Assembly (NCBI GenBank): GCA_039796775.1
Contig: JBDKJD010000004.1
Coordinates: forward strand, 6,103-70,102
Direction of reading: 5' to 3'
Length of the DNA stretch: 64,000 bases
Source of the DNA: Candidatus Parcubacteria bacterium
GTDB taxonomy: Bacteria > Patescibacteriota > Minisyncoccia > Phycocordibacterales > UBA5272
The position numbers were made by a program, and so were the translations under genes. Below, in pieces: positions 1-64,000 of the stretch (its first letter is position 1; every line of letters starts with the position of its first letter). The notes beneath the pieces were generated by a model, which saw nothing but the letters and a program-made list of their open reading frames with translations, was not told the origin of the DNA and searched no databases.

Positions 1-49
1 CTATCTCTGCTGCTCCTGATACTGATATGGTAATAGTCTGTGCTTTCAT
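1..49 (-). CDS. partial CDS (first ~16 codons MKAQTITISVSGAAEI..., runs off window), unknown product
   Basis: ATG at 49..47 (minus) with open frame to window edge, immediately preceded by the recurrent heptamer leader element. Confidence 0.3.
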   Translation of the reverse strand, partial: MKAQTITISVSGAAEI

Positions 50-96
50 GAAAACAGTATATAGTTACTGGTTACTAGTTGCTAGTGGACACACAG
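50..96 (-). promoter_or_regulatory. tandem-heptamer leader element (CCACTAG CAACTAG TAACCAG TAACTAT ..TATACT-6nt-ATG)
   Basis: 7-nt periodic xAACxAG units ending in a TAnACT hexamer 4-7 nt before the ATG; same architecture at 2992, 3313, 4018, 6008, 46504, 48078, 58604, 62081, 62376. Confidence 0.5.
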
Positions 97-183
97 AACG
101 AGGAGCTTAGAGTTCAGAACATAGAAAATAATACTCTCTTTCTCGATCTATATTCTATACTCTATGTTCTGCATTTCTTCTCT

Positions 184-1557
184 TTACTCGAGCTCCAACA
201 CATCCCCCTTCTCTGGCACTATAACATCTGTACCATATTCATTATGAATTCTTTGTCCCAGGAAATAAGTACTCTTCGGCTCACCAAGAACGATACACAC
301 TTTTTTTAAACTATTAGCTGTTGAGCCAACGAATTCAACTAAATGATCTGAGTCTTTGTGTGCAGAGAATCCATGTATATTAATCACACGAGCTCGTAGT
401 GGGACGACTTGATTATTAATTATTAATTCTGACTGACCATCAACTATCTTGCGGCCGAGCGTGTTAACAGCTTGATACCCAGCGATGATGATTGTATTAC
501 GTGGATCACTTAAATACTTTGCTTCATGATGAACGATACGACCACCATTACTCATACCACTTCCTGCTATGATTACTTTTGGTCTATGATCATTGTTGAT
601 TGACTTACTTTCTTCTGGGGAAGGAGTTTTAATCAAGCCCTTAAATGCGAAGACATCATCCCCTTTAACAAGCTCCCTCTCTATATCTTTGTTGAACCAG
701 TGTTCGTATTTTTTGTACACCTTTGTGATATTGATACCAAGAGGAGAATCAAGATACACTGGCACTTCTTTAATCTTACCCCCTTCAACTAATTCATTGA
801 ATGCGAGTAATATTTCTTGAGTTCTCTCTATTGAGAAAGCTGGGATGAGGACGGTGCCTCCTTTTTCGTAAGTAGAGGTAATGGCCTCTTTAAAAATATC
901 AATGCGCTTATCTTTGTCTTTGTGATTTCTGTCTCCATACACACTTTCTAAAACTAAATAATCAATATCATGAAGAAGTGTTGTATCTCTCATAAGCGGT
1001 GACGGTGTATTTCCTAAATCCCCAGTGAAGGCTATTGTTTTATTCTTGTATGTGATAACAATCATTGAGCTACCTAGAATATGTCCAGCGTCTTTAAACG
1101 TGACTTTGATATCACCTTCTTCTCCTCTGATAGTGAGCGTCTCTTCATAGGTGACCACATCTGACCATAAACGCATCGAAGCGAACACGTCTTTTTCTTC
1201 ATAGAGAATAGGCAGATGATGTCTCTCGCTTTCCTTATGAAGAATACCCATTGAGTCCATCAAGATTAACTCTGCCATTTCTCGTGTCGGCTCTGTACTG
1301 ATAATCTTACCACTGAATCCATCGCGCACGAGTTTCGGTATTCTGCCTACATGATCCAAGTGAGCATGTGTGACAAAAAGATATTCAACCTCGTGTGGAT
1401 TGTATGCAAAATCTTCATGATTAATAGGTAAAGCATTATATTCACCTTGAACAAGTCCACAGTCGATGAGAATCTTTTTGCCTCCAACTTCAACTAAGAA
1501 GTTAGACCCCGTTGGCATTTGTGCCCCACCGTGAAAGGTAATACGAAAAGTAGACAT
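184..1557 (-). CDS. MBL-fold metallo-hydrolase with beta-CASP RNA-metabolising domain (RNase J / CPSF-like ribonuclease)
   Basis: 457-aa ORF; HxHxDH motif (THAHLDH), beta-CASP-type downstream His/Asp motifs, overall RNase J-like architecture. Confidence 0.75.
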   Translation of the reverse strand: MSTFRITFHGGAQMPTGSNFLVEVGGKKILIDCGLVQGEYNALPINHEDFAYNPHEVEYLFVTHAHLDHVGRIPKLVRDGFSGKIISTEPTREMAELILMDSMGILHKESERHHLPILYEEKDVFASMRLWSDVVTYEETLTIRGEEGDIKVTFKDAGHILGSSMIVITYKNKTIAFTGDLGNTPSPLMRDTTLLHDIDYLVLESVYGDRNHKDKDKRIDIFKEAITSTYEKGGTVLIPAFSIERTQEILLAFNELVEGGKIKEVPVYLDSPLGINITKVYKKYEHWFNKDIERELVKGDDVFAFKGLIKTPSPEESKSINNDHRPKVIIAGSGMSNGGRIVHHEAKYLSDPRNTIIIAGYQAVNTLGRKIVDGQSELIINNQVVPLRARVINIHGFSAHKDSDHLVEFVGSTANSLKKVCIVLGEPKSTYFLGQRIHNEYGTDVIVPEKGDVLELE

Positions 1558-1565
1558 TGTGATAA

Positions 1566-1922
1566 TTATTTATGGTTACGAATAAAAGCGTAGTAAGCTC
1601 CAGCCACACCAAGTATATAATCAAGGATAGTATCCCAATATTCTAACCAAGAAGAAAATACAAGAACGCCTCTATTGTACTCATATAATTCCCACACGAC
1701 AGCAACAATAGAGATAGAGATTATCAAAAGTTTTTTTGATAAGGGTTTATTGTAATAATTAAAAACACTCATCACTAAATATCCAATCAAGAACCCTCCG
1801 AGAAAATGCATCGGTATATCAAGAAGAGGTAATTCGTGATACAAGTTAGCTGGCTCAAAAACATATCGAGAAATGAGGAATGTGGTTAAGAGTAACGATA
1901 AGGCTAAAAGAATATGTTTCAT
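1566..1922 (-). CDS. small integral membrane protein, unknown function
   Basis: 118-aa ORF with 3-4 hydrophobic helices; no recognisable catalytic motif. Confidence 0.4.
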   Translation of the reverse strand: MKHILLALSLLLTTFLISRYVFEPANLYHELPLLDIPMHFLGGFLIGYLVMSVFNYYNKPLSKKLLIISISIVAVVWELYEYNRGVLVFSSWLEYWDTILDYILGVAGAYYAFIRNHK

Positions 1923-2379
1923 TATTCTAGCAGTATATCATGCTTGATGTTTGATTAAGAAAAGAAAAAACTACACAATGTGTAGTTTTTTCTTAGATAC
2001 TTAGGACATCTTCCTGATGTTTTAAGTCAGGTGGGTGAGAAACGAATGAGACCTCGGTCAACATTACAATATTCTATAACCCGAAAGATGTTTATCCAGA
2101 AAAATACCTAAGTATCTATCATTATTATATTCTTGAAAAAGAAAAAGTAAAGCCGAATTATTTTAATGTAAAAAGTTTATTTTTCAGAACTTACTTTTGA
2201 AAGTACGTGTCATTTTCTTGCTAGAAAATGCACTCCCTCTCGCCTACCCGGCTCCGAGAAACTTTCAAAAGTAAGTTCTCTTGTTGGAGCGGTAAACACA
2301 AGAGCGGCGCCTACGGCGCCGCTCTTGTTTCGTACATTCTACACTCTGTATTCTACGTTCTAGAGTCTAGCATCTTAAA

Positions 2380-2991
2380 CTATTCTGCAAGTCCGTCTAG
2401 ATTCACATCATAAAGCATTGCTTCTGTCACGAGACGATAGTTCATGATCTCTTCCTTAGTAAACCACAGATCTACCTCTCTTTGATACGCTCCTTCACCA
2501 TCTGCCGGATCAGTGCAGTGTATTAGATTACGCATGCCACGAGATCCATCAACATCACAAAGGTAATAAGAGTCGAGCGCATAGTCTCCTCGTATTGTAC
2601 CTGAGTCAGCTGTTGTAGGCTCAGTACCACCAACCAGACGCTTCACTACAGCTTGAGCCTGATTCCCTTCTATAACAAGAGACACTACAGGTCCAGCACA
2701 CATGTAGTGCACCATGGCACGAATAATATCCTTTCCATATTCAATCGCTTCTTTGTCGATGGTATGACCAAGTTTCTTTTTGTTCTCAAGAATATTAGTC
2801 CCTTTTTTGAGATACCAAGCATCATCTTTATTGTAATGCTTCCACAACGTCTCTTCGTTGACCATATGCATTTTCATGCCAACAATTTTAAGACCAATTC
2901 TTTCGAAACGCTTAACTATTTCACCGACTAAGCCACGCTGTACCGCGTCTGGTTTAAGGATAATAAATGTTCTTTCTTTTTTTGGATGCAT
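2380..2991 (-). CDS. ndk: nucleoside diphosphate kinase
   Basis: N-terminal ERTFIILKPDAVQRGLVGEIVKRFE and conserved NDK core; ends on TAG. Confidence 0.9.
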   Translation of the reverse strand: MHPKKERTFIILKPDAVQRGLVGEIVKRFERIGLKIVGMKMHMVNEETLWKHYNKDDAWYLKKGTNILENKKKLGHTIDKEAIEYGKDIIRAMVHYMCAGPVVSLVIEGNQAQAVVKRLVGGTEPTTADSGTIRGDYALDSYYLCDVDGSRGMRNLIHCTDPADGEGAYQREVDLWFTKEEIMNYRLVTEAMLYDVNLDGLAE

Positions 2992-3030
2992 AGAAATAGT
3001 TACTGGTTACTAGTTGATAGTTAATAGTTT
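2992..3030 (-). promoter_or_regulatory. tandem-heptamer leader element upstream of ndk
   Basis: mRNA sense CTATTAA CTATCAA CTAGTAA CCAGTAA CTATTTCT-ATG; no Shine-Dalgarno. Confidence 0.5.
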
Positions 3031-3108
3031 TAATGTTTCTATACTAACAAAAACAAAGCAAAAAACCAAGCAACAATGCTCGGTTTTTTGTTATTTCTCT
3101 TTGAATCT

Positions 3109-3312
3109 TTAGTGCGCGACGTATGGAAGGAGTCCCATGAATCTTGCGCGCTTGATAGCATTAGCGAGAGCTCTTTGATTCTTAGCTGTTAGCCCTGTCT
3201 TTCTGCGATTAAGCATACGAGCGTGAGGGTTCAAGAACTTTACTAGAATCTCAGTGTCCTTGTAGTCGATAAACTTTATATTGTTTGCATTAAAGTGATC
3301 TTGTTTTTTCAT
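3109..3312 (-). CDS. rpsR: 30S ribosomal protein S18
   Basis: IDYKDTE...RRKTGLTAKNQRALANAIKRARFMGLLPY signature. Confidence 0.9.
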   Translation of the reverse strand: MKKQDHFNANNIKFIDYKDTEILVKFLNPHARMLNRRKTGLTAKNQRALANAIKRARFMGLLPYVAH

Positions 3313-3352
3313 AGAGATAGTTAATGGTTGATAGTTACTAGTTAATAGTTTT
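3313..3352 (-). promoter_or_regulatory. tandem-heptamer leader element upstream of rpsR
   Basis: sense AACTAG TAACTAT CAACCAT TAACTAT CTC-ATG. Confidence 0.5.
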
Positions 3353-3553
3353 TACTTCTTATTTACCCTAAGCAAAGATGGGTAGGATTTATTTAGTCTG
3401 AGGTGGTCTTAAAGTCGGTAATACTTTTTTTCTAAACTAAGAAAATTGTTTTAGTTGCGAGAAGCTTAGAAATTTTACGACGGAGATGTAGGGACACTAC
3501 ACTGACTGAGTAAAATTTCGTAGCGACGAAGCAGATGAAATAATTTTATGTGT

Positions 3554-4012
3554 TTAGAATGGGATGTCGTCGATGTTAACATTAGCATCTCCATAATCGA
3601 TCGTATCTAAATCTGGCGCTTGGCTAGCAGCAGCTTGTTGCTGAGGAGCGACAGCGTCGCTACCTGCTTGTGCTAGGCCACCTGACTTAGGACCGAATTG
3701 TACGGCGTCTGCTACAATTTCTGTTCTATACTTTTTCTCATTAGTAGTTTTGTCATCCCAGCTACGTGTCTGGATACGACCTTCTATCATGACACCTTGT
3801 CCTTTCTTAAGGTACTGAGCACTTGTCTCTGCCTGACGACCGAAGACTACGATGTTGTGATACTCAACTTGTTCTTGTTTTGCACCATTTGCATCTTTGT
3901 ACACACGGTTAGTAGCGAGAGAAAATGATGTTACTTTATTTCCATTTGGGAGTGATCTCATTTCTGGATCACGAGTCAAATTTCCATAAAGATATACTTT
4001 GTTTAAATACAT
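3554..4012 (-). CDS. ssb: single-stranded DNA-binding protein
   Basis: OB-fold SSB core, Gly/Gln-rich linker and acidic C-terminal tail ...DDIPF. Confidence 0.9.
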   Translation of the reverse strand: MYLNKVYLYGNLTRDPEMRSLPNGNKVTSFSLATNRVYKDANGAKQEQVEYHNIVVFGRQAETSAQYLKKGQGVMIEGRIQTRSWDDKTTNEKKYRTEIVADAVQFGPKSGGLAQAGSDAVAPQQQAAASQAPDLDTIDYGDANVNIDDIPF

Positions 4013-4077
4013 ACGAAGTGAGAGTAGTTAGTTATTAGTGATCAATGATTAGTATAACATCAAACACATGCTACAAA

Positions 4078-4578
4078 CTACTTAATCTCTTCAGCTGAAA
4101 CGACGACTTCTGCTTCAGCTGTTGTGTCGATATTAGCTTCCTTTGAAGCGGCAATATCTTCATCTGACGGTCCGTCTTCGTTATCAATAAGAGATTCTGC
4201 TTTAACTACTGGGGCACGCTTGGTGTACACAGTATTCTCAGCGACAGTACGAACGACGATATATCTCACCACCTCTTCGTCTAGCTTGATCCCTTTTTCA
4301 AGAGTGGCTACTTTGTCACCAGCAAGCTCGAACTTTATCCAACCGAAATATCCTTCATTAAAACGAACATTCACATTCTTCTGAACTCTTATCATTTCGT
4401 AAGCGAGCTCGCGCATATACGGAGCCTCTTCTGAAATGAAGCTACCTCCTAGAGTAGCAATAGACTGCTTAAGCGTTTCAGCTTTCTTAAGCGCAGTGGC
4501 TTCATCTAATTTATTGTCAAAAATAAAAGAGATTTCATATACACGGCTGTCTACTATGGTTTCATTATTTTCAGTCAT
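4078..4578 (-). CDS. rpsF: 30S ribosomal protein S6
   Basis: YEISFIF...GG.F...YMRELAYEM pattern; canonical rpsF-ssb-rpsR order; acidic C-terminal extension; ends on TAG. Confidence 0.85.
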   Translation of the reverse strand: MTENNETIVDSRVYEISFIFDNKLDEATALKKAETLKQSIATLGGSFISEEAPYMRELAYEMIRVQKNVNVRFNEGYFGWIKFELAGDKVATLEKGIKLDEEVVRYIVVRTVAENTVYTKRAPVVKAESLIDNEDGPSDEDIAASKEANIDTTAEAEVVVSAEEIK

Positions 4579-4661
4579 AGGGACATATTATACCATTATT
4601 TTAAGCAAAAAGAAAGATCCGACGATGTGGGGTCTTTTTAGGCAAGAAGTTTGTTATCTTT

Positions 4662-5069
4662 TCACACGAACACTGAAATACGTTTACTTTTGAGGTGATG
4701 TAAATCACTATACGCGTCTGCTTCGATAACCTTATCGACCAACGTTCCACTTTGCTCATTGATAATCGTGTTCTGCAAAAGACGAGCAAAGCGATTGTTG
4801 GGATTATTCCAACCCCACATGAGATGGTGAGTACCATTTTCTTGGTTTTCTTTCATGAGAAGAAAAACTTTGTCTCTTTGTCCTTTGCGAGAACGAGAAA
4901 GTCTGAGCAATCCAAGCTTTTGAAGCTTACTTTCTTCTTCGAGATCAAAACAAAGCTTGCGCCCTGCGATTGTGACTAAGATGCAACCTTTGCGTTTTTG
5001 GTGTAGAGCAACGTGAGTAACATACCCCCAAACGGAGGTATATGGTGAATACTTCATGATTTTCTCCAA
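4662..5069 (-). CDS. hypothetical protein
   Basis: 135-aa ORF, no recognisable motif. Confidence 0.35.
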   Translation of the reverse strand: MEKIMKYSPYTSVWGYVTHVALHQKRKGCILVTIAGRKLCFDLEEESKLQKLGLLRLSRSRKGQRDKVFLLMKENQENGTHHLMWGWNNPNNRFARLLQNTIINEQSGTLVDKVIEADAYSDLHHLKSKRISVFV

Positions 5070-5161
5070 TATGAGTGAACTGAACTATCTCTATCCTCTA
5101 CCTTTTTGAGCGCATTGTCAACTTGGGGGAATAGTAAAGGGGTTATTTAATAGAGAAATAG

Positions 5162-6007
5162 TTATTCTGGTATAGAAAACATTCTCTTCACATTCTCTAA
5201 CACCTGTATACGCATCGTCTCCATATCTTCGTTTCTGAGCACTGCCATACGAGCAACCACTTCTTGCACTTTAAGTGAATCATTTCTCTCCCCTCTGAAT
5301 GGAGCAGGTGTCGCATATGGGCTATCTGTCTCTGCAATAATCATAGTTGGGGGTAAAAATCTGACAACATCATCGTAATCTTTGGTAAACGTAATAACTC
5401 CGGAGAAGCTCATAGTGAATCCAATCTCAATAAACCGCTTAGCTATGTCGATGTCTCCTACAAAAAAATGTGCATTGCCTCGCAATTTAGTCCCGTACTT
5501 TTTCTTGGCGCCTTCAAGCATAAAAAGCATGTCTTCATACGCATCCATCGTGCCTTTACTTGGTCTACCGTGGAGCATGAGGGGTAAGTTAAGTTCTACA
5601 GCAAGATGTATCTGCTCTTCAAAAATTCTCTTCTGTCTGTCTGCTTCAGCGTCTTTATTCCAAGATAAGCCCTTCTCTTTCTTATCTCTATCAAAAAATG
5701 TCTCAACATAGTGGTAATCGAGTCCACATTCCCCTATTGCGACAACCTTTTTACTCTTAGCTAAGTCGCGATAAAACCCTGCATCAAATTCCTCCGTGAC
5801 ATTGTCTGCTGGATGATGCCCGACACTTGCGAAAACATGCTCACACTTCTCAGCTAAAGCAACCGCTTTTGTACTCTCTTCTTTATCTGTACCAACGGTT
5901 ATAGCCCCAACACCATAGGACTTCATAGAAGCGAGCACCTGGTCTCTATCTTCATCATACTTTCTGTCATGGAGATGCGCATGGGCATCAAAGAGAGCGT
6001 AGTTCAT
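5162..6007 (-). CDS. tatD: TatD-family metal-dependent hydrolase/DNase
   Basis: N-terminal FDAHAHL, internal GECGLDYH and later His/Asp ligands typical of TatD amidohydrolase fold. Confidence 0.85.
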   Translation of the reverse strand: MNYALFDAHAHLHDRKYDEDRDQVLASMKSYGVGAITVGTDKEESTKAVALAEKCEHVFASVGHHPADNVTEEFDAGFYRDLAKSKKVVAIGECGLDYHYVETFFDRDKKEKGLSWNKDAEADRQKRIFEEQIHLAVELNLPLMLHGRPSKGTMDAYEDMLFMLEGAKKKYGTKLRGNAHFFVGDIDIAKRFIEIGFTMSFSGVITFTKDYDDVVRFLPPTMIIAETDSPYATPAPFRGERNDSLKVQEVVARMAVLRNEDMETMRIQVLENVKRMFSIPE

Positions 6008-6050
6008 GGGGGGGGTAGTTATTAGTGGTTAGTGGTTAGTGGTTAGAAAT
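6008..6050 (-). promoter_or_regulatory. tandem-heptamer leader element upstream of tatD
   Basis: sense CTAACCA CTAACCA CTAACCA CTAATAA CTACCCCCCC-ATG. Confidence 0.5.
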
Positions 6051-6150
6051 AAGTATACATCATACTCATTAGGTGCAATCGGTGACATCTTCTTAGATAA
6101 AAGAAAACAGCTCATATGGGAGCTGTTTTTGGGGACAGATTTTTCATCTG

Positions 6151-6704
6151 TTACTTGATAGGGGTTGGAGACTTCGTGCCTGATCTTACCATACTAAGCT
6201 CTAGCCGTGTCTCCATCAGAAGTTTACCTAAATGATTCTGTCCCTGACGAGAAGAGTCTGGATATACGGCGACACCAAAAAAGGCATCTCCCCACCAATT
6301 CGTTTCTTCTAGATGTTTCCCTACTGTTGACAGGAGAAAATCTCCAAGTTTTGGGTTGCCATAAATTTTGACCAAAGAATTTGTTTCATGACGGACAATT
6401 TACGCTCCTCCCACTCCTCTTCTGTATATGCCCACAGATGTCGCTTTTGGCCCAAAGTTTTGGCTTGTTTTGGAGACACAAAAACAAACTGAGATCGCAA
6501 ATATCTTTGATCTTGTTGAACGGTTGAAAACTTGGCAGCTTGATAGGCATTCTCGCTTGATGGGTAAATCACACCCTCAAAGACAACTTGGCATGGCCAC
6601 ATGTTGGAAAGTGGTCTATATTCGCCAAAAAATCCTCCTATTTTTGTCGCGCTGATTTCTTGAATCAATTGCGCTTTCTTGCTAAGAGAAAGTTGAGCAT
6701 TCAT
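6151..6704 (-). pseudogene. NADAR (YbiA/DUF1768-like N-glycosidase) domain gene split by a frameshift into two overlapping ORFs
   Basis: ORF 6321..6704 carries NADAR N-terminal half (GEYRPLSNMWPC..YPSSENAYQAAKF), ORF 6151..6375 carries the C-terminal half (ETNWWGDAFFGVAVY...GQNHLGKLLMETR); frames overlap 6321-6375. Confidence 0.55.
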
Positions 6705-6773
6705 GGTAACACTCCTTCAAAGATCAACTAAACAAAGAACCATAATGAATCCTAATAGTAACTTATAGATAAA

Positions 6774-8198
6774 TCAAAGTCTGCCGAACAACGGAGATTC
6801 TGGCATCTTGTTTTCACGAATACATTCTAAAATCTTCGCTGAAGTTCGTGGCATGAATGACACTAATTCACACACAATAACATCAAGCTCTGAGAGACAA
6901 TGATAGAGCATTTCTTTTCCTTTTACTTCGTCGACTTTTATAACCTTAAAAGGTTCATTAGAAGCAATATATTCATCAAGTGTACGCATACGATTCATTA
7001 CTTGTTTTAAAGCTAGATTCATATCATGATTATCTTCTATGAGTGTTACCATCTTTGGCTGACCGAGAGTCACACCATTTGTTGTAACCATTTTCATCAC
7101 GCGACTTGTTAAATTACCAATGCCATTTACTAGATGAGCTGTGTATGAAGCTCGTATTGAATCGATAGTAATGTCTCCATCTTCAAATGAAGGTATCTCA
7201 TGAAGAAGCACAAAGCGAAGCGCTTCCCCGGCCAAATCACCGCACACGGGACGAAACATTTCTATTACTTCATTCGGATCTATCACATTACCGAGTGATT
7301 TACTCATCTTCTGTCCTCCTGATGTGATATGCCCGTGAACGAGTATTTTCTTTGGAAGAGCCAAGCCTGCTGAGAGAAGCATTCCTGGCCAAATAGCCGC
7401 ATGGAAACGAAGAATATCCTTGCCGATAATATGAGTAGTGTTACTCCATCTCTCATTATCAAATGACTCGGTGCCATACCCGATCGCTGTAATATAGTTA
7501 GAGAGTGCGTCACACCATACATACATGACATGCTCTTCATCTCCTGGAACTGGTATACCCCAACCAATCTTAGACCTCGGTCGAGAGAAAGAAACCTTTT
7601 CTAACCCTCTATCAATAAATGCCAGAATTTCGTTCTCACGACTCTTCGGGAATACCTGCATCTCACCGCTCACCATAGCTTCTTTTATTCTGGTTGTATA
7701 CTTTGGTAAATCAAAAAAATAATTCTCTTCTTCGACTTCTTCTGGAGCCTTGAGATGCGCTTGACACTCTCCCTTTTCATTAAGATCTGAATCTTTTTTG
7801 AACTCTTCACATCCTACACAATAGAGAGCTTTGTATTTTTCTTTTGTTATGTCGCCATTTTCTACGAGCTTATTCCATATCGCTTGCGCACCTTTGTAAT
7901 GTTTCTCTTTGTCACTTGTGCGTACAAAATAATCAGGTATAACTGAAAGCTCTTTGTCGAGTGACTTAAAAGCTTCTGCATAAGCATCTACGAAGTCTTG
8001 CACGTCTATTCCTTTTTCTTTAGCTTTCTCTTGTATCTTCTGACCATGCTCATCCATTCCTGTAATGAAAAAAGTGTCTCCTTGTTGTCTAGAATATCTC
8101 GCAAGAGTATCAGCCATGACGAATTCAAAAGCATGCCCTATATGAGGAGCACCGTTTGCATACGCAATTGCTGTGGTGATTAATGTTTTATTCGACAT
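6774..8198 (-). CDS. metG: methionyl-tRNA synthetase (short form)
   Basis: HIGH motif (APHIGHAFE), KMSKS motif, MetRS Zn-knuckle region; likely start MSNKTLITT at 8198 (ORF track extends artificially to 8297 into neighbour). Confidence 0.9.
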   Translation of the reverse strand: MSNKTLITTAIAYANGAPHIGHAFEFVMADTLARYSRQQGDTFFITGMDEHGQKIQEKAKEKGIDVQDFVDAYAEAFKSLDKELSVIPDYFVRTSDKEKHYKGAQAIWNKLVENGDITKEKYKALYCVGCEEFKKDSDLNEKGECQAHLKAPEEVEEENYFFDLPKYTTRIKEAMVSGEMQVFPKSRENEILAFIDRGLEKVSFSRPRSKIGWGIPVPGDEEHVMYVWCDALSNYITAIGYGTESFDNERWSNTTHIIGKDILRFHAAIWPGMLLSAGLALPKKILVHGHITSGGQKMSKSLGNVIDPNEVIEMFRPVCGDLAGEALRFVLLHEIPSFEDGDITIDSIRASYTAHLVNGIGNLTSRVMKMVTTNGVTLGQPKMVTLIEDNHDMNLALKQVMNRMRTLDEYIASNEPFKVIKVDEVKGKEMLYHCLSELDVIVCELVSFMPRTSAKILECIRENKMPESPLFGRL

Positions 8199-9234
8199 GA
8201 TCTTTTTTCTTCCTAACATCGTCAGCAAGTTCCATGAAGATGGCAGCCACAGGGACCGCGAGAAGTACCCCCCAAATACCTGCAAGCTTAGCTCCAACCA
8301 AAAGTGCGATAATCACCACAATAGAAGGAACACCGACTAATTTGTTCATCACCTTTGGATAGAGAACATGGTTTTCAAGTTGACCAATAATAAGATACAC
8401 AATTGCAACAATTCCTAAAAGGGACGCTCCTCCGTGCATCCACGCAATAAAAAGTGCCGGAATGGTAGCGAGTGATAATCCAACTACAGGAATAAGTTCT
8501 CCAAAAAAAGCAAACATAGCTAGGAGTGCAGCATAGGGCACGTCGAGAATTTTGAGTGGAATGTAAACAAGGAGGGCGACTATACATGAAAGTAGTAATT
8601 GGCCTTGCATCCACATGCCGATTTTATTTTGAGTTCTTACCCAAAGGTCTGTAATGTATTCTTCTTTTCTCTTAGGTACGATGAGGCGTAGGAACTTCTG
8701 AACACCGTTTTCTTCAAGAGCTAAGTAAAAGGCCAAAATAAAAGTAAGAGCAACATTAACCAACCCTCCAAGGAGAGACGCAGTGGTTGCGAACACTCCA
8801 CTTGATCCAAAGAATGTATTCTTGAGCACTGTTAATATTTGACCTTTTGATATATCTCTTCCTAACTCTTGAACAGCCAAAGATAAATCTCTGAATCCCA
8901 TATCTCTTCCAAAAATTCTTATCGAGTCAAGAAGTGAAGGGAGTGTCTTAATAAATTTAGCTACATCATCAGCCAAAGGGGGCAGTAATACAAACACAAC
9001 GAGTGCCATGACTGAGATAATGGCTATAAATATTGCTCCAACTGAGACACCTCTAGGAATAGAGTGTCGCGATAGGAATTTTACCGGCACTTCAATCGCT
9101 GAAGCCAAAATAATCGCCACCAAGATAACAATCACTAGTTCACTCAAGTAGAACAAAGTAAAAAGAAGTATAAGAAACAGTATGGTTCTTATAATTGACC
9201 CGCTAGAGATAGAAATTGTAATAGATTCTTTCAT
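8188..9234 (-). CDS. AI-2E family transporter (PerM/UPF0118)
   Basis: 348-aa, ~8 TM helices with the AI-2E/UPF0118 topology and conserved Gly/Pro-rich TM segments. Confidence 0.75.
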   Translation of the reverse strand: MKESITISISSGSIIRTILFLILLFTLFYLSELVIVILVAIILASAIEVPVKFLSRHSIPRGVSVGAIFIAIISVMALVVFVLLPPLADDVAKFIKTLPSLLDSIRIFGRDMGFRDLSLAVQELGRDISKGQILTVLKNTFFGSSGVFATTASLLGGLVNVALTFILAFYLALEENGVQKFLRLIVPKRKEEYITDLWVRTQNKIGMWMQGQLLLSCIVALLVYIPLKILDVPYAALLAMFAFFGELIPVVGLSLATIPALFIAWMHGGASLLGIVAIVYLIIGQLENHVLYPKVMNKLVGVPSIVVIIALLVGAKLAGIWGVLLAVPVAAIFMELADDVRKKKDHVE

Positions 9235-9263
9235 AACGCTATTCTATCACAAACTGACGAAAG

Positions 9264-11120
9264 TTATTCTGTTACAAGAGAGGGGTTGGTTGGCCAATTT
9301 TCTCCTTTGATAAAGGTGGTGATCGGATCAAATGTAATCTTAATACGATTCTTAGATAATACTTCGTCAGCCTCTAAGACAATTGCTGATGTGATAGCAG
9401 GAGAGGTGCCTCTTTGACTAAGAGAAGGTTTGACTGCGAGACTCACCTCACCTGTTTTGGTTTCTCCACCATTAAGAGCTCCGGCATTAAAAGAAACAGT
9501 TCTTGTTCTAGCGTCATAAGAAAATGATTGACCGCTGCCATACACGTCTCTCCATGAAACATAAAAAGGAAGCGTGAAAGAAACTTTAGCATTCTTAATC
9601 GCATTTTGTGCACTAATAGAGAGCGAGACTGTGTAGGTTGTTTGATTATTAGCAACCGGTGGTATTGGACCTGTGTTGTTGAGTGACCCGTTTGCATATG
9701 AAGTTCTAGCTTCGAGTGAAGCACTTCCTTTGATCGCATATGTTTTAGAAAACACATTAGTCACATCAGAATCAGAAACATCAAGAGCTTCAGAGACTAA
9801 GGAGAGTGAAAGCGTTGGTGAGTTGAAGCCACTCGTGACAGTAGGCATACTCACCACAAGTGTTCCCTGACCTCCTGGTGGAAGAATTCTAAGATCAGGG
9901 AGTAACGAAGCATCCCATGTGATGGTTTTCTTTTGTGAATCATAATAACCTTTGTTTGGGGCAACATCATTGTAGATAATAGCGTCACCGTCAAGCGCTA
10001 GTCGTAATACTACATTCTCAAGAGGTTTTGATCCTGCATTCTTGTAACTAATAACCACTGTCACTCTATCGGCGTAGGTAATAGACTCGTCTCCTCCTAT
10101 TGTAGAAGAGAGGGAGAATTGAGTATCGAGTGGCGACTTTCTGAGTGTGACATCTTTGACCGTTGAAGAGTAAACAATGCCAAGCACTTTGTTGGAGTCA
10201 CTTTGTGAACCTAGTTTTGAAACAATAGAAGCAACCTCTCCTACTCTTCCCTTGAAAAATCCCTTCACAAAAAAACTATACTTTTCACCCTTCTTGATTG
10301 AAGGGATTTCCCATGAAGTAGTGCGTGGAAGTGGTGGACGCTCTTCGCTTGCCTTTTCAAAGGATTGAGGGAATGTGACGAGTAACACACTTTTAGGTGA
10401 TGATGTTGATGAATTATTCTCGACCGTGAATATAAACGTTCCTTCTTGTCCAACCGAGAGTACTTCTGGTCCTTTGACTGAGACAGAGACGGGTGGCGTC
10501 TCTATGATTACGTCCGTGGTTACGATTTTGTTAAACGTCGCATTAGATCCTGGTACTTTATATTCCAACTTCACTGTTATATCTCTACTCTCCCCTTCTC
10601 TACCATAAAGACTAAGAGAGAAGTCTTGTCGCTTGAACTCGTCTTTGGCAACAGCTCCGACCGGTCTCTTTTCTTGTATCTTCTCTTGTTCATCTTCAGA
10701 TGACGACCCCTGTTTGTACAATAATGTCAGAGTCACATCTTCAAGTGTCACCTTGTTGTTATTACGAAGTGTAACAACAAGCGGTACAGTATCCCCTCCT
10801 TCGACAAAAGGAGTTATCTCAAGCGTTGTATCTATGTTGGCTGCAGATACTACATTTTGAAGAGAGATAACTCTATATGCAGTAAAAAGAAGCACGAGAA
10901 GCAAAGTAATAAGGGAGAACAAAAAGAACATTAACCCAAAAGAAAATTTCTTATCTTCTTTTTTGACGAGAATAGGACCATCTTCTCCCCAGGATGTTGG
11001 GAGATCGACATTCTTGGTGGACTTCACCCGATGAATATCGGCATTAAAATCTTTATTTTTTGGATCATAGAGCTCATGCTCTATTCTATCAAGAGGGCTT
11101 ATAGTGTTATCTTTTTCCAT
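9264..11120 (-). CDS. large membrane-anchored Ser/Thr/Val-rich surface protein with repeated beta-rich domains
   Basis: 618-aa; N-terminal TM anchor (FFLFSLITLLLVLLF) followed by repetitive T/S/V-rich segments. Confidence 0.5.
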   Translation of the reverse strand: MEKDNTISPLDRIEHELYDPKNKDFNADIHRVKSTKNVDLPTSWGEDGPILVKKEDKKFSFGLMFFLFSLITLLLVLLFTAYRVISLQNVVSAANIDTTLEITPFVEGGDTVPLVVTLRNNNKVTLEDVTLTLLYKQGSSSEDEQEKIQEKRPVGAVAKDEFKRQDFSLSLYGREGESRDITVKLEYKVPGSNATFNKIVTTDVIIETPPVSVSVKGPEVLSVGQEGTFIFTVENNSSTSSPKSVLLVTFPQSFEKASEERPPLPRTTSWEIPSIKKGEKYSFFVKGFFKGRVGEVASIVSKLGSQSDSNKVLGIVYSSTVKDVTLRKSPLDTQFSLSSTIGGDESITYADRVTVVISYKNAGSKPLENVVLRLALDGDAIIYNDVAPNKGYYDSQKKTITWDASLLPDLRILPPGGQGTLVVSMPTVTSGFNSPTLSLSLVSEALDVSDSDVTNVFSKTYAIKGSASLEARTSYANGSLNNTGPIPPVANNQTTYTVSLSISAQNAIKNAKVSFTLPFYVSWRDVYGSGQSFSYDARTRTVSFNAGALNGGETKTGEVSLAVKPSLSQRGTSPAITSAIVLEADEVLSKNRIKITFDPITTFIKGENWPTNPSLVTE

Positions 11121-11166
11121 ACAACGTATATGTAGAATTGTATCTATGAGTATAGCAGACTTGTGA

Positions 11167-11721
11167 TTATAATTGTGATTCTTTGAGCACTTGTAATGTA
11201 TGACGCTTCACTCTTTCTTTGTTGAGAAGTACATGAGTATAGAGATCATGTGTCGTGTATGACTTATATTCTGTTATATCTTTGGCACCTATTATCATAG
11301 CGTCAGCATATCCAAGCTCAACCAACATCACATAATGAATAAGGAGTCTTGTCGTTTCTTCGTCATATGAAGCACTCGCTTCTAATAACGCATACATCTG
11401 ATCGTATAATCTTCTACTTGGACCTTGTCCTTTGATGAATCTATTAATAAGCGAAGTGATTGTGTCGTGTAATGTTGACTCCATCAGTATCTCTTCCCCA
11501 CCTACTACTCTCCATACTTCTTTGCCTCTTACTAAAGTAACTCTTGATAATTGCCTTGGGCGTATATGCGCTCTTAACTTACTCTCCAATTTTCTAATAC
11601 CTTTGGCGATAGCAATAATCAAACCGAACTCTCTTGTGAAAAGTTTAAAAGCTTTGTCATGTTCTCCTTGATCATAACTTTCGATAACAAAAGAATCTGT
11701 TGTGTATTTTTCTATAGCCAC
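11167..11721 (-). CDS. recO: DNA repair protein RecO (short form)
   Basis: N-terminal OB-fold pattern (..SFVIESYDQGEHDKAFKLFTREFGLIIAIAKGIRKLESKL..) matching RecO. Confidence 0.55.
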   Translation of the reverse strand: MAIEKYTTDSFVIESYDQGEHDKAFKLFTREFGLIIAIAKGIRKLESKLRAHIRPRQLSRVTLVRGKEVWRVVGGEEILMESTLHDTITSLINRFIKGQGPSRRLYDQMYALLEASASYDEETTRLLIHYVMLVELGYADAMIIGAKDITEYKSYTTHDLYTHVLLNKERVKRHTLQVLKESQL

Positions 11722-11748
11722 AATGGAAGAGATGTTAGAGCTTAGACA

Positions 11749-14700
11749 TTAGACAACAGATAAATACACCACACCAGAAGAAAGTTCGACCACGTTCTCG
11801 GTAAGCGATATGTCGACTTTAATTTCTTTTATTTTGCAAACAGAAAGAAGTGAAGACATGTCTCCAAAATCAAGATCTTTTGAGATAGTGAGAGTTATCT
11901 CATCTCCAGGGACGAGCCCTGCTTCTTTGCGAGCATCCTGTACTGCGCGCATTACCTTACGGAGATCCCCCTCTTTCTGCAACTCTTCGGTGATAGTTGT
12001 ATCTAAGGTTACATCTTCTACTTGGCTTACATCATACTTAACCTCTTTCACATTAAGCTCATCAAGTATGAGCTGTTTATATTCATCATCTAGTTTTTCT
12101 TTAAATGTGACAGAAAGGAGAGGCTGCTTAACATTAAGCTTAAGAGCTGTTCTTTTCATGAGTCCTAGGGAGACAAGTTCACGAGTCTTCTTCATCATAG
12201 TGAGAACTTCTTCTTCGATCATTCCTTCGCTTGGCCAGCTCTCTAGGTGTACAGATTCTTTCTCTTTGCTCACCGTCATATAGATACGCTCAGCCATAAA
12301 CGGCATAACAGGCGCTATAGCTTTTGAGAATACATCTAGGGCGTATGATAGTACTCCGTAGGTTTCTTTCTTTATCTCCTCACCTTCATCTCCTTTAAGT
12401 GCGCCTCTTGTGCGGCGTACATACCACACAGAAAGATCATCCACGAACTGATCGACTCCTCGAGTTGCTTCATCAAGAGTGTAGGAGTTATACCCACTAG
12501 TTGCGTCTCTTACAACCTCATGGACACGACTAAGTATCCACCTGTCTAGTACATTGTTTCCGACAGACATTCTTTCTGCACCGTCTATCTTATTCATCTC
12601 GTAGAGAGAGAGCACATTCTCAAGACGCTGTATAACTTTTTTGTACACCTCTTCCACACTCTTATCTGAGAACTCAACACTCTCACCCTTAATAACTGGC
12701 GATGATAAAAGAAAGTATCTAATTGCATCAACACCGAATTTTTCTACAAGTAGAAGCGGGTCAGTATAATTTTTCTTACTCTTACTCATTTTCTCTCCAC
12801 CTTCTGCAAGCACCACGCCATTTACAATGACATGTCTGTACGGCGCCTTATCAAAGAGTCCGACACTTAGATTGATGAGTGAATAGAACCAACCTCTTGT
12901 CTGGTCCATCCCTTCTGCGATAAAGTCAGCAGGAAAGTTTTTATCAAAGAGTTCTTTGTTCTCAAATGGATAATGAAGAGAAGCGAAAGGCATAGACCCA
13001 GATTCGTACCAACAATCAAACACATCAACTACACGCTTGTATTCTTTCCCATCAATCTCTAAGACAACCTCATCTATATACGGACGATGAAGATTAATAG
13101 CTCCAGTCTCATCTCTTGGGACGAGCAATAGATCAAGCTTTCTCACTTCTGCATTGCCTGGATAAAGCTTCGCACCTTCATGTTCGTCATCATGTATCAA
13201 CTCTTCTTCTGTTGTGAGAGTAGCTCCAGCAAAAATCATACGCGCAGGACCCCCGTGGGTAACGATGAGAATATTTTTTCCTTCATAGTTCTTCTCAAGA
13301 TCACAGAGTGCGGCCACGGAGCGATGCATCATCTCTTCGTGAGTCTCTCCGCCTTCTACACGAGTATCATATGCAACGAATGATCCAGGAAGAGAGGCGA
13401 AGTATTCATCCCTACTCTTCCCGTCAAAGATTCCCATGTCATACTCTCTCAGTCTTTCATCAAACTCAACCTTAACGCCAAGGATACTGCCAACAATCTC
13501 TGCTGTTTCCTTTCCACGAAGTACAGGAGACGCGACAATCATGTCTATCTTTTTGTCCTGAAGAAGTAGAGCGGCGTCTGTTGCCTGACTCATCCCCTTT
13601 TCCGTAAGATGATTATCTTTATTGGTGCCTTTATCTAAAATATTATTCACATTGCTCCACGCTTCTCCGTGACGCATGACATAGTAGGTGTTCTTTGGTT
13701 TATCTTTGCGAAGCTGCGCGAGCTCTTTCAAGGAACCCAAAACTTTTATATCTCCATCTTCGCTCTTCCACACAGGAAGTGGTGCCCCCCAATACCGTGT
13801 GCGAGATACAGCCCATTCACGAGCCCCTTCTAACCACTTGCCGAAACGGCCATCTTTAATATGTGACGGTGTCCAACCAATCTTACTATTTTCTTCTAGG
13901 AGTTTGTCTTTGATTTTTGGAACATCGATAAACCATGACGATGTCGCATAGTTAAGAAGCGGTGTAGAACATCTCCAGCAGAGTGGATATGAGTGGACTA
14001 TCTTATGCTTCTCAAAAAGCTTCCCGTTATGGGCGAGCCATTTAATGATTTCAATATCAGCTGATTGAGTATCATCCTTCTTCTTCACTTTCATTCCAGC
14101 AAAATCAGTCACAGCATCTGTGAATGTTCCATCCATCTTCACGTGCTTAATAATTGGTATCTTGTTAGCTTTTGCTAATTCCATGTCATCTGCTCCAAAG
14201 GCTGGAGCTTCGTGCGCGACACCTGTTCCTGTGTCGTCGGTGATGAAGTCTGCGTGCCATATCTTCCAAATGTTTTCTTTGTTCTCAAGAGAGACGTCTT
14301 TGAAGTAAGCAAATGGTGGGAGGTATGACTTACCTATCAAACTATTAACATCTACTATTTCTCCTACGGTAAACACCTTTCCTTTGAAAGTTTCTTCCAC
14401 TCGACTTTTAGCCAGAATAAAGGTTGCACCTTCTTCCCCTTCTACATTCATTACTTTTACATACTCTATATCTTTATGGATTGCGAGTGCTGTATTTCCA
14501 GGAAGAGTCCACGGTGTTGTAGTCCACGCGAGAACATATGTTCCCAGCTCATCACAAAGCTCAAACTTCACAGTTACTGAGAGATCTGTGACATCATGAT
14601 ACTCAAGACCAACCTCTGATTGAGCAAGCGGGGTCTCACATCTCGGACAGATATGCATCATCTTATTCCCTTCATATGCGAGACCCTTCGTATAGAGTTC

Positions 14701-15198
14701 TTTCCACGCCCACCAAATACTTTCTGTATAGGTGTGATCCATCGTCTTGTACGGATGCTCCATATCAACCCATCTTCCAAGACGGGGAACTATTCTTTTC
14801 CACTCTGCATCATATTGTAGAACTGACGCAGCAGCCTCATGATTAAACTTTCCTATTCCATACTCTTCAATGTCTTTCTTCGACGCGAGTTCGAGTTTCT
14901 TCTCTATCAAGTTCTCAATTGGAAGCCCATGACAATCCCAACCCCATACACGACGAACACTGTTCCCCTTCATTGTTTGATATCTTGGAATCGCATCTTT
15001 GATGGTACCTGCCAAGATATGTCCCATATGTGGAAGACCTGTTGCAAACGGAGGCCCGTCATAAAAAGTAAAATCTCCTTTTGGTACATCTCCGCCTGGA
15101 GTCTCGAGCGACTTTTCAAAAATCTTTTTCTCTTGCCAGAAAGCCAATGTCTCTAACTCTTTCTCGTTAATAGTTTTTGGGGTTGGGGTATCGTTCAT
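11749..15198 (-). CDS. ileS: isoleucyl-tRNA synthetase (eukaryote/archaeal type 2) carrying an inserted histidine-phosphatase (PGAM-like, RHG) domain
   Basis: PPFATGLPHMGHIL (HMGH), WAVSRTRYWGAPLPVW, KMSKSKKN; ~165 extra residues (aa ~504-665, nt 13204-13689) with RHGE...THGG histidine-phosphatase signature between PLPVW and LHRPYIDE. Confidence 0.9.
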   Translation of the reverse strand: MNDTPTPKTINEKELETLAFWQEKKIFEKSLETPGGDVPKGDFTFYDGPPFATGLPHMGHILAGTIKDAIPRYQTMKGNSVRRVWGWDCHGLPIENLIEKKLELASKKDIEEYGIGKFNHEAAASVLQYDAEWKRIVPRLGRWVDMEHPYKTMDHTYTESIWWAWKELYTKGLAYEGNKMMHICPRCETPLAQSEVGLEYHDVTDLSVTVKFELCDELGTYVLAWTTTPWTLPGNTALAIHKDIEYVKVMNVEGEEGATFILAKSRVEETFKGKVFTVGEIVDVNSLIGKSYLPPFAYFKDVSLENKENIWKIWHADFITDDTGTGVAHEAPAFGADDMELAKANKIPIIKHVKMDGTFTDAVTDFAGMKVKKKDDTQSADIEIIKWLAHNGKLFEKHKIVHSYPLCWRCSTPLLNYATSSWFIDVPKIKDKLLEENSKIGWTPSHIKDGRFGKWLEGAREWAVSRTRYWGAPLPVWKSEDGDIKVLGSLKELAQLRKDKPKNTYYVMRHGEAWSNVNNILDKGTNKDNHLTEKGMSQATDAALLLQDKKIDMIVASPVLRGKETAEIVGSILGVKVEFDERLREYDMGIFDGKSRDEYFASLPGSFVAYDTRVEGGETHEEMMHRSVAALCDLEKNYEGKNILIVTHGGPARMIFAGATLTTEEELIHDDEHEGAKLYPGNAEVRKLDLLLVPRDETGAINLHRPYIDEVVLEIDGKEYKRVVDVFDCWYESGSMPFASLHYPFENKELFDKNFPADFIAEGMDQTRGWFYSLINLSVGLFDKAPYRHVIVNGVVLAEGGEKMSKSKKNYTDPLLLVEKFGVDAIRYFLLSSPVIKGESVEFSDKSVEEVYKKVIQRLENVLSLYEMNKIDGAERMSVGNNVLDRWILSRVHEVVRDATSGYNSYTLDEATRGVDQFVDDLSVWYVRRTRGALKGDEGEEIKKETYGVLSYALDVFSKAIAPVMPFMAERIYMTVSKEKESVHLESWPSEGMIEEEVLTMMKKTRELVSLGLMKRTALKLNVKQPLLSVTFKEKLDDEYKQLILDELNVKEVKYDVSQVEDVTLDTTITEELQKEGDLRKVMRAVQDARKEAGLVPGDEITLTISKDLDFGDMSSLLSVCKIKEIKVDISLTENVVELSSGVVYLSVV

Positions 15199-15480
15199 AA
15201 TAATTAATTAGTTGATAGAAAAAAGAAAACTCGCCCTCATGAACTACGATTTCTCATAGTTCACAAGGACGAGCATTCTTAAATGTCGTGGTACCACCTT
15301 GGTTTATGTTCGCATCGTTAAGAAAAAGTTTTTTTCTTAACGATGCGAACAACTCATTTGTATTGGGTTCTACTTAGTATTTCCATAGGTCTTGCCTATG
15401 GGAATACTTTTCTTCCCATAACTCCGGGGTGATTAGTCCCATCAACGTTATATAGTTACTATTCTATAGTATTGATAATA
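15199..15480 (-). promoter_or_regulatory. T-box riboswitch leader (Ile specifier) with intrinsic terminator upstream of ileS
   Basis: On minus strand: specifier-like loop GGGACUAAUCACCCC (AUC+A), T-box sequence AAGGUGGUACCACG, then terminator CUCGUCCUUGUGAACUA...UAGUUCAUGAGGGCGAG followed by UUUUCUUUUUU just before the ATG; plus a 21-bp perfect hairpin (15311-15355). Confidence 0.7.
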
Positions 15481-15513
15481 AAACACAAGGATGAAAGAAA
15501 AGAGTAAAGTACA

Positions 15514-16017
15514 TTAGGATAGAGATGATATCTTTTCTTTATCTAAAAGAGCAATGTTATCTGCTGTAAAAACAGGAGTATACAATCTAACTGAAACATA
15601 CAGATTTTTATCAAAAGTAACAAGAGGAACTCCTATAGCTAAAGAGTGTGCAGCTATAGTAAGATCTGTTGTTCTTAAAAAGTTATCCCTAATCTTTTTC
15701 TTAACCTCTTCTTTGCTGTGAAACTTATGGACGGCTTTAATAAAACTCAAGAAAGACAACTTAAGGACCACTACACCGGGATCAAAAATAAATTTAGTAA
15801 TAGCTTTTTGCACATCCTCTGGATGATAACCTTTTCTTAACAAAACAATAGCTGTCTCTTCTATGCTCGTCTCACTAACAAAAATTCTTTTCTTTTTTCC
15901 TAAGTCTGATCCTATCTTTCTCACAAAATCTGCCGCAGCAGAACTTAACTCTTCATCAGGAACAAGTAGACCTATGACAACATTGGAATCGATCAGGAAG
16001 CCACTATACTGATCCAT
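15514..16017 (-). CDS. PIN-domain ribonuclease (VapC-like toxin)
   Basis: N-terminal FLIDSNVVIG.. and C-terminal TDLTIAAHSLAIGVPLVTFDK acidic-quartet pattern. Confidence 0.7.
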   Translation of the reverse strand: MDQYSGFLIDSNVVIGLLVPDEELSSAAADFVRKIGSDLGKKKRIFVSETSIEETAIVLLRKGYHPEDVQKAITKFIFDPGVVVLKLSFLSFIKAVHKFHSKEEVKKKIRDNFLRTTDLTIAAHSLAIGVPLVTFDKNLYVSVRLYTPVFTADNIALLDKEKISSLS

Positions 16018-16117
16018 ATCTTAGTTCAGACAAAATTTGCGCTGCACTTTTTTCAGATTTTATTTTAGGTAACTTTATTTTAAGCAAATTGCTTTTTATA
16101 ACAGTTTTTTTATTCAT
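16004..16117 (-). CDS. small ORF (37 aa, MNKKTVIKSNLLKIKLPKIKSEKSAAQILSELRYGSV) overlapping PIN gene start; putative antitoxin
   Basis: ATG at 16117, stop overlaps PIN start by 14 nt (typical TA coupling); not in ORF track (<60 aa). Confidence 0.25.
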   Translation of the reverse strand: MNKKTVIKSNLLKIKLPKIKSEKSAAQILSELRYGSV

Positions 16118-16203
16118 AAAATAATGATAACACTTTGGTTAAAAAATAAAAAGGTTATCTATAAATCACTAATTACTCCCCACTTCGCTAAAGCGTAGCG
16201 GGA

Positions 16204-16237
16204 TGATTTTCAGGCGATGTCCCCAGCCTGAAAATCA
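16204..16237 (-). other. 12-bp perfect inverted repeat (TGATTTTCAGGC-10nt-GCCTGAAAATCA) overlapping argS stop codon
   Basis: seen directly; no U-tract after it, so not a canonical terminator. Confidence 0.3.
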
Positions 16238-17971
16238 CATTCTCTCAGGCGCATTACATCCAAGAACATGGAGCCCGTCCTTGAGAATATACTTCACTCT
16301 TCTCACAATAGCTAAGCGATGAGCATTCCCCTCCACATCTTCCTCTACAATAATCTGATTCGATGCATAATAACTATTAAATGATTGGGCGATAGTAAAA
16401 AGATAACTCACGAGCTTCTGTGGTGAGAGTGTATCGATAACGTCTGTGAGCACTTCTTCGTAATGAAGCAACTCTCTTTCAAGTGATGTAGCTGCGAAAT
16501 TACCAAACTCTGGATTCTCGACACCACCCTTCTCAAGAAGTGATGAAGTACGTGCATGCGTATACATGAGGTACGGACCAGAGTCTCCTTCAAATGACAA
16601 TGACGTCTCAGGGTCAAAGTTAATATTGATACCCGGCTTTGAACGAAGCACTGCCACACGAAGTGCAGAGAGTGCAACATCTCGCACAAGACTATCTTTT
16701 TCTTCATCACTTAAGTGCGCAATTTTGTCACTACTTTTTTCTCTTACTTCTTCTTCGACTGCAGCAATAACATCAAGCGCAAGCGGTACACCACCTAAGC
16801 GACTAGACATCTTAGCTCCTTTAAAGAGCATGCGACCGTGAGGTACGTGTATACTTTTATCAGCCCACGATTTCCATGTGGCATCTATCTTTGAAGTCGC
16901 ATCAAGAACAACCTTGAAGTGGTGCGTCTGTTCTGTGTCTGTTATAAAATATGATACATCAACATTTCCGTACTCAGTAAACTTTTTGTAAATAAGCCCT
17001 ATATCTTTCGCTTCGTAGGTTGGGTGCCCTTCGCTATTAATGAATACTGAGGTATTAATATCTTTTCTCTCTTCATCTGGAACATAGACGATTGCACCCT
17101 GACTTTCAGTAAACACTTTCCCTTCTCCAGTGTGATTAAGAACAATTTCTTTCCCGATCTCTTCAACATCACTTTCAAAAATAACTTTTCCCATTTTTGA
17201 GCCAAGGCTTTCGAGTGCGTTTTCAAAATAGATAGTATTAATGCTTCTTGCTTTGTGCCATAACTCTACATCTTCTCCAGAATTTTTCTCATAAAGATTC
17301 TTAGCGATCTGTCGCATCTCTTTTTCTGCTTCTTGATTTTCTTTTGCAAGAGCTACTCCACGCACGTAACAGGTTCCGAAATAATCTACTATCTTTGACT
17401 CTTCTTCAAGCGAATGATCTTGTAAAAGAAAATTAATATCAGGTGACACACCCTCTTCTTTATCCTTCTTCCAAATATAAATAGCCTTGGCGATACCAAA
17501 AGAAATGTCAGATGGGAAACATAGTACTTGGGGTTGTGTCCCTCCTCTTGCTACAGCACGAGTAACAAACTCTCCGACAATATTATTCATCAAGTGCCCA
17601 ATATGGAACGGCTTAAAAAGGTTCGGAGATGAGTGCTCAACAAGAATTTTTTTTCCTTTTAATCTTATAGAGATTTCTTTTTCTTTGTTTTCTTCTCGGA
17701 TCTTTTCGTCTGTTAAGAAAAAATTAATAAACCCAGGACCTGCGATTTCTATTTTAGAAATAACGCCCTTTTCTTTTAAAGCAATCTCGAGTTTCGCAAC
17801 AAACTCATCAGCAAGAGCTTTTGGAGAAACACCTCGCGGTTTAGCAAGAACAAGACATACGTTAGTAGCGTAGTCACCATAAGCAATATCAGAAGGGGTC
17901 TCAAGAATAAATGACACATTTTCTCCTCCTAATTTCTGTATTTCATTTTTTATGACATCATATGCATTCAT
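16235..17971 (-). CDS. argS: arginyl-tRNA synthetase
   Basis: ArgRS N-terminal add-1 domain, HIGH motif (PFHIGHLMNN), C-terminal DALM anticodon-binding domain. Confidence 0.9.
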   Translation of the reverse strand: MNAYDVIKNEIQKLGGENVSFILETPSDIAYGDYATNVCLVLAKPRGVSPKALADEFVAKLEIALKEKGVISKIEIAGPGFINFFLTDEKIREENKEKEISIRLKGKKILVEHSSPNLFKPFHIGHLMNNIVGEFVTRAVARGGTQPQVLCFPSDISFGIAKAIYIWKKDKEEGVSPDINFLLQDHSLEEESKIVDYFGTCYVRGVALAKENQEAEKEMRQIAKNLYEKNSGEDVELWHKARSINTIYFENALESLGSKMGKVIFESDVEEIGKEIVLNHTGEGKVFTESQGAIVYVPDEERKDINTSVFINSEGHPTYEAKDIGLIYKKFTEYGNVDVSYFITDTEQTHHFKVVLDATSKIDATWKSWADKSIHVPHGRMLFKGAKMSSRLGGVPLALDVIAAVEEEVREKSSDKIAHLSDEEKDSLVRDVALSALRVAVLRSKPGININFDPETSLSFEGDSGPYLMYTHARTSSLLEKGGVENPEFGNFAATSLERELLHYEEVLTDVIDTLSPQKLVSYLFTIAQSFNSYYASNQIIVEEDVEGNAHRLAIVRRVKYILKDGLHVLGCNAPERM

Positions 17972-18010
17972 GTCTCTATACTACATCATTTGTTATATAT
18001 TAAAAAGAAA

Positions 18011-18042
18011 GAGCCAGAATTTGCGTACGCAAATTCTGGCTC
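18011..18042 (-). terminator. 32-nt perfect palindrome (GAGCCAGAATTTGC GTAC GCAAATTCTGGCTC) between tmk and argS
   Basis: 14-bp stem, followed on minus strand by U-rich tract. Confidence 0.6.
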
Positions 18043-18060
18043 TCATGCATGCATGAGTAA

Positions 18061-18759
18061 TCAAAACTTTAAATTAAGCCGAGGCCTAATTTTTTCGACT
18101 ACCAGCTGGTGTACTTCAACACGGGTCAATTCATACCCATCATCACGTACGCATGGAATACTGAGCCAGTTAAATGTTTTGGCATAAAACATTCCTGCCT
18201 CATGTCCGTTTCGGACATATACTAGATCACGCTCTACTGCATCAAGCTGACCACCCGTTGACTGAGCTCTCAATTGTGCACGTTTCTGAGAAACCTCAAA
18301 CGGTAATTCAAGATATACGGTCACGTGCGGAGGTGGAAGCTTAAGCATTCCATACTCAAAATCATAGAGCCATCGACCAAACTTTTCTCTTTCTTCTTCT
18401 GTTGGAAACTTACCACCCTGGTGAAGTAAGTTGGATTCAACATATCGATCAAAGATCAAAATGTCATTTACTTGAATCAATTGCTCTAAATGTGGAAGAG
18501 ATTCTCTGCGATCTGCAGAGTAAAGTTGACTTGCGGCATATGGATCAACGTTTGCAAAGTTGTATACGTCTTTGTTGGGACCTTTCAGTGCCTCCCACAA
18601 AGCCCAACCCCCTGCGGTCTATTTATACCTTGGAAAGGAAACACTCCCGACGGTTTTTCCTTTCTCCGTAAACCACTTTTTAAGCATACTGCTTTGAGTT
18701 TCTTTACCAGAACCGTCTGACCCTTCAATAGCGATCAAAATTGTATCATTGCTTGACAT
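18061..18759 (-). CDS. tmk: thymidylate kinase, interrupted by a single in-frame TAG (18619-18621) between the P-loop segment and the rest
   Basis: ATG 18759 with AAGGAG RBS; MSSNDTILIAIEGSDGSGKETQSS..VSFPRYK-TAG-TAGGWALWEALKG...IFDRYVESNLLHQGG; whole conserved Tmk core in one frame. Confidence 0.7.
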
Positions 18760-18892
18760 GTCTTTTCTCCTTCACCTTTCGGTATGAATGTAAAATGAAC
18801 CTACATCTTAGCCTACAGTAAAGAAAGAGATGTCACAAGCAAACAAAAAAGGCAGATGTCAATCCGCCTTTTAACCCTTTCGGGAAAGAACT

Positions 18893-20518
18893 TTAATCTG
18901 CAAGAAGGGAAAGTTTGGCCTGAGTTGCCATCTCTCCAGCAAGCCGAGTGAGTTCAGCATCCTCCTTTGTGTCCACGAACCTCATTGCTGCCGCAATCCT
19001 CGGATATACCGAAGCGAACTTCTCATGCATTGTGAGAGTTACCCTGCGGTAACCAGGATGGCCTTCTGGCATGCTCCTGATTTCGTGAAGGTGGAAAGAT
19101 TCACGCGTGTTAACCGCTTCACGCCACCGCATACGGTGCCCGAGCAGGGTGGTGTACTGCGACTCCTGTTCGAACCCTTGCCTTTTAACTTCACCATACA
19201 ACTTTTCCGCGATATCGAACGCCTCAACGAACGGCTTTTCTAGTCCGGCCTCAATCACAACAGGCGGAATCTCGTAGCCGAGGAACGGCGTAAGATCCTG
19301 CCAGTCCATGCCGTCTACTGGGCGATGGCGCTGTAGGTCACGAAAAATCCCATAGTCCGTCACGTTTTCCCACTTGGTTTGTAGGAATTCGAACGAACGT
19401 CCTGGGCGATGGCGCCGGTTGTACCGGGTTCCAATTCCTGCTTGAAGGACTCTCACGAGTTGCTCCTGACTGAGGTTTTGGGCTTGCCGCATGACACTTT
19501 CGTAGCTTTGATCAGAACCTGTCCACAACAAGTCCGCGACAACAGACATCTCATCCTGAGGCCAGTGATTAACCAGGTTGACTTCGACACCAGGGGCAAT
19601 GATCTCTTCCGGAGATAGGTATTCCTTAGCAAGGACACGAACATCCTGCCGGATTTGTCGACGATAATTGATTGCTGCGCCACCGCGTTCAGGGATATCC
19701 GTGCGCTCAAAAAACTGAGGAGCTATGACACGAACTTGTTGGAGAAGCTTCTTCCCGAGCTCGTTGGCTTCCAGGAGATCAAGCGACGCAAGTCGCATGA
19801 TGAGATAGTCAAACGACTGCGCATTGCCGACAATGCCGACTGTCGAAGTCGTCGCAACAGGAAGCATGTTACGTGCCGCATCACATGCTTGGGCGCGGGT
19901 GGCACCCATCCATGCGACTCTTTCCCTTTTTTCTTCTGAAGGATCCGACAAAGAAAAGGGTGACTTCTTTCTGATGTACCCCGAAAGCTCCCGCACCACT
20001 TCTGAGTAGAGTGCGAAAATGCGGTCCATATCCGTGCGATACCTGTTGAGAAGCGTTTCTGGAAAATTCATCGGCACATAGTACCGATACACCAGCTTGC
20101 CGTCCTTGTCGTAAACCTGCACATCAAAGTAGATGTAACGGGTCGACTGTTCAAGGTAGGCAGCGAACCGCCCCCTTTCCAGGAACTTGGTCATGATGTT
20201 AGAGCATTGTTCGACGACGACCGAAAGCGGCATGAGCTGCTGCACCGAGTCGTCACCGTAGCCTGTAATCACACGCTTGAAGAGCCCGTTCAAGACATCA
20301 CCAGATTTACCGGCGAACTCTTTCAGGATCACCATCCGCATGTCGTCCCCCGTGCGGGAGAGACGAGCCATGGCGCCGGCGATCATCAAGGGTTCGGCTT
20401 CGCGAGAGAAGGCATACACCTACCCTTGCGGATCAGTCGTGATCTTGGCCAGATAATTCAAGCCAAATTCGGTAGGAACAGCAATGCTGCCCTCCATGCG
20501 AAAATACTCTTGTTCCAT
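18893..20518 (-). CDS. thyX: ThyX (Thy1, flavin-dependent thymidylate synthase)-like protein with two tandem ThyX-like domains; GC-rich; interrupted by one in-frame TAG (20420-20422)
   Basis: ATG 20518 with GAAAGGAAAT RBS; MEQEYFRMEGSIAVPTEFGLNYLAKITTDPQG-TAG-VYAFSREAEPLMIAGAMARLS..; ARNMLPVATTST...N.QSFDYLIMRL and second-half RHRPVDG / RMRWREAVNTRESFHLHEIRS resemble ThyX motifs; ~50 % GC vs ~36 % flanks. Confidence 0.55.
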
Positions 20519-20602
20519 TTTTATTTCCTTTCGAGAATTGTAACAGGTTGATGAAAAAACTACCCTACTACATCCTACAGGTTTTATTCTTTAAAAGCAA
20601 AA

Positions 20603-21022
20603 CTACTTTCCCGTACTCCCAAACCCCCCTTCCCCACGGAGAGAGTCTGATAATTCAGTTACTTCTTCAATATCTGGGAACTCTACTTTTTGAATAATCA
20701 TCTGTGCAACTTTGTGACCATGGGAGAATGTATATGCTTCATCTGAGAGATTGTGTATCATTATTTTTATATCTCCTCTATATCCTGCGTCAATTACTCC
20801 ACCTAGTGTCTTAATACTTTTAGCACCAATTGATGACTTGTCCCAGATAAGACCAACACACCCCTCTTCTATTTCACACGCGATTCCAGTTGGAACAAAA
20901 AGTGTCTCGTGAGGATTAATCGTATGTTCTCCATATGCATAAAAATCAATCCCAGCATCATCATGATGTGCACGAGTAGGTAACTTTGCTTCATCATAAA
21001 GACGTTTGATTTTAAGTTTCAT
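20603..21022 (-). CDS. dut: dUTP diphosphatase
   Basis: dUTPase motifs (AGIDFYA, GLIWDKSSIG, GVIDAGYRGDIKIMIHN, RGEGGFGSTGK). Confidence 0.9.
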   Translation of the reverse strand: MKLKIKRLYDEAKLPTRAHHDDAGIDFYAYGEHTINPHETLFVPTGIACEIEEGCVGLIWDKSSIGAKSIKTLGGVIDAGYRGDIKIMIHNLSDEAYTFSHGHKVAQMIIQKVEFPDIEEVTELSDSLRGEGGFGSTGK

Positions 21023-21090
21023 AGTAGAAGTATAACAAAAAGAAAAAAGACTGGGCGTAGAGCTCAGTCTTTATTAACGTAACTACAGTA

Positions 21091-22203
21091 TTACCAGGAA
21101 GTAAACTGCTTTGGAAGCTGAGTTTTAGTCTGGCCACTGTAATTACCTAAAGCAGCATATGAAACTGTTTTAGAGCGCATAGTCTCATACTCAAAACGAG
21201 CAAGCGGTTTTTTGTGTCGCAAAAACTCATTCTGTGGAGCAAAAACTTCAAGTGTTGCTGTTCCGAAGAAACCAGGATCAAAGAATCCTGCGAAATGTGT
21301 GAAGAAAAAACCAAGACGAGTATCGAGCGCTTTCAATTCCGCTGTGTGCCCATCTGGAATCTTCAGCATTTCATTAGTAGATAGAAGATAGTACCTTCCT
21401 TTTTCGATACAGACAACACCGTCTGCTTCCCCACCCCCAAAGCGATCCGCATGCACTTCTTCGAAGTAATCACGAGGGTTGAGGTCACGATCAGCAAGAT
21501 TAAGTGGCTTTGCAGTATTCCTTGCTTTATACCCAACATGGGTCTCAGGCTCTGCACACAAGGTACAGAGCACAGAGCCATTATGAGTAAACAACGGTAG
21601 ATATTCTTGGTTGTACGCTTCTTGATTTTGACGACGATACAAGAGATCATTATTTTGAAGGACCTCTTCGAGATCTCGCGGTGTAAAACGAGTGTCGCCA
21701 TCAAAAACACGAAGTTGGTTGTAGCACTCCTTGTTGGTAAAAACAATTGGGTATGCAAGGGGTTGAAGCACAAGCCACAGTTCACCGGTATAACCACGAT
21801 GCCTCACATCAACAGAATCAAACATGTGGACACCATCAGCAAGAGACCGGACGAACAAGAAATTTCTACCAGAACTCGATTTTGCATTCAGATACCCATA
21901 CATTCCTGGAGAGAAGTTGATATCGACGCTTGCTTTGGCAAGATAGGTAGAACCAACCTCCATCACATCTCCGAGATTAATTCTCGAAGCGCCCATTTTT
22001 GGCAGAAGGTTGCGAATCGTTTCATTTTCAAGCTCACTTGGGGAAAGGAGGCGGTTCACACGATACGCTTCACCTGTTGTCGTGAGATCAACTGAAGCGG
22101 GACCGATATGATTTTCAGAAAAACCTGCAAGTGGTTTAATTCTTTTGTTAAGAACAAGATTTTTGAGATCGGTTTGACTAAAAACACCAATGGAGGAAGT
22201 CAT
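21091..22203 (-). CDS. dcd: 2'-deoxycytidine 5'-triphosphate deaminase (long tandem-domain DCD family)
   Basis: two dCTP-deaminase-like halves (SVDLTTTGEAYRV..; FFDPGFFGTATLEVFAPQNEF); ORF track extends to 22272 but first plausible start is MTSSIG. Confidence 0.6.
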   Translation of the reverse strand: MTSSIGVFSQTDLKNLVLNKRIKPLAGFSENHIGPASVDLTTTGEAYRVNRLLSPSELENETIRNLLPKMGASRINLGDVMEVGSTYLAKASVDINFSPGMYGYLNAKSSSGRNFLFVRSLADGVHMFDSVDVRHRGYTGELWLVLQPLAYPIVFTNKECYNQLRVFDGDTRFTPRDLEEVLQNNDLLYRRQNQEAYNQEYLPLFTHNGSVLCTLCAEPETHVGYKARNTAKPLNLADRDLNPRDYFEEVHADRFGGGEADGVVCIEKGRYYLLSTNEMLKIPDGHTAELKALDTRLGFFFTHFAGFFDPGFFGTATLEVFAPQNEFLRHKKPLARFEYETMRSKTVSYAALGNYSGQTKTQLPKQFTSW

Positions 22204-22264
22204 GACAAAATTCCTTGTAAAAAAACAACTCAACCGTAAAGGTTGTACAGTAATAACACTATCA

Positions 22265-22300
22265 TATAACAAAAAAATCTGCGAATGCAGATTTTTTTGT
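22265..22300. terminator. bidirectional hairpin AAAAAAATCTGC GAA TGCAGATTTTTTT
   Basis: perfect 12-bp stem flanked by A/T runs on both strands, between rplK and dcd. Confidence 0.6.
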
Positions 22301-22343
22301 TAATTCTCATACAAATAATGGGAGGGTTTTATATAGTTTTGAA

Positions 22344-22757
22344 TTATTTTACCTTAATACCAGCTGAACGTGCTGTACCTTCGATAATCTTCATCGCTTG
22401 TTCAACGGTGTTAGCAGTGAGGTCTTTCATCTTGATCTCTGCAATCTCTCTCACTTTTTCTTTTGTGATAGTTCCTGCATTACCTTTTGAATTACCTTTA
22501 GCCACGTTAGCTCCCTTCATAACAAGTGAAGTTGCAGTTGGGGTCTTGATAACGAAATCATATGTACGGTCTTCGTACACATAAATTTTCACTGACATTC
22601 TCCCCTGCTGACCAGCTGTAGCTGCGTTAAACTTGTTAACGAAGTCACCGATCTGTACACCTGCCTGGCCGAGAGCTGGACCAAGTGGAGGAGCAGGAGT
22701 AGCTTTCCCTGCTTCTATCTGAACTTTTACGTACTTTGTAATTTTCTTTGCTGCCAT
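22344..22757 (-). CDS. rplK: 50S ribosomal protein L11
   Basis: PAPPLGPALGQAGVQI.. L11 signature. Confidence 0.9.
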   Translation of the reverse strand: MAAKKITKYVKVQIEAGKATPAPPLGPALGQAGVQIGDFVNKFNAATAGQQGRMSVKIYVYEDRTYDFVIKTPTATSLVMKGANVAKGNSKGNAGTITKEKVREIAEIKMKDLTANTVEQAMKIIEGTARSAGIKVK

Positions 22758-22821
22758 AATAGTTTATATAATGTTTTGTAATGCTAACACATTTTTTCTA
22801 AAGTTTCAATATGATTCCAAC

Positions 22822-23367
22822 TTAGACTTTCTTAACCTGAAGAAAATCAAGCTCAACCGGAGTTTCTCTTCCGAACATGTTAACGAATACTTTTAATTTA
22901 CCTCTTGCTTTATCTACTTCTCCAACTTTTCCTTCAAAATCCTTGAAAGGTCCGTCTACAATACCCACAAGCTCCCCTATACCGATTTCGATATCATGAG
23001 TAGTCTCTTGTGTCTTCATGCGACCGAAGAGGAAGTCAATTTCATTTTGAGTAAGAGGAACTGGTGTTGTTCCTGCGCCAACGAATCCAGTCACTCGAGG
23101 GGTGTTACGTACAACATACCAACTGTTGTCATCTACAATCATATCTACGAGAACGTACCCTGGATACACCTTCTCTTCTACTTCTACTCTTTTGGTACCT
23201 TTTACTTTTATCTTTTTCTCTAGAGGGACAACAACGTCAAAGATCTTGTCTTGCATTTGAAGTGACTCAATACGTTGTTTGAGATTTCTTTGTACAGCAT
23301 TTTCATATCCACTGTAGGTATGAATAGCATACCAGTGACGCTCCCCTGTAAATTCTTGTTTGGCCAT
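22822..23367 (-). CDS. nusG: transcription termination/antitermination factor NusG
   Basis: NGN domain (HWYAIHTYSGYENAV) and KOW domain (GELVGIVDGPFKDFEGKV). Confidence 0.9.
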   Translation of the reverse strand: MAKQEFTGERHWYAIHTYSGYENAVQRNLKQRIESLQMQDKIFDVVVPLEKKIKVKGTKRVEVEEKVYPGYVLVDMIVDDNSWYVVRNTPRVTGFVGAGTTPVPLTQNEIDFLFGRMKTQETTHDIEIGIGELVGIVDGPFKDFEGKVGEVDKARGKLKVFVNMFGRETPVELDFLQVKKV

Positions 23368-23413
23368 ATAGTTAAGATGAATTAAAGATTATTAGATAAG
23401 AATAAAGTGTTAA

Positions 23414-23593
23414 CTACGCTACCAATCGAGAGAGTAGCTCTTTGAACCCGATATCTGTCGCCCAAAGTAACACTGCAACAAGGAGTGAAATGACAATAAC
23501 AAGAATCGTATAGAGTACTGTTATCTGACGTGTAGGGAATACAACCTCCTTGAGTTCTTGTTTTGTTTCTTTTAAATACTGCAATAATTTCAT
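23414..23593 (-). CDS. secE: preprotein translocase subunit SecE
   Basis: MKLLQYLKETKQELKEVVFPTRQ + single TM; conserved secE-nusG-rplK order (ORF track start 23662 is probably too long). Confidence 0.75.
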   Translation of the reverse strand: MKLLQYLKETKQELKEVVFPTRQITVLYTILVIVISLLVAVLLWATDIGFKELLSRLVA

Positions 23594-23644
23594 AAATAAA
23601 TAGTTATTATAAATAGTGAACAGATTCGAACCCTTTATTCTAAA

Positions 23645-23665
23645 AAACACCCCGAGGGGCATTAC
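23645..23665 (-). terminator. short GC hairpin CCCC-GAG-GGGG followed by U6 on minus strand
   Basis: seen directly. Confidence 0.4.
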
Positions 23666-23700
23666 TTATACCTTATATAATACTTCCCTCAAAAGAAAAA

Positions 23701-23738
23701 GTCAAGCCCCTTTAGGGTGGCTCGACTTTTTATTACAG
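23701..23738. terminator. bidirectional hairpin GTCAAGCC..GGCTCGAC with T-runs on both sides
   Basis: seen directly. Confidence 0.45.
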
Positions 23739-23740
23739 AA

Positions 23741-23765
23741 AGTAGTTTTACTACTTTCTACGGAA
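23741..23765. other. perfect 8-bp inverted repeat GAAAGTAG-TTTTA-CTACTTTC
   Basis: seen directly. Confidence 0.4.
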
Positions 23766-23790
23766 GTCAGCACGATGGAGCTGCAATAAA

Positions 23791-23830
23791 GTCAAAGAAG
23801 GCGCCGTAAGGCGCCTTCTTTGACTTTATT
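23791..23830. terminator. perfect 15-bp hairpin GTCAAAGAAGGCGCC GTAA GGCGCCTTCTTTGAC followed by T-rich tract (terminator for 23855..24646 and plus-strand read-in)
   Basis: seen directly. Confidence 0.65.
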
Positions 23831-23854
23831 ATTTTTACCCCTTAACGCTTTTAA

Positions 23855-24646
23855 TTATTTCAAAACGTAAGTGATAGAAACATTAGACTTGATCACATTC
23901 TCACCTTGAGGGAGAGATACAGCTTCAGCTCTCATAGACCCTGCCATATCCATAGGCATAGGCATAGCTGCGCTTTTAGCATACATCATTGGCATATATC
24001 CACCATCACTATCGCTAAAGGATACGATAGCTCCAAGCGACACCCCAAGAGATGACGCCAACTCTTCTGCTTTTCTCTCTGCTTCTTTGATGGCTTTTTC
24101 TTTGGCTTCTGCTTTGTATTCTTCGATAGAGTCTACAGTGAAGTCTGGGCCTGAGATTTCTGTGATGTTAGCCTTCCCCACAAGACCCAAGACTTCACCT
24201 GCTTGATCAACCTTGCGAACCTTTACTGTAACTGATTGAGATACTTGATAGCCTGATATCTTTGGAGTATATGAAGGGCATACATATCCATTACATACAG
24301 GGTTCTCATATTCTGGATAAACATTATATGAATTAGTCTTAATATCTTTTTCTTCAACGGAGAGAACTTTGAGTTCACCGAGTGCTGCTTTTATTTTGCT
24401 CTCAACCATTTTTTGTGCCTCCGGTACGGTCTTTGCTTTTTCTCTTACTGTAAACATTACTGTTGCAACGTCTGGCTTAGTTGTCACTTCTGCCTCCCCT
24501 GTGACGGTGACTGTTGCCATCTGACCATTAGGATATTTCATCTCATTAAAAGAAGCTAAACCAAAAGCAAATGCGGCGAATGCGACTCCAAAAAGAGCTG
24601 CAGTCCCTGCAATCCACGTATATTTTTTGTAATTATTTAATTCCAT
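23855..24646 (-). CDS. SIMPL/DUF541-family periplasmic protein (membrane-anchored)
   Basis: N-terminal TM, ..ATVTVTGEAEVTTKPDVA..SQSVTVKVRKVDQAGEVL.. pattern typical of SIMPL family. Confidence 0.5.
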   Translation of the reverse strand: MELNNYKKYTWIAGTAALFGVAFAAFAFGLASFNEMKYPNGQMATVTVTGEAEVTTKPDVATVMFTVREKAKTVPEAQKMVESKIKAALGELKVLSVEEKDIKTNSYNVYPEYENPVCNGYVCPSYTPKISGYQVSQSVTVKVRKVDQAGEVLGLVGKANITEISGPDFTVDSIEEYKAEAKEKAIKEAERKAEELASSLGVSLGAIVSFSDSDGGYMPMMYAKSAAMPMPMDMAGSMRAEAVSLPQGENVIKSNVSITYVLK

Positions 24647-24663
24647 GATTCTAAAGTATTATT

Positions 24664-25764
24664 TTATAAACGACCAAGTGAATACATATAGCCGAGTAAT
24701 AAAAGTATAACAAACAGCATCACAGAGGCCAAAACACTCATCGAGTGATCCACTTTTGAAGGCGTCTCGTCTTCAGGAACTGCTTGATTGCTTGGGTTAT
24801 TAGATGTCGCAACATAGGTATCAATTACAGGAGTTGTGACCGTAGTTACGGGAGTTGGTGCTGGTGTTATGGTGAATAGAGATGTGCCTTTTTTCTCTGT
24901 GAGCATCACCTCCTCTTTGAAGTGTGCATCGACACTTTCTTGCTTTGTGTCTTCTCTTATTACTTCGTGAGTTTTATTTGTCACAAGAGTAGTATCCTCC
25001 ATTTCTTTTATCTGTTCTGGTGAATGCTCTTTGTGGAAAGTTGACTTATATTTAGCGAATGACCACACATGAGGAGAAGACTCGAAAGGAAGCAGGGGTA
25101 GATCTTCTGGAATTGCTACTTCTTTTTTAATACTAGGAATATCTTTTGTTTCTACAAGAGATGTTCTTTCTTCTCTATTGTTAGTATTCTCTAATGACAT
25201 CAGATTGCTCTTAACTTCTGACTGTATCTCCTTTTGCTCACCAATCTCTTTAATCGACTCAGATGTATTATTGTTTGATGAAATATTAATCTCTTCTTTT
25301 TTAATCTTAGGCAACTCAGCAACATCTGTCACAATATTTGATAGATCCCCCTCCTCCTCTCCATCTGCCCTAATAAAAGAAATTTTTTCTTCTCCTTTTG
25401 ACGCTACGATATTCGCTGATGTAACGTCTGGCGTCACAGAAGATTCCTCTATCTTCACTACAGTATCTGGTTGTGCTGATTCTGTAATAGTTGTAGAAGG
25501 CACCTCCAAAGAAGGATCTGTTAGGGGTATCTGTGTCTCGACTTTAGGTTCATTGATTCCTTGTTCTTGAAGAGATGTTTGAGGTGTAGTAGGCACACCA
25601 TTTGCAATAACAGATTGTCTGCCTTTGAATAACAATTCAGCTTCTTTGATATGCTTCTCATCCCAAAGGGACGCTGTGAGAATAGTTCTTAGCGTTTCTA
25701 TCGTCAATTCCTTGTGACGAGACATGAGCTCATCAAGTGATTGCTCTACGGTTGAGAGATTCAT
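24664..25764 (-). CDS. hypothetical tail-anchored membrane protein, acidic/Ser-Thr-rich
   Basis: 366-aa ORF with single C-terminal TM (MSVLASVMLFVILLLLGYMY). Confidence 0.4.
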   Translation of the reverse strand: MNLSTVEQSLDELMSRHKELTIETLRTILTASLWDEKHIKEAELLFKGRQSVIANGVPTTPQTSLQEQGINEPKVETQIPLTDPSLEVPSTTITESAQPDTVVKIEESSVTPDVTSANIVASKGEEKISFIRADGEEEGDLSNIVTDVAELPKIKKEEINISSNNNTSESIKEIGEQKEIQSEVKSNLMSLENTNNREERTSLVETKDIPSIKKEVAIPEDLPLLPFESSPHVWSFAKYKSTFHKEHSPEQIKEMEDTTLVTNKTHEVIREDTKQESVDAHFKEEVMLTEKKGTSLFTITPAPTPVTTVTTPVIDTYVATSNNPSNQAVPEDETPSKVDHSMSVLASVMLFVILLLLGYMYSLGRL

Positions 25765-25799
25765 GAACTAAGTATAGCAACTACTTGATACCTGTCTCC

Positions 25800-27794
25800 C
25801 TATCTTGACTGAAGACTATTAACAAGCGCTCGTATCTCTTGATTATTAGGATTTCTCTTTAAGAGTTCCGCAGCAAGCGGGACAGCCGCTTCTCTATTAC
25901 CCCCATCACGAAGTGATAGTGCCAAGAAGTATGCCACGTTCTCATTATTCTGATCTCGTTCGAGAGCTGCTCTTAGGGCGAGTATTGCGTTTTGATAATC
26001 ACGAGCTGCGTAGAAAAGGAGGCCTGCTTGTGTATAAGCAAGTGGATCATTAGGAGCGCTCTTAATCGCTTCAATAGCATAAGAGATCGCTTGTTCGATT
26101 TGATTATCACTAGCTGAAAGCTGACTCATGAGATAGAGCGCATCTGCAAAGTTCTGCTTCTTCTTAAGCGCTTCTCCTAACCACTCTTTGGCCACATCTC
26201 TTGTTCCTGCTGATGTTTCAAGGCGTGCTTGCATCAAGTATAGGAATGGATTATTTGGATAAAGATCAATCGCTTCCTTATAAGACTTCTTGGCATTTTC
26301 ATATCCTCCTATTCTGTCAAAAGGAATAGCGAGCTCATATGCACGTCCGAGAGAAACATAGTTCTGATAATTAGAAGGATTAAGGTTTCTCGCTTTGAGG
26401 GCTGCATCTACTGCTTCTTGAGATTTGATAAGATAAGCATTCTTGAGAGCTTCCTGATCCTCTGACGCTTGAGAGACAAGATTACGATTAGAGGTGATGG
26501 CGTATTCTACTTTTGCTCTATAGAACCCATCATACTCATATATTCCTGCTGCTTTTTTGATCAACGCTTCAGCTTGCTCAACAGTAGGAGCAGATTGAGC
26601 TTGTGCAAGGAGTGAAAACGCTCTTGCCTTCTCAACACTCACATATGCTTGCACGATGAACAATACAGCAAGTGGTACAAGAAGGAATCCTAGTTTTTTA
26701 TGAGGGTGAAATTCTGTAAGCTTTGCTTTAGCGATTCCTAAACCACAAATCACCATCCACATTACAAGCATTGAATACGACAACGGTACAAGAAGCGCCA
26801 TTCCCAAGAAATACAGCAAAGTGACAAACAAGAGACCCGATGTCTTATGTTCCATCCCCTCTTTGTGTTGGCGATAACTGATAAAGGTACTATAGATAGC
26901 CGCAAGCACAAACAAAAGAAATGAGAGCATTCCAAAAATACCAATGGTCACAAAGAGTGTAGACACAGTATCTGCTCCTTGCAAGAATTCATACCCGAAG
27001 AATTGAGAATTGATAACGTCTTGCGGTCGATACAATTGCCACGCTCGAGAGAAGTTACCAGGACCAACACCGAAGAGACCATCTTCAACAAGAACATTCT
27101 TACCTACCAGAAGGGTACTTTTGAGGTTTGGACGAATACTGTTTTCTGTTGAAATACTCACAGCCCAAGAAATGAAGAGTAGTCCAGTGATGAGCATGAA
27201 TGCTTTGTAACGTTTTTTAAGAGACCCTTTCGCTACATAAAAGAGTACAGCAACAGAGAAGAGCCCTATGTACGTAGCAAAAGACACTGATGAAGAGAAT
27301 GAAGAGAAGAGCCCTTTGGCAACAGTGAGTAATTGTCCACCAATCATAAGTGCTGTCACAAAAACAAGAGCAGATACTGAGAGAATAGCGAGAATAGCTA
27401 CTTTTAATTTTTGACGAATTAATTCAGGGAGCGCTCTTACTAAATACATAATCACAGGAAGTGTAAGGAGGGATGCTCCTGAATAATGATTCAAGCCGTC
27501 TCCGAACAGGAATATTTTTGGGGATGAGGAGAACAAAATAGAAGCAACAACTGAAAAAGCAAAAGCGAAATAGCCCAAGAATTCTAACTTCGAAACAGTA
27601 TGCCATGTTCTTGTAAGAAGAGCGTTAGCAACATACGCAGTTGAAGCGACCGCAACCACAATCATCATGAATACAAAATACGTCGTATCTGCAGGGAGAC
27701 TTGTTTTTGGAATAAAAAACAACGGCGAAGCAACCACGATGAGCACTGTTGCGTATTGATAAATTTTTGAAAGAGATGATAATAAAATATTCAT
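25800..27794 (-). CDS. O-antigen ligase/Wzy-like polytopic membrane domain fused to C-terminal TPR repeats
   Basis: ~10 TM helices N-terminally, then repeated AxxxY/TPR-like units (RAYEL.., YYRAKVEYAI, ALRAALERDQNN). Confidence 0.6.
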   Translation of the reverse strand: MNILLSSLSKIYQYATVLIVVASPLFFIPKTSLPADTTYFVFMMIVVAVASTAYVANALLTRTWHTVSKLEFLGYFAFAFSVVASILFSSSPKIFLFGDGLNHYSGASLLTLPVIMYLVRALPELIRQKLKVAILAILSVSALVFVTALMIGGQLLTVAKGLFSSFSSSVSFATYIGLFSVAVLFYVAKGSLKKRYKAFMLITGLLFISWAVSISTENSIRPNLKSTLLVGKNVLVEDGLFGVGPGNFSRAWQLYRPQDVINSQFFGYEFLQGADTVSTLFVTIGIFGMLSFLLFVLAAIYSTFISYRQHKEGMEHKTSGLLFVTLLYFLGMALLVPLSYSMLVMWMVICGLGIAKAKLTEFHPHKKLGFLLVPLAVLFIVQAYVSVEKARAFSLLAQAQSAPTVEQAEALIKKAAGIYEYDGFYRAKVEYAITSNRNLVSQASEDQEALKNAYLIKSQEAVDAALKARNLNPSNYQNYVSLGRAYELAIPFDRIGGYENAKKSYKEAIDLYPNNPFLYLMQARLETSAGTRDVAKEWLGEALKKKQNFADALYLMSQLSASDNQIEQAISYAIEAIKSAPNDPLAYTQAGLLFYAARDYQNAILALRAALERDQNNENVAYFLALSLRDGGNREAAVPLAAELLKRNPNNQEIRALVNSLQSR

Positions 27795-28065
27795 ACTAAA
27801 TTACTTTTGCTTTATATTGTTAATGATACAGTTTAGTATACTACTTTTAGTGCTAAATTAATGTGGAAACATCACAAAATAAAAAGCTAAAAGAGAGTAT
27901 ACTGAGACTGCGGTCAACATATGGAAACCATAAACAACAACCCCCTCTCTAACAATACACCGATTTCAGTCAAAAAATACATACGCCACTTCTATTTGGC
28001 TTGTATCATCATTTTATTATTCGTTGTGATTTTTGGAATTCTTTATATGAACGGAAAAAGTATTT

Positions 28066-29649
28066 ATGAAAATGGTATCTAGAATATTTGAGTCACTCCC
28101 TCCTCTTTTTGTCCCTCTTTCAAAAAAAATCTCTGGAGAAATCACCTGTCTTCCTCAAGTGAAAGACATGTACGCAAAAAATAATTCCCCGTATTATATA
28201 CAACCTACTTGCATCGTCTATCCAAAATCAAGTTCTGACATAAAAGCAGTACTTCATTTCGCTAAAGAATACTCGATGCCTGTCACGGTGCGTGGACTTG
28301 GCGCAAGCACACTTGGTGGATCTCTCGGGGATGGCATCATTGTTGATATGTCGCGATATTTTAATTCGATACGACACATTAACATGTTGGACCAAGTTGT
28401 CACCTTCGATACTGGCATCACCACACGCACACTTATTGAACAGTTAGATAACATAGGGTATGAGATCCCGACACTTCTTGGAGAAGAGACCACATCCTTT
28501 GGAGGACTCTTCGCCACCAGAAGCGCGTCCCCTTATTCATTCTTTCATGGGAGCATTCGTGATTGGGTCACAGAGGTCACAGTCATGTTAGACAACGGCG
28601 AAGAACATGTTATAGGAGAAGGCATAGCCCCAAGCGGGAGATTGCTCGCTATCTATCAACAATTATTCAAACGACTAGGTGAAGAGTCACCTCATCTACG
28701 GGCATTCAATGCCAATCAAGGTGAAGACGCTACTGGATATTATGTTTGGAATACATCGATTGGCCCTCGTCAGCTCATCGATCAATTGTGTGGTAGTGAA
28801 GGGACGCTTGCAATTGTAACCTCTTTTAAGTGCAGAATTATACAGAAGCGTCCTCATACCGTAGTGTCATATCTCCCCTTACTTGAACATGAAATAGAGA
28901 GCGCTGTAGCTATCGCCAAAAAACACGGAGCTGAAGGACTGTTTTTGTATGACGAAGCGTATATGGAGCTCATCAAACGTTACAGGCCAGGACTTTCTCC
29001 TTTATTCTTAAATGCAGAATATTGCCTCATTGCCATACATAAAGATTTCAATAAAAAGAAATTACATGATCGTGTCGCACTCTTCCATTCACAATTACCT
29101 CTCGATGAACTTTCTATAAAAGCAGATTCTGACATAGAAAGAGCAGATACAATCATGAGCTATTCTTTTGTACATTCATTGTTTAATGAATACAGCAAGG
29201 GTTCACTTGTGACACTTTCTTCATTTGAAGGATTAGTTACCAAACCTCACACCATACAAGCCGTCATAAAAACCCTAACTCAGGAACTTGAGACCAAAGG
29301 ATATGTGAGCTCAGTCACAGGATATGTCGGTAGTTCACATATTGGATGTACTGTATTAGTTGACCCATTCAGTGACACCTATAAGGAAACATTTGTCGCA
29401 TTGCACTCGACACTCTTTACTATAATCTCTCCATTGGTATCAGGGGTTTCTATACACAGCGGAGACGGTATCACTAAGACTCCTTTTATAGAACAGATCT
29501 ACAATGAACGCATGTTCAACTTCTTCAAAGAAATAAAATCAATATGGGACCCGGGATTCATCCTCAATCCAGGCAAGAAGACAACAATCACGCTCGCATA
29601 TATTCAAAAATACTTACACGCAAAAGTTAAGACTAATTACCGACCTTAG
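28066..29649 (+). CDS. FAD-linked oxidase (PCMH-type FAD-binding domain oxidoreductase)
   Basis: VTVRGLGASTLGGSLGDGIIVDMSRY FAD_binding_4-type motif; 527 aa. Confidence 0.65.
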   Translation: MKMVSRIFESLPPLFVPLSKKISGEITCLPQVKDMYAKNNSPYYIQPTCIVYPKSSSDIKAVLHFAKEYSMPVTVRGLGASTLGGSLGDGIIVDMSRYFNSIRHINMLDQVVTFDTGITTRTLIEQLDNIGYEIPTLLGEETTSFGGLFATRSASPYSFFHGSIRDWVTEVTVMLDNGEEHVIGEGIAPSGRLLAIYQQLFKRLGEESPHLRAFNANQGEDATGYYVWNTSIGPRQLIDQLCGSEGTLAIVTSFKCRIIQKRPHTVVSYLPLLEHEIESAVAIAKKHGAEGLFLYDEAYMELIKRYRPGLSPLFLNAEYCLIAIHKDFNKKKLHDRVALFHSQLPLDELSIKADSDIERADTIMSYSFVHSLFNEYSKGSLVTLSSFEGLVTKPHTIQAVIKTLTQELETKGYVSSVTGYVGSSHIGCTVLVDPFSDTYKETFVALHSTLFTIISPLVSGVSIHSGDGITKTPFIEQIYNERMFNFFKEIKSIWDPGFILNPGKKTTITLAYIQKYLHAKVKTNYRP

Positions 29650-30043
29650 GTTTTTTGATGAGCGGTTCCACATGAGATTTTGGATCATAACTTTTTCTCA
29701 CGATATCACGAGCCCAGATACGAAACTCTTTCCCCCATTCCCCGTTGACTCTAAAACCGATAGAAATCAACACGTCTGTACTATATACAAGTGTTGTTCT
29801 TGAGACTTTCTTTTTCCCTTCTAGTTGAGTAACTACTATTTCTCTTTCGTTCAAAGGCTTCACAAGTTCTTTGTCAGCAAAAATTTTCTTCAAATGATCA
29901 TTAATGGTTGGAACACTTTTGCCATAAATGCGAGCTATTCTCTTTTGAGTGCTCCACACTTCTTGATCTATCAAGAAGACCCCCTCCTTAACAAGATGAG
30001 GTTGTATATCAACATGTACTTGGGGTAATGAATTCTTATACAT
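29633..30043 (-). CDS. RhuM-family protein, N-terminal fragment only (truncated)
   Basis: VWSTQKRIARIYGKSVPTINDHLKKIFADKEL and YSTDVLISIGFRVNGEWGKEFRIWARD match RhuM N-domain; only 136 aa, overlaps 3' end of FAD oxidase gene by 17 nt. Confidence 0.6.
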   Translation of the reverse strand: MYKNSLPQVHVDIQPHLVKEGVFLIDQEVWSTQKRIARIYGKSVPTINDHLKKIFADKELVKPLNEREIVVTQLEGKKKVSRTTLVYSTDVLISIGFRVNGEWGKEFRIWARDIVRKSYDPKSHVEPLIKKPKVGN

Positions 30044-30054
30044 AGAGCGCAGGC

Positions 30055-30687
30055 TTATGCATGCATAGTATCACGCTCTTCAAAGCGTTGATAGTCTTTT
30101 TTGAATAACTTTTGAGCTATATGGAATATCGTATACGTGATAAAAAAAGCAGCGAATACATCGATCGTATAGTGAAGATGTGAGAGGAGAACGATAATAC
30201 CATTTGTTACCGCTGCAACAATAAAAATAATTCTCAAATAAAGATGATTCCAAAAGATAAGCGCAATCAAAAATGGTAATCCTGTATGGCCAGAAAAGAA
30301 AAGATCGTTCCCAGAGGTGATGAAGTCGAGTAACCTTGATTCCAAATCAAGCTTGGTCGGATAAGGGCCAATATGAGTCATAGAGACGAAGAACGCTCGT
30401 ATGATAATGAATAGCGATACCGCCTTGATGAGAAATGGTGCTACTTTTTTGAATCGTATAGCAAGCGCAACGACAAAAAGTGTCAGCATAATAGCTCCGT
30501 GCACAAAGAGAATCTCAAAATCATATACACGTGTATTACTCAGTATGATATCTTCAACATAATTACTCGCTTTCACTTCTGCGAATCTGCTCGCAATATG
30601 TGTCGCGTACACACTGATAAAGAAAAGTACTATCGCTTCTAACAGTGAGGTGTAATATTTATCTTGCACGTCTGGAGTACTTGCCAT
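30055..30687 (-). CDS. PAP2-superfamily (PAP2_C-like) membrane phosphatase-like protein
   Basis: 6 TM helices; FSGHTG and SHLHYTIDV motifs. Confidence 0.5.
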   Translation of the reverse strand: MASTPDVQDKYYTSLLEAIVLFFISVYATHIASRFAEVKASNYVEDIILSNTRVYDFEILFVHGAIMLTLFVVALAIRFKKVAPFLIKAVSLFIIIRAFFVSMTHIGPYPTKLDLESRLLDFITSGNDLFFSGHTGLPFLIALIFWNHLYLRIIFIVAAVTNGIIVLLSHLHYTIDVFAAFFITYTIFHIAQKLFKKDYQRFEERDTMHA

Positions 30688-30692
30688 AAGAA

Positions 30693-31265
30693 CTATTGGA
30701 ATTCTAACTGATTCACAATATTTTCATATGCTTTCACAATAGGATCATTTGTTGTTATATAGGTAACAGAGAAGAGATATACCGTATCCCCTCGTGTGAA
30801 GGCAACACTATCCCCTTTATACAACCCATCCCATGTATATGAGAGAGCTTCTTTGTTGTTGAGGACTATTGGTCTTCCTGCTCCTTTTGAGAATATGTAC
30901 GGAGATGCTTTCCTCAAGAAAGTATCTGTATCTTCTGTCGAAGTTTTTTGATACACATGAAGCGTGATAGTAGGCGGAGCCTCTCCAGGAACTGTTGCGG
31001 TATTTGAGAAGAACGCTTTAGCGGAATCAGTATTCTCAAAAATCACAATATTTGGCTGTCCAGGTTGAGCGTTGCTCTCACTTTTCATCATTTCTCCATA
31101 TGCTGCTGGGTACAAAAAACTAACGCCTCCGACAACCGCTCTTTTGGCGGTGAGTGATGTCTCTCCCCCTTCGTTTATTTGTCTATTCTTAATAACAAAA
31201 ATGAGTGCAAAAATAAGCACAATCACTCCGCACAAAGCCAAAAAATTATGTTGATGCTTTTTCAT
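30693..31265 (-). CDS. hypothetical membrane-anchored secreted protein
   Basis: N-terminal TM/signal anchor, no motif. Confidence 0.4.
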   Translation of the reverse strand: MKKHQHNFLALCGVIVLIFALIFVIKNRQINEGGETSLTAKRAVVGGVSFLYPAAYGEMMKSESNAQPGQPNIVIFENTDSAKAFFSNTATVPGEAPPTITLHVYQKTSTEDTDTFLRKASPYIFSKGAGRPIVLNNKEALSYTWDGLYKGDSVAFTRGDTVYLFSVTYITTNDPIVKAYENIVNQLEFQ

Positions 31266-31290
31266 AACAAAAGTATAACAAAATTTATTC

Positions 31291-32136
31291 TTAATCTATT
31301 TTAAAATATGTGGACGAGATATTTTTTAATGCGATGACGTTGTAATATCTCGCTTTAGCGATACGAGAAGCATCTATTCTTGATACTACAAAATCTTTAT
31401 CATAGACATAGCTTATGAATCCTTTTGATTCCAAAAAAGTAATCACATCTTGTGGATGATATCCAAATCTTTCATATGCATGCTTTTCTATTTCATAGTA
31501 CACGGCTTTTACTCTCTCTAACACATCACAAGCTCCGATGAGTGCCGGAAGCTCGCTCCCTTCTATGTCTAACTTAAGAAGATCAATTTTCTCTACATCA
31601 TAGAGCAATGACGCGAGAGTATTTCCAGTTACTTCAAGCGGACCGTTCTCTTCGACTGAATTCATATCATTCACATAATAATCTGAGAATCTCACTGATT
31701 GGTTGGTATCTGTTACTGCAACATGTAAGGCTGTGACATTCTTACATTCATTATCGTGTATATTTTTCTTTAAGAAACTAAATGTTCTAGGATGAGCTTC
31801 ATATGCATACACATGACCTCTATCCCCGACTATTTTTGATGCGGTGATAGTGAGTGTGCCCAAATGAGCACCACAATCAACAACCACATCCCCCTCTTTC
31901 AAAAATTTCTCAAAAAATAACTCTTCATCTTTTTCTCTTTCTTTGTGAGTCCATAACCAAAAAGCATACGGCGAATAAAACACTCTCATCGTATACCACT
32001 TTCTAGTGAACTTGAAAAAGTGGGAGAGTCTCGCTCTATAGAGTGCATACTGTAATAAGGGAACTATATTCCCTTTCTTTAGCGCTTTATACACGAAGAG
32101 CTTCTCTCGTAATGTTTTGAAGTATCTCCACTTCAT
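31291..32136 (-). CDS. FkbM-family SAM-dependent methyltransferase
   Basis: VVDCGAHLGTLTI..GHVYAYEAHPRTF..LKLDIEGSE pattern. Confidence 0.7.
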   Translation of the reverse strand: MKWRYFKTLREKLFVYKALKKGNIVPLLQYALYRARLSHFFKFTRKWYTMRVFYSPYAFWLWTHKEREKDEELFFEKFLKEGDVVVDCGAHLGTLTITASKIVGDRGHVYAYEAHPRTFSFLKKNIHDNECKNVTALHVAVTDTNQSVRFSDYYVNDMNSVEENGPLEVTGNTLASLLYDVEKIDLLKLDIEGSELPALIGACDVLERVKAVYYEIEKHAYERFGYHPQDVITFLESKGFISYVYDKDFVVSRIDASRIAKARYYNVIALKNISSTYFKID

Positions 32137-32140
32137 AGCG

Positions 32141-33199
32141 TTAGAGAATTAACATTGAGTCTCCGAATGAATAGAACTTGAACTTCTCTTTTATGGCTAT
32201 CTTGTAAAGATCTATTAAATGTTTATCGGACCCCTTATGCGCAAGGAACGCTTCGACGAGCATCATGAGCGATGACTGCGGCAAATGAAAGTTGGTGATA
32301 AGATGATCTACCATCTCGAAGCGATACGGAGGATGGATAAAAATAGTTGTCACATCTTCTGCCTTCTCGCCTATTGTGTGATCTCTTATATACGACTCAA
32401 GGGTGCGCACCGATGTTGTACCAACTGCGATGATGGGTGTTTTGTTTTCTTTTGCTTTAAGTAAGCGCTTTGCTGTGTCTTCGCTTACCACATACCGCTC
32501 CAAGTGAAGTGCATTATTCTTGAAGTTATCGTCCGTGAGCGGCTTAAAGGTGCCTAAACCAACGTGAAGCGTCACACCCGCTTTCTCTATATTCTTTTCT
32601 TTGAGACTAGCGAATACTTCTTCGGTGAAGTGAAGGGACGCAGTGGGAGCTGCTATCGAGTATGCCTCCTTCCCAAATATCGTCTGATACCTGGCACGCA
32701 CCTTCTCCTCTGTCATCTCTACCCCTTGTATATAGTGCGGGAGTGGTGTCTCACCATAAGTATCAAGAAACTGACGAAAAGTAGCTATACCAAAAAGAGG
32801 CTTAAGAACAAAGACATTCTCGTCCTGTTTCTCAATATGAAATGTATATGCTCCATCATGAGATACTAATTGTTGCCCTACCTCAATTTTTCTGTCGACA
32901 ATCGCTGGGATAATCTCTTCCCCTTCTCGCCACAAGTTCATGAGGAAGAGCACTTCGACCTTTCCTCCTGTTTCTTTATGGAGATACACTCGCGCCGGCA
33001 CCACCCTAGTCTCATTAAGCACAAGGAGTGATTTTTCAGGGAGATACTTTGTGATATTTTTGAAATGATCAAAATGTATAGCACCTGTCTTCGTATCAAA
33101 TACAAAAAGCCTCGACTCATCACGCTTGTCGCTTGGGGCGTTACCTATAAGCTCTTCACTTAGTTCAAATGAATAAAGAGGGTCGTTGAGAGAAGTCAT
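32141..33199 (-). CDS. queA: S-adenosylmethionine:tRNA ribosyltransferase-isomerase
   Basis: YSFELSEELIGNAP...RDESRLFVFD, VLNETRVVPARV, QueA core. Confidence 0.85.
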   Translation of the reverse strand: MTSLNDPLYSFELSEELIGNAPSDKRDESRLFVFDTKTGAIHFDHFKNITKYLPEKSLLVLNETRVVPARVYLHKETGGKVEVLFLMNLWREGEEIIPAIVDRKIEVGQQLVSHDGAYTFHIEKQDENVFVLKPLFGIATFRQFLDTYGETPLPHYIQGVEMTEEKVRARYQTIFGKEAYSIAAPTASLHFTEEVFASLKEKNIEKAGVTLHVGLGTFKPLTDDNFKNNALHLERYVVSEDTAKRLLKAKENKTPIIAVGTTSVRTLESYIRDHTIGEKAEDVTTIFIHPPYRFEMVDHLITNFHLPQSSLMMLVEAFLAHKGSDKHLIDLYKIAIKEKFKFYSFGDSMLIL

Positions 33200-33223
33200 G
33201 GGGAAATACTACCACAAAGAGCG

Positions 33224-33470
33224 TCACTTGCGTAAAGAAACTACACGGAGTAACTCTTGTAGATAGACAGTCTCTGTATGAGAATTAGCGTATGAAAAGA
33301 CACCTAAATAGGAATGTATCTTTGCAACCAAATTATCTCTTAAGGTGGCGTTCTTGTTATATGAATATACTCCCTCTCGTAACTTACGCGAAATACGTCT
33401 CTTAGTCTTCGTGCGCACAACACGTGCATGCGGTAATATTACATATCCTAAAAAATCTATCCCCTGTTTT
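33224..33470 (-). pseudogene. reverse-transcriptase remnant (motif 7 / thumb-X domain only; group II intron or retron-type)
   Basis: KQGIDFLGYVILPHARVVRTKTKRRISRKL and IHSYLGVFSYANSH resemble RT domain 7 and maturase X-domain GWxNYY; N-terminal RT domains absent. Confidence 0.4.
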
Positions 33471-33480
33471 ACTTTTCTTA

Positions 33481-33545
33481 TTCGCCCCACTGCGTAACTA
33501 CGCAGTGGGGCGAATAAAGTACAGCAACTACGTTGCTGTACTTTC
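33481..33545. repeat. two consecutive perfect 13-bp hairpins (GCCCCACTGCGTA-AC-TACGCAGTGGGGC; AAAGTACAGCAAC-TAC-GTTGCTGTACTTT)
   Basis: seen directly; located where the RT N-terminus would be. Confidence 0.6.
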
Positions 33546-33690
33546 ATGCTAAAACTTCTCGGCGAACACCATAGCGCGGAAACGAACCAGAAACCTTGTT
33601 CCAGTTCACGCTCACTTGACCATCGTGATCCAGGTTCACATACGGAACGTTGCTATCGACATCACACGAACCACTATTTTGTATATATGC
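33546..33690 (-). pseudogene. decayed partial duplicate (~80 % identity over ~130 bp) of the 3' end of the gene at 33920..34644
   Basis: ctcggcgaacaccatagcgcggaaacgaacca..acttgaccatcgtgatccagg aligns with 33932-34060. Confidence 0.55.
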
Positions 33691-33871
33691 ATCCATTACA
33701 CCGATTGTATATTGCTATACGTTCTGAGTTTATTCTTGTTGATGCAAGCATTGTGCTGTATCTTGATATACATACATATATACAAGCAGTTTTATATAAT
33801 CAGCAAACTACCATTCTCTCACTTTTGTGAGTAAACTGGCTTAACAGCTGATAGTCAAAAGTATAGTATAA

Positions 33872-33893
33872 AAATAGGCGATGTTATACAACA
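33872..33893 (-). terminator. hairpin GGCGATGTT-ATACA-ACATCGCC followed by U-rich tract on minus strand
   Basis: perfect 8-bp stem immediately after the stop of 33920..34644. Confidence 0.55.
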
Positions 33894-33919
33894 TCGCCTA
33901 AGTGAAAAAGAAAAAAGTA

Positions 33920-34644
33920 TTAAGCAGAAACTGCTCGGCGAACACCATAGCGTGGAAACGAACCATAAACCTCGCGCCAACCCACGCCCACTTGACCATC
34001 GTGATTCAAGCGCACGAACGGAACGCCGCCGTCAGCATAGCGCGAACCACCACAGAAGGTGCCGCCAATGACGTCGAGATGTTTACCTGTTTCGTCAAAG
34101 TATTTGTCTTCAAGCAACAGGCGCTCGGGGAGCGTCATTCCGATTTTCATATAAGGATCAGCAACTCGCACAGCTTGTCCCAAAAATTCAGAATCTGGTT
34201 CAATTCCACCAAGAACCCAAATGGCATAATGCCCATGTGCACTCGTGCGGACATTCACTGTAACAATAGTGTCGAGACTTTCTTCACCGGAATACTTCCA
34301 CTTTGGAAAAGGCCACGCCGCGTAGACCTTTTCACAAGTCAAACCTTTGGCGATGATGAGAAGTCTGTGCGCAACGCTTGGGCAAGGCGGAATGCGAACC
34401 TGCGAGAAGTCCACATCCCAGTTATGGCGCTTTTTGTAAAACGCTTGCCAGTCGAGACGCATGGGAGTAAATTCGTCAAGCACATTTTGAATGCCTCTCG
34501 CAAATTTTTCTTCATTTCATTTTTGTGCGCTTGCCAGTACTTGAGCTGTTCAATGTTCAAAATCTCAGCAAGAAACATTGCGATGAAAGAAGCCAAGTCA
34601 ATAATGACTTTAGCCAAATAGCGTGAGTTCGTGTCATTGTTCAT
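33920..34644 (-). pseudogene. GC-rich hypothetical gene split by a frameshift (ORFs 34339..34644 and 33920..34483 overlap in different frames)
   Basis: N-terminal ORF MNNDTNSRYLAKVIIDLASF.. and C-terminal ORF ..LDEFTPMRLDWQAFYKKRHNWD.. overlap; ~50 % GC. Confidence 0.4.
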
Positions 34645-34689
34645 GACATATTCTCCTTATGCTTACAGTTCGAACCGAAAGGTTCAATT

Positions 34690-34750
34690 AAACCAAAGCA
34701 GAAAACCTTAAAAATTTGATTTAAAAGCTTTCTGCTTTGGTTTAATTGTG
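34690..34750 (-). terminator. 15-bp perfect inverted repeat AAACCAAAGCAGAAA...TTTCTGCTTTGGTTT downstream of pyrG
   Basis: seen directly. Confidence 0.4.
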
Positions 34751-34812
34751 GATTATAGTATGTAAAGAACAGGTATATATTATAACACATAATATTACTA
34801 TGTGTCAAATTC

Positions 34813-36492
34813 TTATTGCCTATTTTTCTTGAGCGCGGCTTTAATAAACGCAGTAAAGAGCGGATGTGGGGCAAGCGGTCGCGCTAGTAACTCAGGATGG
34901 AATTGTGTTCCGACAAAGAACGGGTGCACAGTCTTTGGTAACTCTGCAATTTCCATCAAATGCCCACTTGGTGAGATACCGGAAAATACTAGGCCCTTTT
35001 TTTCTAATATCTCTACATACTCACTATTCACTTCATAGCGATGACGATGGCGTTCTTTGATTATATATTTGCCTCCTTTTTCGTTACCTACTTTGGCATT
35101 CTTGTATGCGTCATAACTTATTGTGCCTTTCTTGAGCACGCAGTCATACACTCCTAGCCTCATAGAGCCTCCGAAGTTCCCTTCTCGTATCTTTTGCTTC
35201 TGATCTTCCATAGTTGCGATAATTGGGTAGGTGGTACTTGGATTCACTTCGACTGTGTGCGCGTCTTTTAATGAAGCTACAGAGCGAGCATATTCAATGA
35301 CGAGCAATTGCATCCCATAACAAAGACCAAAGTACGGTATCTTATTCTCACGCGCAAACTGTATAACATTAATCTTGCCCTCAATACCAGTTGACCCGAA
35401 TCCGCCTGGAACCAAAATACCGTCCACATCTCTAAGAAGCTTCTTGCACGCATCACGCCCACGCTTACCTTCAAACTGCTTAGCGTTAAGCCATATAAGA
35501 CGCGGCTTAACATTAAGAGAAAATGATGAGAACTTCACAGCCTCTATCACAGATACATACGCATCAGATAATACGAAATCTCCAGTATTAAAATACTTAC
35601 CGACAACAGCAATCACTACTTCTTTTTTAACAGTGTGAACCTTCTTAGCAAAAGTGCTCCATTCTTTGAGATTAGTTTTCTTGGGAGTAAGTGAAAGCGT
35701 AGCTTCAAGAAGGGTCCCTAATCTATCCTTTTCAAAATTAAGCGGTACATCATAAATGCTCTTAATATCAGGCGCAGATATTATATGCTCGACAGGAATA
35801 TTACATGAAATGGAAAGCTTCTCTTTACGCCTTGTATCAAGCGGAGTCTCCGCACGTGCGATGATAAAGTCAGCGTGAAGACCGTATGAATTGAGCTGAT
35901 GCACAGCATGCTGAGTAGGACGGGTCTTCATCTCCCCGACCGTTCCTGGAATCGGGAGATACGAAACCATAATCACCACCACGTCATCCTTGTGTCTAAT
36001 CTTAAGCACGCGCGCAGCCTCGATGAACATAATATTCTGATAGTCTCCAACTGTTCCACCTATTTCAATAATAGAAATATCTGACTTGCTGGTACGGGCC
36101 GATTCTTGTATGCGGTCTATGATTTCGTCACGCACATGAGGGACTGCTTCAACGCACTTGCCACCGTACTTGAGCGCTCGCTCTTTTTCTATCACAGAAG
36201 AATACACCATTCCGGAAGTCATATAATCAGCATGATGGGCATCTTTGTTTAAAAATCTCTCATAATTCCCCATATCTTGATCAGTCTCCAGACCTGAATC
36301 AAGCACAAACACTTCTCCGTGTTCAGTCGGATTCATGGTACCTGCGTCCACATTAAGATATGGATCTGCTTTTATGATATTGACCTTATATCCCTTAGCC
36401 TGAAAAATGGTCCCAATAGAAGAGGTGGTGATTCCTTTACCAACACCTGACATGACTCCACCTATAACGAAGATATACTTGTGGCGCTTCAT
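34813..36492 (-). CDS. pyrG: CTP synthase
   Basis: KYIFVIGGVMSGVGKGITTSSIG amidoligase P-loop and C-terminal GATase domain (GLCYGMQ, HRHRYEVN). Confidence 0.9.
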   Translation of the reverse strand: MKRHKYIFVIGGVMSGVGKGITTSSIGTIFQAKGYKVNIIKADPYLNVDAGTMNPTEHGEVFVLDSGLETDQDMGNYERFLNKDAHHADYMTSGMVYSSVIEKERALKYGGKCVEAVPHVRDEIIDRIQESARTSKSDISIIEIGGTVGDYQNIMFIEAARVLKIRHKDDVVVIMVSYLPIPGTVGEMKTRPTQHAVHQLNSYGLHADFIIARAETPLDTRRKEKLSISCNIPVEHIISAPDIKSIYDVPLNFEKDRLGTLLEATLSLTPKKTNLKEWSTFAKKVHTVKKEVVIAVVGKYFNTGDFVLSDAYVSVIEAVKFSSFSLNVKPRLIWLNAKQFEGKRGRDACKKLLRDVDGILVPGGFGSTGIEGKINVIQFARENKIPYFGLCYGMQLLVIEYARSVASLKDAHTVEVNPSTTYPIIATMEDQKQKIREGNFGGSMRLGVYDCVLKKGTISYDAYKNAKVGNEKGGKYIIKERHRHRYEVNSEYVEILEKKGLVFSGISPSGHLMEIAELPKTVHPFFVGTQFHPELLARPLAPHPLFTAFIKAALKKNRQ

Positions 36493-36567
36493 TATTTATT
36501 TTTAAAGAATAGCATATATTTCAAATTAAAAATACCTTTCCAGTAACAATATTAGCTAAAAATATAA

Positions 36568-37401
36568 TCACCGTGTTAGTTTTTTAAAAAGAATTCTTAA
36601 AAACTGAACAAGTGTTACATTATTTTCTTTCACACCATCAAAAAGCTTCTTTTCGTCATCTGTCATATCTTCAAAGACTTCACTAAAATCCCCTCTTACA
36701 TAATGACCAACAAGTGCCTGTAAGACAATATCTTCTGGCACACCAAACTCTTTTGAAAAACCATGAACCGCTTCTCTTGTTGCTGTTTTTTCAAAAAAAT
36801 ATGTTTGATGATTCTTAAAGTCTTTATCAAAATTGCTATACATTTTCCTATCACCACCTCTTTTTATATATTCTACCAAAACATGATCTGCTACAAACTC
36901 TGTAACGGCTTCATTTAAAGCAACGAATGTTCTGGTGTCATCAAGAAAATGTTCTTTTGCGTTAAGTTTTCTACACCCCTCTAAACCCTTACCTCCTCTT
37001 CCAGAAAAAGAGTGGACTAGTTCATGTAAAATTATTTTTAAAATACCCAACTCTGATGTTTGGTCTGACAGAAGCTCAGAACTAACGCCGATAGAACCAC
37101 TATCATAATATGCCAAACCACCAGAGTGATTCATACGTTTAGAATAATTAACAAATATATCTTCGCCAATAATTCTACGTATTCTTTCTTTTATTTTTAA
37201 AAATTGAGCATAGGGGTCTGCATCGTCACCTACTATAGACTTGAGATGAATCTCTCTAAAAATATCTATTAGTAAATCAATATTTAACTTTTCTAAAATA
37301 TTTTTTAACTCAGCAGTTTTCTTTTCAACGTAGTCCATCTCTTCCTCGCTTTTGATCGGAACATTGACATCAAATTGTGGCTCATGTTTTCTTCCAAACA
37401 T
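36568..37401 (-). CDS. HExxH putative zinc metallopeptidase-like protein (paralog of 40443..41237)
   Basis: ILHELVHSF + downstream NEAVTEFVADHVLVEYIKRGGD; ~35 % identity blocks shared with 40443..41237. Confidence 0.5.
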   Translation of the reverse strand: MFGRKHEPQFDVNVPIKSEEEMDYVEKKTAELKNILEKLNIDLLIDIFREIHLKSIVGDDADPYAQFLKIKERIRRIIGEDIFVNYSKRMNHSGGLAYYDSGSIGVSSELLSDQTSELGILKIILHELVHSFSGRGGKGLEGCRKLNAKEHFLDDTRTFVALNEAVTEFVADHVLVEYIKRGGDRKMYSNFDKDFKNHQTYFFEKTATREAVHGFSKEFGVPEDIVLQALVGHYVRGDFSEVFEDMTDDEKKLFDGVKENNVTLVQFLRILFKKLTR

Positions 37402-37404
37402 AAC

Positions 37405-38481
37405 CTAACCTCTTAAGAGCTTAATCTTTACCAGTGCAACGACATACATACTCTCAGCCCACCCAAGTGGAATATTTTCATTAGGATTCTCTGTATGAGA
37501 GTACCAGAGCTCTGGGATAAGGCCTTCTTTGTTAATTGTTTTACCTGCTCGCTCTAAATACCCTTCTGCTTTTACTCTATCTCCTAATTCTGCATAAATG
37601 ATAGCGAGCCACGCAAGACCCATAGACCACTCAGCCTCTTCAGAGTAGCCGTCTACCTCGTTCTTGTTATAGTATCTGTCGTTTCTGTAACGAATAACCC
37701 CCATATCACGAGTAAGAAAATATTCTACATTCGATAGAATTTTTTCTCTCTCTTCTTTAGTGACAACATCGAATGGGAATATAAGCGATAAAAGCGCTAA
37801 GTCACAAAAACGAGTAGCTGTCTCGCGCGGCAAAAGCGCACGAAGGGCTCGCTCCCCTTTTTCTATCATCTCGCTTGGGATGACGATATACGGCAAGTCT
37901 TTTGCAGTCTTAAGAGCACGCACACACGCTCCAATGGATGATGCGCGCACCTCTTGGTTCTCTTCCCAGATACCAGAGTCAGCGTCTTGCCAATACTCGA
38001 TGTTGTTAAGATAATCCACAAGAAGCTGCACAAGGGCACGGTCTTCGTCTGTCTCTACAACCGAATGTCCAGACACTTCGCAATCAGCAATAAGATACAA
38101 GGTCTCGGCGACTGCGTCATTTTGTTTATTCCCCCACTCTTCCCAATATTCATCAAATGTCTCTGGGTTATAGCGGGCGTGAATATATTGATATGTTGCA
38201 AACGGTCTATTCTCCACAGCCCAGCTAATCTTTTCTTTATGCTTCTGTAATATTTTGAGAAGCGCACGAGCAGCATCCTGTACCATATTCCACTCACCTG
38301 TCCACTTGAATCCAAGAGTCATGAAATAAATGTCCCTAAGCCATGCCTTGTTGTATCCAGTTGCGACGTCATGCGCTGATGCTGTGAAGAGCCCGGTCGG
38401 GGCACGCAACTTACGCACCTGATCTAGATGCCAAGTAATCGCTGATTCAAAATTAAAATGATCAAAAGAATGATTTGACAT
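37405..38481 (-). CDS. glycoside hydrolase family 15 (glucoamylase/glucodextranase-like) protein
   Basis: GYNKAWLRD, ADSGIWEE and (alpha/alpha)6-barrel-type repeats. Confidence 0.65.
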   Translation of the reverse strand: MSNHSFDHFNFESAITWHLDQVRKLRAPTGLFTASAHDVATGYNKAWLRDIYFMTLGFKWTGEWNMVQDAARALLKILQKHKEKISWAVENRPFATYQYIHARYNPETFDEYWEEWGNKQNDAVAETLYLIADCEVSGHSVVETDEDRALVQLLVDYLNNIEYWQDADSGIWEENQEVRASSIGACVRALKTAKDLPYIVIPSEMIEKGERALRALLPRETATRFCDLALLSLIFPFDVVTKEEREKILSNVEYFLTRDMGVIRYRNDRYYNKNEVDGYSEEAEWSMGLAWLAIIYAELGDRVKAEGYLERAGKTINKEGLIPELWYSHTENPNENIPLGWAESMYVVALVKIKLLRG

Positions 38482-38493
38482 TGTTACAGTATA

Positions 38494-38871
38494 CTAGGCC
38501 ACCGATCGATTATCACCAACGCTATACCTTGTATCAAGAATGTCACCATTCGCAGCTTTGGTTGCCTTAACTCCAGAAACTTCAATACCCATTCGAAGAA
38601 GTTCGGTGTTTCTTTTAGCTAGTTCTAAACCTATTTCTTCTTGTTTTATTTCTAATTCAAAGTATTCAATAAGTTTTAAAGTTGCACTTTCTAAAATATA
38701 TCGCTCTCTGCTCATATCTTCTTTGGGCTTCTGTCTTATTTCAAGAAGAATAGCGTTGGCCTCATGAAGTTTTTCTCTTAGACCTCCTTTGACCTCTTCG
38801 ATACGGTCAAATACATCTTGGGGGTTGTGTAGTGCTTGTTCTGGGGAGGTTGTTTGATGTATAGATTCCAT
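38494..38871 (-). CDS. hypothetical coiled-coil protein
   Basis: 125-aa ORF, heptad-rich. Confidence 0.35.
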   Translation of the reverse strand: MESIHQTTSPEQALHNPQDVFDRIEEVKGGLREKLHEANAILLEIRQKPKEDMSRERYILESATLKLIEYFELEIKQEEIGLELAKRNTELLRMGIEVSGVKATKAANGDILDTRYSVGDNRSVA

Positions 38872-38940
38872 ATGACTAAAGTATACACTATTCTAAAATA
38901 ACCTTTATTTGGAGGGTGTGTCATTTTATTTATACCTATA

Positions 38941-39438
38941 ATGTATTACTATAGAGTTATGAAAAAATTGTGGAATATGCCCGACATGCCCGTATGGAGT
39001 GTCTCAACATGTGATAAAAACGGTATGCCGAATATGAATATTTGTACGTACATGACCCCTGTTTCTATGCAGCCCAAGAAATATGTTATCGCTGTATATC
39101 ACAACACCAAGACATATGAGAATATCCAAAACGGAGATCGTATCTTGGTACAATTATTATCTGAAGAACAAGTATCTCTTGTGAGACGATTAGGTAAAAA
39201 ATCAACTCTCACCTATCCTCAAAAAATGAATTCGATTATCAAAATAGCTTGCAAAGATGAATCTTTTTCTTTTCTACCTCAAAGCGTTGGGTACTTTATT
39301 CTCAAAAAGGAATCTAATTTGATACCTGCAGGTGATCACGACATCGCAATTTGTAATGTAGAAAAAACAGTATATCTCAACCCTTTATCTAAAGTCCTTA
39401 CTCTTTCTTATTTACAAGAAAAACAAATTATTGCTTAA
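38941..39438 (+). CDS. flavin reductase-like (FMN-binding split-barrel) domain protein
   Basis: VWSVSTCDKNGMPNMNICTYMTPVSMQPKKYVIAV matches flavin reductase domain pattern. Confidence 0.5.
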   Translation: MYYYRVMKKLWNMPDMPVWSVSTCDKNGMPNMNICTYMTPVSMQPKKYVIAVYHNTKTYENIQNGDRILVQLLSEEQVSLVRRLGKKSTLTYPQKMNSIIKIACKDESFSFLPQSVGYFILKKESNLIPAGDHDIAICNVEKTVYLNPLSKVLTLSYLQEKQIIA

Positions 39439-39623
39439 GTTTAGTGGCACTAAATATAGTAACCAGCGCTGTATTCAGGAGTTGCAGGATACACCCCATA
39501 CCACGACAGAAAACAAGTGCCTTGCCTTAAAAAGAAGTTAGTGAAGTTAAAACTGAGTAAAAGTCTTGATATTACTTAAATAAACATGCAATTAAGTATT
39601 ATTCGCCAAATTGACTTTCTCTA

Positions 39624-39872
39624 TTAAACGTCTTTATGACTTCTCTCATTAACTAGAGGGGTATTTTTTAGTATAATAATCAAACCTCCTCGTTCATTTG
39701 TTTTGAAAGTACACTGTGATCCAGTTTCCTTTTCAAAAATTTCTAGAGCTTCTTTCACTACATTAATTCTCTCAAATTGGTTATAGGAAGATTTTGTAAT
39801 AAATGGCCTAATACGATTGTGTATCCTGTTACCGATGTGTTCCCATTCCTCTTTCGCACTGAGTGTACTCAT
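39624..39872 (-). CDS. hypothetical small protein
   Basis: 82-aa ORF. Confidence 0.3.
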   Translation of the reverse strand: MSTLSAKEEWEHIGNRIHNRIRPFITKSSYNQFERINVVKEALEIFEKETGSQCTFKTNERGGLIIILKNTPLVNERSHKDV

Positions 39873-39878
39873 TCTTAC

Positions 39879-40415
39879 TTACCCGCCAACCTTAAGAGTC
39901 CTATAAGATTCTCTGAAAACATCCAGGACATCCTCTAAGGTTTTCTCTCTGGTCTCTCCATCAATTTTTGTAAGCCACTTACCCCTCTTCTGCTGAGGAA
40001 CAAGAATATGGGGCATTGATGCATGGGAAATAACTAAATCAAATGAATCATCTTTAAAAGGTAAACTTCTGGCGTCTGTAACTATACCCTGTGGGTGATT
40101 AACACCAAGTTCTTCTTGTTCTATGTCAACAGCAACAACACGAGATCCATATTTTTGCTCACAGTATTCATCAAAAAAGTGATTTGCTGAGCCCAAATCT
40201 AGAATACTTTTATTTTGTAATAATCCATCCCGTAATTCAAGGTCTCTAAAATAAAAACCTACTTCTGCTCTTGCGTCATTTAGCTTTTCTAAATTATTAC
40301 TAACCTTATATTTCTGTTGAAGAGACTCAAGTATGTCTGAATCTAAAACGGACTGAAGATTATCAATTTTATTGAGTCTTTTATACGAACCCTCTTCACT
40401 TGCTTGCCTTTCCAT
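39879..40415 (-). CDS. class I SAM-dependent methyltransferase
   Basis: ILDLGSANHFFDEY (motif I), VVAVDI, FDLVISHASM. Confidence 0.6.
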   Translation of the reverse strand: MERQASEEGSYKRLNKIDNLQSVLDSDILESLQQKYKVSNNLEKLNDARAEVGFYFRDLELRDGLLQNKSILDLGSANHFFDEYCEQKYGSRVVAVDIEQEELGVNHPQGIVTDARSLPFKDDSFDLVISHASMPHILVPQQKRGKWLTKIDGETREKTLEDVLDVFRESYRTLKVGG

Positions 40416-40442
40416 TTCCCTAGTATATCATTTCTGAAATAA

Positions 40443-41237
40443 CTAAACTTTAGAAATAGTATCTTCAAAAGAACTAGCATCATGAGAAAAATAGGCTCTT
40501 ACATACGCACCGAAAACAACACTCTCTGGGACTCCCTCCTTCTTTGCGAAATCAGAAATCATTTGAAGAGCTTCTACCCTTTCTTCTATATACCCTTTAA
40601 CAGTTCTTTGGTGGCTTGTGTGTCCAAATCGATTCAAGTCACCGCTCCTTTTTAGGTATTCTTCATACACGTAGTCTGCTATTAACTCTGTAAAACCTTC
40701 ATTTATGGGAACATTTATCTCTTTATCTTCAATCATATACTTAAACCCTGTAGTTTTTTTCTTTTTTTGATTTACTGCACATGCGTGAACATACTCATGG
40801 ATATACGTTGACAATATTCTACGATAATCTTTTTTATAGTCTTGGTCAAAAGTAAATTTGGCAGCATTAATTTTTATTTCTCTATCATTATGCCAACCAC
40901 TAGCAGATCTTGAAGCATCAAAAATAACATCTGTTTTAATAGCACCCTCAACAACAACTAAATCACTATTTGATTTTTTAAGTAGCTCATTAATTATTGA
41001 ATTAATCTGGTTAATATCAAATGAGTCGATTATTCTTTTCGTTTGATCAATTAACACCAATTCTTGCCTATTTACTCTTTGCAATCCCTGTGGCTCTTTA
41101 AATGAATTTTCCATTCCGTAAGTATACCAGTTCCACCCTCCTGTGTAATTAGCGAATGGGTATGTAAACGTTGTATCCAAAAAGCCCAGAGCAAATAGGG
41201 ACTTTTTAGTTTTTATGAATTTGTGTGCCTTATCCAA
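40443..41237 (-). CDS. HExxH putative zinc metallopeptidase-like protein (paralog of 36568..37401)
   Basis: YIHEYVHA + NEGFTELIADYVYEEYLKRSGD; start codon uncertain (ORF track start is TTG). Confidence 0.5.
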   Translation of the reverse strand: MDKAHKFIKTKKSLFALGFLDTTFTYPFANYTGGWNWYTYGMENSFKEPQGLQRVNRQELVLIDQTKRIIDSFDINQINSIINELLKKSNSDLVVVEGAIKTDVIFDASRSASGWHNDREIKINAAKFTFDQDYKKDYRRILSTYIHEYVHACAVNQKKKKTTGFKYMIEDKEINVPINEGFTELIADYVYEEYLKRSGDLNRFGHTSHQRTVKGYIEERVEALQMISDFAKKEGVPESVVFGAYVRAYFSHDASSFEDTISKV

Positions 41238-41535
41238 CTTTCATTCGCTGTCGCTCATTACAGTTTTGTGCCTCTCGCGCTGCTACGCTCGAAACCTACG
41301 TCCTCTCTTCGAGGACTTCGGCCACGGTTCTCAACACTCGCTTCGCTCACTGCTCTCCTCCACAGGGAAACCGCCTTACCTCACGGTACAACTTACTAGC
41401 CGTCCCCGACCCCCTTCCCACGGATAGGCACGCCAAAAGTAAAATCCCTCAGCAATGAGGGGTTTTACTTTTGGCGTACTGTCGTAGACGGGGTTAGAAC
41501 TCAGATAACAGAGAAATAATTCACCCTACTTGGGT
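41238..41535. ncRNA. GC-rich (~55 %) 300-nt intergenic element with extensive secondary structure; candidate structured ncRNA (identity unknown)
   Basis: 20-bp near-perfect hairpin GCCAAAAGTAAAATCCCTCA-GCAA-TGAGGGGTTTTACTTTTGGC (41431-41480); motif ACAGGGAAACCGCC reminiscent of RNase P CR region but no full match found by eye. Confidence 0.3.
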
Positions 41536-42786
41536 TTACGTTATATTAAAGTTTGCATTTTTAAATGTGGAATTTACTTTTTCAAAAAACTTACTCAGGT
41601 CATGTTCCTCGGCTTCTAATTCTCGCATATCAATAGTGACAACTTCATTACTCATTCCCTTTGGGTATGTATCTGGAATAACACTTCTAACCCCCGATTT
41701 CAAAAATTGATTTATTATCCACCTTATTTCTTCTGCATTATTTTCCTCAGTTTTAAAATTATAATTTACAATACTAGGATTTTCAGAAATAATTTCTTCC
41801 AAGAATTCTTCAGGGTTTCTGCTAGGTGTCACCCCTAAACTCCTAGCAAGACTGTGCCATTCGTTAATTGCTCTATTTCTTGCCTCTGCATCTTTAAGGA
41901 ATAAAATCTTTGGCAGTGGAGAAGCCCAAGTGTATTTATTTTTCTTTAAAAAATCTAGATTATCTTGATAAAGAGAAAGTTTATGTGCTTTATGTCTTAG
42001 AAGGTAAGCTAATGCTCTATAAAACCCCTTGCCCGTAACAAATACTTTTCCATCTTCCAAGACCACAGAATCTGGATTAAACAGGGTTTCACCTTTTTCA
42101 ATAAAACGAAGTTCTCCTGTCGTATTATCTTGTAAAGCATTTTCAGTATATAAAAGCTCCCCCTTATAAATTAAAGCTTGGTTGATTGTGCATTCAACTG
42201 TCTGGTAATACGCTTTCAAATACTCTTCCAGGTCTCCAACGACCCTTGTGCCAGCTATACCTGATTTATATTTATTACCCACACTCTTGTCATCCACAAC
42301 GACATCAACATCATTTATTGGTAATTCAGAATCAATCAAACGAGAATCATAATTAGGGTTACTTTGTGAAGCGTGTAACTTAAGAGCAAGTCGAGCGATT
42401 CCACCATAGATTGCAGTGTGTTCGTCACTAAAGATGTCACCGCCTTCAAAATTTCTATTTATGTAATCTTTAAATAACGAACCATCTGGCAATTCTAAAT
42501 TATCAACGGGAATACTTTGCAACTTAACATCTTTTTCAAATTCAGTATTATGTTTAAAATTATTCCTTGAAAACTCAAGTAAATGATACCTCACAGAAAG
42601 CACATCTGATTGATCTACTCCATTATTTTTCACATATTCCGACCAATTTCTAACCAAGCCTAAAAGCTCTTTTCTTTGTTCAAAAGTTAAATCCTTTGCA
42701 GTTCTAATTTCTTTAGCAACAATAAGAGCCAAATCTTCAAGTTCAGTATTTATATTTCTTACAGCTTCTGGTATTTTTTCTAACAT
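41536..42786 (-). CDS. hypothetical protein with weak nucleotidyltransferase-like motif
   Basis: 416 aa; IYGGIARLAL ... DVDVVVDD resembles hG[GS]...DxD of pol-beta NTases but spacer is long. Confidence 0.35.
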   Translation of the reverse strand: MLEKIPEAVRNINTELEDLALIVAKEIRTAKDLTFEQRKELLGLVRNWSEYVKNNGVDQSDVLSVRYHLLEFSRNNFKHNTEFEKDVKLQSIPVDNLELPDGSLFKDYINRNFEGGDIFSDEHTAIYGGIARLALKLHASQSNPNYDSRLIDSELPINDVDVVVDDKSVGNKYKSGIAGTRVVGDLEEYLKAYYQTVECTINQALIYKGELLYTENALQDNTTGELRFIEKGETLFNPDSVVLEDGKVFVTGKGFYRALAYLLRHKAHKLSLYQDNLDFLKKNKYTWASPLPKILFLKDAEARNRAINEWHSLARSLGVTPSRNPEEFLEEIISENPSIVNYNFKTEENNAEEIRWIINQFLKSGVRSVIPDTYPKGMSNEVVTIDMRELEAEEHDLSKFFEKVNSTFKNANFNIT

Positions 42787-42963
42787 TACAAAAGTATACC
42801 ATTTCCAATCTAGGTGTTTTTTGCGAAAGAGTACAAAAAATAACCGTTGATTTTACTGATTTTTCGAATTGGTGTACCCTTCGGAGTACCTCAGGACAAT
42901 CCGTTTACAACTCAAGAAGAAAATACCTCTTTCATTGAAAGAGGTATTTTCTTCTGTAAACGG

Positions 42964-43036
42964 TGTGCCTATCCGGATTTGAACCGGAACTGAGGGCTCC
43001 ACAAGCCCGCGTGCTAACCATTACACTATAGGCACC
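42964..43036 (-). tRNA. tRNA-His (GUG) with genomically encoded G-1
   Basis: cloverleaf: acceptor GTGCCTA/TAGGCAC preceded by extra G, anticodon loop TTGTGGA, T-arm TCCGG-TTCAAAT-CCGGA. Confidence 0.8.
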
Positions 43037-43183
43037 ATATACATTATTCGCTTCCGAATAAGGATTATACTCTAACACATATTTAATATTTTTTGAAGGG
43101 TGACACATCCTAATAATAAATGCTAGGATTACATTCTGTCGCTCTTTTGAGCTCTTTGTAAGAATTAACAAAAGGAGATCGCA

Positions 43184-43822
43184 ATGAAGATAGTTCACCT
43201 TCTCATGATTACAACAATGTTCGCTACACCTGGTTTCGCGTCTACTTTGACACCAAGAGCATGTGTCGATATTTACAGTATTTTGTGTACTGTTCATCAC
43301 GCACCCTTGCAAGATAAAGCAAATACACAGCTAGCTTCTATTCCTAGCGAAGAACCAGCTAACGAAATCCCACCACCAAGACAACACAGAAGTGTATCGG
43401 TTGGCTTTGGTGGATGGAGCGATCACCAAACCGGCAACAAGCCTAACCTGTTCAATCAAGAAAACCCAACCCTTGAGCTTGATATCTGGCTCCCTGTGAC
43501 ATTTCTCGGAGGTCAACCATTTGTTGGTGCTGGTCGTGTATTTAAAAACAGCAGAAATGGCGCCACTGATTACTTCACAATAGCTAATGAGTGGAAGCTT
43601 TTGTCAGGGAAACATGTTGACCTCTGTGGTGGTGTTGGAGCTGTGTACGCTAAGTACAGAGATGAGATGGCTAAACCAGGAAAAAGAAGAGTAGCCGAAG
43701 GAGAAGTACCCCTTCTCTACGGATGTATTGATTTCAATCACTATCTACTGCGTAATTATTCGATAAGAGTAGTTCCACTTGGGTCAAAAATAACCTATCT
43801 ACATTTGGTACGTCACTGGTGA
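43184..43822 (+). CDS. hypothetical secreted protein
   Basis: N-terminal signal peptide (MKIVHLLMITTMFATPGFAS), 212 aa. Confidence 0.45.
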   Translation: MKIVHLLMITTMFATPGFASTLTPRACVDIYSILCTVHHAPLQDKANTQLASIPSEEPANEIPPPRQHRSVSVGFGGWSDHQTGNKPNLFNQENPTLELDIWLPVTFLGGQPFVGAGRVFKNSRNGATDYFTIANEWKLLSGKHVDLCGGVGAVYAKYRDEMAKPGKRRVAEGEVPLLYGCIDFNHYLLRNYSIRVVPLGSKITYLHLVRHW

Positions 43823-43928
43823 ACTCATGTTCACAAAAGCCCTCGAGAATTTCTCGAGGGCTTTTAATTTTAACAAAATATAGAGAAACAAAAACTACAC
43901 TTATTAAGGTGTAGTTTTTGTATTAATG

Positions 43929-44011
43929 TGCCCAGGACTGGATTTGAACCAGCACACCTTAACGGCGCTACCACCTCAAGGTAGTGTGTCTACCAATTTC
44001 ACCACCTGGGC
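43929..44011 (-). tRNA. tRNA-Leu (GAG)
   Basis: acceptor GCCCAGG/CCTGGGC, anticodon loop TTGAGGT, long variable arm, T-arm GCTGG-TTCAAAT-CCAGT. Confidence 0.8.
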
Positions 44012-44150
44012 ATATATAATTTACTTTAAAATAAAATACTACTTTAGTCTCGTATTGTTGTATTTTATTCTTACAATTAAGTGAGGTAAGAAAATACTAT
44101 CATAAAAAACAATAAAAACAAAACAGACTTTTGGTCTGTTTTGTTTTTTA

Positions 44151-44576
44151 TTATTGTGTTTCTTCTGCCACCTCTTCAACAACTGCTTCGACTGTTGTTG
44201 TTGCCCCCTTCTTCACAACACGAGTATCTTTCTTTAACTTGCGACGCACATCACGAAGCGCTTTGTCTCTAACATAATAAAGCTTGCTTCTTCGTGTCTT
44301 GTTGCGACGGACAATTTCAATCTTATCAATAAGTGGAGAGAAGAGTGGATATACGCGCTCTACACCAACACCTGAGGCTACACGGCGGAGTGTAAATGTT
44401 GCCCCCATTTCTGTACCATGCTTACGAGCAAGGAGTATACCTTCAAAAGCTTGGAGACGTGTCTTACCGTCAGCTTCTTTAATTTTGTTCCAAACACGAA
44501 GTGTGTCCCCAGAAGAAAAATCAAGTGCTTTACGAGCTTCAATATCTACCGGCGCGAAAGAAATAGTTGTTTTCAT
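44151..44576 (-). CDS. rplS: 50S ribosomal protein L19
   Basis: FSSGDTLRVWNKIKEADGKTRLQAFEGILLARKH..TFTLRRV.. L19 signature. Confidence 0.85.
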   Translation of the reverse strand: MKTTISFAPVDIEARKALDFSSGDTLRVWNKIKEADGKTRLQAFEGILLARKHGTEMGATFTLRRVASGVGVERVYPLFSPLIDKIEIVRRNKTRRSKLYYVRDKALRDVRRKLKKDTRVVKKGATTTVEAVVEEVAEETQ

Positions 44577-44653
44577 AATAAATGCAATTAGTGGAGAATA
44601 TAGTATCACAAAAAGCGAGTATTTGCAATATCTTCTTAATATTCTCTTTTTGT

Positions 44654-45391
44654 TTAATCTTTTTTGAGAAAACCAAGCGATGTAAGACTTTCTCTCATGT
44701 CATCTGGGACAGGAGTAATAAATGTTTTCTCTTCTTGTCCTTCCATGTCTTTTGGAATAGTAATGGTGAGTGAATATGCATGAAGCATAGACCTCGGTGC
44801 TATTTTTTTGCCATCAAAAGACCCATAGAGGTCGTCACCTATAATCGGGTGTCGTATCCCTCTAAAATGGGCTCTAATCTGATGGGTTCTCCCGGTGACC
44901 GGATACACTTCTACATAACTATAAAACTTGCCTTCATGATTCACTCTTTCTAAGACTTTATACCTTGTGATAGCCTCTCTCTCCTCCCCTCTCATATCAT
45001 CAGAGAAAGGGTCAACAATAGTACGCTTGCGGAAGTCTGACTTTGCTCTCGCAAGAGGAATGCTAATCATTCCTGTATCATGCTTAATACTGCCTTCAAC
45101 TATTGCTCTATACACTTTTCTAGTTGTGTGATCATGAAATTGTTTTTTTAATGTTGTGAAAGCGATTGCATCTTTTGCCAAAATGAGAACACCGCTTGTC
45201 TCTCTATCTATTCTATGCACAACACCCTCTCTCCCCTCATCTCCAACATGTGTGACGTCATACGTTTCTTTCATCCAATCAGCAACAGTATATTCTTCTT
45301 GACGACCATCTGGGTGCACAATAATACCAACAGGCTTGTTGATGACTACAACATGAGTATTTTCAAAAATGATAGGTATAGTAAACTTCAT
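44654..45391 (-). CDS. RluA-family pseudouridine synthase
   Basis: HRIDRETSGVLILAK and TGRTHQIRAHF motifs. Confidence 0.8.
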   Translation of the reverse strand: MKFTIPIIFENTHVVVINKPVGIIVHPDGRQEEYTVADWMKETYDVTHVGDEGREGVVHRIDRETSGVLILAKDAIAFTTLKKQFHDHTTRKVYRAIVEGSIKHDTGMISIPLARAKSDFRKRTIVDPFSDDMRGEEREAITRYKVLERVNHEGKFYSYVEVYPVTGRTHQIRAHFRGIRHPIIGDDLYGSFDGKKIAPRSMLHAYSLTITIPKDMEGQEEKTFITPVPDDMRESLTSLGFLKKD

Positions 45392-45423
45392 GATCCTAGT
45401 AAAAAAGAGTATGAAATCATACT

Positions 45424-45496
45424 CTTTTTAGGGTGGGCGATGAGGGATTCGAACCCCCGACCTTCGCAGTGTAAATGCGCTGCTCTACCAACTGAG
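45424..45496 (-). tRNA. tRNA-Val (UAC)
   Basis: acceptor GGGCGAT/ATCGCCC, D-arm GCTC-AGTTGGTA-GAGC, anticodon loop TTTACAC, T-arm GGGGG-TTCGAAT-CCCTC. Confidence 0.75.
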
Positions 45497-45568
45497 CTAA
45501 TCGCCCTTTTTCTTTTATGCAATAATACTACACTATTTTGTTTTTTTTTGCTAGTATGATAAACACTT

Positions 45569-45640
45569 GCCCTTGTAGTTAAATGGATATAACTGCGGAC
45601 TTCTAAGCCGTTATTCTAGGTTCGATTCCTAGCGAGGGCA
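45569..45640 (+). tRNA. tRNA-Arg (UCU)
   Basis: acceptor GCCCTTG/CGAGGGC, D-arm GTTA..TAAC, anticodon loop CTTCTAA, T-arm CTAGG-TTCGATT-CCTAG. Confidence 0.6.
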
Positions 45641-45647
45641 CAACAAA

Positions 45648-45683
45648 CAAAAAAAGCATTCATTATTTCAATGAATGCTTTTG
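45648..45683. terminator. perfect hairpin AAAAGCATTCATT-ATTTC-AATGAATGCTTTT (bidirectional)
   Basis: seen directly between tRNA-Arg and convergent gene 45696..46232. Confidence 0.6.
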
Positions 45684-45695
45684 ATCAGGGTTTAA

Positions 45696-46232
45696 TTAAG
45701 CTTCAACAAACATATCCCCTCGTACTACGAACTTAACTCCTTTTGTCACAGCGCACCCTTCATGCCAAACGGCGTTAGGGGTTTGAGGGAACATGATAAG
45801 CGACCCTTTTTTAGGGCGATACGTTTGTGGTTCCTCTTTTACAGATCTCTCCCAAAACCTTGTCTCTCCTCCAACGAAATCATCATTAAGGGAGATAAGC
45901 ATCGTTGTGTTTGTTTTTTGTTGTCTACTTCCATCTTTATGCGGTTTAAAAAATTGACCTGGACCATATCGAGATATTCTGAACTCGTTATGGATATAGG
46001 ACAAACGAACAAGAGAAGATAATCGTTCTCTAAGAGTACCCATTAACCACTCATCATCAAAAATTATCTGACTGTTATTTCTGATAGTTTTATTATCTTG
46101 ATAACTCCCATCTTTTTGAAGAGTTCCAATAGATGTGAACTCACAATTTTTGTAACGAGCAAGTACATTATCACACTCACTGTGTGATAAAAATTGAGGA
46201 AACAAAGTATACATAACACCTCCTACGTACAT
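45696..46232 (-). CDS. 2OG-Fe(II) oxygenase superfamily protein (prolyl 4-hydroxylase-like)
   Basis: HKDG (HxD) ... WHEG second His, jelly-roll spacing. Confidence 0.55.
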   Translation of the reverse strand: MYVGGVMYTLFPQFLSHSECDNVLARYKNCEFTSIGTLQKDGSYQDNKTIRNNSQIIFDDEWLMGTLRERLSSLVRLSYIHNEFRISRYGPGQFFKPHKDGSRQQKTNTTMLISLNDDFVGGETRFWERSVKEEPQTYRPKKGSLIMFPQTPNAVWHEGCAVTKGVKFVVRGDMFVEA

Positions 46233-46269
46233 CTATTTACAAGCCCACTCTTGTTGTTAAAAAAAGCAA

Positions 46270-46503
46270 CTATTCGTAAATAACTTCTCTCCCTAGTCTG
46301 TCTTCTAATTTTCTGCCAAGCATTCTGCGTGCATCCCCTGTGCCGCATACCAACACTTCACCGTTCCCAATTTTGTGAATGATTGAATCTAGAATGTCGT
46401 TGATTGCATGAGTGATGTCTTTTTCTATAAGCACTTTGCCGAGCGGTATAACTTCGCCGTCAAAGGTACAGTAATCTTGATGAATACAAAGATGATGCTT
46501 CAT
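46270..46503 (-). CDS. hypothetical small protein
   Basis: 77-aa ORF directly preceded by heptamer leader element. Confidence 0.35.
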   Translation of the reverse strand: MKHHLCIHQDYCTFDGEVIPLGKVLIEKDITHAINDILDSIIHKIGNGEVLVCGTGDARRMLGRKLEDRLGREVIYE

Positions 46504-46566
46504 GGTAACAGTGTACCGTTACTAGCTACTCGTTACTAGTGGAGATCTATTGCGCGCAGAAACAAT

Positions 46567-47154
46567 TTACCCTAAAACTTTATAAAGCGTATAGAGCACT
46601 ACAAGAAAAACTGTTGCTGCCATAGCTAGTCTTGTATGCTTCTTTATAAACTCTCTAGCTTCATCTCCCCACTCATATGCCAAATATGCAACGATTGCCG
46701 CTCTCAAAAATCTCGCACAAAATGTAGCCAAAAGAACAAGCAATAAACTAGCACCGAATATTCCAGCAATAAAAGAAAAGATTCTATCTGGTAACGGTGT
46801 GAACGCTGTCATGAACTGCGCAACAAAAACATTATCACTATAAATAATTTTTGCTTTGTCCACAAAAGAAGAGATTCCAAACATATCAATCACACGTTCA
46901 CCAAATTTTTGAAATAAGATAAACCCTATGCAGTAAGTCACAAAAGCTCCGAGCGTAGAACCGAGCGCTGAGATAAAAGATAGCAATTTCCAAGAAATAT
47001 CTTTTCTATAAGAAAGAATGATAAGAATGTATGCTTCTACTAAGATAGGAGAAAAAGATTGTTCAAAAAAAGCTAGAAAAAAGGTGATCGCCTTCACTCT
47101 CTTTGATTGAGCGAGTCGAGCAATATAATGATCTGTCTTGTTGACGATGTTCAT
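46567..47154 (-). CDS. DedA/YqaA (SNARE-associated) family membrane protein
   Basis: TM topology and FTPLPDR motif. Confidence 0.5.
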   Translation of the reverse strand: MNIVNKTDHYIARLAQSKRVKAITFFLAFFEQSFSPILVEAYILIILSYRKDISWKLLSFISALGSTLGAFVTYCIGFILFQKFGERVIDMFGISSFVDKAKIIYSDNVFVAQFMTAFTPLPDRIFSFIAGIFGASLLLVLLATFCARFLRAAIVAYLAYEWGDEAREFIKKHTRLAMAATVFLVVLYTLYKVLG

Positions 47155-47528
47155 TATTTTAGACGAGTACCATTCTTAAGTGTTTGTGTAGGACTAAAAA
47201 GCGCTAGACCGTTTTCATCATTTCCCGCTACTATCATCCCTTGTGACTCATACCCTCGTAACACTCTCGGAGCTAAGTTGGTCACGAATGGGAATTGTTT
47301 GCCAAGAAGATCCTCTTGAGATTTGAACTCTCGTATTCCGGAAAGAATTTGTCGTGGTTGTTCTTCTCCTAGATCTACTTTTAGGATGTAAAGTTTATCC
47401 GCTCCTTCTACTATATCAACAGAGAGCACTTTTCCTACTCGTATCTCTACTTTTTGAAAGTCATCTATGGTAATAAAATTCTTCTTTTCTTCTAGAGTTT
47501 CTGTGTTTTTTTCTTCTGTGTTCATCAT
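47154..47528 (-). CDS. tRNA-binding domain protein (Trbp111/CsaA, MetRS C-terminal-like)
   Basis: IDDFQKVEIRVGKVLSVDIVEGADKLYILKVDLGEE...GMIVA OB-fold pattern. Confidence 0.7.
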   Translation of the reverse strand: MMNTEEKNTETLEEKKNFITIDDFQKVEIRVGKVLSVDIVEGADKLYILKVDLGEEQPRQILSGIREFKSQEDLLGKQFPFVTNLAPRVLRGYESQGMIVAGNDENGLALFSPTQTLKNGTRLK

Positions 47529-47612
47529 GTGAGTATATAAGCGCCACAGAGACTAAGCAAGAAAATACTAAATCCATTACTCTTCACTTTTTATTCCTTA
47601 ACCTTTATCCCA

Positions 47613-48077
47613 TTACCAAGAATCGTTCCCTTTCTCATCGCTACTATCTTCATCATCTTCTACAGCGTCATCTTCTTCGTATGTTCCTGGGCCATTTGTC
47701 TTATCCAAATATCGTTGAAGAGTGATAGCTGCTGCTTGATCATCAACATCATGAGAACCTTCTTTGCCTGGTTGTCTTCTCGCTTCAACAGTTGAGAACC
47801 ATTCTTTTTCGAACACCACTTTTACATCAATCGCTTCTTCTATTCTTAGACCAAAAGCTCTCGCTTCTTTTGCTATAGCATTTGGTTTGCCATGTTGATC
47901 AACGCTTTCACCGATGACAACAGTAGAGAATCTCATTTCTCTGATGAGTTCTAGAGTATCTTTTAACAATGTGGCGTCATTGGGTGACACCATAAGAGGA
48001 AATGCCAATCTCCCCTCATCGTCAGATTGAGCAAAGCCGACTTTCTTTGAACCATAATCAATGCCTAAATATTTCAT
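47613..48077 (-). CDS. ruvX: Holliday-junction resolvase-like YqgF/RuvX
   Basis: MKYLGIDYGSKKVGFAQSD... RNase H-like YqgF motif; acidic C-terminal tail. Confidence 0.8.
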   Translation of the reverse strand: MKYLGIDYGSKKVGFAQSDDEGRLAFPLMVSPNDATLLKDTLELIREMRFSTVVIGESVDQHGKPNAIAKEARAFGLRIEEAIDVKVVFEKEWFSTVEARRQPGKEGSHDVDDQAAAITLQRYLDKTNGPGTYEEDDAVEDDEDSSDEKGNDSW

Positions 48078-48406
48078 AACGATAGTGTATAGCGATTAGT
48101 CTTTGGTGACTAGTGGACACCATCTTATGTAACTGGGTGTAATTATTTACACAATAAGAACTCTTTCTCTTTACTTCTGTCTTTGCTTCTAAACTTTTCA
48201 TCACTTAGTACATGTATTCTTTGGTACATGAGTAGTAGGGAATGGGGGGTTGAAAGAGGTCTCTTGCGGAATCATGATTTTGTAGAGGGGAATGCAAAAC
48301 AGACGACGCTTCGTGCCGACCATATTTTGGGCGGGAATTTGAATTCCGAATTTTGGCGGGGATTGTGGGACGAAGTTGGAACACTTTTAACAAAACAAAA
48401 GGTTTG

Positions 48407-48979
48407 TTAACCAACAACTTTTTCATAATAGTCTGGTACTAGCCTTTTTAAAAATAGAAGAAGCAGTTCACCAGTTTTCTGTGTAAGCAATTCTTCCTCT
48501 GAAAACATTGTGTTTGATAATTCTTCACCTAGTACATCTCTTATTTGTGCTTCATCTGTAAAGTATATAGCACTCGTGAGATGACAACCAGTTCTATTGT
48601 CTTCAAGAAATTTATTTCCAGATGCCCCATGAACTGTAACGTCTAGTATTAAAACCTGCCCACCCTTCAAAGTGCTTTTCCTTAATGTATATTTTGATGA
48701 ATTTTTTGGATAAGGAAAATCAAGACATCTCTCAACATCTAGGTCATCGATAGTAACCATGCTTTGAGTATCTTTATTCCACCCTGCAGAAACTTGACCC
48801 TTGGTTGGAGCTCCCTCTCTGTTGAGGATATTACCTGTTCCATTTATCAAAACATGAACTCTTGGATCCTGCAAAATTCTTTTATAAGACTCTTCAACAG
48901 GAGAAAGGGCTTCTTGTTTATTTTCTGGGGCAATATTGGTTTTAACATCTCTAGCTTTTAAATGTTCATCTTTTGTCAC
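48407..48979 (-). CDS. hypothetical protein
   Basis: 190-aa ORF (GTG start), no confident motif. Confidence 0.35.
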   Translation of the reverse strand: MTKDEHLKARDVKTNIAPENKQEALSPVEESYKRILQDPRVHVLINGTGNILNREGAPTKGQVSAGWNKDTQSMVTIDDLDVERCLDFPYPKNSSKYTLRKSTLKGGQVLILDVTVHGASGNKFLEDNRTGCHLTSAIYFTDEAQIRDVLGEELSNTMFSEEELLTQKTGELLLLFLKRLVPDYYEKVVG

Positions 48980-49236
48980 TTCATACCTTGAAGTTTTTTT
49001 AGCTAAAGAAAGAAAATCTTCAGCATCTTTCTTACCTTCACCCCTTGACTCCGTAACTCTTTTAAATCTTTTGCAAGACCATTTCTATAATTATTAGGTG
49101 ATTGTTCCATGGACTTAATAATAACACAAATTATAGTCAGTACTTCTTGACTCCTTGTAAAACAAGTGTTTTTAGAGTAGTATCCCCCTTATGAACCCCT
49201 TTAGTGTTGATCTTCTCAAAGTTCTCAAGCTTCTCA

Positions 49237-49260
49237 AGTAGGAGGCGGTGAGATTCGCTC
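49237..49260. repeat. degenerate 24-nt copy of the 3' end (T-arm + acceptor) of tRNA-Ser located 8.5 kb away; candidate distal att site of an island
   Basis: ggaggCggtgagattcg--ctcac vs tRNA-Ser 57798-57823 ggaggAggtgagattcgAActcac, same orientation. Confidence 0.35.
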
Positions 49261-49366
49261 ACAAATCTGCCTCGTCACGTTGTTCCTCGAAGCAGATTCG
49301 CGACCCCTATTCTCATCTCACGCAAACCACGCAGGTGGTTTGCTACTGCGCCTCGCTTGTGAATAA

Positions 49367-49400
49367 AAAACCCAGTAACTACTGGGTTTTTTATTCAAGC
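49367..49400. terminator. perfect hairpin AAAAAACCCAGTA-ACT-ACTGGGTTTTTT (bidirectional) flanking GC-rich cassette; preceded by second hairpin GCAAACCAC-GCAG-GTGGTTTGC (49321-49342)
   Basis: seen directly. Confidence 0.55.
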
Positions 49401-49405
49401 GGCAA

Positions 49406-50489
49406 GCGGTGTATTTTAAAAATAGCTCGAACGGAATTCTGCCCTCGCCGCGCTTTGCGCGGCTCGGGTGTGGCGGAGCAAAAATGAGCGGCTCCGCCGC
49501 GCACACTGACAATTTTAAGTTTTTCTTTGGCGGAATACAAATTCGAGCGTGCGGAGCACGCACAAAATAGTTCTTTACAAAAAGAAGCGCGCCAGAGGTC
49601 CGGTGGACATGGCGCGCGTGGTTGGAAGCGGCGCACAGCTGTGCTTCCGCTAGGCGCTAGGAGAGGGCGCTGGCAAGTCGAGCGACGATCCCGCGATATT
49701 TCACGAGTTCGTTTTTGGGGATTCGACACTCGTTCTCGCCTTCGAGTGCAGCGACGGCGATTTGCGCATTCGGAAACAAACGCACCCACGTCCGCCGTTG
49801 AACCTTCTCGGTGAGCTCGATGATCTGTTTGCCGTCGATGAAGCCACTGGACGAAAACATGTCCTCGTCGGTGAGAACGATCTCGTGGCGAACGGCTTCC
49901 GTGCCGATGTCCTCATCGAAGTAGAGCTTGCCGAACTCCATCTCGCTATCCCACTCGCGGAAGTTGTCCTTGGAGGTCGGCTCCAGTTCGGGGACGAGCG
50001 ACATCATGAGCGCCTGAAGCTCCTTGGCGGTGTACACGCCGCCGGTTTTCGGGGCGATGAAAATCCACGGTGTGGCTCCAGTAGCCGTCCCTGCCTGGTA
50101 GATAGTTCCGCTCCGGCGCGCCGACGATCGTGATGTTCGGATTGTTTTGCAGTGCTTTTCGAACGTGCGTGAGTTTGCTCATCGTGTGGTCCTCCTTTCA
50201 AGGTACAGGGGTTGAATTACCAATCTAAGCGACATGCCTGGATTTCAAATCAAGGTAGCATATTACACAATAAAAGTCAATAGGCGGCAAGATTGCCGAC
50301 TATTGAAAAAACCTTATGAAAAAATTTCTTTTGCCCTTACAAAATATGGTTTGAGCCGATTTGTTTTTAGGTTCTTTGGCAGTTTGGAGTGTGCGCGGCG
50401 GAGCCGCTCATTTTTGCCCCGCCACACCCGAGCCGCGCAAAGCGCGGCGAGGGCAGAATTCCGTTCGAGCTGTTTTTAAAATACACCGC
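49406..50489. mobile_element. GC-rich (~60 %) ~1.1-kb cassette bounded by ~102-bp near-perfect terminal inverted repeats (49406-49507 and 50388-50489; 2 mismatches), carrying one frameshifted ORF and no transposase
   Basis: revcomp of right repeat equals left repeat except t/c and a/g; each repeat contains internal palindromes (GCCGCGC-TTT-GCGCGGC); interior composition foreign to the ~36 % GC host. Confidence 0.5.
49657..50182 (-). pseudogene. GC-rich hypothetical gene inside the IR cassette, split by a frameshift (ORFs 49946..50182 and 49657..50037)
   Basis: strong RBS AAGGAGGACCACACG-ATG; MSKLTHVRKALQNNPNITIVGAPERNYLPGRDGYWSHTVD.. then frame change near ttttcatcgccccgaaaaccggc into ..FIAPKTGGVYTAKELQALMMSLVPELE..ARLASALS. 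Confidence 0.4.
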
Positions 50490-50496
50490 ATATGCA

Positions 50497-50550
50497 TTTA
50501 AAACCACAAGATTCTTTTTCGTGGTTTTAAATGCATATGCGGGCCATATG
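50497..50550. other. 20-bp-stem perfect palindrome GCATATGCATTTAAAACCAC-loop-GTGGTTTTAAATGCATATGC immediately outside right IR
   Basis: seen directly. Confidence 0.6.
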
Positions 50551-50649
50551 AGTTAAGTACCCACTAGCTCAAGCATCACAAGGATGTTTTAGTGTCTTTT
50601 CCAGACTCTAAAATATGTATGTGGGTCGCTATTACCTTAAGACAAAATA

Positions 50650-51321
50650 CTACATTCCTACAATCTGTATCACTAATACTGCAATCTTTTTCTTGTCTTC
50701 ATCAGACAGAGAAACCTTAGAACCTTCTAGTCTAAAATTAAAATAATCGTCACTAATAAGATATGCACCTATGAATTCAGTCATGTCTTCTAAGGTATTC
50801 ATACTAAGCAGGCCAGTATCTCTGTTTTGTCTATGATATACATTCATATCTGCCAACCCGTTACAAACACCTTTAGTGTTGAGAAATGCATATAACTCTA
50901 GGTATGGGTGAAACTTTTCATCAATCTCATTTGAACCATTCAAGAAGTTAACAAGAGCTTGTTCATATCCTGTTTGATTTTGAAAAACATGAGCAGATTC
51001 ATGAGCCAATTTGATGAGAAGCTGTTCCTTAGCATTATCAACTCCCCAACCAAAACTATCTACACTTTCCCTGCGAAATGGCATAGCGCCGAGAGATATT
51101 TGAGAAGATCCGTCTTCAAGTCTCTTTGCGCTTGATTCAGGACTCGCTTCATTAACTACAAGAGTAGCGTTTACCCTGGAAAGAATTTTACCAACTCGTA
51201 AAGAATTTCTACTATTTTCATCTAGTAACACCTGATCCATAATTGAAGAAAGTCCAGAAAATAATCTTCTTGGCGCAGATTCTTGAGTTTCAGTATTACT
51301 TTTTGATTCTGGTCCTTTCAT
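50650..51321 (-). CDS. DUF4157-like HExxH domain protein (putative zinc metallopeptidase/toxin-associated domain)
   Basis: LAHESAHVFQNQTG resembles DUF4157 signature AHExxHVxQQ. Confidence 0.4.
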   Translation of the reverse strand: MKGPESKSNTETQESAPRRLFSGLSSIMDQVLLDENSRNSLRVGKILSRVNATLVVNEASPESSAKRLEDGSSQISLGAMPFRRESVDSFGWGVDNAKEQLLIKLAHESAHVFQNQTGYEQALVNFLNGSNEIDEKFHPYLELYAFLNTKGVCNGLADMNVYHRQNRDTGLLSMNTLEDMTEFIGAYLISDDYFNFRLEGSKVSLSDEDKKKIAVLVIQIVGM

Positions 51322-51457
51322 AAATTATGTATCTAGGTCGCTCCGATACTTTATTCTTATGGCGGAGAGTGTGGGTTAAGTACCCACACGTCTAGACCCC
51401 ATAAAGGTATTTTATCATCTTCTCCAAACTTTGAAATATGTATGTAGGCCGCTATGG

Positions 51458-51898
51458 TTATTTGAGAAATTCTTGAACTTTCCAAAGAAAAACAGACTGC
51501 CCACTCTGAATAATATGACCTCTTTCAAGAGGAACCCAGAAGCATTCAAACTTAGTCGGTTCACCTATACCATCATGATCTTCTTGACTAAACCATCTTT
51601 CAGGAAGTTCTTTTGTACTTTTTGCGAGATAAAAATGTCTTTCCTGAATCTCATTTCTGTAGGGAGAAATATCATATTGTGAAGTTCCTAAATACGCAAT
51701 GATTTCAAAGTCTTTTAAGCCTGTTTCTTCTGTAAGTTCTCTTAGTGCAGCAATTTCTAAAGACTCATTTTCTTCTACAGAACCCGCAGGAACTTGTAAG
51801 CCTACTTCTTCATATGAAAAATCTACATGACGAAAAACAAGAAGCTGGTTATTTTGTATTGCGTATACCACAACTTTCTTTTTAATTTGTTTATCCAT
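51458..51898 (-). CDS. NUDIX hydrolase
   Basis: Nudix box GSVEENESLEIAALRELTEETGL. Confidence 0.75.
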   Translation of the reverse strand: MDKQIKKKVVVYAIQNNQLLVFRHVDFSYEEVGLQVPAGSVEENESLEIAALRELTEETGLKDFEIIAYLGTSQYDISPYRNEIQERHFYLAKSTKELPERWFSQEDHDGIGEPTKFECFWVPLERGHIIQSGQSVFLWKVQEFLK

Positions 51899-52114
51899 AT
51901 ATATTAGGTATTCGGGTCTGCTCCGATACTTTTATATTATAGCGGGGGTCTTCGAGTTAGAACCTTTTGAGAACAAGACCTGTAAGGTTATTTTTAACTA
52001 TTCCAATTTATCACAATTGATGCATCTCGAGCACTGGAAAAAAGTGACAAAAGTGACACTTTTTAACTATATTAATTACACTTAACTGTCACTTTTTAAT
52101 AAAACAACTTAACA

Positions 52115-53074
52115 TTATTTCTTATTGTTTACTTTAAAATATAAGACCTTTTGTTCATACAGTGGTTTAAATATCCCATTTTCATATACAAACCTTGTTT
52201 TCATATACCCAGGAGGACAACATAACCCTGTATCCCACTCTTCCCCTTCTGAAGGAACCCAATGCATATAAAAACCATTATCGCTATCATTCTTAGTAAT
52301 ATCTAACCCTGTAAGTCCCGCATCTGCTGTAAAGATAATTTTATTACCTTTAACTACAATGATTTGATGAGGGCAATGATTACCACCTGTTCCACATAAT
52401 GATATTATAGTTTCATTTTTACCGTCTCCATCTACATCAAACTTTTCAAGCCCTACGATTGTATAACCTTCAGGAATAAAACGATAAGCAAGATCACCAT
52501 ATTCTTTTATTTGATCTTTGTATAACCAATCCCATTCAACCTTTCCATCACTACCAACCTTAAAAATTTCTTTATTTGATTTTACTAATGGTAAATCTTT
52601 AATTTCATTTGAATAATCTTTACTTGATAAAGTTATATCTTTAGTTGGAAAAGATTGATACCCTGTATCTAAAACGGCATAATCCATTTTATTCTTATCC
52701 TCTGGATCACCAGAACCCCAAGCGATATCTTTATCAGAAAAATATTTTAATGGCATACTCATTTCTGGAATTGTTCCAACAACACCAAAAGGAGATTCTT
52801 CACAATTAAATTCTCTTAAGAGTCTTACCCTTTCACTACTGATTTCTTCCTGAGTTGCGTTTGGATGATCTTTTAAGTATGTACTAGACCATTCAGCAAC
52901 AGACATTACATACTCTTCTGAGGAAGAAAATTTATCCGGGCACTTAAAAAATAAATTTTTATCAAATTTATAATAGTAGAACACTGAAAATAAAAACACA
53001 CCTAAAATCAAAAGGAAAAACCATAGAATATACTTTATTATTTGTTTTGATTTTATAATAATAGAAAATTTCAT
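52115..53074 (-). CDS. hypothetical membrane-anchored protein
   Basis: N-terminal TM (YILWFFLLILGVFLFSVFYYY), 319 aa, Cys-containing. Confidence 0.4.
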   Translation of the reverse strand: MKFSIIIKSKQIIKYILWFFLLILGVFLFSVFYYYKFDKNLFFKCPDKFSSSEEYVMSVAEWSSTYLKDHPNATQEEISSERVRLLREFNCEESPFGVVGTIPEMSMPLKYFSDKDIAWGSGDPEDKNKMDYAVLDTGYQSFPTKDITLSSKDYSNEIKDLPLVKSNKEIFKVGSDGKVEWDWLYKDQIKEYGDLAYRFIPEGYTIVGLEKFDVDGDGKNETIISLCGTGGNHCPHQIIVVKGNKIIFTADAGLTGLDITKNDSDNGFYMHWVPSEGEEWDTGLCCPPGYMKTRFVYENGIFKPLYEQKVLYFKVNNKK

Positions 53075-53084
53075 TTATTGATAA

Positions 53085-54011
53085 CTACTCTCTATATGAA
53101 TAAATATCTACCTGGTCATTACCATTTTTACAGAAAGCCTTAACAGAGTAACCACTTCTTGTTCCAACATTTCCAAATATTTCCATATAAGGAATATTTC
53201 CATTTCCATCTGCCCAAGTCCAAATACAAGTATCATAATTTTTTTGAATTTTGTACGGACTACTATTATCAGATCTTTCAATTAAATCCCAATATTTATT
53301 AACTTTTAGATTTGGGTCTATATATACATATCCAAAATCTGAAACACAAAATGAACTACCAGTCTTTGCCCTAATACTATTGATGTTATTAGTTATAACG
53401 TCACCAGAATTCATTTCAATACATGAAATAGAATTACCTTCTGCTGTTACGTCTCTGTATAAAGGAAGGTCTTGCCTTTGTTTTGAGCTATATTTCAAAT
53501 CACAAATTTTTACATCGTGTTCAGTAACACATTTCTCTGAGCTATATTTAACTCTACTTTTTTCATAGACGACATCAGATTGTTTTTTTAAATCAATACC
53601 CCTAGAATCATTTGAATTTGCATACACAGCAAAAGCCCACTGTTCTGAAGTACAGTTACCAGGATAACATCTATAGGCCATAGCAACATTATGACGGTCG
53701 TACCAAGCGTATTGATCGCAACTACTTTGATTACACCCAATATTATCCATTGGAAATATATCGTCCCTAGTCTCAGGTTTCTGGTTATAATCTAAAACCT
53801 GAGAACTATTGCTAGTTTTTGTATAGATATTTACTTGAGTATCCTGTTTGTCACTCTTCAAATAAAAATATCCAACAATAAGAACTACACCAACAATACC
53901 AATAAGCAAGAGTCTAATTCCCCATCCTATAAAAAACCCTAATAATGCCTGACCTGGTTCACTTATAAGTAAAACCCCTATAGCTATTATGATTAGCAGA
54001 AAAATTACCAT
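53085..54011 (-). CDS. hypothetical membrane-anchored Cys-rich protein
   Basis: two N-terminal TM segments then Cys-rich ectodomain, 308 aa. Confidence 0.4.
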   Translation of the reverse strand: MVIFLLIIIAIGVLLISEPGQALLGFFIGWGIRLLLIGIVGVVLIVGYFYLKSDKQDTQVNIYTKTSNSSQVLDYNQKPETRDDIFPMDNIGCNQSSCDQYAWYDRHNVAMAYRCYPGNCTSEQWAFAVYANSNDSRGIDLKKQSDVVYEKSRVKYSSEKCVTEHDVKICDLKYSSKQRQDLPLYRDVTAEGNSISCIEMNSGDVITNNINSIRAKTGSSFCVSDFGYVYIDPNLKVNKYWDLIERSDNSSPYKIQKNYDTCIWTWADGNGNIPYMEIFGNVGTRSGYSVKAFCKNGNDQVDIYSYRE

Positions 54012-54142
54012 GATTTACTTTATATTCTACTCTTATTTACAGATTATTCAATTTATTGCTCAACAAATAAACATCTTACAATGTAATCTTTTTTGGTTCT
54101 GCATAGACTATGCAGAGATTTTGGTTCTGTCATTAATATAAT

Positions 54143-55468
54143 ATGGAACAACAAGAAACATATGGACTAATGGGTAATATGACAATAGCTCCAGTACAAA
54201 AAATGAAGTATGTTTTGTACTCAAGAAAAAGTACGGAATCAGAAGAAAGACAAATTCTTTCTATTGATTCTCAGATTAAGGAAATGCTTAGATTAGCAGA
54301 AAGAGAAAATCTTGAAATAATAGATATTAGAAGAGAGTCTCATTCAGCAAAAGATTCAGGCCAAAGACCTGTATTTAAAGAAATATTAGAGGATATTAAA
54401 CGAGGTAGGTTTAATGGAATACTTGCATGGGATGCTTCTAGAATTAGCAGAAATGCAGGTGATCTAGGCTCTATTGTAGACCTTATGGATCAACAATTAC
54501 TTTTTCAAATACGAACCTATGGACAAACATTTTCAAATTCACCAAATGAAAAGTTTCTCTTGATGATTTTATGTTCTCAAGCAAAATTAGAAAATGACAA
54601 CAAAAGTGTAAATGTTAAGCGAGGATTGCGAACAAGAGTCGAAATGGGTTTATGGCCATGTCCTGCCCCTACTGGATATTTAAAAGAAAATAGAATGGAC
54701 AGAAAATGTCAAACACTTATAGACCCAGACAGAGGACATATTATTAAACAAGTTTTTGAGAAAGTTGCTTACGATAAATGGAGCGGTTTAAAAGTCTATC
54801 ACTGGTTAAAGTTTGATATGAATTTTAAAACAGCAGCAGGTCACAAAAATCTATCATTAGGCAATATTAATCTAATTCTAAAGAATACTTTTTACTACGG
54901 TGAATTTGAATATCCTCGTGGTAGTGGTAACTGGTACAAAGGAAGTCATAAACCATTAATCACTAAAGAACTCTTTGATCTTGTTCAGTCGCAATTATCT
55001 AGACAGGTAACAAGAACTGAATTTAACAGTAAAGAATTTGCTTTTACTAAACTTATGACATGTGGCTTATGTGGATCAGGAATATGTGCTGATGAAAAAA
55101 TAAAGAAGCAGAAAAATGGTAATGTTCACAGATATGTATACTATGGCTGTACTAAAGCCAAAGACAAGAATTGTAAATGTGGTTATACCAACGAAGAAGA
55201 TCTTATAAAACAGTTCCAGGAACTGCTAGATAAAATTGACTTAGACGAGATAGGAATGAAAGAAAAGATACGAACAGAGGTTGAAAGAATTAAGAGCTTT
55301 CAAAAGAGTGTTTTGGGAGATACACGACAAATTAAAATTAAAGATGTCGATATACGAAACTACGCTAAGTATATTTTGAAAGATGGGAAAGATCTAGAAA
55401 AACGAGAATTATTAGGTTGTTTTAAGAGTAAGATTTTATTGAATAATAAACAAATTAGTTTGATTTAA
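54143..55468 (+). CDS. large serine recombinase (resolvase domain + recombinase domain + zinc-ribbon)
   Basis: YSRKSTESEERQILSIDSQ catalytic-Ser region, recombinase domain, C-terminal CGLCGSG...YYGC zinc ribbon and coiled coil. Confidence 0.8.
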   Translation: MEQQETYGLMGNMTIAPVQKMKYVLYSRKSTESEERQILSIDSQIKEMLRLAERENLEIIDIRRESHSAKDSGQRPVFKEILEDIKRGRFNGILAWDASRISRNAGDLGSIVDLMDQQLLFQIRTYGQTFSNSPNEKFLLMILCSQAKLENDNKSVNVKRGLRTRVEMGLWPCPAPTGYLKENRMDRKCQTLIDPDRGHIIKQVFEKVAYDKWSGLKVYHWLKFDMNFKTAAGHKNLSLGNINLILKNTFYYGEFEYPRGSGNWYKGSHKPLITKELFDLVQSQLSRQVTRTEFNSKEFAFTKLMTCGLCGSGICADEKIKKQKNGNVHRYVYYGCTKAKDKNCKCGYTNEEDLIKQFQELLDKIDLDEIGMKEKIRTEVERIKSFQKSVLGDTRQIKIKDVDIRNYAKYILKDGKDLEKRELLGCFKSKILLNNKQISLI

Positions 55469-56232
55469 AAAGCACACACTGGTATAGGAATATTCATTTT
55501 AAGAATATCTTTAACTATTTCCATTTGATTTTGTCTCTTTTCCCAAAGAGGGTCCCCAGGACTTTCATTTAACGAAATTGTTATCATTGAAACGAGATCT
55601 CTGTGTTCAGCCAAAGCATTGAAAACGAATTTTAATAAATCTTCTTCTTGTAGATCTTTTGGATCATCTCCAGAAAAACCTTCTTCTTTGAAATCAAAAA
55701 AATCTAAATCAATATCTATTACACATTTACCGTTACTTTGCTTTATGCAATCTACTAACCCATAAATATCTGCCAGCTTTTTAAAAAAATGGAAATCTTT
55801 TTCTGGTAACCCAGTATGCCAGTCACCAGTTGAAGAATATATATAATAATGATTGAATACCTTTGCTTTTACGGCAAGATGTACAAAATTATCATATGTT
55901 ATACAAGGTCTCGTTTCTTTTCCTGTCCAAGGATCCCGAAAAGGACATTGCAAACTTTCATAAGTATTAAAATCTTTCAAGTTATCAAAAACGGAGAGAG
56001 CTTGTTCTAGGCACTCTGGCTCACCTAACCCTTCCCATCTACGAGCATCTGTGTGTTCATCTATGTGTATAAGATTGTGTTGTTTATCGGAAATGTTTTC
56101 ACATTGCAACCAACACCATAAAGCCAATCTATGGTTTGCCATTACATAGATATTATCCTCATTCCAAAGAAAAGTATTTTCATAAACCCGTGCGTATTGT
56201 TTTTTACTAGGTTCGATAATAAAAGGTGACAT
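55465..56232 (-). CDS. hypothetical protein with HxDxHxD motif (HIDEHTD) and IDIDLDFF segment; possibly UPF0489-like metal-dependent hydrolase
   Basis: 255-aa ORF immediately downstream (17-nt gap) of the AbiEii-like gene, same strand. Confidence 0.35.
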   Translation of the reverse strand: MSPFIIEPSKKQYARVYENTFLWNEDNIYVMANHRLALWCWLQCENISDKQHNLIHIDEHTDARRWEGLGEPECLEQALSVFDNLKDFNTYESLQCPFRDPWTGKETRPCITYDNFVHLAVKAKVFNHYYIYSSTGDWHTGLPEKDFHFFKKLADIYGLVDCIKQSNGKCVIDIDLDFFDFKEEGFSGDDPKDLQEEDLLKFVFNALAEHRDLVSMITISLNESPGDPLWEKRQNQMEIVKDILKMNIPIPVCAF

Positions 56233-56249
56233 ATGTTTTGTTTAATCAA

Positions 56250-57695
56250 TTAATATTTAGTATCAACATAATAACCATGACGACCATAGCAATTATTCCC
56301 AAATTTATCTTTGTGTGGATTTAATTTTCCATCTTGTTTTGATTTGGTAAACTTTTTATTACAATAACTACATTCGTATATATATTTTGTACTTGAAAAA
56401 CCACCAAATCTCTTAACTCTTGTAATTATCCTAGCTGGTGACTTTGCTGGTTTGTTTGGGTCAAAAAAGTAAGGCTTTTCTGGTTTTTCCCCAGACTTAC
56501 AAAGTTCAATCTGATATTTGGGATCAAATGTTTCTTCAGTGTTTTCTACTGACACCATTCTATCGGCTCTAAAAATTTTAATACTAGGAGAACTAAAACC
56601 ACCTCTTAATTTATAAGCGTATAAATATTCAAATTCAGTACCATCTTCTTTTCTCATATATTTTATTGAATACGGTTCAACAAAACGTTCTTCGCTAATG
56701 CCTTTTTCATTTCTATATTTAATTTTTATCACCTTCTGATCTCTCCCAGCTTTCATAATGGGCACTCTAAAATCTGGAGAAAAATAAATGGACGAGCGGT
56801 AACCGTTATCTGGATAAATTTTGAATAGATTTTCTAAATCTTCTAAAAAGAAAGTTATAGCATCTTCTATATCCAACAAAAATTCTTTAGAACATATGAC
56901 ACTTTTACCCCAAAACTCTCTAAAGTAGTCGAATGGTGTTTTAAGTAATATATCCTTAAGGTTATTAGGGTTTTTCCTAAAAATAGTTTTTTGTATTAAA
57001 ACTTCTACAACTTCTTCTTTATTTAGAGATCCTCCAAGTAATTTAATAGAATAAACGTAATCAAATAAATCGGGAGCATGTTGTCTTTGTAGTAAACATT
57101 TTAGTTTTGTTGCTACAATTTCTTCTAATTTCATACACGAAATTTCACACTGAAGATCGCCACTATCTGAATATGGATGAATTAGTTTAACTTTTTGAAT
57201 TGGTAATATTACTTTATCAAAACGTGTTATGTCCATTGATATTTTAATTTTTATAATATCTGGGTTACCATAAAAATCCTTAAAATAAAGTTTTGCCTCA
57301 TAAACCTTTAAGCCAGTTACAGGTTCTTGTCCTTCTTTAAATTTATCCTTTACCTTGTTGTCATCTTTTGTAAAAACAACACCATTTTTTTCCTGAATAA
57401 AATCACAAACTTTATTAAGTTCTTGAAGTAAAAAATCTGGGTCAACATCATTATGAATACCAAAATCAAGATCGTTCGAATAACGAGTATTTTCAAAATA
57501 TCCTTTTCGTAAAGCATTACCTCCTTTTAAAAAGAAAATATCTTTTAAATTACTAGCAGTAAAAATACCAAATAAAACCCAACCAAAAACATAATCCTTT
57601 TCTACGTGTGTGGGGTTTATTTCAAAATATTTAGCCTTTTCCTCTATTTCTTTCTTATCTATCATAGATAACTTAATTACAACATAAATAACCAT
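56250..57695 (-). CDS. AbiEii/DUF1814-family nucleotidyltransferase (abortive-infection/type IV TA toxin-like) with C-terminal Cys/His-containing extension
   Basis: EKDYVFGWVLFGIF...FLKGGNALRKGYFENTRYSNDLDFGI matches AbiEii N-terminal signature (LKGGTAL..R.SEDLDF); 481 aa. Confidence 0.6.
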   Translation of the reverse strand: MVIYVVIKLSMIDKKEIEEKAKYFEINPTHVEKDYVFGWVLFGIFTASNLKDIFFLKGGNALRKGYFENTRYSNDLDFGIHNDVDPDFLLQELNKVCDFIQEKNGVVFTKDDNKVKDKFKEGQEPVTGLKVYEAKLYFKDFYGNPDIIKIKISMDITRFDKVILPIQKVKLIHPYSDSGDLQCEISCMKLEEIVATKLKCLLQRQHAPDLFDYVYSIKLLGGSLNKEEVVEVLIQKTIFRKNPNNLKDILLKTPFDYFREFWGKSVICSKEFLLDIEDAITFFLEDLENLFKIYPDNGYRSSIYFSPDFRVPIMKAGRDQKVIKIKYRNEKGISEERFVEPYSIKYMRKEDGTEFEYLYAYKLRGGFSSPSIKIFRADRMVSVENTEETFDPKYQIELCKSGEKPEKPYFFDPNKPAKSPARIITRVKRFGGFSSTKYIYECSYCNKKFTKSKQDGKLNPHKDKFGNNCYGRHGYYVDTKY

Positions 57696-57720
57696 TGAAT
57701 ACTAGAATTTTGAAAAATAA

Positions 57721-57747
57721 AAACCATCATAATTGATGGTTTTTATT
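57721..57747. terminator. perfect hairpin AAAAACCATCA-TAAT-TGATGGTTTTT between tRNA-Ser and AbiEii-like gene
   Basis: seen directly. Confidence 0.55.
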
Positions 57748-57793
57748 TTCATTTAGTTTTCTATGCTCCTCGAGCACCAGAACCTAAACGACT

Positions 57794-57884
57794 TGGCGGA
57801 GGAGGTGAGATTCGAACTCACGGTCCGGTTACCCAGACTCTTGTTTTCAAGACAAGTGCAATAGACCAACTCTGCCACTCCTCC
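57794..57884 (-). tRNA. tRNA-Ser (UGA) with encoded CCA
   Basis: acceptor GGAGGAG/CTCCTCC, anticodon loop CTTGAAA, long variable arm, T-arm GTGAG-TTCGAAT-CTCAC, discriminator G + CCA. Confidence 0.8.
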
Positions 57885-58023
57885 GTATTTATTTGTTGCA
57901 TCACTTTATCATATTTTGAAACTAAAAACAATAAATTATGCATAATACTCTCTATAATGACAATCTAACCTAGTAGACTTCACACTAGTAAAAGACATTA
58001 TAATGTGGTAGTATTTTTCCATC

Positions 58024-58095
58024 GCTCTCGTAGTTCAATGGATAGAATGCAAGTTTGCGGTACTTGCGATCTAGGTTCGATTCCTGGCGAGAGCA
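58024..58095 (+). tRNA. tRNA-Arg (GCG)
   Basis: acceptor GCTCTCG/CGAGAGC, anticodon stem GCAAGT/ACTTGC with loop TTGCGGT, T-arm CTAGG-TTCGATT-CCTGG. Confidence 0.6.
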
Positions 58096-58098
58096 CAG

Positions 58099-58140
58099 AA
58101 TATAAAATACCCATCTAACAAAGTGATGGGTATTTTATAT
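58099..58140 (+). terminator. 17-bp perfect hairpin AATATAAAATACCCATC..GATGGGTATTTTATATT after tRNA-Arg
   Basis: seen directly. Confidence 0.5.
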
Positions 58141-58240
58141 TCTGCAGTATTAGATGTACGACACCTACGTGTCGCACATCAGGAATCGAATGGGGGGGTC
58201 GCGGAACTTTATCGACGAACACAGTGAGGAGAAGCTCTGT

Positions 58241-58253
58241 GACCGAACTTCCT
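58241..58253 (+). repeat. 13-nt direct repeat (TTCCTGGCGAGAG) of the tRNA-Arg 3' end, 159 bp downstream
   Basis: identical to 58082-58094. Confidence 0.5.
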
Positions 58254-58295
58254 GGCGAGAGAAAGGAAGTGCATATCCCTATGTCAGATCAGAAA

Positions 58296-58325
58296 ATCAA
58301 AATCCCCTTTCGGGGATTTTGATTT
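58296..58325 (-). terminator. rpsT terminator AATCAAAATCCCC-GAAA-GGGGATTTTGATT + U-tract
   Basis: perfect 13-bp stem 11 nt after rpsT stop. Confidence 0.65.
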
Positions 58326-58336
58326 TTATAATATAT

Positions 58337-58603
58337 TTACTTCGCAACCTTAGCTACTGCTTTTGCTAGACGGGATTTCTTACGGTCTGCTTGGCCTTTT
58401 TTGATTGTGCCACGCTTAGCTGCCTTGTCGAGCGCCTTGAATGCTAATGATAAATCTTTTTGTGCAGTTTTTGAATCTTTTGCGATAACGTCTTTGCGTA
58501 CAACTTTTACTGCTTCTTTCATAGTACGACGAAGAGTGTCATTAAACACTCTTTTGCGAGTACTTACACGAATTTGACGTTTTGCTGTTTTGGTAATTGC
58601 CAT
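58337..58603 (-). CDS. rpsT: 30S ribosomal protein S20
   Basis: Lys/Ala-rich helical 88-aa protein MAITKTAKRQIRVSTRKRVFN.. typical of S20. Confidence 0.85.
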   Translation of the reverse strand: MAITKTAKRQIRVSTRKRVFNDTLRRTMKEAVKVVRKDVIAKDSKTAQKDLSLAFKALDKAAKRGTIKKGQADRKKSRLAKAVAKVAK

Positions 58604-58761
58604 AAATGCTTGATATTAGTTACTAGTGCCTAAAGTTTTTGAATAGTATGATACTAACACATTTTTAATATTATGCAAAGAAAAAAGGAATAAACACACC
58701 TAACTCTAAGCAATAATATAACCCTCTAGCCACTAATCACGAACGACTATATACTGTTTTT

Positions 58762-59322
58762 ATGATTGGATATCTTTCTGGAAAAATAATCGAATCTTTT
58801 GGTGATCACGTACTCCTCGATGTAAATGGTGTTGGGTACAAAATATTAGTCCCCGTCTCCCTGGCTGTCTCAGCAGAAAAAGGAGACGCTCATGCTTTTT
58901 TTGTACACACACATGTACGAGAAGATCAATTAACCTTGTATGGTTTCAGAGAAAGTTTAGAGCTCTTTGTTTTTGAAAAACTTATCAGTGTTTCTGGTAT
59001 TGGACCTAAAAGCGCACTTTCCATGTTGTCACTCTCCTCGCCTTCTTCTATCGCTTCTTGTATAGAGCAAGGTGACGCTGAGCAATTATCACGTACTCCA
59101 GGGGTAGGTAAAAAAACCGCTGAAAAAATTATCCTCGAATTACGTGGCAAATTAACCCACCTCATCACAACCGAACACTCCAAAGAAGAAGACGAGGTAA
59201 GGCTAGCTCTTGAAGCGCTAGGTTATGGAACTAAAGAAATTAATGCTGTTATAAAAAAAATAGACATCGAAAAAAAATCAACGAGCGCCATTATCAGAGA
59301 AGCTCTCAATCTTTTACATTAA
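58762..59322 (+). CDS. ruvA: Holliday junction DNA helicase RuvA
   Basis: MIGYLSGKI... OB domain, two HhH motifs (GIGPKSA.., PGVGKKTAEKI), C-terminal domain III. Confidence 0.85.
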   Translation: MIGYLSGKIIESFGDHVLLDVNGVGYKILVPVSLAVSAEKGDAHAFFVHTHVREDQLTLYGFRESLELFVFEKLISVSGIGPKSALSMLSLSSPSSIASCIEQGDAEQLSRTPGVGKKTAEKIILELRGKLTHLITTEHSKEEDEVRLALEALGYGTKEINAVIKKIDIEKKSTSAIIREALNLLH

Positions 59323-59328
59323 TTTCTT

Positions 59329-60609
59329 ATGTTAGAACAAATCCTTCGCCTCATTGAGCGTTATATACCAAAAAAAATATATAGATTCTTCCAACCTTTT
59401 TATCATCTTGTGTTAGCCATTATTGGAACAGTGCTCTATAGAAAACCTTCTAGAAAAATAACAGTAATTGGTATAACTGGTACCAAAGGTAAATCTTCTA
59501 CAACTGAGTTTGTTAATGCCGTTCTTGAAGCAGCGGGCAAAAAGACAGCCATACTTTCTACCATTCGTTTCAAAATAGGTGACACAACCAAAGCTAACAA
59601 GTATAAGATGACCATGCCTGGGAGATTCTTTACACAGAAGTTTCTTCATGATGCAGTGCGGGCGCATTGCGAATATGCGATAGTGGAGATGACATCTGAA
59701 GGTGCTAAGTTCTTTCGCCACATTGGCGTTGAGATGGATGCACTCATCTTCACCAATCTCTCCCCTGAACACATAGAATCTCATGGTTCATTTAATAAGT
59801 ATAAGAATGCGAAGCTACGACTTGTGAAGCATTTAGCTAAAAGCAAAAAACCTAATCGTATGTCGATTGCCAATATCGACAATGAACATGGTCACTCTTT
59901 TCTCATCCATGATGTAGAAAAAAATATTGGCTACTCTCTAAAAGAAGTCAACCTACTTGAGGAAAATACTTCTCTTAGTAGAATAGAGTACAAAGGAGTA
60001 GAGATGGTCATACCTCTTCCTGGAAGATTCAATATTTTAAACGCACTCTCTGCTATCAAACTTGCTGAGGAGTACGCTATACCTTTAGAAACAATCAAGA
60101 TAGGACTCGAAGGTCTCACCATAATTCGTGGAAGAGTGGAGCGAGTCGAGGCAGGTCAAGACTTTACTGTTATAGTTGACTACGCTCACACAGATGACTC
60201 TCTCAAAAAACTGTATGATGCATTCCCTTCTTCTCGTAAGATAGCAGTGCTTGGATCAACTGGAGGTGGACGTGATTCTTGGAAGCGTCCTGTGCTTGGA
60301 AAGATTGCAGATGAAAACTGTGATGAAATAATCATTACTAATGAAGACCCGTACGACGAGGATCCGATGCACATCATTAACGCTGTTGCGTCCGGCGTGA
60401 CACGACACACACCGATAATTATTGAAAACAGAAGAGAAGCTATTGCAAAAGCATTACAACTAGCAAGGACTGGGGACACAGTACTCATCACCGGTAAAGG
60501 CACTGACCCGTATATAATGGGACCAAATGGAAGCAAGGAAGAGTGGGATGACGTAACCGTGGCGAAAGAAGAACTGGAGAAGCTCTTGGCTCTTGGCCGT
60601 CAGTATTAA
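59329..60609 (+). CDS. Mur ligase family protein (MurE/MurT-like; no N-terminal MurE domain)
   Basis: GITGTKGKSST P-loop, DYAHTDDSL, C-terminal ITGKGTDPY. Confidence 0.6.
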   Translation: MLEQILRLIERYIPKKIYRFFQPFYHLVLAIIGTVLYRKPSRKITVIGITGTKGKSSTTEFVNAVLEAAGKKTAILSTIRFKIGDTTKANKYKMTMPGRFFTQKFLHDAVRAHCEYAIVEMTSEGAKFFRHIGVEMDALIFTNLSPEHIESHGSFNKYKNAKLRLVKHLAKSKKPNRMSIANIDNEHGHSFLIHDVEKNIGYSLKEVNLLEENTSLSRIEYKGVEMVIPLPGRFNILNALSAIKLAEEYAIPLETIKIGLEGLTIIRGRVERVEAGQDFTVIVDYAHTDDSLKKLYDAFPSSRKIAVLGSTGGGRDSWKRPVLGKIADENCDEIIITNEDPYDEDPMHIINAVASGVTRHTPIIIENRREAIAKALQLARTGDTVLITGKGTDPYIMGPNGSKEEWDDVTVAKEELEKLLALGRQY

Positions 60610-60656
60610 GCAAAAAACAAAGCCGCGCTACGCGCGGCTTCTCACTTCACAATGAC

Positions 60657-61003
60657 TCAAATAGTAACCCCTGCTCGTGCAAGTGAATCCTTGATTTCCT
60701 GCATTCTCGCAGGGCCGATGCCACGAATCTTCTGACCATTTCTCAGTTTTTCAACCAAAGCACCAATGGTCGTGAAGGGCATATTTTGATACAGCACGAG
60801 ACGTGTATTTTTGCTCAAGCCAAATCTTAGACGCAACTCATCAACTTCTTCTTTCAAAAGTGAAGGTTTGATCTTTGGTGGAGTGGGTACTGGCACTGTT
60901 TTACTAACAGCCTTGAGTGCTTTTTTTGCCGCGCGTTTAACGCGGTGATTTCTTTTGTTACGGGTGGATGCTCTTATTTTTTTCTTGGACTTGGTTCTAG
61001 CCA
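60657..61003 (-). CDS. basic HhH-motif DNA/RNA-binding protein
   Basis: Lys/Arg-rich N-terminus (MARTKSKKKIRASTRNKRNHRVKRAAKK) + HhH (IRGIGPARMQEI); ORF track extends to 61091. Confidence 0.35.
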
Positions 61004-61131
61004 TGATGGCCTCCATTAAAAACATGATAATCCTCTTTCGAGGGCCTATGTGGATACTCTCACATTCCTCAACCTCTTTCAAGTCTTGCATTTTTCTATC
61101 ATCTACTGTCTACTGTCTTTAATCTACTCTT

Positions 61132-62052
61132 ATGCCAGAACTTCCAGAAGTACACACAACAGTAACGGGGCTGCAGAAAGTATTGCCTGGGCTTTCTATT
61201 ACCGATGTGTGGTCTGATATGTGGAGCACTTCGAAGCTAACGAGGAATACGATCAAAGACAAAACGTACTTTCCCTACTTTAAAAAATACACACTTAATC
61301 AAAAGGTGCTTCAAGTTCGTCGTCGAGCAAAACATATTCTCATCGACCTTAAAAACGGGTTCACCATTATCATGCACATGAAGATGACGGGGCATATCAT
61401 GTACGGCAGTTATAGGCAGGATAAAAAATATAATGGACGCGAATGGAGCTGGGTGCCAGTTAAAAAGAACACGCCCTTATCTGATCCTTACAACCGGCAC
61501 ATCCACGTTGTCTTCATGCTTTCAGATGGCAAGCAGCTAGTCTTCTGTGACCCCAGAAAGTTCGGCACCATAGTAGTAGAAAAAACAGATACGTTACACA
61601 AGGAGAGATTGGCGCACCTTGGACCAGAGCCTCTTGAAACGACATTCACCCAAAATGACTTCAAGGAACGGATTATGAAATCCCCTACTCGGGCAATCAA
61701 AACAGTGCTCATGGATCAATCTATCATTGCAGGTATTGGCAATATTTACTCTGATGAAATGTTACACAGAGCTCATATTCTTCCAACTCGAACAGCAAAG
61801 TCTCTTACTGGGATGGAATGGAAACTTCTCTTCACTTCAATGAAGGAGGTCCTTGTGAAAGGAATAGATTTTGGTGGCGACTCAACGAGTGACTATCGCA
61901 ACATTACTGGTGCGCGTGGCGCTTTTCATGAAAATCATCTCGTCTACCTTCGCACCAAGAAACCGTGTCTTACAAAAAAGTGTGGCGGGATAATTGAGAA
62001 GTTAACCCTCGGAGGCCGCAGTGCACACTTTTGCAGAACCTGTCAGCGCTGA
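61132..62052 (+). CDS. mutM: formamidopyrimidine-DNA glycosylase (Fpg/Nei family)
   Basis: N-terminal MPELPEV, H2TH motif, C-terminal CxxC...CxxC zinc finger. Confidence 0.85.
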   Translation: MPELPEVHTTVTGLQKVLPGLSITDVWSDMWSTSKLTRNTIKDKTYFPYFKKYTLNQKVLQVRRRAKHILIDLKNGFTIIMHMKMTGHIMYGSYRQDKKYNGREWSWVPVKKNTPLSDPYNRHIHVVFMLSDGKQLVFCDPRKFGTIVVEKTDTLHKERLAHLGPEPLETTFTQNDFKERIMKSPTRAIKTVLMDQSIIAGIGNIYSDEMLHRAHILPTRTAKSLTGMEWKLLFTSMKEVLVKGIDFGGDSTSDYRNITGARGAFHENHLVYLRTKKPCLTKKCGGIIEKLTLGGRSAHFCRTCQR

Positions 62053-62080
62053 TTCAGCTAAAGATTTAGATTTTACCTCT

Positions 62081-62120
62081 CCACTAGCAACTAGTAACTA
62101 GTAACTGTAAACTAGAGCCC
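62081..62120 (+). promoter_or_regulatory. tandem-heptamer leader element in plus orientation (CCACTAG CAACTAG TAACTAG TAACTGT AAACTAG AGCCC-ATG)
   Basis: same element as at minus-strand genes but in sense orientation on plus strand, abutting a small ORF. Confidence 0.5.
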
Positions 62121-62279
62121 ATGGGAGTCATTCTTAAAATTTTCTTTGGGTTCTGGATAATATGGATACTCTGGTACATAACAGGAGGACCTCTTCGAGA
62201 CGATAAGACTAAGCCATATATTGGCCCTAATGCTTCTGGACAATTAGAAACATTTGGAACATCTTCAAAACCTAGATAA
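62121..62279 (+). CDS. small hydrophobic ORF (52 aa, MGVILKIFFGFWIIWILWYITGGPL...)
   Basis: ATG immediately after heptamer leader; not in ORF track (<60 aa). Confidence 0.3.
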   Translation: MGVILKIFFGFWIIWILWYITGGPLRDDKTKPYIGPNASGQLETFGTSSKPR

Positions 62280-62408
62280 TCAGGTAGCGGACTGGCGTTT
62301 TTGTCAAATATTTGATAGGATAATGTGACGTTATTTGTCTTTTGTTTTTAGAAATATGTATTCTGTATTTTACTAAGAACTAAAAACTAGTAACTAAAAA
62401 CTATTCCA

Positions 62409-62481
62409 GTCCCTATAGCTCAGTCGGTAGAGCAGCTGCCTTTTAAGCAGACGGTCGAAGGTTCGATCCCTTCTGGGGGCA
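62409..62481 (+). tRNA. tRNA-Lys (UUU)
   Basis: D-arm GCTC-AGTCGGTA-GAGC, anticodon loop CTTTTAA, T-arm GAAGG-TTCGATC-CCTTC, acceptor GTCCCTA/TGGGGGC (two G-U pairs). Confidence 0.75.
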
Positions 62482-62488
62482 CATGAAA

Positions 62489-62530
62489 CAATAAACATCT
62501 CTTTTACTGAAGAGGTGTTTATTGTTTTAA
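62489..62530 (+). terminator. 18-bp hairpin AAACAATAAACATCTCTT..AAGAGGTGTTTATTGTTT after tRNA-Lys
   Basis: one mismatch in stem. Confidence 0.5.
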
Positions 62531-62624
62531 TGTTGCTTCGCATACGGATCGAACCGAAGGCTCTTATTTTTAAGGAGTGAAGCGACTATAAAAATAATGA
62601 GTTTCGACTGAAAGGAGGGGCGAT

Positions 62625-62639
62625 CCCTTCTGGGGACTC
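62625..62639 (+). repeat. 15-nt direct repeat (CGATCCCTTCTGGGG) of the tRNA-Lys 3' end, 160 bp downstream
   Basis: identical to 62465-62479. Confidence 0.5.
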
Positions 62640-62777
62640 AAAAAGAAAACGCCTAATGGTGTATCTTTCTTTTTGAGTCCCCAAGAGTGAGCCAACTACT
62701 TGTCTTATTTAAGATAAGAGCAAAAACACCACCCTCTCCACTTCTCAGTCATTGGTTAGCACTATACACTACTTGGT

Positions 62778-63809
62778 ATGAATAAACCTTATCTGATAAG
62801 TGGTGGAATAGGGACACTTCTAATAATCATCTCCTTGATCTATTATTTCTATTCCAACAATGAAACATCACGTAATCAATGTGAGCAGGACATCATGATA
62901 TGTGCTGATGGGACAACGGTCGGAAGAGTGTATCCATCGTGTGAATTCGATATTTGTAAGGATTCAATATCCCCTATTATCACACAACAATTAGAATCAA
63001 AACCTATTGATGAAGCGAGTCTCTTGGAACAAGTCGCAACCAAAACACCAAAAGAAATACTACCCAAAAAAGAACGAGTTCCTCTCTCTGTTGCTCCCCC
63101 AAAAGACAACACACTAATTACTGTCATCGAAAAGACTCTTGGCTCTTTTGTGTCTTTGTTTTCTCAAAACAATACCCCTTCTTCATCAACAAATAACCAA
63201 ACCGTACCAAATAGTAACAACACTCCAACAAAAACATATAACGATGAGCGCTACTCAGTTAATAATGGCACAATTATAGATAGTAACGGTAACGCTGTCG
63301 CAGCCCTCCCACCTTCATCGTATACATCAACCAGTTCTGGTTCTTCATGGGAAACTCATACAGTGAACGCTATTAGTGTTGGATCAACAACTCCTGTGGT
63401 TGATGGTGTTCCTGTTGAAGGACAGGTTGGCAAATATTATATAAGTGAAAATTCTTTTGGTAATAGAGAGTTGTGCGAATTCTCAAACAGAATATACATA
63501 TTCGACTCTATCACTAATGATAAAGTGTTACTCTACGAAGAAAACACTTCAACCCTTTCACAAGACGATGAACGTGCATGTAATAGCGAAATATTCCTCC
63601 TAGCAACAGAGGAACAAAAACTTATTTTTAAATATCACACCATTAACACTAATATGATCTGTGAAAGCACGTGGAGTGCGCCTCATAATACATGGTATTT
63701 GAATGTAACCACCATCACTTCATCATCACGATACCCAATCAGCAACGAACGCTATGAAGATGCTGAGACAAAAGAACTTGTCTGTCGGTCCAATCTTGAG
63801 ACACAATAA
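62778..63809 (+). CDS. hypothetical membrane-anchored Ser/Thr/Asn-rich secreted protein
   Basis: N-terminal TM (GIGTLLIIISLIYYFY), Cys pairs and low-complexity S/T/N tracts. Confidence 0.45.
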   Translation: MNKPYLISGGIGTLLIIISLIYYFYSNNETSRNQCEQDIMICADGTTVGRVYPSCEFDICKDSISPIITQQLESKPIDEASLLEQVATKTPKEILPKKERVPLSVAPPKDNTLITVIEKTLGSFVSLFSQNNTPSSSTNNQTVPNSNNTPTKTYNDERYSVNNGTIIDSNGNAVAALPPSSYTSTSSGSSWETHTVNAISVGSTTPVVDGVPVEGQVGKYYISENSFGNRELCEFSNRIYIFDSITNDKVLLYEENTSTLSQDDERACNSEIFLLATEEQKLIFKYHTINTNMICESTWSAPHNTWYLNVTTITSSSRYPISNERYEDAETKELVCRSNLETQ

Positions 63810-63840
63810 CAATAGTATACCTACACCCTTCTTCTTGTTA

Positions 63841-64000
63841 TTAGAGCTTGAGTAGTAGCTTCTCTATCTCATCTTCTGTTGTCGTTATACCCTTGTGAGC
63901 ATTGATAAACGCATAGACTATGGATCGTGCGAAGTCTTCGCATTCTACTTTATTAAAACGAGTTGCCTTTTTGTGAAGAGTTGCTTCCCATATTGTTTTG
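63841..64000 (-). CDS. partial CDS (3' end only; C-terminus ...EDFARSIVYAFINAHKGITTTEDEIEKLLLKL), unknown product
   Basis: open frame from window edge to TAA at 63841-63843. Confidence 0.3.
   Translation of the reverse strand, partial: KTIWEATLHKKATRFNKVECEDFARSIVYAFINAHKGITTTEDEIEKLLLKL

Follow-up and report, generated by a model that had tools for sequence, protein, structure and literature searches.

A decaying single-gene cassette between ~100-nt structured inverted repeats in a Parcubacteria genome belongs to a family apparently tied to a large serine recombinase and tRNA-Ser

Within a 64,000-nt stretch of a Candidatus Parcubacteria bacterium genome (contig JBDKJD010000004.1 of assembly GCA_039796775.1; the whole stretch is called the window below), a GC-rich unit of about 1.1 kb lies between two long inverted repeats. 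What kind of element is this, and by what means might it move? A first-pass annotation of the sequence had named three candidates, which were a MITE-like passenger element, an invertible segment and a foldback assembly artefact. We found that the insert is a decaying member of a family of single-gene cassettes that is widespread in CPR/Patescibacteria and apparently undescribed. This family is apparently tied to a large serine recombinase (LSR) and tRNA-Ser, and not to an IS transposase.

The coordinates of the window copy confirm the outline given by the first-pass annotation (Table 1). Each arm is 102 nt long and the two are 98% complementary across an 880-nt interior that holds one frameshifted gene; the two mismatches are T at 49423 against C at 50472 and A at 49477 against G at 50418. 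Complementarity ends sharply on the outer and inner sides alike, and the palindrome GCCGCGC-TTT-GCGCGGC is present within the arms as described. A 43-nt piece of the arm occurs at exactly two places in the 64 kb, one in each arm, with 0 expected by chance. Scanning the window with a covariance model of the repeat that forms the arms, which we call the core, returned the two arms alone, the next match having an E of 0.55, and the window contains only one cassette of the core family. GC content is 0.60 and 0.62 in the arms, 0.525 in the interior and 0.58 in the cargo gene compared with 0.39 for the whole window; the arms are thus GC-rich as noted earlier, but the figure of about 65% was a little too high. 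The unit is discrete, foreign in composition and bounded by inverted repeats, and there is indeed no transposase inside it.

Both the covariance model and the family alignment place the GCGGTGTATT end of each core outermost, and family homology ends precisely at the GCGG ends. A GC dinucleotide lies at both ends of the cassette, where it cannot be told apart from the first two bases of the repeat. This palindromic GC, itself part of the repeat, is all that the cassette ends share: the flanks (left, ...GCGGCAA; right, ATATGCA...) contain no direct repeat, and no target-site duplication was found. When the exact proteins of the two neighbouring genes were looked up, this genome alone came back, in one other assembly, which left no cassette-free strain for comparison. 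No match to the cassette was found by BLASTN in collections of plasmids and phages.

Strong palindromes just outside the cassette had been taken to insulate it. These hairpins exist at slightly different coordinates from those first given, but none of them, on either side, was matched in the related loci. They resemble terminators that belong to the neighbouring genes, outside the element, and the one on the right is probably the terminator of a 223-aa gene.

Table 1. Features of the cassette and its surroundings, in window coordinates
Feature	Position	Strand	Details
Two hairpins outside left end	49322-49343 and 49360-49397 (18-bp arms)	.	z-score -7.3; host flank, outside the element
Left arm (core repeat)	49406..49507	+	G-end (GCGGTGTAT...) outermost at 49406; T-end (...CACACT) innermost; 3' side of cargo; 115.7 bits
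Terminator-like hairpin in left arm	49488..49500	-	GCGGCGGAGCCGC then TCATTTTTGC; outward, cargo-sense direction; from consensus scan
Module a	49509..49533	+	Reverse complement a' = TATTCCGCCAAAGAAAAACTT = codons ~31-40 of the family LSR gene (..SAKEKL..)
GC-rich hairpin	49578..49617	-	GCGCGCC...GGCGCGC then TTCTTTTTG; past cargo stop codon; terminator-like by sequence
Cargo gene, 175-aa protein	49657..50182	-	ATG 50182-50180; stop codon 49659-49657; AAGGAGG Shine-Dalgarno 50197-50191
Palindrome upstream of cargo	50278..50305	-	CAATAGTCGGCAA..TTGCCGCCTATTG; in all aligned cassettes
Module b	50316..50387	-	Mosaic of three LSR-derived pieces (b1/b2/b3), by sequence identity to the LSR gene
b3	50339-50316	-	Upstream region of the recombinase gene
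b2	50367-50340	-	Segment near recombinase residues 445-454; contains GCTCGAAC (window copy: GCTCAAAC)
b1	50387-50368	-	Recombinase codons QTAKEP
Right arm (core repeat)	50388..50489	-	5' side of cargo; G-end outermost at 50489; 113.8 bits
Palindrome outside right end	50486..50542	.	22-24-bp stem; z-score -11.9; outermost 4 bp = last 4 nt of right arm
LSR	54143..55468	+	Pfam Resolvase, Recombinase, Zn_ribbon_recom; context, not established as part of the element
tRNA-Ser	57794-57884	-	7.3 kb from cassette; the LSR points towards it as in canonical loci

The arms are not private to the window cassette. The search for further copies of the repeat that had been proposed earlier yielded at least 148, in more than 100 CPR/Patescibacteria assemblies, and the core is a structured repeat of ~100 nt. 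The outer motif of the arms was found in at least 119 stretches of genome-assembly DNA, nearly all from CPR, where by our own estimate ~17 are expected by chance. Scanning viral contigs for this motif gave two matches with no likeness to the core beyond the motif itself, and comparison with Rfam at the gathering thresholds and also at E up to 10 returned nothing relevant. Some cassettes lie on contigs longer than 100 kb. Our literature search found no description of a core-bounded cassette system.

The 148 core copies in the fetched loci continue inward in two alternative ways, which we call a (75 copies) and b (21 copies). A cassette consists of a core, module b, cargo, module a' (the reverse complement of a) and an inverted core, and the same layout is found with unrelated cargo. 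We identified at least 13 complete units, of 0.9–1.8 kb, whose cargo includes a HAD protein, a MOSC protein and an Ig-like secreted protein; the cargo is read from b to a' in 13/13. The window copy has module b 5' and module a' 3' of its cargo, with 96–97% identity to the family modules, and its minus-strand cargo is likewise read from b to a'. When only cassettes with unrelated cargo are compared, identity is 93–97% for module b and 94–100% for the a-side block at 49508-49587. The two arms of one cassette are a median 97.9% identical, as opposed to 82% between loci. Across distant CPR lineages the arms and inner modules are 85–100% identical while the cargo differs, and this level of identity between copies implies recent horizontal exchange. 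Locus L069 carries five direct units of the form b2-b3-cargo-a'-core, and in L098 core nt 1–27 are joined to b2 at a common GCTCGAAC.

Several hairpins lie inside the cassette. The terminator-like hairpin of the left arm has a mirror copy in the right arm (50395-50407, plus strand). The GC-rich hairpin past the cargo stop codon is kept in 5/5 aligned cassettes; the consensus scan does not call it, its 17-nt loop exceeding the stated limit of 3–8 nt. The palindrome upstream of the cargo shows compensatory differences among the window, L001 and L010 and is present in L005 as a 35-nt mirrored version; it may act as an operator or leader hairpin. No sigma-70 promoter was called by the scan in module b or the C-arm, where the hexamers are too weak.

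What links these cassettes to a recombinase is the company they keep and the origin of their inner modules. Among the gene families that recur near cores in 118 genome loci there is an LSR (21 loci) and no transposase. Fifteen loci have the LSR gene ~120–150 nt beyond the b-side core, and in all 15 the cassette has the same orientation, with module b proximal to the LSR. In 10 loci the 3' ends of the LSR gene and of a tRNA gene abut (8 tRNA-Ser, 1 tRNA-Glu and 1 tRNA-Trp), and 55 of the 125 tRNAs in the 118 loci are tRNA-Ser. The LSR gene and the sequence immediately ahead of it contain a', b1, b2 and b3, in that order, and in canonical loci the last ~117 nt of the gene are repeated, inverted, upstream of it. 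We tried to derive the cassette junctions from a single conservative exchange at the a'/b1 palindrome of the LSR gene. We rejected this, as the 17-nt palindrome is wholly missing at the cassette junctions.

The core itself stands in a defined relation to the tRNA. Junctions between the C-arm and the core and between the C-arm and the tRNA have the C-arm plus (TG)GCGG in common, and the outer end of the core (GCGG...TCGAAC) takes the place of the tRNA 3' end. The core ends in ...ACACCGC(CA), contains GTTCGAG and is in direct orientation to the tRNA in the LSR-less loci L071, L100 and L148. With the tRNA it shares only (TG)GCGG and TCGAAC, and it is therefore no true copy of the tRNA end. Nor did it qualify as a tRNA or pseudo-tRNA cloverleaf, since it is not called by ARAGORN and its closing stem pairs only on the strand opposite the tRNA-like reading.

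This closing stem, formed between the two ends of the core, is 93% paired. It pairs largely through G.U and on one strand only, the opposite strand having A.C mismatches. Hairpin 1 of the core is 92% paired with compensatory changes in 5/7 pairs. For this pairing 0/500 shuffles reach the observed score, and the minimum free energy is -44 kcal/mol (z-score -2.6). Double-stranded sites are the substrates of LSRs, which have no need of conserved single-strand structure, so that the G.U-rich closing stem hints at an additional or different role, in RNA or in single-stranded DNA.

The cargo of the window cassette begins behind a strong Shine-Dalgarno sequence and is broken, as had been reported, by a frameshift, which we traced to a 2-nt deletion at 50059/50060 relative to intact homologues. 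A homology search with the 175-aa protein, as had been advised, produced 80 homologues, the best 85% identical, but assigned it to no family, there being no match in Pfam, PHROGs, PADLOC or PDB sequences. The family has the conserved motifs GKLYFDE.IG and RRTWVR.FP. A structural model (pLDDT 95) gave nothing significant with Foldseek against PDB and BFVD; the best match was a small alarmone synthetase, for which homology was not accepted (E ~0.05, TM 0.33). No family or fold could be recognized for the protein. At least three different contexts contain it, and a tRNA-Ser lies directly upstream of the same cargo in 5 other contexts. In composition the cargo is foreign: the window gene has a GC content of 0.58 compared with 0.35 in its flanks, and GC3 is 0.74–0.84 in hosts of 41–46% GC (L001, L002, L010 and L022). 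With its cargo frameshifted and the cassette decaying, the window copy is probably of little consequence to its host.

In the window the nearest LSR lies 3.65 kb from the cassette. It is 37% identical over 348 aa to the family LSR (BLASTP E = 3e-65) and is without the a'/b DNA modules. A further 2.3 kb with two genes (UPF0489 and AbiEii-WYL) separates it from the tRNA-Ser. Cassette, LSR and tRNA-Ser match the canonical layout in order and orientation. A cognate LSR ~130 nt outside the b-side core and next to a tRNA-Ser is absent from the window, the right flank being unrelated sequence. The window copy may have inserted ectopically, or it may be the outermost unit, now decaying, of an expanded tRNA-Ser island (49.4–57.8 kb).

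Together, these data favor, at somewhat better than even odds in our judgment, the idea that the window cassette is non-autonomous, belongs to a family that circulates among CPR/Patescibacteria genomes and is part of an LSR-driven island system anchored at tRNA-Ser. The canonical home of the family is the 3' end of a tRNA-Ser followed by a convergent LSR gene; past it come a core whose GCGG end points towards the LSR, module b as a 5' leader, the cargo, module a' and a second, inverted core. Because the invariant outer ~33 nt of the core (GCGGTGTATTCTTGAAATAGCTCGAACGGAATTC) sits as the tRNA 3' end does across the LSR, it may be read as a recombinase half-site that mimics the tRNA end. The LSR would move cassettes in trans, with cleavage at the GC dinucleotide on the edge of each arm. 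Since GC reads the same on both strands, the two inverted arms could nonetheless be resolved into a circle whose joint is palindromic, and such a circle could be re-inserted elsewhere. The arms may also stop transcription leaving the cassette. We infer the transposition steps from sequence and not from observed recombination events. The predicted empty site, ...TTCAAGCGGCAA-GC-ATATGCATTT..., is absent from metagenome contigs and the predicted circle joint, ...AAAATACACC-GC-GGTGTATTTT..., from metagenome contigs and the fetched loci; both are weak negatives because long perfect palindromes assemble poorly.

How does this explanation fare against others? Foreign composition might suggest a foldback or a chimera with DNA of a GC-rich organism, inverted repeats being a known assembly hazard, and a second assembly of this genome breaks near both ends of the cassette. 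However, that assembly reproduces the right junction (50442-50489 and its flank) at 100% identity, including the arm-specific C at 50472. The arms differ at two positions around a non-palindromic interior, and many independent assemblies show the same architecture, so that the artefact suspected in the first-pass annotation is scarcely credible. The invertible segment it suggested, a phase-variable unit that flips between its 102-bp arms through RecA or a serine invertase and thereby switches expression, also seems quite unlikely. Long, near-identical arms would suit such a unit, as would an LSR in the neighbourhood and the homogenization of arms within loci, which is expected with continued exchange; moreover, in Hainich groundwater metagenomes the same flank lies at the b side in L002 and at the a' side in L001 and L004. 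But this difference between L001 and L002 can also be explained by metagenome assembly through repeats, and the LSR-linked cassettes all have one orientation. The 5' module and the Shine-Dalgarno sequence of the cargo are enclosed by the arms, and outward-facing terminator-like hairpins are present in each arm, so inversion would change nothing obvious. The MITE-like passenger element came closest of the three earlier candidates. An ordinary IS-derived MITE or mobile insertion cassette, with a DDE transposase recognizing its ends, would likewise have terminal inverted repeats around a passenger gene and lack a transposase of its own. The tie, however, is to an LSR and tRNA-Ser rather than to an IS transposase: no transposase recurs near the cores, there is no target-site duplication and repeats of 102 nt with internal structure are unlike typical IS ends. 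We regard an IS-derived MITE as very improbable. DGR template and variable repeats were rejected because they are direct and need a reverse transcriptase, and IS200/IS605 or REP/RAYT elements because no HUH protein is present.

Two further readings were considered. Cassettes might spread by homologous recombination with no dedicated recombinase, the arms and a/b modules serving as portable homology arms between which cargo is swapped after DNA uptake, in the manner of the minimal mobile elements of Neisseria. The high identity of arms and modules around differing cargo across distant lineages is in line with this, and so are the several recombinant junctions of cassettes that are mosaics of modules (L001, L005 and L098). 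Yet it leaves unexplained the sharp GCGG boundary, the systematic link to an LSR and tRNA-Ser, and insertion where no arms existed before, as the window flanks match nothing else; we consider it rather unlikely. It is improbable, too, that the arms are primarily a structured RNA (a small RNA, leader, 3' element or processing or termination signal) with the inverted layout secondary, although this would be compatible with the island system that we prefer. The one-stranded G.U pairing of the closing stem, the compensatory changes in hairpin 1, the folding energy and the terminator-like hairpins within the arms all speak for an RNA. Against it, no Rfam family matches, no promoter for such an RNA was detected and the G.U-favoured strand is antisense to the cargo on the a side; the LSR-derived junction modules and the anchoring at tRNA-Ser are not explained by an RNA function alone.

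A broader possibility, which we put forward tentatively and would sooner doubt than believe, is that CPR/Patescibacteria share a platform for gene capture and exchange that is integron-like in function but made of other components. An LSR parked at tRNA-Ser, with its C-terminus encoded in its terminal inverted repeat, would shuttle ~1-kb cassettes whose ~100-nt folded ends, mimics of the tRNA end, would act single-stranded as both recombination sites and transcriptional insulators. Conservation of structure on one strand, through G.U pairs, would in such a platform mean that the core sites act folded and single-stranded, which to our knowledge would have no precedent among serine recombinases. 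The genomes of CPR bacteria are tiny, most of these organisms are uncultured and few mobile elements are known from them. The core repeat and the LSR-derived junctions flank dozens of accessory genes in Saccharibacteria, Parcubacteria, Doudnabacteria and other CPR, and the cassette family offers a concrete, testable route by which CPR may acquire accessory genes. If the link to the recombinase is true, the accessory gene pool of CPR genomes could be delimited, organisms without genetic tools would gain a candidate tool for site-specific integration, and the LSR family would be one with unusual, long and structured sites.

As a comparison, tycheposons and Islander-type islands resemble the CPR system in having a site-specific recombinase gene at a tRNA 3' end, cargo units stacked in arrays by repeated integration with tRNA-end-like repeats between them, and some remnants without an integrase; an LSR was reported in 27 of 937 tycheposon elements (Hackl et al., bioRxiv 10.1101/2020.12.28.424599). 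By contrast, the recombinase of the CPR family is always an LSR. The CPR units also differ in being only ~1 kb long with a single gene, in their CPR hosts, in a repeat that is a ~100-nt structured element merely resembling the tRNA end (GCGG...TCGAAC), in being bounded in many cases by inverted and not direct repeats, and in having pieces of the recombinase gene as inner junctions. In SCC/SCCmec, the CcrAB LSRs insert cassettes of 20–60 kb at the 3' end of a conserved gene, rlmH; tandem composite arrays form, and some SCC cassettes that encode no recombinase are presumed to be mobilized in trans. SCC elements attach at short direct repeats accompanied by small inverted repeats. The target there is rlmH and not a tRNA, and SCC has no 100-nt structured arms.

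The clostridial units Tn4451 and Tn5397 are moved by an LSR (TnpX and TndX) via a circular intermediate and make no target-site duplication. They have a polar 2-bp crossover dinucleotide, GA, at both ends, a role that the GC at both ends of the CPR cassette would match. They encode their own LSR, are 6–21 kb long and end in short imperfect repeats; for the CPR cassette, unlike these elements, no circle was found in metagenome contigs or the fetched loci. Mobile insertion cassettes and MITEs (for example MIC231 of Bacillus cereus) are non-autonomous, with terminal inverted repeats and a passenger gene, and are presumably moved in trans. They derive from insertion sequences with a DDE transposase and make target-site duplications, neither of which has a counterpart in the CPR cassette. 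Integrons are similar in that arrays of single-gene cassettes stand beside a recombinase gene, as in the L069 array, and each cassette ends in a structured site of ~60–140 nt whose structure is better conserved than its sequence. However, the integron enzyme IntI is a tyrosine recombinase that acts on folded single strands, whereas the CPR enzyme is an LSR with Resolvase, Recombinase and Zn_ribbon_recom domains, and integron cassettes are promoterless and in one orientation, whereas CPR cassettes carry a 5' module b and many have a second, inverted site.

The cassette in the window lies where the first-pass annotation had placed it, with inverted arms of 102 nt that are 98% complementary and enclose 880 nt. 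There are two mismatches between the arms, and complementarity ends abruptly on the outer as well as the inner side. Within the window, a 43-nt segment taken from the arm is present at two places only, compared with no occurrence expected by chance, and a covariance-model search of the 64-kb window found only the two arms as copies of the core, the structured repeat of about 100 nt to which both belong. The two arms have a GC content of 0.60 and 0.62 and the cargo gene (the single passenger gene) one of 0.58, compared with 0.35 in the flanks and 0.39 in the whole window. The interior does carry one gene with an AAGGAGG motif, broken by a 2-nt deletion relative to intact homologues, and hairpins are present outside the arms. 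The same annotation had considered that the structure might be a foldback assembly artefact. However, the Logan assembly of run SRR35185531 has both flanks at 100% identity, and its right-hand contig continues for 48 nt into the right arm with the arm-specific C at 50472. Both contigs break off close to the repeat, which is how de Bruijn graph assemblies are expected to behave at repeated sequence. Given the right flank-to-arm junction in a second assembly, the two mismatches between the arms and an interior without palindromic symmetry, the cassette is not an artefact.

Coordinates of the features discussed (in the window unless a locus fetched from another assembly, L, is named)
Feature	Coordinates	Strand
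Cassette	49406-50489	
Left and right arm	49406-49507 / 50388-50489	
Arm mismatches	49423/50472 and 49477/50418	
Cargo gene, ATG	50182	minus
AAGGAGG	50197-50191	minus
2-nt deletion in cargo gene	50059/50060	
Hairpins outside the arms	49322-49343, 49360-49397, 50486-50542	
Similarity to parts of 223-aa gene	49137-49310	
Sequence downstream of 223-aa and NUDIX genes	50549-50632 / 51372-51455	
Sequence upstream of 223-aa and NUDIX genes	51340-51365 / 51920-51945	
AT-rich stretch	52000-57800	
Nearest large serine recombinase	54143-55468	
tRNA-Ser	57794-57884	minus
ThyX gene	18893-20419	
L064, inverted repeats around recombinase gene	4972-5090 / 6470-6589	
L001, recombinase fragment and core remnants	3622-3805	
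L005, mirrored upstream region	478-552	
L020, distant cargo homologue and neighbours	3639-9707	
L029, ~226-aa membrane protein	1012-1692	
L069, defence-like gene block	2122-5858	

Copies of the repeat in other genomes, a point raised by the first-pass annotation, are found across CPR. For this we scanned one genome per species with a 24-nt motif from the outer end of the arm, 18 bases of which were specified. The motif was present in at least 119 DNA stretches, compared with about 17 expected by chance by our own estimate; among the matches listed, almost all are from CPR (Saccharibacteria, Parcubacteria, Doudnabacteria and other groups). The 148 core copies in the fetched loci are mostly 92-104 nt long and consist, from the outside inward, of an almost invariant G-end (GCGGTGTATTCTTGAAATAGCTCGAACGGAATTC), a GC-rich hairpin, a second, variable hairpin and a T-end (...CATT or ...CACT). 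In the GC-rich hairpin, 92% of cells are paired and five of seven pairs have compensatory double changes; in the 5-bp closing stem between G-end and T-end, 93% of cells are paired. None of 500 shuffles equalled the observed pairing scores, and slid controls were 31-57% paired. The closing stem is mostly G.U on the G-to-T strand, which would give A.C mismatches on the other strand. Together, these data indicate that the core is a discrete unit with a conserved structure, and the constraint on this structure looks single-stranded. The arms are homogenised within a locus, with a median identity of 97.9% within one cassette compared with 82% between loci.

Beyond the T-end, the sequence continues in one of two ways: as (a), AACAATTTCAAGTTTTTCTTTGGCGG, in 75 copies, or as (b), CCAAACTGCCAAAGAACCTG AAAACAAATCGGCTCGAACCATATTTTG TAAGGGCAAAAGAAATTTTTTCAT, in 21 copies. 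Complete units of 0.9-1.8 kb with the order core-b-cargo-a'-core' (a' and b being conserved modules at the cargo 3' and 5' side, and core' an inverted core) occur in at least 13 loci. The cargo differs in each (a HAD hydrolase, a MOSC protein, an Ig-like secreted protein and several membrane-anchored proteins of unknown family are examples) and is read from b to a' in every complete unit. In the window, cassettes with unrelated cargo match the 70-80 nt that adjoin the arm on the a side, and 72-130 nt on the b side, at 93-100% identity, and the flanks outside the arms have no match in related loci. As a member of this family, the copy in the window is ordinary and in decay.

All ORFs near cores were clustered into families. 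The commonest (23 loci) is a membrane protein of about 226 aa with no Pfam match, which may either belong to the system or be encoded by a host gene close to the insertion hot spot. The second commonest (21 loci) is a large serine recombinase (LSR), 490-560 aa long, in which Resolvase, Recombinase and Zn_ribbon_recom domains are present. In 15 loci the start of the LSR is about 120-150 nt beyond the G-end of the b-side core, with transcription directed away from the cassette, and the cassette has one and the same orientation relative to the LSR in all 15. The LSR 3' end abuts a convergent tRNA 3' end in 10 loci (tRNA-Ser in eight, tRNA-Glu and tRNA-Trp in one each), and tRNA-Ser makes up 55 of the 125 tRNAs across 118 genome loci. 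On the plus strand of L064, the cassette (core, (a), cargo on the opposite strand, (b)', core') is followed by C', in which the final ~117 nt of the LSR gene are repeated in inverted orientation, then by b3, the LSR gene and, on the opposite strand, a tRNA-Ser gene. Inside this LSR gene lie, in order, a' (AAKEKLEIV codons), a 17-nt palindrome, b1 (QTAKEP), b2 near residue 450, and C. The junction modules are thus LSR-derived and, since b1 and b2 lie in the LSR gene and b3 in front of it, module (b) is a mosaic of three LSR-derived pieces with gene order kept. The 17-nt palindrome is missing at the a' and b1 junctions of cassettes. The junctions of the C-arm with the core and with the tRNA have the C-arm plus (TG)GCGG in common; past this, the core continues as TGTATT...CTCGAAC versus AGG...TTCGAAC in the tRNA, so that the core G-end takes the place of the tRNA 3' end on the other side of the LSR. 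This anatomy is supported by LSR-less variants with the order tRNA-Ser|C'-b3-cargo-a'-core' (L071, L100 and others), by L069, where five units of this kind follow one another in direct order, and by L098, a recombinant of the core with b2 at the common GCTCGAAC.

The LSR gene in L064 is itself bounded by inverted repeats of about 117 nt, with equivalents in L109 and L128, and its last ~39 codons lie within the right-hand repeat. The LSR unit is thus built on the same logic of inverted repeat plus GC as the cargo cassettes. Just downstream of tRNA-Ser(GGA) in L001 is an LSR 5' fragment (MRYVIYARKSSESEERQ...YSAKEKL) followed by 19-nt and 8-nt remnants of two facing core T-ends and module b, which is the scar of an earlier rearrangement. 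The five-unit array of L069 includes a defence-like block in which a Schlafen/AlbA_2 plus HATPase_c_4 protein is accompanied by ORFs for putative DNA methyltransferases.

No family LSR lies beside the window's cassette. The nearest LSR is 37% identical over 348 aa to the family LSR, lacks the a'/b DNA modules and points towards tRNA-Ser. From the tRNA-Ser, the order is two genes, the LSR facing the tRNA, four genes and then core-b-cargo-a'-core', with all non-LSR genes in between on the cargo strand. This follows the canonical layout, and the cassette may therefore belong to an expanded island as its outermost unit, although three binary orientation agreements would have a probability of about 1 in 8 by chance. 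The AT-rich stretch adjoining tRNA-Ser (GC 0.30-0.32 compared with 0.39 for the window) encodes the LSR, a UPF0489 protein, an AbiEii toxin-WYL fusion and two membrane-anchored proteins of unknown family, and looks like an integrated defence island. The 223-aa and NUDIX genes adjoining the cassette have in common an 84-nt downstream sequence (73% identical) and a 26-nt upstream sequence (85%), and have the appearance of a pair of units from a further, AT-rich cassette-like array, which shares its strand with the GC-rich cassette. Immediately to the left of the cassette, short similarities to parts of the 223-aa gene are possibly the remnant of a paralogue; they comprise 26 nt with 85% identity, 16 nt with 81% and a 15-aa tblastn match that is weak. 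A second compositionally foreign gene (GC 0.50-0.58) encodes a 508-aa ThyX (Pfam Thy1) between a putative thymidylate kinase and a putative dUTPase, as read from sequence, and has no core repeats at its flanks.

The repaired 175-aa cargo protein has 80 homologues (top identity 85%), the named sources of which are Patescibacteria assemblies. It had no match in Pfam, PHROG, PADLOC or PDB sequences, and its confidently predicted model (pLDDT 95.2) matched no PDB or BFVD structure significantly. The composition of the gene is foreign to its hosts, with a GC3 of 0.74-0.84 in hosts of 41-46% GC (L001, L002, L010, L022). One protein (P0004) recurs in identical form in three or more distinct genomic contexts, and the whole cassette is about 85% identical in DNA between genomes, with a sharp end at ...ACACCGC. 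Many homologue contigs are only 0.7-1.3 kb, and those inspected (L008, L009, L013) consist of the interior between the arms alone, as would result from an assembler merging both arms into a single repeat. In five further contexts a tRNA-Ser gene lies directly upstream of the cargo. Of about 10 contexts, six have a core downstream of the cargo, and an upstream core is seen only in the window and L002. In L005 the sequence upstream of the cargo forms a mirror image about its palindrome, with 35-nt arms that are 94% complementary, so that a 112-aa gene on the far side is arranged divergently. A distant homologue (55% identical) in L020 lies amid defence-type genes (SocA_Panacea, HATPase plus DUF4325, AAA_15/AAA_21, RhuM, a DNA methyltransferase), with no core detected nearby.

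We propose that the LSR moves cassettes in trans, with a half-site formed by the outermost ~33 nt of each arm and crossover at the GC dinucleotide that bounds it. The palindromic nature of GC could allow two inverted arms to be resolved into a circle, the joint of which would itself be a palindrome. Transcription leaving the cassette would also terminate in the arms, both of which have GCGGCGGAGCCGC and then TCATTTTTGC, reading outward. Searches of contigs found no circle, empty site or second orientation. A double-strand recombinase site does not explain the conserved one-strand structure, and the proposed mechanism does not account for the loss of the 17-nt palindrome between a' and b1.

The first-pass annotation had also offered an invertible segment, for which the long inverted repeats would be suited. 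As an inverton, however, the system fails on the single orientation of the LSR-linked cassettes and in that inversion would switch nothing. An IS-derived MITE or mobile insertion cassette does not fit, there being neither a target-site duplication nor a DDE transposase, and an integron does not fit in that IntI is lacking and the CPR cassettes have their own 5' module. Full-text literature searches found no description of this core-bounded system. Its resemblance to integron arrays and mobile insertion cassettes is formal. The LSR-driven cassette systems SCC and Tn4451 also resemble it, and the closest in working appear to be tRNA-anchored integrative islands such as tycheposons.

Follow-up and report, generated by a model that had tools for sequence, protein, structure and literature searches.

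An AbiEii-WYL-zinc-finger protein without AbiEi and a UPF0489 hydrolase as probable separate cargo of a serine recombinase island beside tRNA-Ser

Our analyses favour the reading that a short segment of the window (the whole stretch of DNA analysed, 64,000 nucleotides) is a small integrative island at a tRNA-Ser gene, in which two unrelated passenger genes lie in the cargo slot of a recombinase element, one coding for a nucleotidyltransferase (NTase) that would be autoinhibited and the other for a hydrolase that would act independently of it; we regard this reading as likely. The NTase belongs to a large, horizontally mobile and very conserved AbiEii-WYL-zinc-finger clade that has neither AbiEi nor another fixed partner. 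The initial annotation had proposed that the two genes form a module, perhaps an undescribed AbiE variant, a proposal that the comparison of homologous loci does not support: they are separate cargo genes rather than a two-gene system.

The island comprises five genes over ~5.7 kb, between 52.0 and 57.8 kb of the window (Table 1), and GC content drops to 0.30-0.32 over 52-58 kb, the average of the window being ~0.40. When the intergenic regions at both boundaries are compared, their best 20-mer match links a copy close to the tRNA gene with one at the opposite edge (16 of 20 positions identical), a score that was equalled in 19 of 1000 shuffles; as an att-like site the repeat is only suggestive, no empty site was recovered, and the island ends are only tentatively defined. 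Both minus-strand reading frames on which the proposal of a module was built were found in the ORF list, and the terminator placed upstream of them, together with the tRNA gene, corresponds to a hairpin flanked by A/T runs that appears terminator-like on both strands. The absence of AbiEi noted at the outset was borne out: a Pfam scan of five island proteins gave no match to an AbiEi family. The products of the two leftmost genes had no significant Pfam match, and neither had a relative in any of the homologue loci fetched. The UPF0489 gene starts 17 nt after the AbiEii stop, with no terminator in the gap, and its own stop overlaps by 4 nt that of the convergent recombinase gene. From sequence, this spacing leaves room for the two genes to be co-expressed and thus to interact functionally at this locus.

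Table 1. Positions of the island features and of the adjacent tRNA gene in the window.
Feature	Position	Strand	Evidence and remarks
tRNA-Ser (anticodon UGA)	57794..57884	-	ARAGORN; Rfam tRNA 60.9 bits; island directly 3' of the tRNA
Candidate att-like repeat, right copy ATGCTCCTCGAGCACCAGAA	57763..57782		11 nt away from the 3' end of tRNA-Ser
Hairpin, perfect 16-bp stem, 4-nt loop	57714..57749		Between tRNA-Ser and the AbiEii gene
AbiEii-WYL-zinc-finger gene	56250..57665 (ORF to 57695)	-	Pfam, PADLOC, alignment, AF2, Foldseek
DUF1814/AbiEii (MenT-like) nucleotidyltransferase domain, aa 11-300	56796..57665	-	PF08843; invariant columns; Foldseek; MenT4 profile match
WYL domain, aa 313-389, predicted beta-barrel after a helix	56529..56759	-	PF13280; PADLOC; AF2; Foldseek
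C2HC zinc-finger-like tail, aa 436-481	56253..56390	-	Invariant C442, C445, H461, C469
UPF0489 arginase-fold metallohydrolase gene, 255 aa	55465..56232	-	PF12640, motifs, AF2, Foldseek
Large serine recombinase gene, 441 aa	54143..55468	+	Pfam Resolvase, Recombinase and Zn_ribbon_recom
Island ORF, 308 aa, hydrophobic N-terminal stretch (membrane-anchor-like)	53085..54011	-	ORF translation; low-GC segment
Island ORF, 319 aa, hydrophobic N-terminal stretch (membrane-anchor-like)	52115..53074	-	ORF translation; low-GC segment
Candidate att-like repeat, left copy ATGCATCTCGAGCACTGGAA	52020..52039		Left edge of the low-GC segment

The recombinase, also recognized in the initial annotation, carries the Resolvase, Recombinase and zinc-ribbon domains in its Pfam matches (PF00239, 2.1e-18; PF07508, 2.1e-11; PF13408, 6.8e-7). 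With its domains, its insertion at a tRNA, its compositional shift and its accessory genes between attachment site and recombinase, the locus resembles known tRNA-adjacent islands and prophages of large serine recombinases; unlike its larger relatives (L009, L028, L051, L103 and L106), it carries no replication, packaging or ParB-methylase genes.

The ORF coding for the NTase is 481 aa long, or 471 aa if started at M11, and since 20 of 20 aligned homologues begin at the M11 position the true start is probably 57665 rather than 57695. The AbiEii/DUF1814 signature read from its N-terminal motifs was confirmed by profile searches, with a PF08843 match over residues 40-248 (E 3.5e-25) and matches to 29 PADLOC AbiEii models (best 3.9e-48). 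In an alignment of 21 homologues, the invariant positions of this domain include G58 and G59, the motif R71-x-S73-x-D75-x-D77 (R71-Y-S73-N-D75-L-D77 in the window protein), D155, K197, K199, R204, D209 and D212. The AF2 model is of moderate confidence (pLDDT 71, pTM 0.62); its top Foldseek matches are to MenT3/TglT (Rv1045, E 1e-7), and a profile match to MenT4 (6y56) spans the GG...RFSxDLDF motif. The C-terminal extension of ~180 aa with Cys/His pairs, described from the sequence alone, is real; its nature as a WYL domain followed by a C2HC zinc finger had escaped that description. The WYL domain is identified by PF13280 (25.2 bits, cut-off 21.8, residues 313-384), by PADLOC WYL models (1.4e-7) and by a predicted barrel (strands 321-389), and Foldseek relates the C-terminal part to the WYL regulators PafBC, CapW, DriD and BrxR. 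No Pfam match was obtained to the N-terminal HTH typical of WYL transcription factors, the NTase domain standing in its place. A linker at residues 395-433, predicted to be disordered (pLDDT <50) and bearing the conserved motif PE.PY.FDP..P, leads to the zinc-finger-like tail, for which profile searches returned weak hits to C2H2 fingers (E 0.03).

Homologues with this architecture amount to at least 1,179 hits, mostly ~60% identical over their full length, from many phyla and one archaeal MAG, and hundreds of these full-length proteins lack AbiEi. Neighbourhoods were surveyed through pattern-seeded searches and greedy ORF calls. No AbiEi/MenA antitoxin appeared at the window locus, nor at 67 homologous loci among the 25 commonest neighbour families, a tally that a rare AbiEi could escape, and phmmer with a bona fide AbiEi gave its sole match at L068, an unrelated canonical locus. 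No Pfam family appeared more than three times among 35 co-oriented upstream neighbours or more than five times among 148 further neighbours, recombinases being the commonest of the latter. PADLOC detected genes of Shedu, type I R-M, PARIS, Septu, AbiL and MADS systems near AbiEii-WYL loci, the company of a defence island.

Loss of AbiEi from a decayed AbiE system, leaving a toxin that is inactive or becoming a pseudogene, might be suspected from the missing antitoxin and from a distant clade of the same architecture that keeps AbiEi. This scenario is scarcely credible given the hundreds of homologues just described, the invariant catalytic and zinc ligands and the 73% mean column identity across 21 homologues of different phyla; the intact ORF, the invariant ligands and the many full-length homologues argue for purifying selection on a functional gene. 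An alternative that we consider unlikely, albeit less far-fetched, is that the protein serves the mobile element itself, as an RNA- or DNA-end-modifying or regulatory factor for its maintenance, transfer or control, rather than acting as a toxin or in defence. Conservation at ~60% identity between phyla goes beyond what is usual for a defence gene, recombinases or integrases often adjoin the AbiEii-WYL gene, WYL is normally a regulatory sensor, and the protein persists without an antitoxin, all of which would suit an element factor. Against this, at many loci no recombinase lies within 8 kb, the neighbours being ordinary chromosomal or defence genes, every catalytic residue of the toxin family is kept, and a related clade sits in a canonical AbiE toxin-antitoxin operon; moreover, the protein was not found in IMG/VR viral contigs, and sequenced phages yielded only one weak partial match.

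The pairing of NTase and hydrolase did not recur at any other locus examined. UPF0489 was absent within 8 kb of AbiEii-WYL homologues in all 68 genome loci, AbiEii was absent near UPF0489 relatives in all 33 metagenome loci, and none was found in 9 further loci with UPF0489 relatives, nor at the loci of the six closer UPF0489 homologues. At the UPF0489 position, the two nearest AbiEii homologues (78% and 76% identity) carry another, unrelated gene of 183 aa. A dedicated toxin-partner or nucleotide-modifying defence module, with the hydrolase as antitoxin, reset enzyme or co-effector, is therefore highly improbable: besides not being found together at any other locus examined, the two families differ widely in size (at least 1,179 AbiEii-WYL hits against 36 for UPF0489 under the same kind of search), other genes fill the slot beside the nearest AbiEii homologues, and the arginase fold is not that of a phosphatase or nucleotide hydrolase. 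What speaks for such a module is the arrangement in the window, where the genes are co-oriented, closely spaced and free of an intervening terminator on a mobile island devoid of AbiEi, together with the reversible covalent modification used in AbiEii regulation, which makes an enzyme partner conceivable. The AbiEi-less state is family-wide and does not depend on UPF0489, and the two genes are probably co-transcribed only because they are stacked in one slot.

What the two gene families do have in common as neighbours is an orthologous large serine recombinase, often with a tRNA gene. Orthologues of the window recombinase (55-79% identity) were found at 13 distinct loci outside the window, adjoining homologues of AbiEii or UPF0489, and the genes found with them vary. 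In the window, tRNA-Ser is followed by AbiEii, UPF0489 and the convergent recombinase; in L051, AbiEii alone lies between tRNA-Ser and the recombinase, which it meets convergently with a 4-nt overlap, the same junction being found in L049. In L108, an AbiEii gene (76%) is followed by genes for 183, 50 and 232 aa before the convergent recombinase (79%), while L113 shows tRNA-Trp, UPF0489 and a PIF1 helicase ahead of a likewise convergent recombinase (71%). UPF0489 converges on and overlaps the recombinase (56%) in L115 and L116, and L103 is an island with both a recombinase (72%) and UPF0489 (69%). Such arrangements point to a variable cargo slot that runs from the tRNA-proximal end to the recombinase 3' end, the recombinase being the conserved backbone gene.

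The recurrence of UPF0489 in these elements could also reflect a functional tie to the recombinase, for instance through a role in excision, as an accessory protein or directionality factor. The directionality factors that large serine recombinases use are of many kinds and may resemble enzymes, Bxb1 gp47 being one example; six of nine informative UPF0489 loci have an orthologous recombinase no more than a few kb away, and the two genes converge and overlap in the window as well as in L115/L116. Nevertheless, most orthologous recombinases in the loci surveyed have no UPF0489 nearby (L009, L010, L028, L046, L048, L049, L051 and L108), the distance exceeds 6 kb in L103 and L106, and the intact metal site of the protein points to catalysis, so that we judge this tie very unlikely. 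UPF0489 is most likely independent cargo that turns up repeatedly in these recombinase elements.

The suggestion that this gene codes for a metal-dependent hydrolase, possibly UPF0489-like, held up well. The protein matches PF12640 above the Pfam cut-off (35.1 bits against 27), and an alignment of 23 homologues keeps H34, D58, H60, D62, D173, D175 and D177 without exception, and with them the metal motifs DxHxD (here DEHTD) and DIDLD. Its AF2 model (pLDDT 90) retrieved the peptide arginase OspR as top Foldseek match, followed by arginases and agmatinases. BipC, a UPF0489 member, is a Mn-dependent peptide arginase with the same motifs (PMC12707348). The window protein thus shares with the peptide arginases OspR (8BRP), BipC and FlmR/OhkR the PF12640 family, the predicted arginase fold and the DxHxD and DIDLD Mn-binding motifs; in contrast, their first motif is EEHxE whereas that of the window protein is ANHRL, in which only the His is conserved, its TM-score with OspR is only ~0.45, and with the NCBIfam peptide-arginase model NF052474 (FlmR/OhkR level) it reaches 21.6 bits where the cut-off is 350. 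No RiPP precursor or biosynthetic genes were found near UPF0489 here or at homologous loci, where mobile-element genes occur instead. The protein is a hydrolase of the arginase fold, probably Mn-dependent, that would most likely cleave guanidino groups off a peptide, a protein or a small molecule.

The closest known counterparts of the NTase are the toxins of AbiE and MenAT systems. MenT toxins modify tRNA CCA ends, and MenT3 has its phosphoacceptor S78 in the motif R76-x-S78-K79, with T65 as the AbiEii equivalent (PMC11375011; bioRxiv 10.64898/2026.01.19.700257). Over its N-terminal ~290 aa the window protein is of the same kind, a DUF1814/AbiEii domain with the GG...R-x-S-x-D-x-D, K and R motifs and a predicted MenT3/TglT fold, and S73 falls at the S78 position. 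It differs from those toxins in that it has no AbiEi/MenA, is not part of a bicistronic system and bears the ~180-aa WYL and C2HC extension. The same domains appear in the survey of Makarova et al. 2014 (PMC4012209), where WYL fused to an AbiGII-like nucleotidyltransferase (DUF1814) is listed and WYL is inferred to sense ligands or nucleic acids and in this way to regulate an abortive-infection enzyme; the passage concerned is an architecture listing, and zinc finger, AbiEi-less state and recombinase-island context do not feature in it. On Rhizobium plasmids (for example NZ_CP121654.1, WP_283054705/706), AbiEi and AbiEii-WYL-zinc-finger genes form operons whose toxin has the same three parts, including a CxxC...H...C tail. 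That toxin is only 28-30% identical to the window protein and lacks the linker motif PE.PY.FDP, and a canonical AbiEi (PF09407 and PF13338) is encoded upstream, overlapping the toxin gene. As this clade has both the tail and AbiEi, the tail did not evolve to stand in for AbiEi.

By analogy with MenT and AbiEii, the NTase would add nucleotides to tRNA 3'-CCA ends and thereby stop translation. Because no antitoxin is encoded, we propose that its own C-terminal WYL-linker-zinc-finger module keeps the NTase inactive, either by occluding it or by favouring auto-phosphorylation of S73, the retained phosphoacceptor equivalent, and that an infection cue, for example single-stranded nucleic acid, would release it upon binding. 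Such control would follow the logic of CapRel and other immunity proteins in which toxin and antitoxin are fused. In CapRel, an N-terminal enzyme reportedly blocks tRNA 3' ends while a C-terminal zinc-finger-like module auto-inhibits it and senses a phage cue. The likeness to CapRel (PMC9712102) lies solely in the proposed logic of enzyme and control module on one polypeptide, since the catalytic fold is toxSAS/RelA-SpoT there and DUF1814 here, and the sensor a pseudo-ZFD there and WYL plus C2HC here. Alternatively, the tail may serve in substrate binding or in sensing and not in inhibition.

The toxin-like gene is the more interesting of the two passengers, as it belongs to a widespread family without the usual antidote gene, and its WYL domain and zinc finger are the more informative non-canonical feature. 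The AbiEii-WYL protein most likely works without a partner, as a MenT-like toxin or defence protein that would modify tRNA under the control of its own tail.

The nucleotidyltransferase (NTase) and UPF0489 hydrolase genes had been proposed in the initial annotation to form a two-gene system, possibly a new AbiE variant, and the short gap that it described between the two co-oriented genes agrees with their coordinates (Table). Significant homologues of the NTase numbered at least 1,179, the best 120 of which were full length and mostly 58-65% identical, while the same kind of search retrieved 36 homologues of the hydrolase. No UPF0489 relative was detected by tblastn in up to 8 kb of flanking sequence on each side of the NTase homologues at 68 genome loci. 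Likewise, AbiEii was absent near UPF0489 relatives at 33 metagenome loci, including L070, L072 and L073 (UPF0489 42-54% identical, 2-3.5 kb of upstream sequence each), and around six more closely related UPF0489 homologues (48-78% identity). After a 3-nt gap, the two nearest NTase homologues (78% and 76% identical) are instead followed by a gene whose 183-aa product has no Pfam match. Because the two gene families co-occur at no other locus examined, the observation by which the initial annotation itself proposed that the pairing be judged, the pairing is refuted; the two-gene system is not supported, and an AbiE variant with a hydrolase partner is not to be carried forward. Two genes closely spaced in one orientation on a mobile island can be mere stacked cargo.

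Features of the island, its surroundings and homologous loci from other genomes or metagenomes (L numbers); positions are those of the window unless a locus is named
Feature	Position	Strand	Size	Remarks
NTase ORF	56250..57695	-	481 aa	
Linker motif PE.PY.FDP..P	56403-56486			NTase residues 404-431
UPF0489 hydrolase ORF	55465..56232	-	255 aa	Starts 17 nt past NTase stop codon
Large serine recombinase	54143..55468	+		Convergent with hydrolase gene, 4-nt overlap
Island protein	52115..53074			No Pfam match; N-terminus resembles membrane anchor
Island protein	53085..54011			No Pfam match; N-terminus resembles membrane anchor
tRNA-Ser(UGA)	57794..57884	-		Precedes NTase gene
Perfect hairpin	57714-57749		16 bp	After tRNA-Ser, precedes NTase gene
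Imperfect direct repeat	52020-52039, 57763-57782		20 nt	16/20; left edge of GC shift and 11 nt from tRNA-Ser 3' end
Perfect inverted repeat	58096-58144		20 bp	9-nt loop; directly after tRNA-Arg(GCG), across tRNA pair from island
Direct repeat	50549-50632, 51372-51455		84 nt	73% identical; flanks gene 50650..51321, just outside island
GC-rich segment	49000-50500			GC ~0.50 amid ~0.38
Local GC peak	19000-20000			GC 0.53, within 508-aa ORF 18893..20419(-)
tRNA-Ser, anticodon call ACT	L051, 2317-2406			Directly upstream of AbiEii homologue; second tRNA-Ser 2.2 kb off
Co-oriented run	L103, 5030-8759			Ends with UPF0489 (69%)
ORF	L107, 680-949		89 aa	Upstream of closest AbiEii homologue (78%)
RVT_1 fragments and bAvd gene	L113, 9597-11042			Adjoin orthologous recombinase (71%) and UPF0489 homologue
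Rhizobium AbiEi + AbiEii-WYL-C2HC	L118, NZ_CP121654.1 230581-232783			

The two genes are independent passengers of a small serine-recombinase island that adjoins tRNA-Ser. GC content drops to 0.30-0.32 over 52-58 kb, the mean of the window being ~0.40, and this low-GC block comprises five genes, namely two with no Pfam match, the recombinase, the hydrolase and the NTase. The tRNA-Ser and terminator-like hairpin upstream of the NTase, together with the nearby recombinase, were all found as initially described, and an Rfam scan of the window returned tRNAs only. Of all 20-mer matches between the intergenic regions at the two boundaries, the imperfect 20-nt repeat is the best; since 19 of 1000 shuffles reached as good a match, it is suggestive, not proof, of the ends of the island. 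Outside the island, the only ORFs of the segment at 49-50.5 kb are short and overlap one another on the two strands, and the segment has no Rfam match; it may be inserted foreign DNA, a decayed gene or a structured RNA missing from the annotation.

Orthologues of the recombinase occur near homologues of either passenger: near the NTase at L108 (79%) and at L009, L010, L028, L046, L048, L049 and L051 (55-63%), and near the hydrolase at L103/L104 (72%), L113 (71%), L071 (57%) and L115/L116 (56%). In the window, tRNA-Ser is followed by the NTase, UPF0489 and the convergent recombinase. At L051 the order is tRNA-Ser, NTase and convergent recombinase, and at L049 NTase and convergent recombinase, with a 4-nt overlap in both; at L108, genes for 183, 50 and 232 aa lie between the NTase and the convergent recombinase. 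On the hydrolase side, L113 reads tRNA-Trp, UPF0489, PIF1 helicase and convergent recombinase, UPF0489 and the convergent recombinase overlap at L115/L116, and UPF0489 loci also start just 3' of a tRNA gene at L070, L072 and L102. Genes of the ParB/methyltransferase, HTH, Prim-Pol, LysM and protease types are present in larger relatives of the element, which resemble prophages or larger integrative elements. Read most simply, these loci belong to a family of serine-recombinase elements adjoining tRNA genes, in which the slot from the tRNA-side end to the recombinase 3' end takes varied passengers, two of which, the NTase and UPF0489, are stacked in the window. This documents a swappable cargo slot in tRNA-targeting serine-recombinase islands for CPR/Patescibacteria, organisms whose mobile elements and defence have, to our knowledge, received little description.

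Several related loci showed further features. The reverse transcriptase fragments and bAvd gene at L113 suggest that this element carries a diversity-generating retroelement. The run at L103 consists of a Peptidase_S24 repressor, proteins of 69 and 275 aa, a PycTM-domain protein, a 263-aa protein and UPF0489, on an island that also holds the orthologous recombinase and a methyltransferase, and may represent a Pycsar-like defence context. The unusual tRNA-Ser at L051 may have arisen by integration as a hybrid or duplicated end of a tRNA. The 89-aa ORF at L107 aligns with the recombinase over its C-terminal third alone (39% identity) and looks like a decayed remnant of it; tRNA-Arg(GCG) and rpsT are found on the L107 contig, likewise in the window.

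The suggestion of a UPF0489-like metal-dependent hydrolase was borne out, the protein scoring 35.1 bits against PF12640 (Pfam cut-off 27) and retaining H34, D58-x-H60-x-D62 and D173-I-D175-L-D177 as invariant positions in 23 homologues. Its structure model was confident (pLDDT 90), and the closest folds were the peptide arginase OspR, followed by arginases, agmatinases and formiminoglutamases. BipC, a UPF0489 member shown by experiment to be a Mn-dependent peptide arginase, has the motifs EEHxE, DxHxD and DIDLD (PMC12707348); the latter two are common to the window protein, whereas the first is reduced to ANHRL at the same place. We infer that the protein depends on Mn and hydrolyses guanidino groups of a peptide, a protein or a small molecule, presumably to the benefit of the mobile element.

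The AbiEii-type signature of the NTase was confirmed by PF08843 (E 3.5e-25, residues 40-248) and by 29 PADLOC AbiEii models. The C-terminal extension with Cys/His pairs is present as described, to which we add its composition, a WYL domain (PF13280, 25.2 bits against a cut-off of 21.8, residues 313-384; two PADLOC WYL models) plus a zinc finger. The true start is probably at 57665, since all 20 other aligned sequences begin at the position of M11. In the alignment with 20 homologues, invariant residues included G58 G59, R71, S73, D75, D77, D155, K197, K199, R204, D209 and D212 in the NTase domain, and C442, C445, H461 and C469 in the tail (numbering of the full ORF). The family profile matched C2H2 zinc fingers weakly over the tail and MenT4 (6Y56) weakly over the GG...RFSxDLDF motif. 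The AlphaFold2 model (pLDDT 71, pTM 0.62) predicts an alpha/beta NTase domain accompanied by a helical bundle; C-terminal to it come a helix and a beta-barrel (321-389), after which a disordered linker (395-433) leads to a small beta tail. Its top Foldseek match in the PDB was MenT3/TglT (Rv1045; E ~1e-7), followed by the WYL regulators PafBC, CapW, DriD and BrxR. A PDB sequence search with the NTase domain alone gave no useful match, the likeness to MenT and WYL proteins coming from profile and fold searches only.

Members ~60% identical to the query lie on large contigs or chromosomes of many groups, including Patescibacteria, Deltaproteobacteria, Chitinophagaceae and Gammaproteobacteria, which indicates that the family has spread widely by horizontal transfer while under strong constraint; one more is on a short contig binned as a Methanosarcinales archaeon. 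Neither the NTase nor the UPF0489 family was found in IMG/VR viral contigs, and sequenced phages gave one weak partial match to the NTase. The gene immediately upstream of the NTase homologues is often co-oriented and close (~35 of 59 loci). We rejected it as a partner or antitoxin because the 35 proteins belong to unrelated families (DUF6804 three times; HsdM, YhcG nuclease, racemase, Vut_1, ThiF, RelA_SpoT, PLD, CoiA, M48 peptidase and others once each), some of housekeeping type (racemase, vitamin transporter, ThiF). Among 148 further neighbours no Pfam family occurred more than five times, serine recombinases and tyrosine integrases being commonest, and PADLOC detected components of Shedu, type I R-M, MADS, PARIS, Septu, AbiL and DISARM. 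A phmmer search of the loci with genuine AbiEi, the usual AbiE antitoxin, found a relative only at L068, a canonical, unrelated AbiE locus. The family thus keeps defence-island company and has no fixed partner.

Plasmid searches recovered solo copies, 37-39% identical, in Sinorhizobium and Sphingomonas, and a 28%-identical clade on Rhizobium plasmids in which a canonical AbiEi gene (PF09407 and PF13338) lies upstream of, and overlaps, the gene for an AbiEii + WYL + CxxC...H...C protein. WYL and the C2HC tail are thus common to the Rhizobium and window clades, whereas AbiEi is kept only in the former. As judged from these sequences, the tail predates the loss of AbiEi, and the window clade is an AbiEi-less derivative of a known architecture. 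WYL fused to an "AbiGII-like nucleotidyltransferase (DUF1814)" appears in a listing by Makarova et al. 2014 (PMC4012209); the NTase is a member of an uncharacterised AbiEi-less AbiEii variant whose domain fusion has been noted before. Having both tail and AbiEi, the Rhizobium clade weakens the idea that the tail replaces AbiEi, and, given their coexistence, the tail may be a substrate-recruiting or trigger-sensing module instead of an inhibitor. Such Rhizobium plasmids give a natural comparison of the family with and without antitoxin.

Every aligned member of the AbiEi-less ~60% clade has the linker motif PE.PY.FDP..P, which is absent from both the AbiEi-paired Rhizobium clade and the 37-39% clade and might serve as a peptide for docking or auto-inhibition. 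A search of 1.84 billion representatives with the WYL-zinc-finger module returned mainly full-length or truncated AbiEii proteins, and established no fusion to an alternative effector that would make the module a portable sensor. It also gave proteins of ~230-270 aa (P0177, P0242, P0254, P0255, P0288 and P0299) in which 70-120 N-terminal residues with no Pfam match precede WYL and zinc-finger-like regions akin to those of the NTase; these proteins may be stand-alone modules or gene fragments.

Nucleotide addition to tRNA 3'-CCA ends by MenT toxins prevents aminoacylation, and AbiEii, an NTase that prefers UTP, stops translation; toxins of both kinds are neutralised by antitoxin-induced auto-phosphorylation of a Ser/Thr beside the DxD (S78 in MenT3, T65 in AbiEii) (PMC11375011; bioRxiv 10.64898/2026.01.19.700257). 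The presence of GGN (N60) instead of the canonical AbiEii GGT/S had raised loss of the phosphoacceptor, which was rejected: MenT3 S78 sits elsewhere, in R76-x-S78-K79 shortly ahead of the DxD (PMC11375011), and this position corresponds to the invariant S73, the putative retained equivalent. With R71-x-S73-x-D75-x-D77 and other catalytic residues kept, the same chemistry would be expected of the window NTase.

No antitoxin gene was present in the homologous loci examined, and control of the NTase must therefore be intrinsic or host-supplied. The WYL domains of PafBC, DriD, BrxR and CapW are sensors, that of DriD sensing single-stranded DNA (according to the descriptions of the Foldseek matches). 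In the most parsimonious model, the WYL-linker-zinc-finger region would keep the NTase off until it binds an infection-derived ligand, whereupon the enzyme would be released, as in fused toxin-antitoxin proteins of the CapRel type (PMC9712102); we hold this mechanism tentatively, at somewhat less than even probability. More speculative, and in our judgement rather unlikely, is the fuller proposal that the AbiEi-less clade is a single-polypeptide abortive-infection sensor-effector, in which the tail restrains a MenT-like tRNA-end NTase and phage single-stranded nucleic acid or protein releases it. The acidic, clade-specific PE.PY.FDP motif could then mimic an AbiEi loop in cis.

The remaining interest of the locus lies in the NTase clade with the WYL-zinc-finger tail. 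AbiE ranks with the most abundant defence systems, and in current understanding its toxins are controlled via antitoxin-induced auto-phosphorylation. A large, strongly conserved, antitoxin-less clade with a phosphoacceptor-equivalent serine and a domain of nucleic-acid-sensor type offers a direct test of control built into the toxin. If the sensor-effector proposal is true, this clade would be a DUF1814 counterpart of CapRel, spread on serine-recombinase islands across bacterial phyla and CPR genomes.
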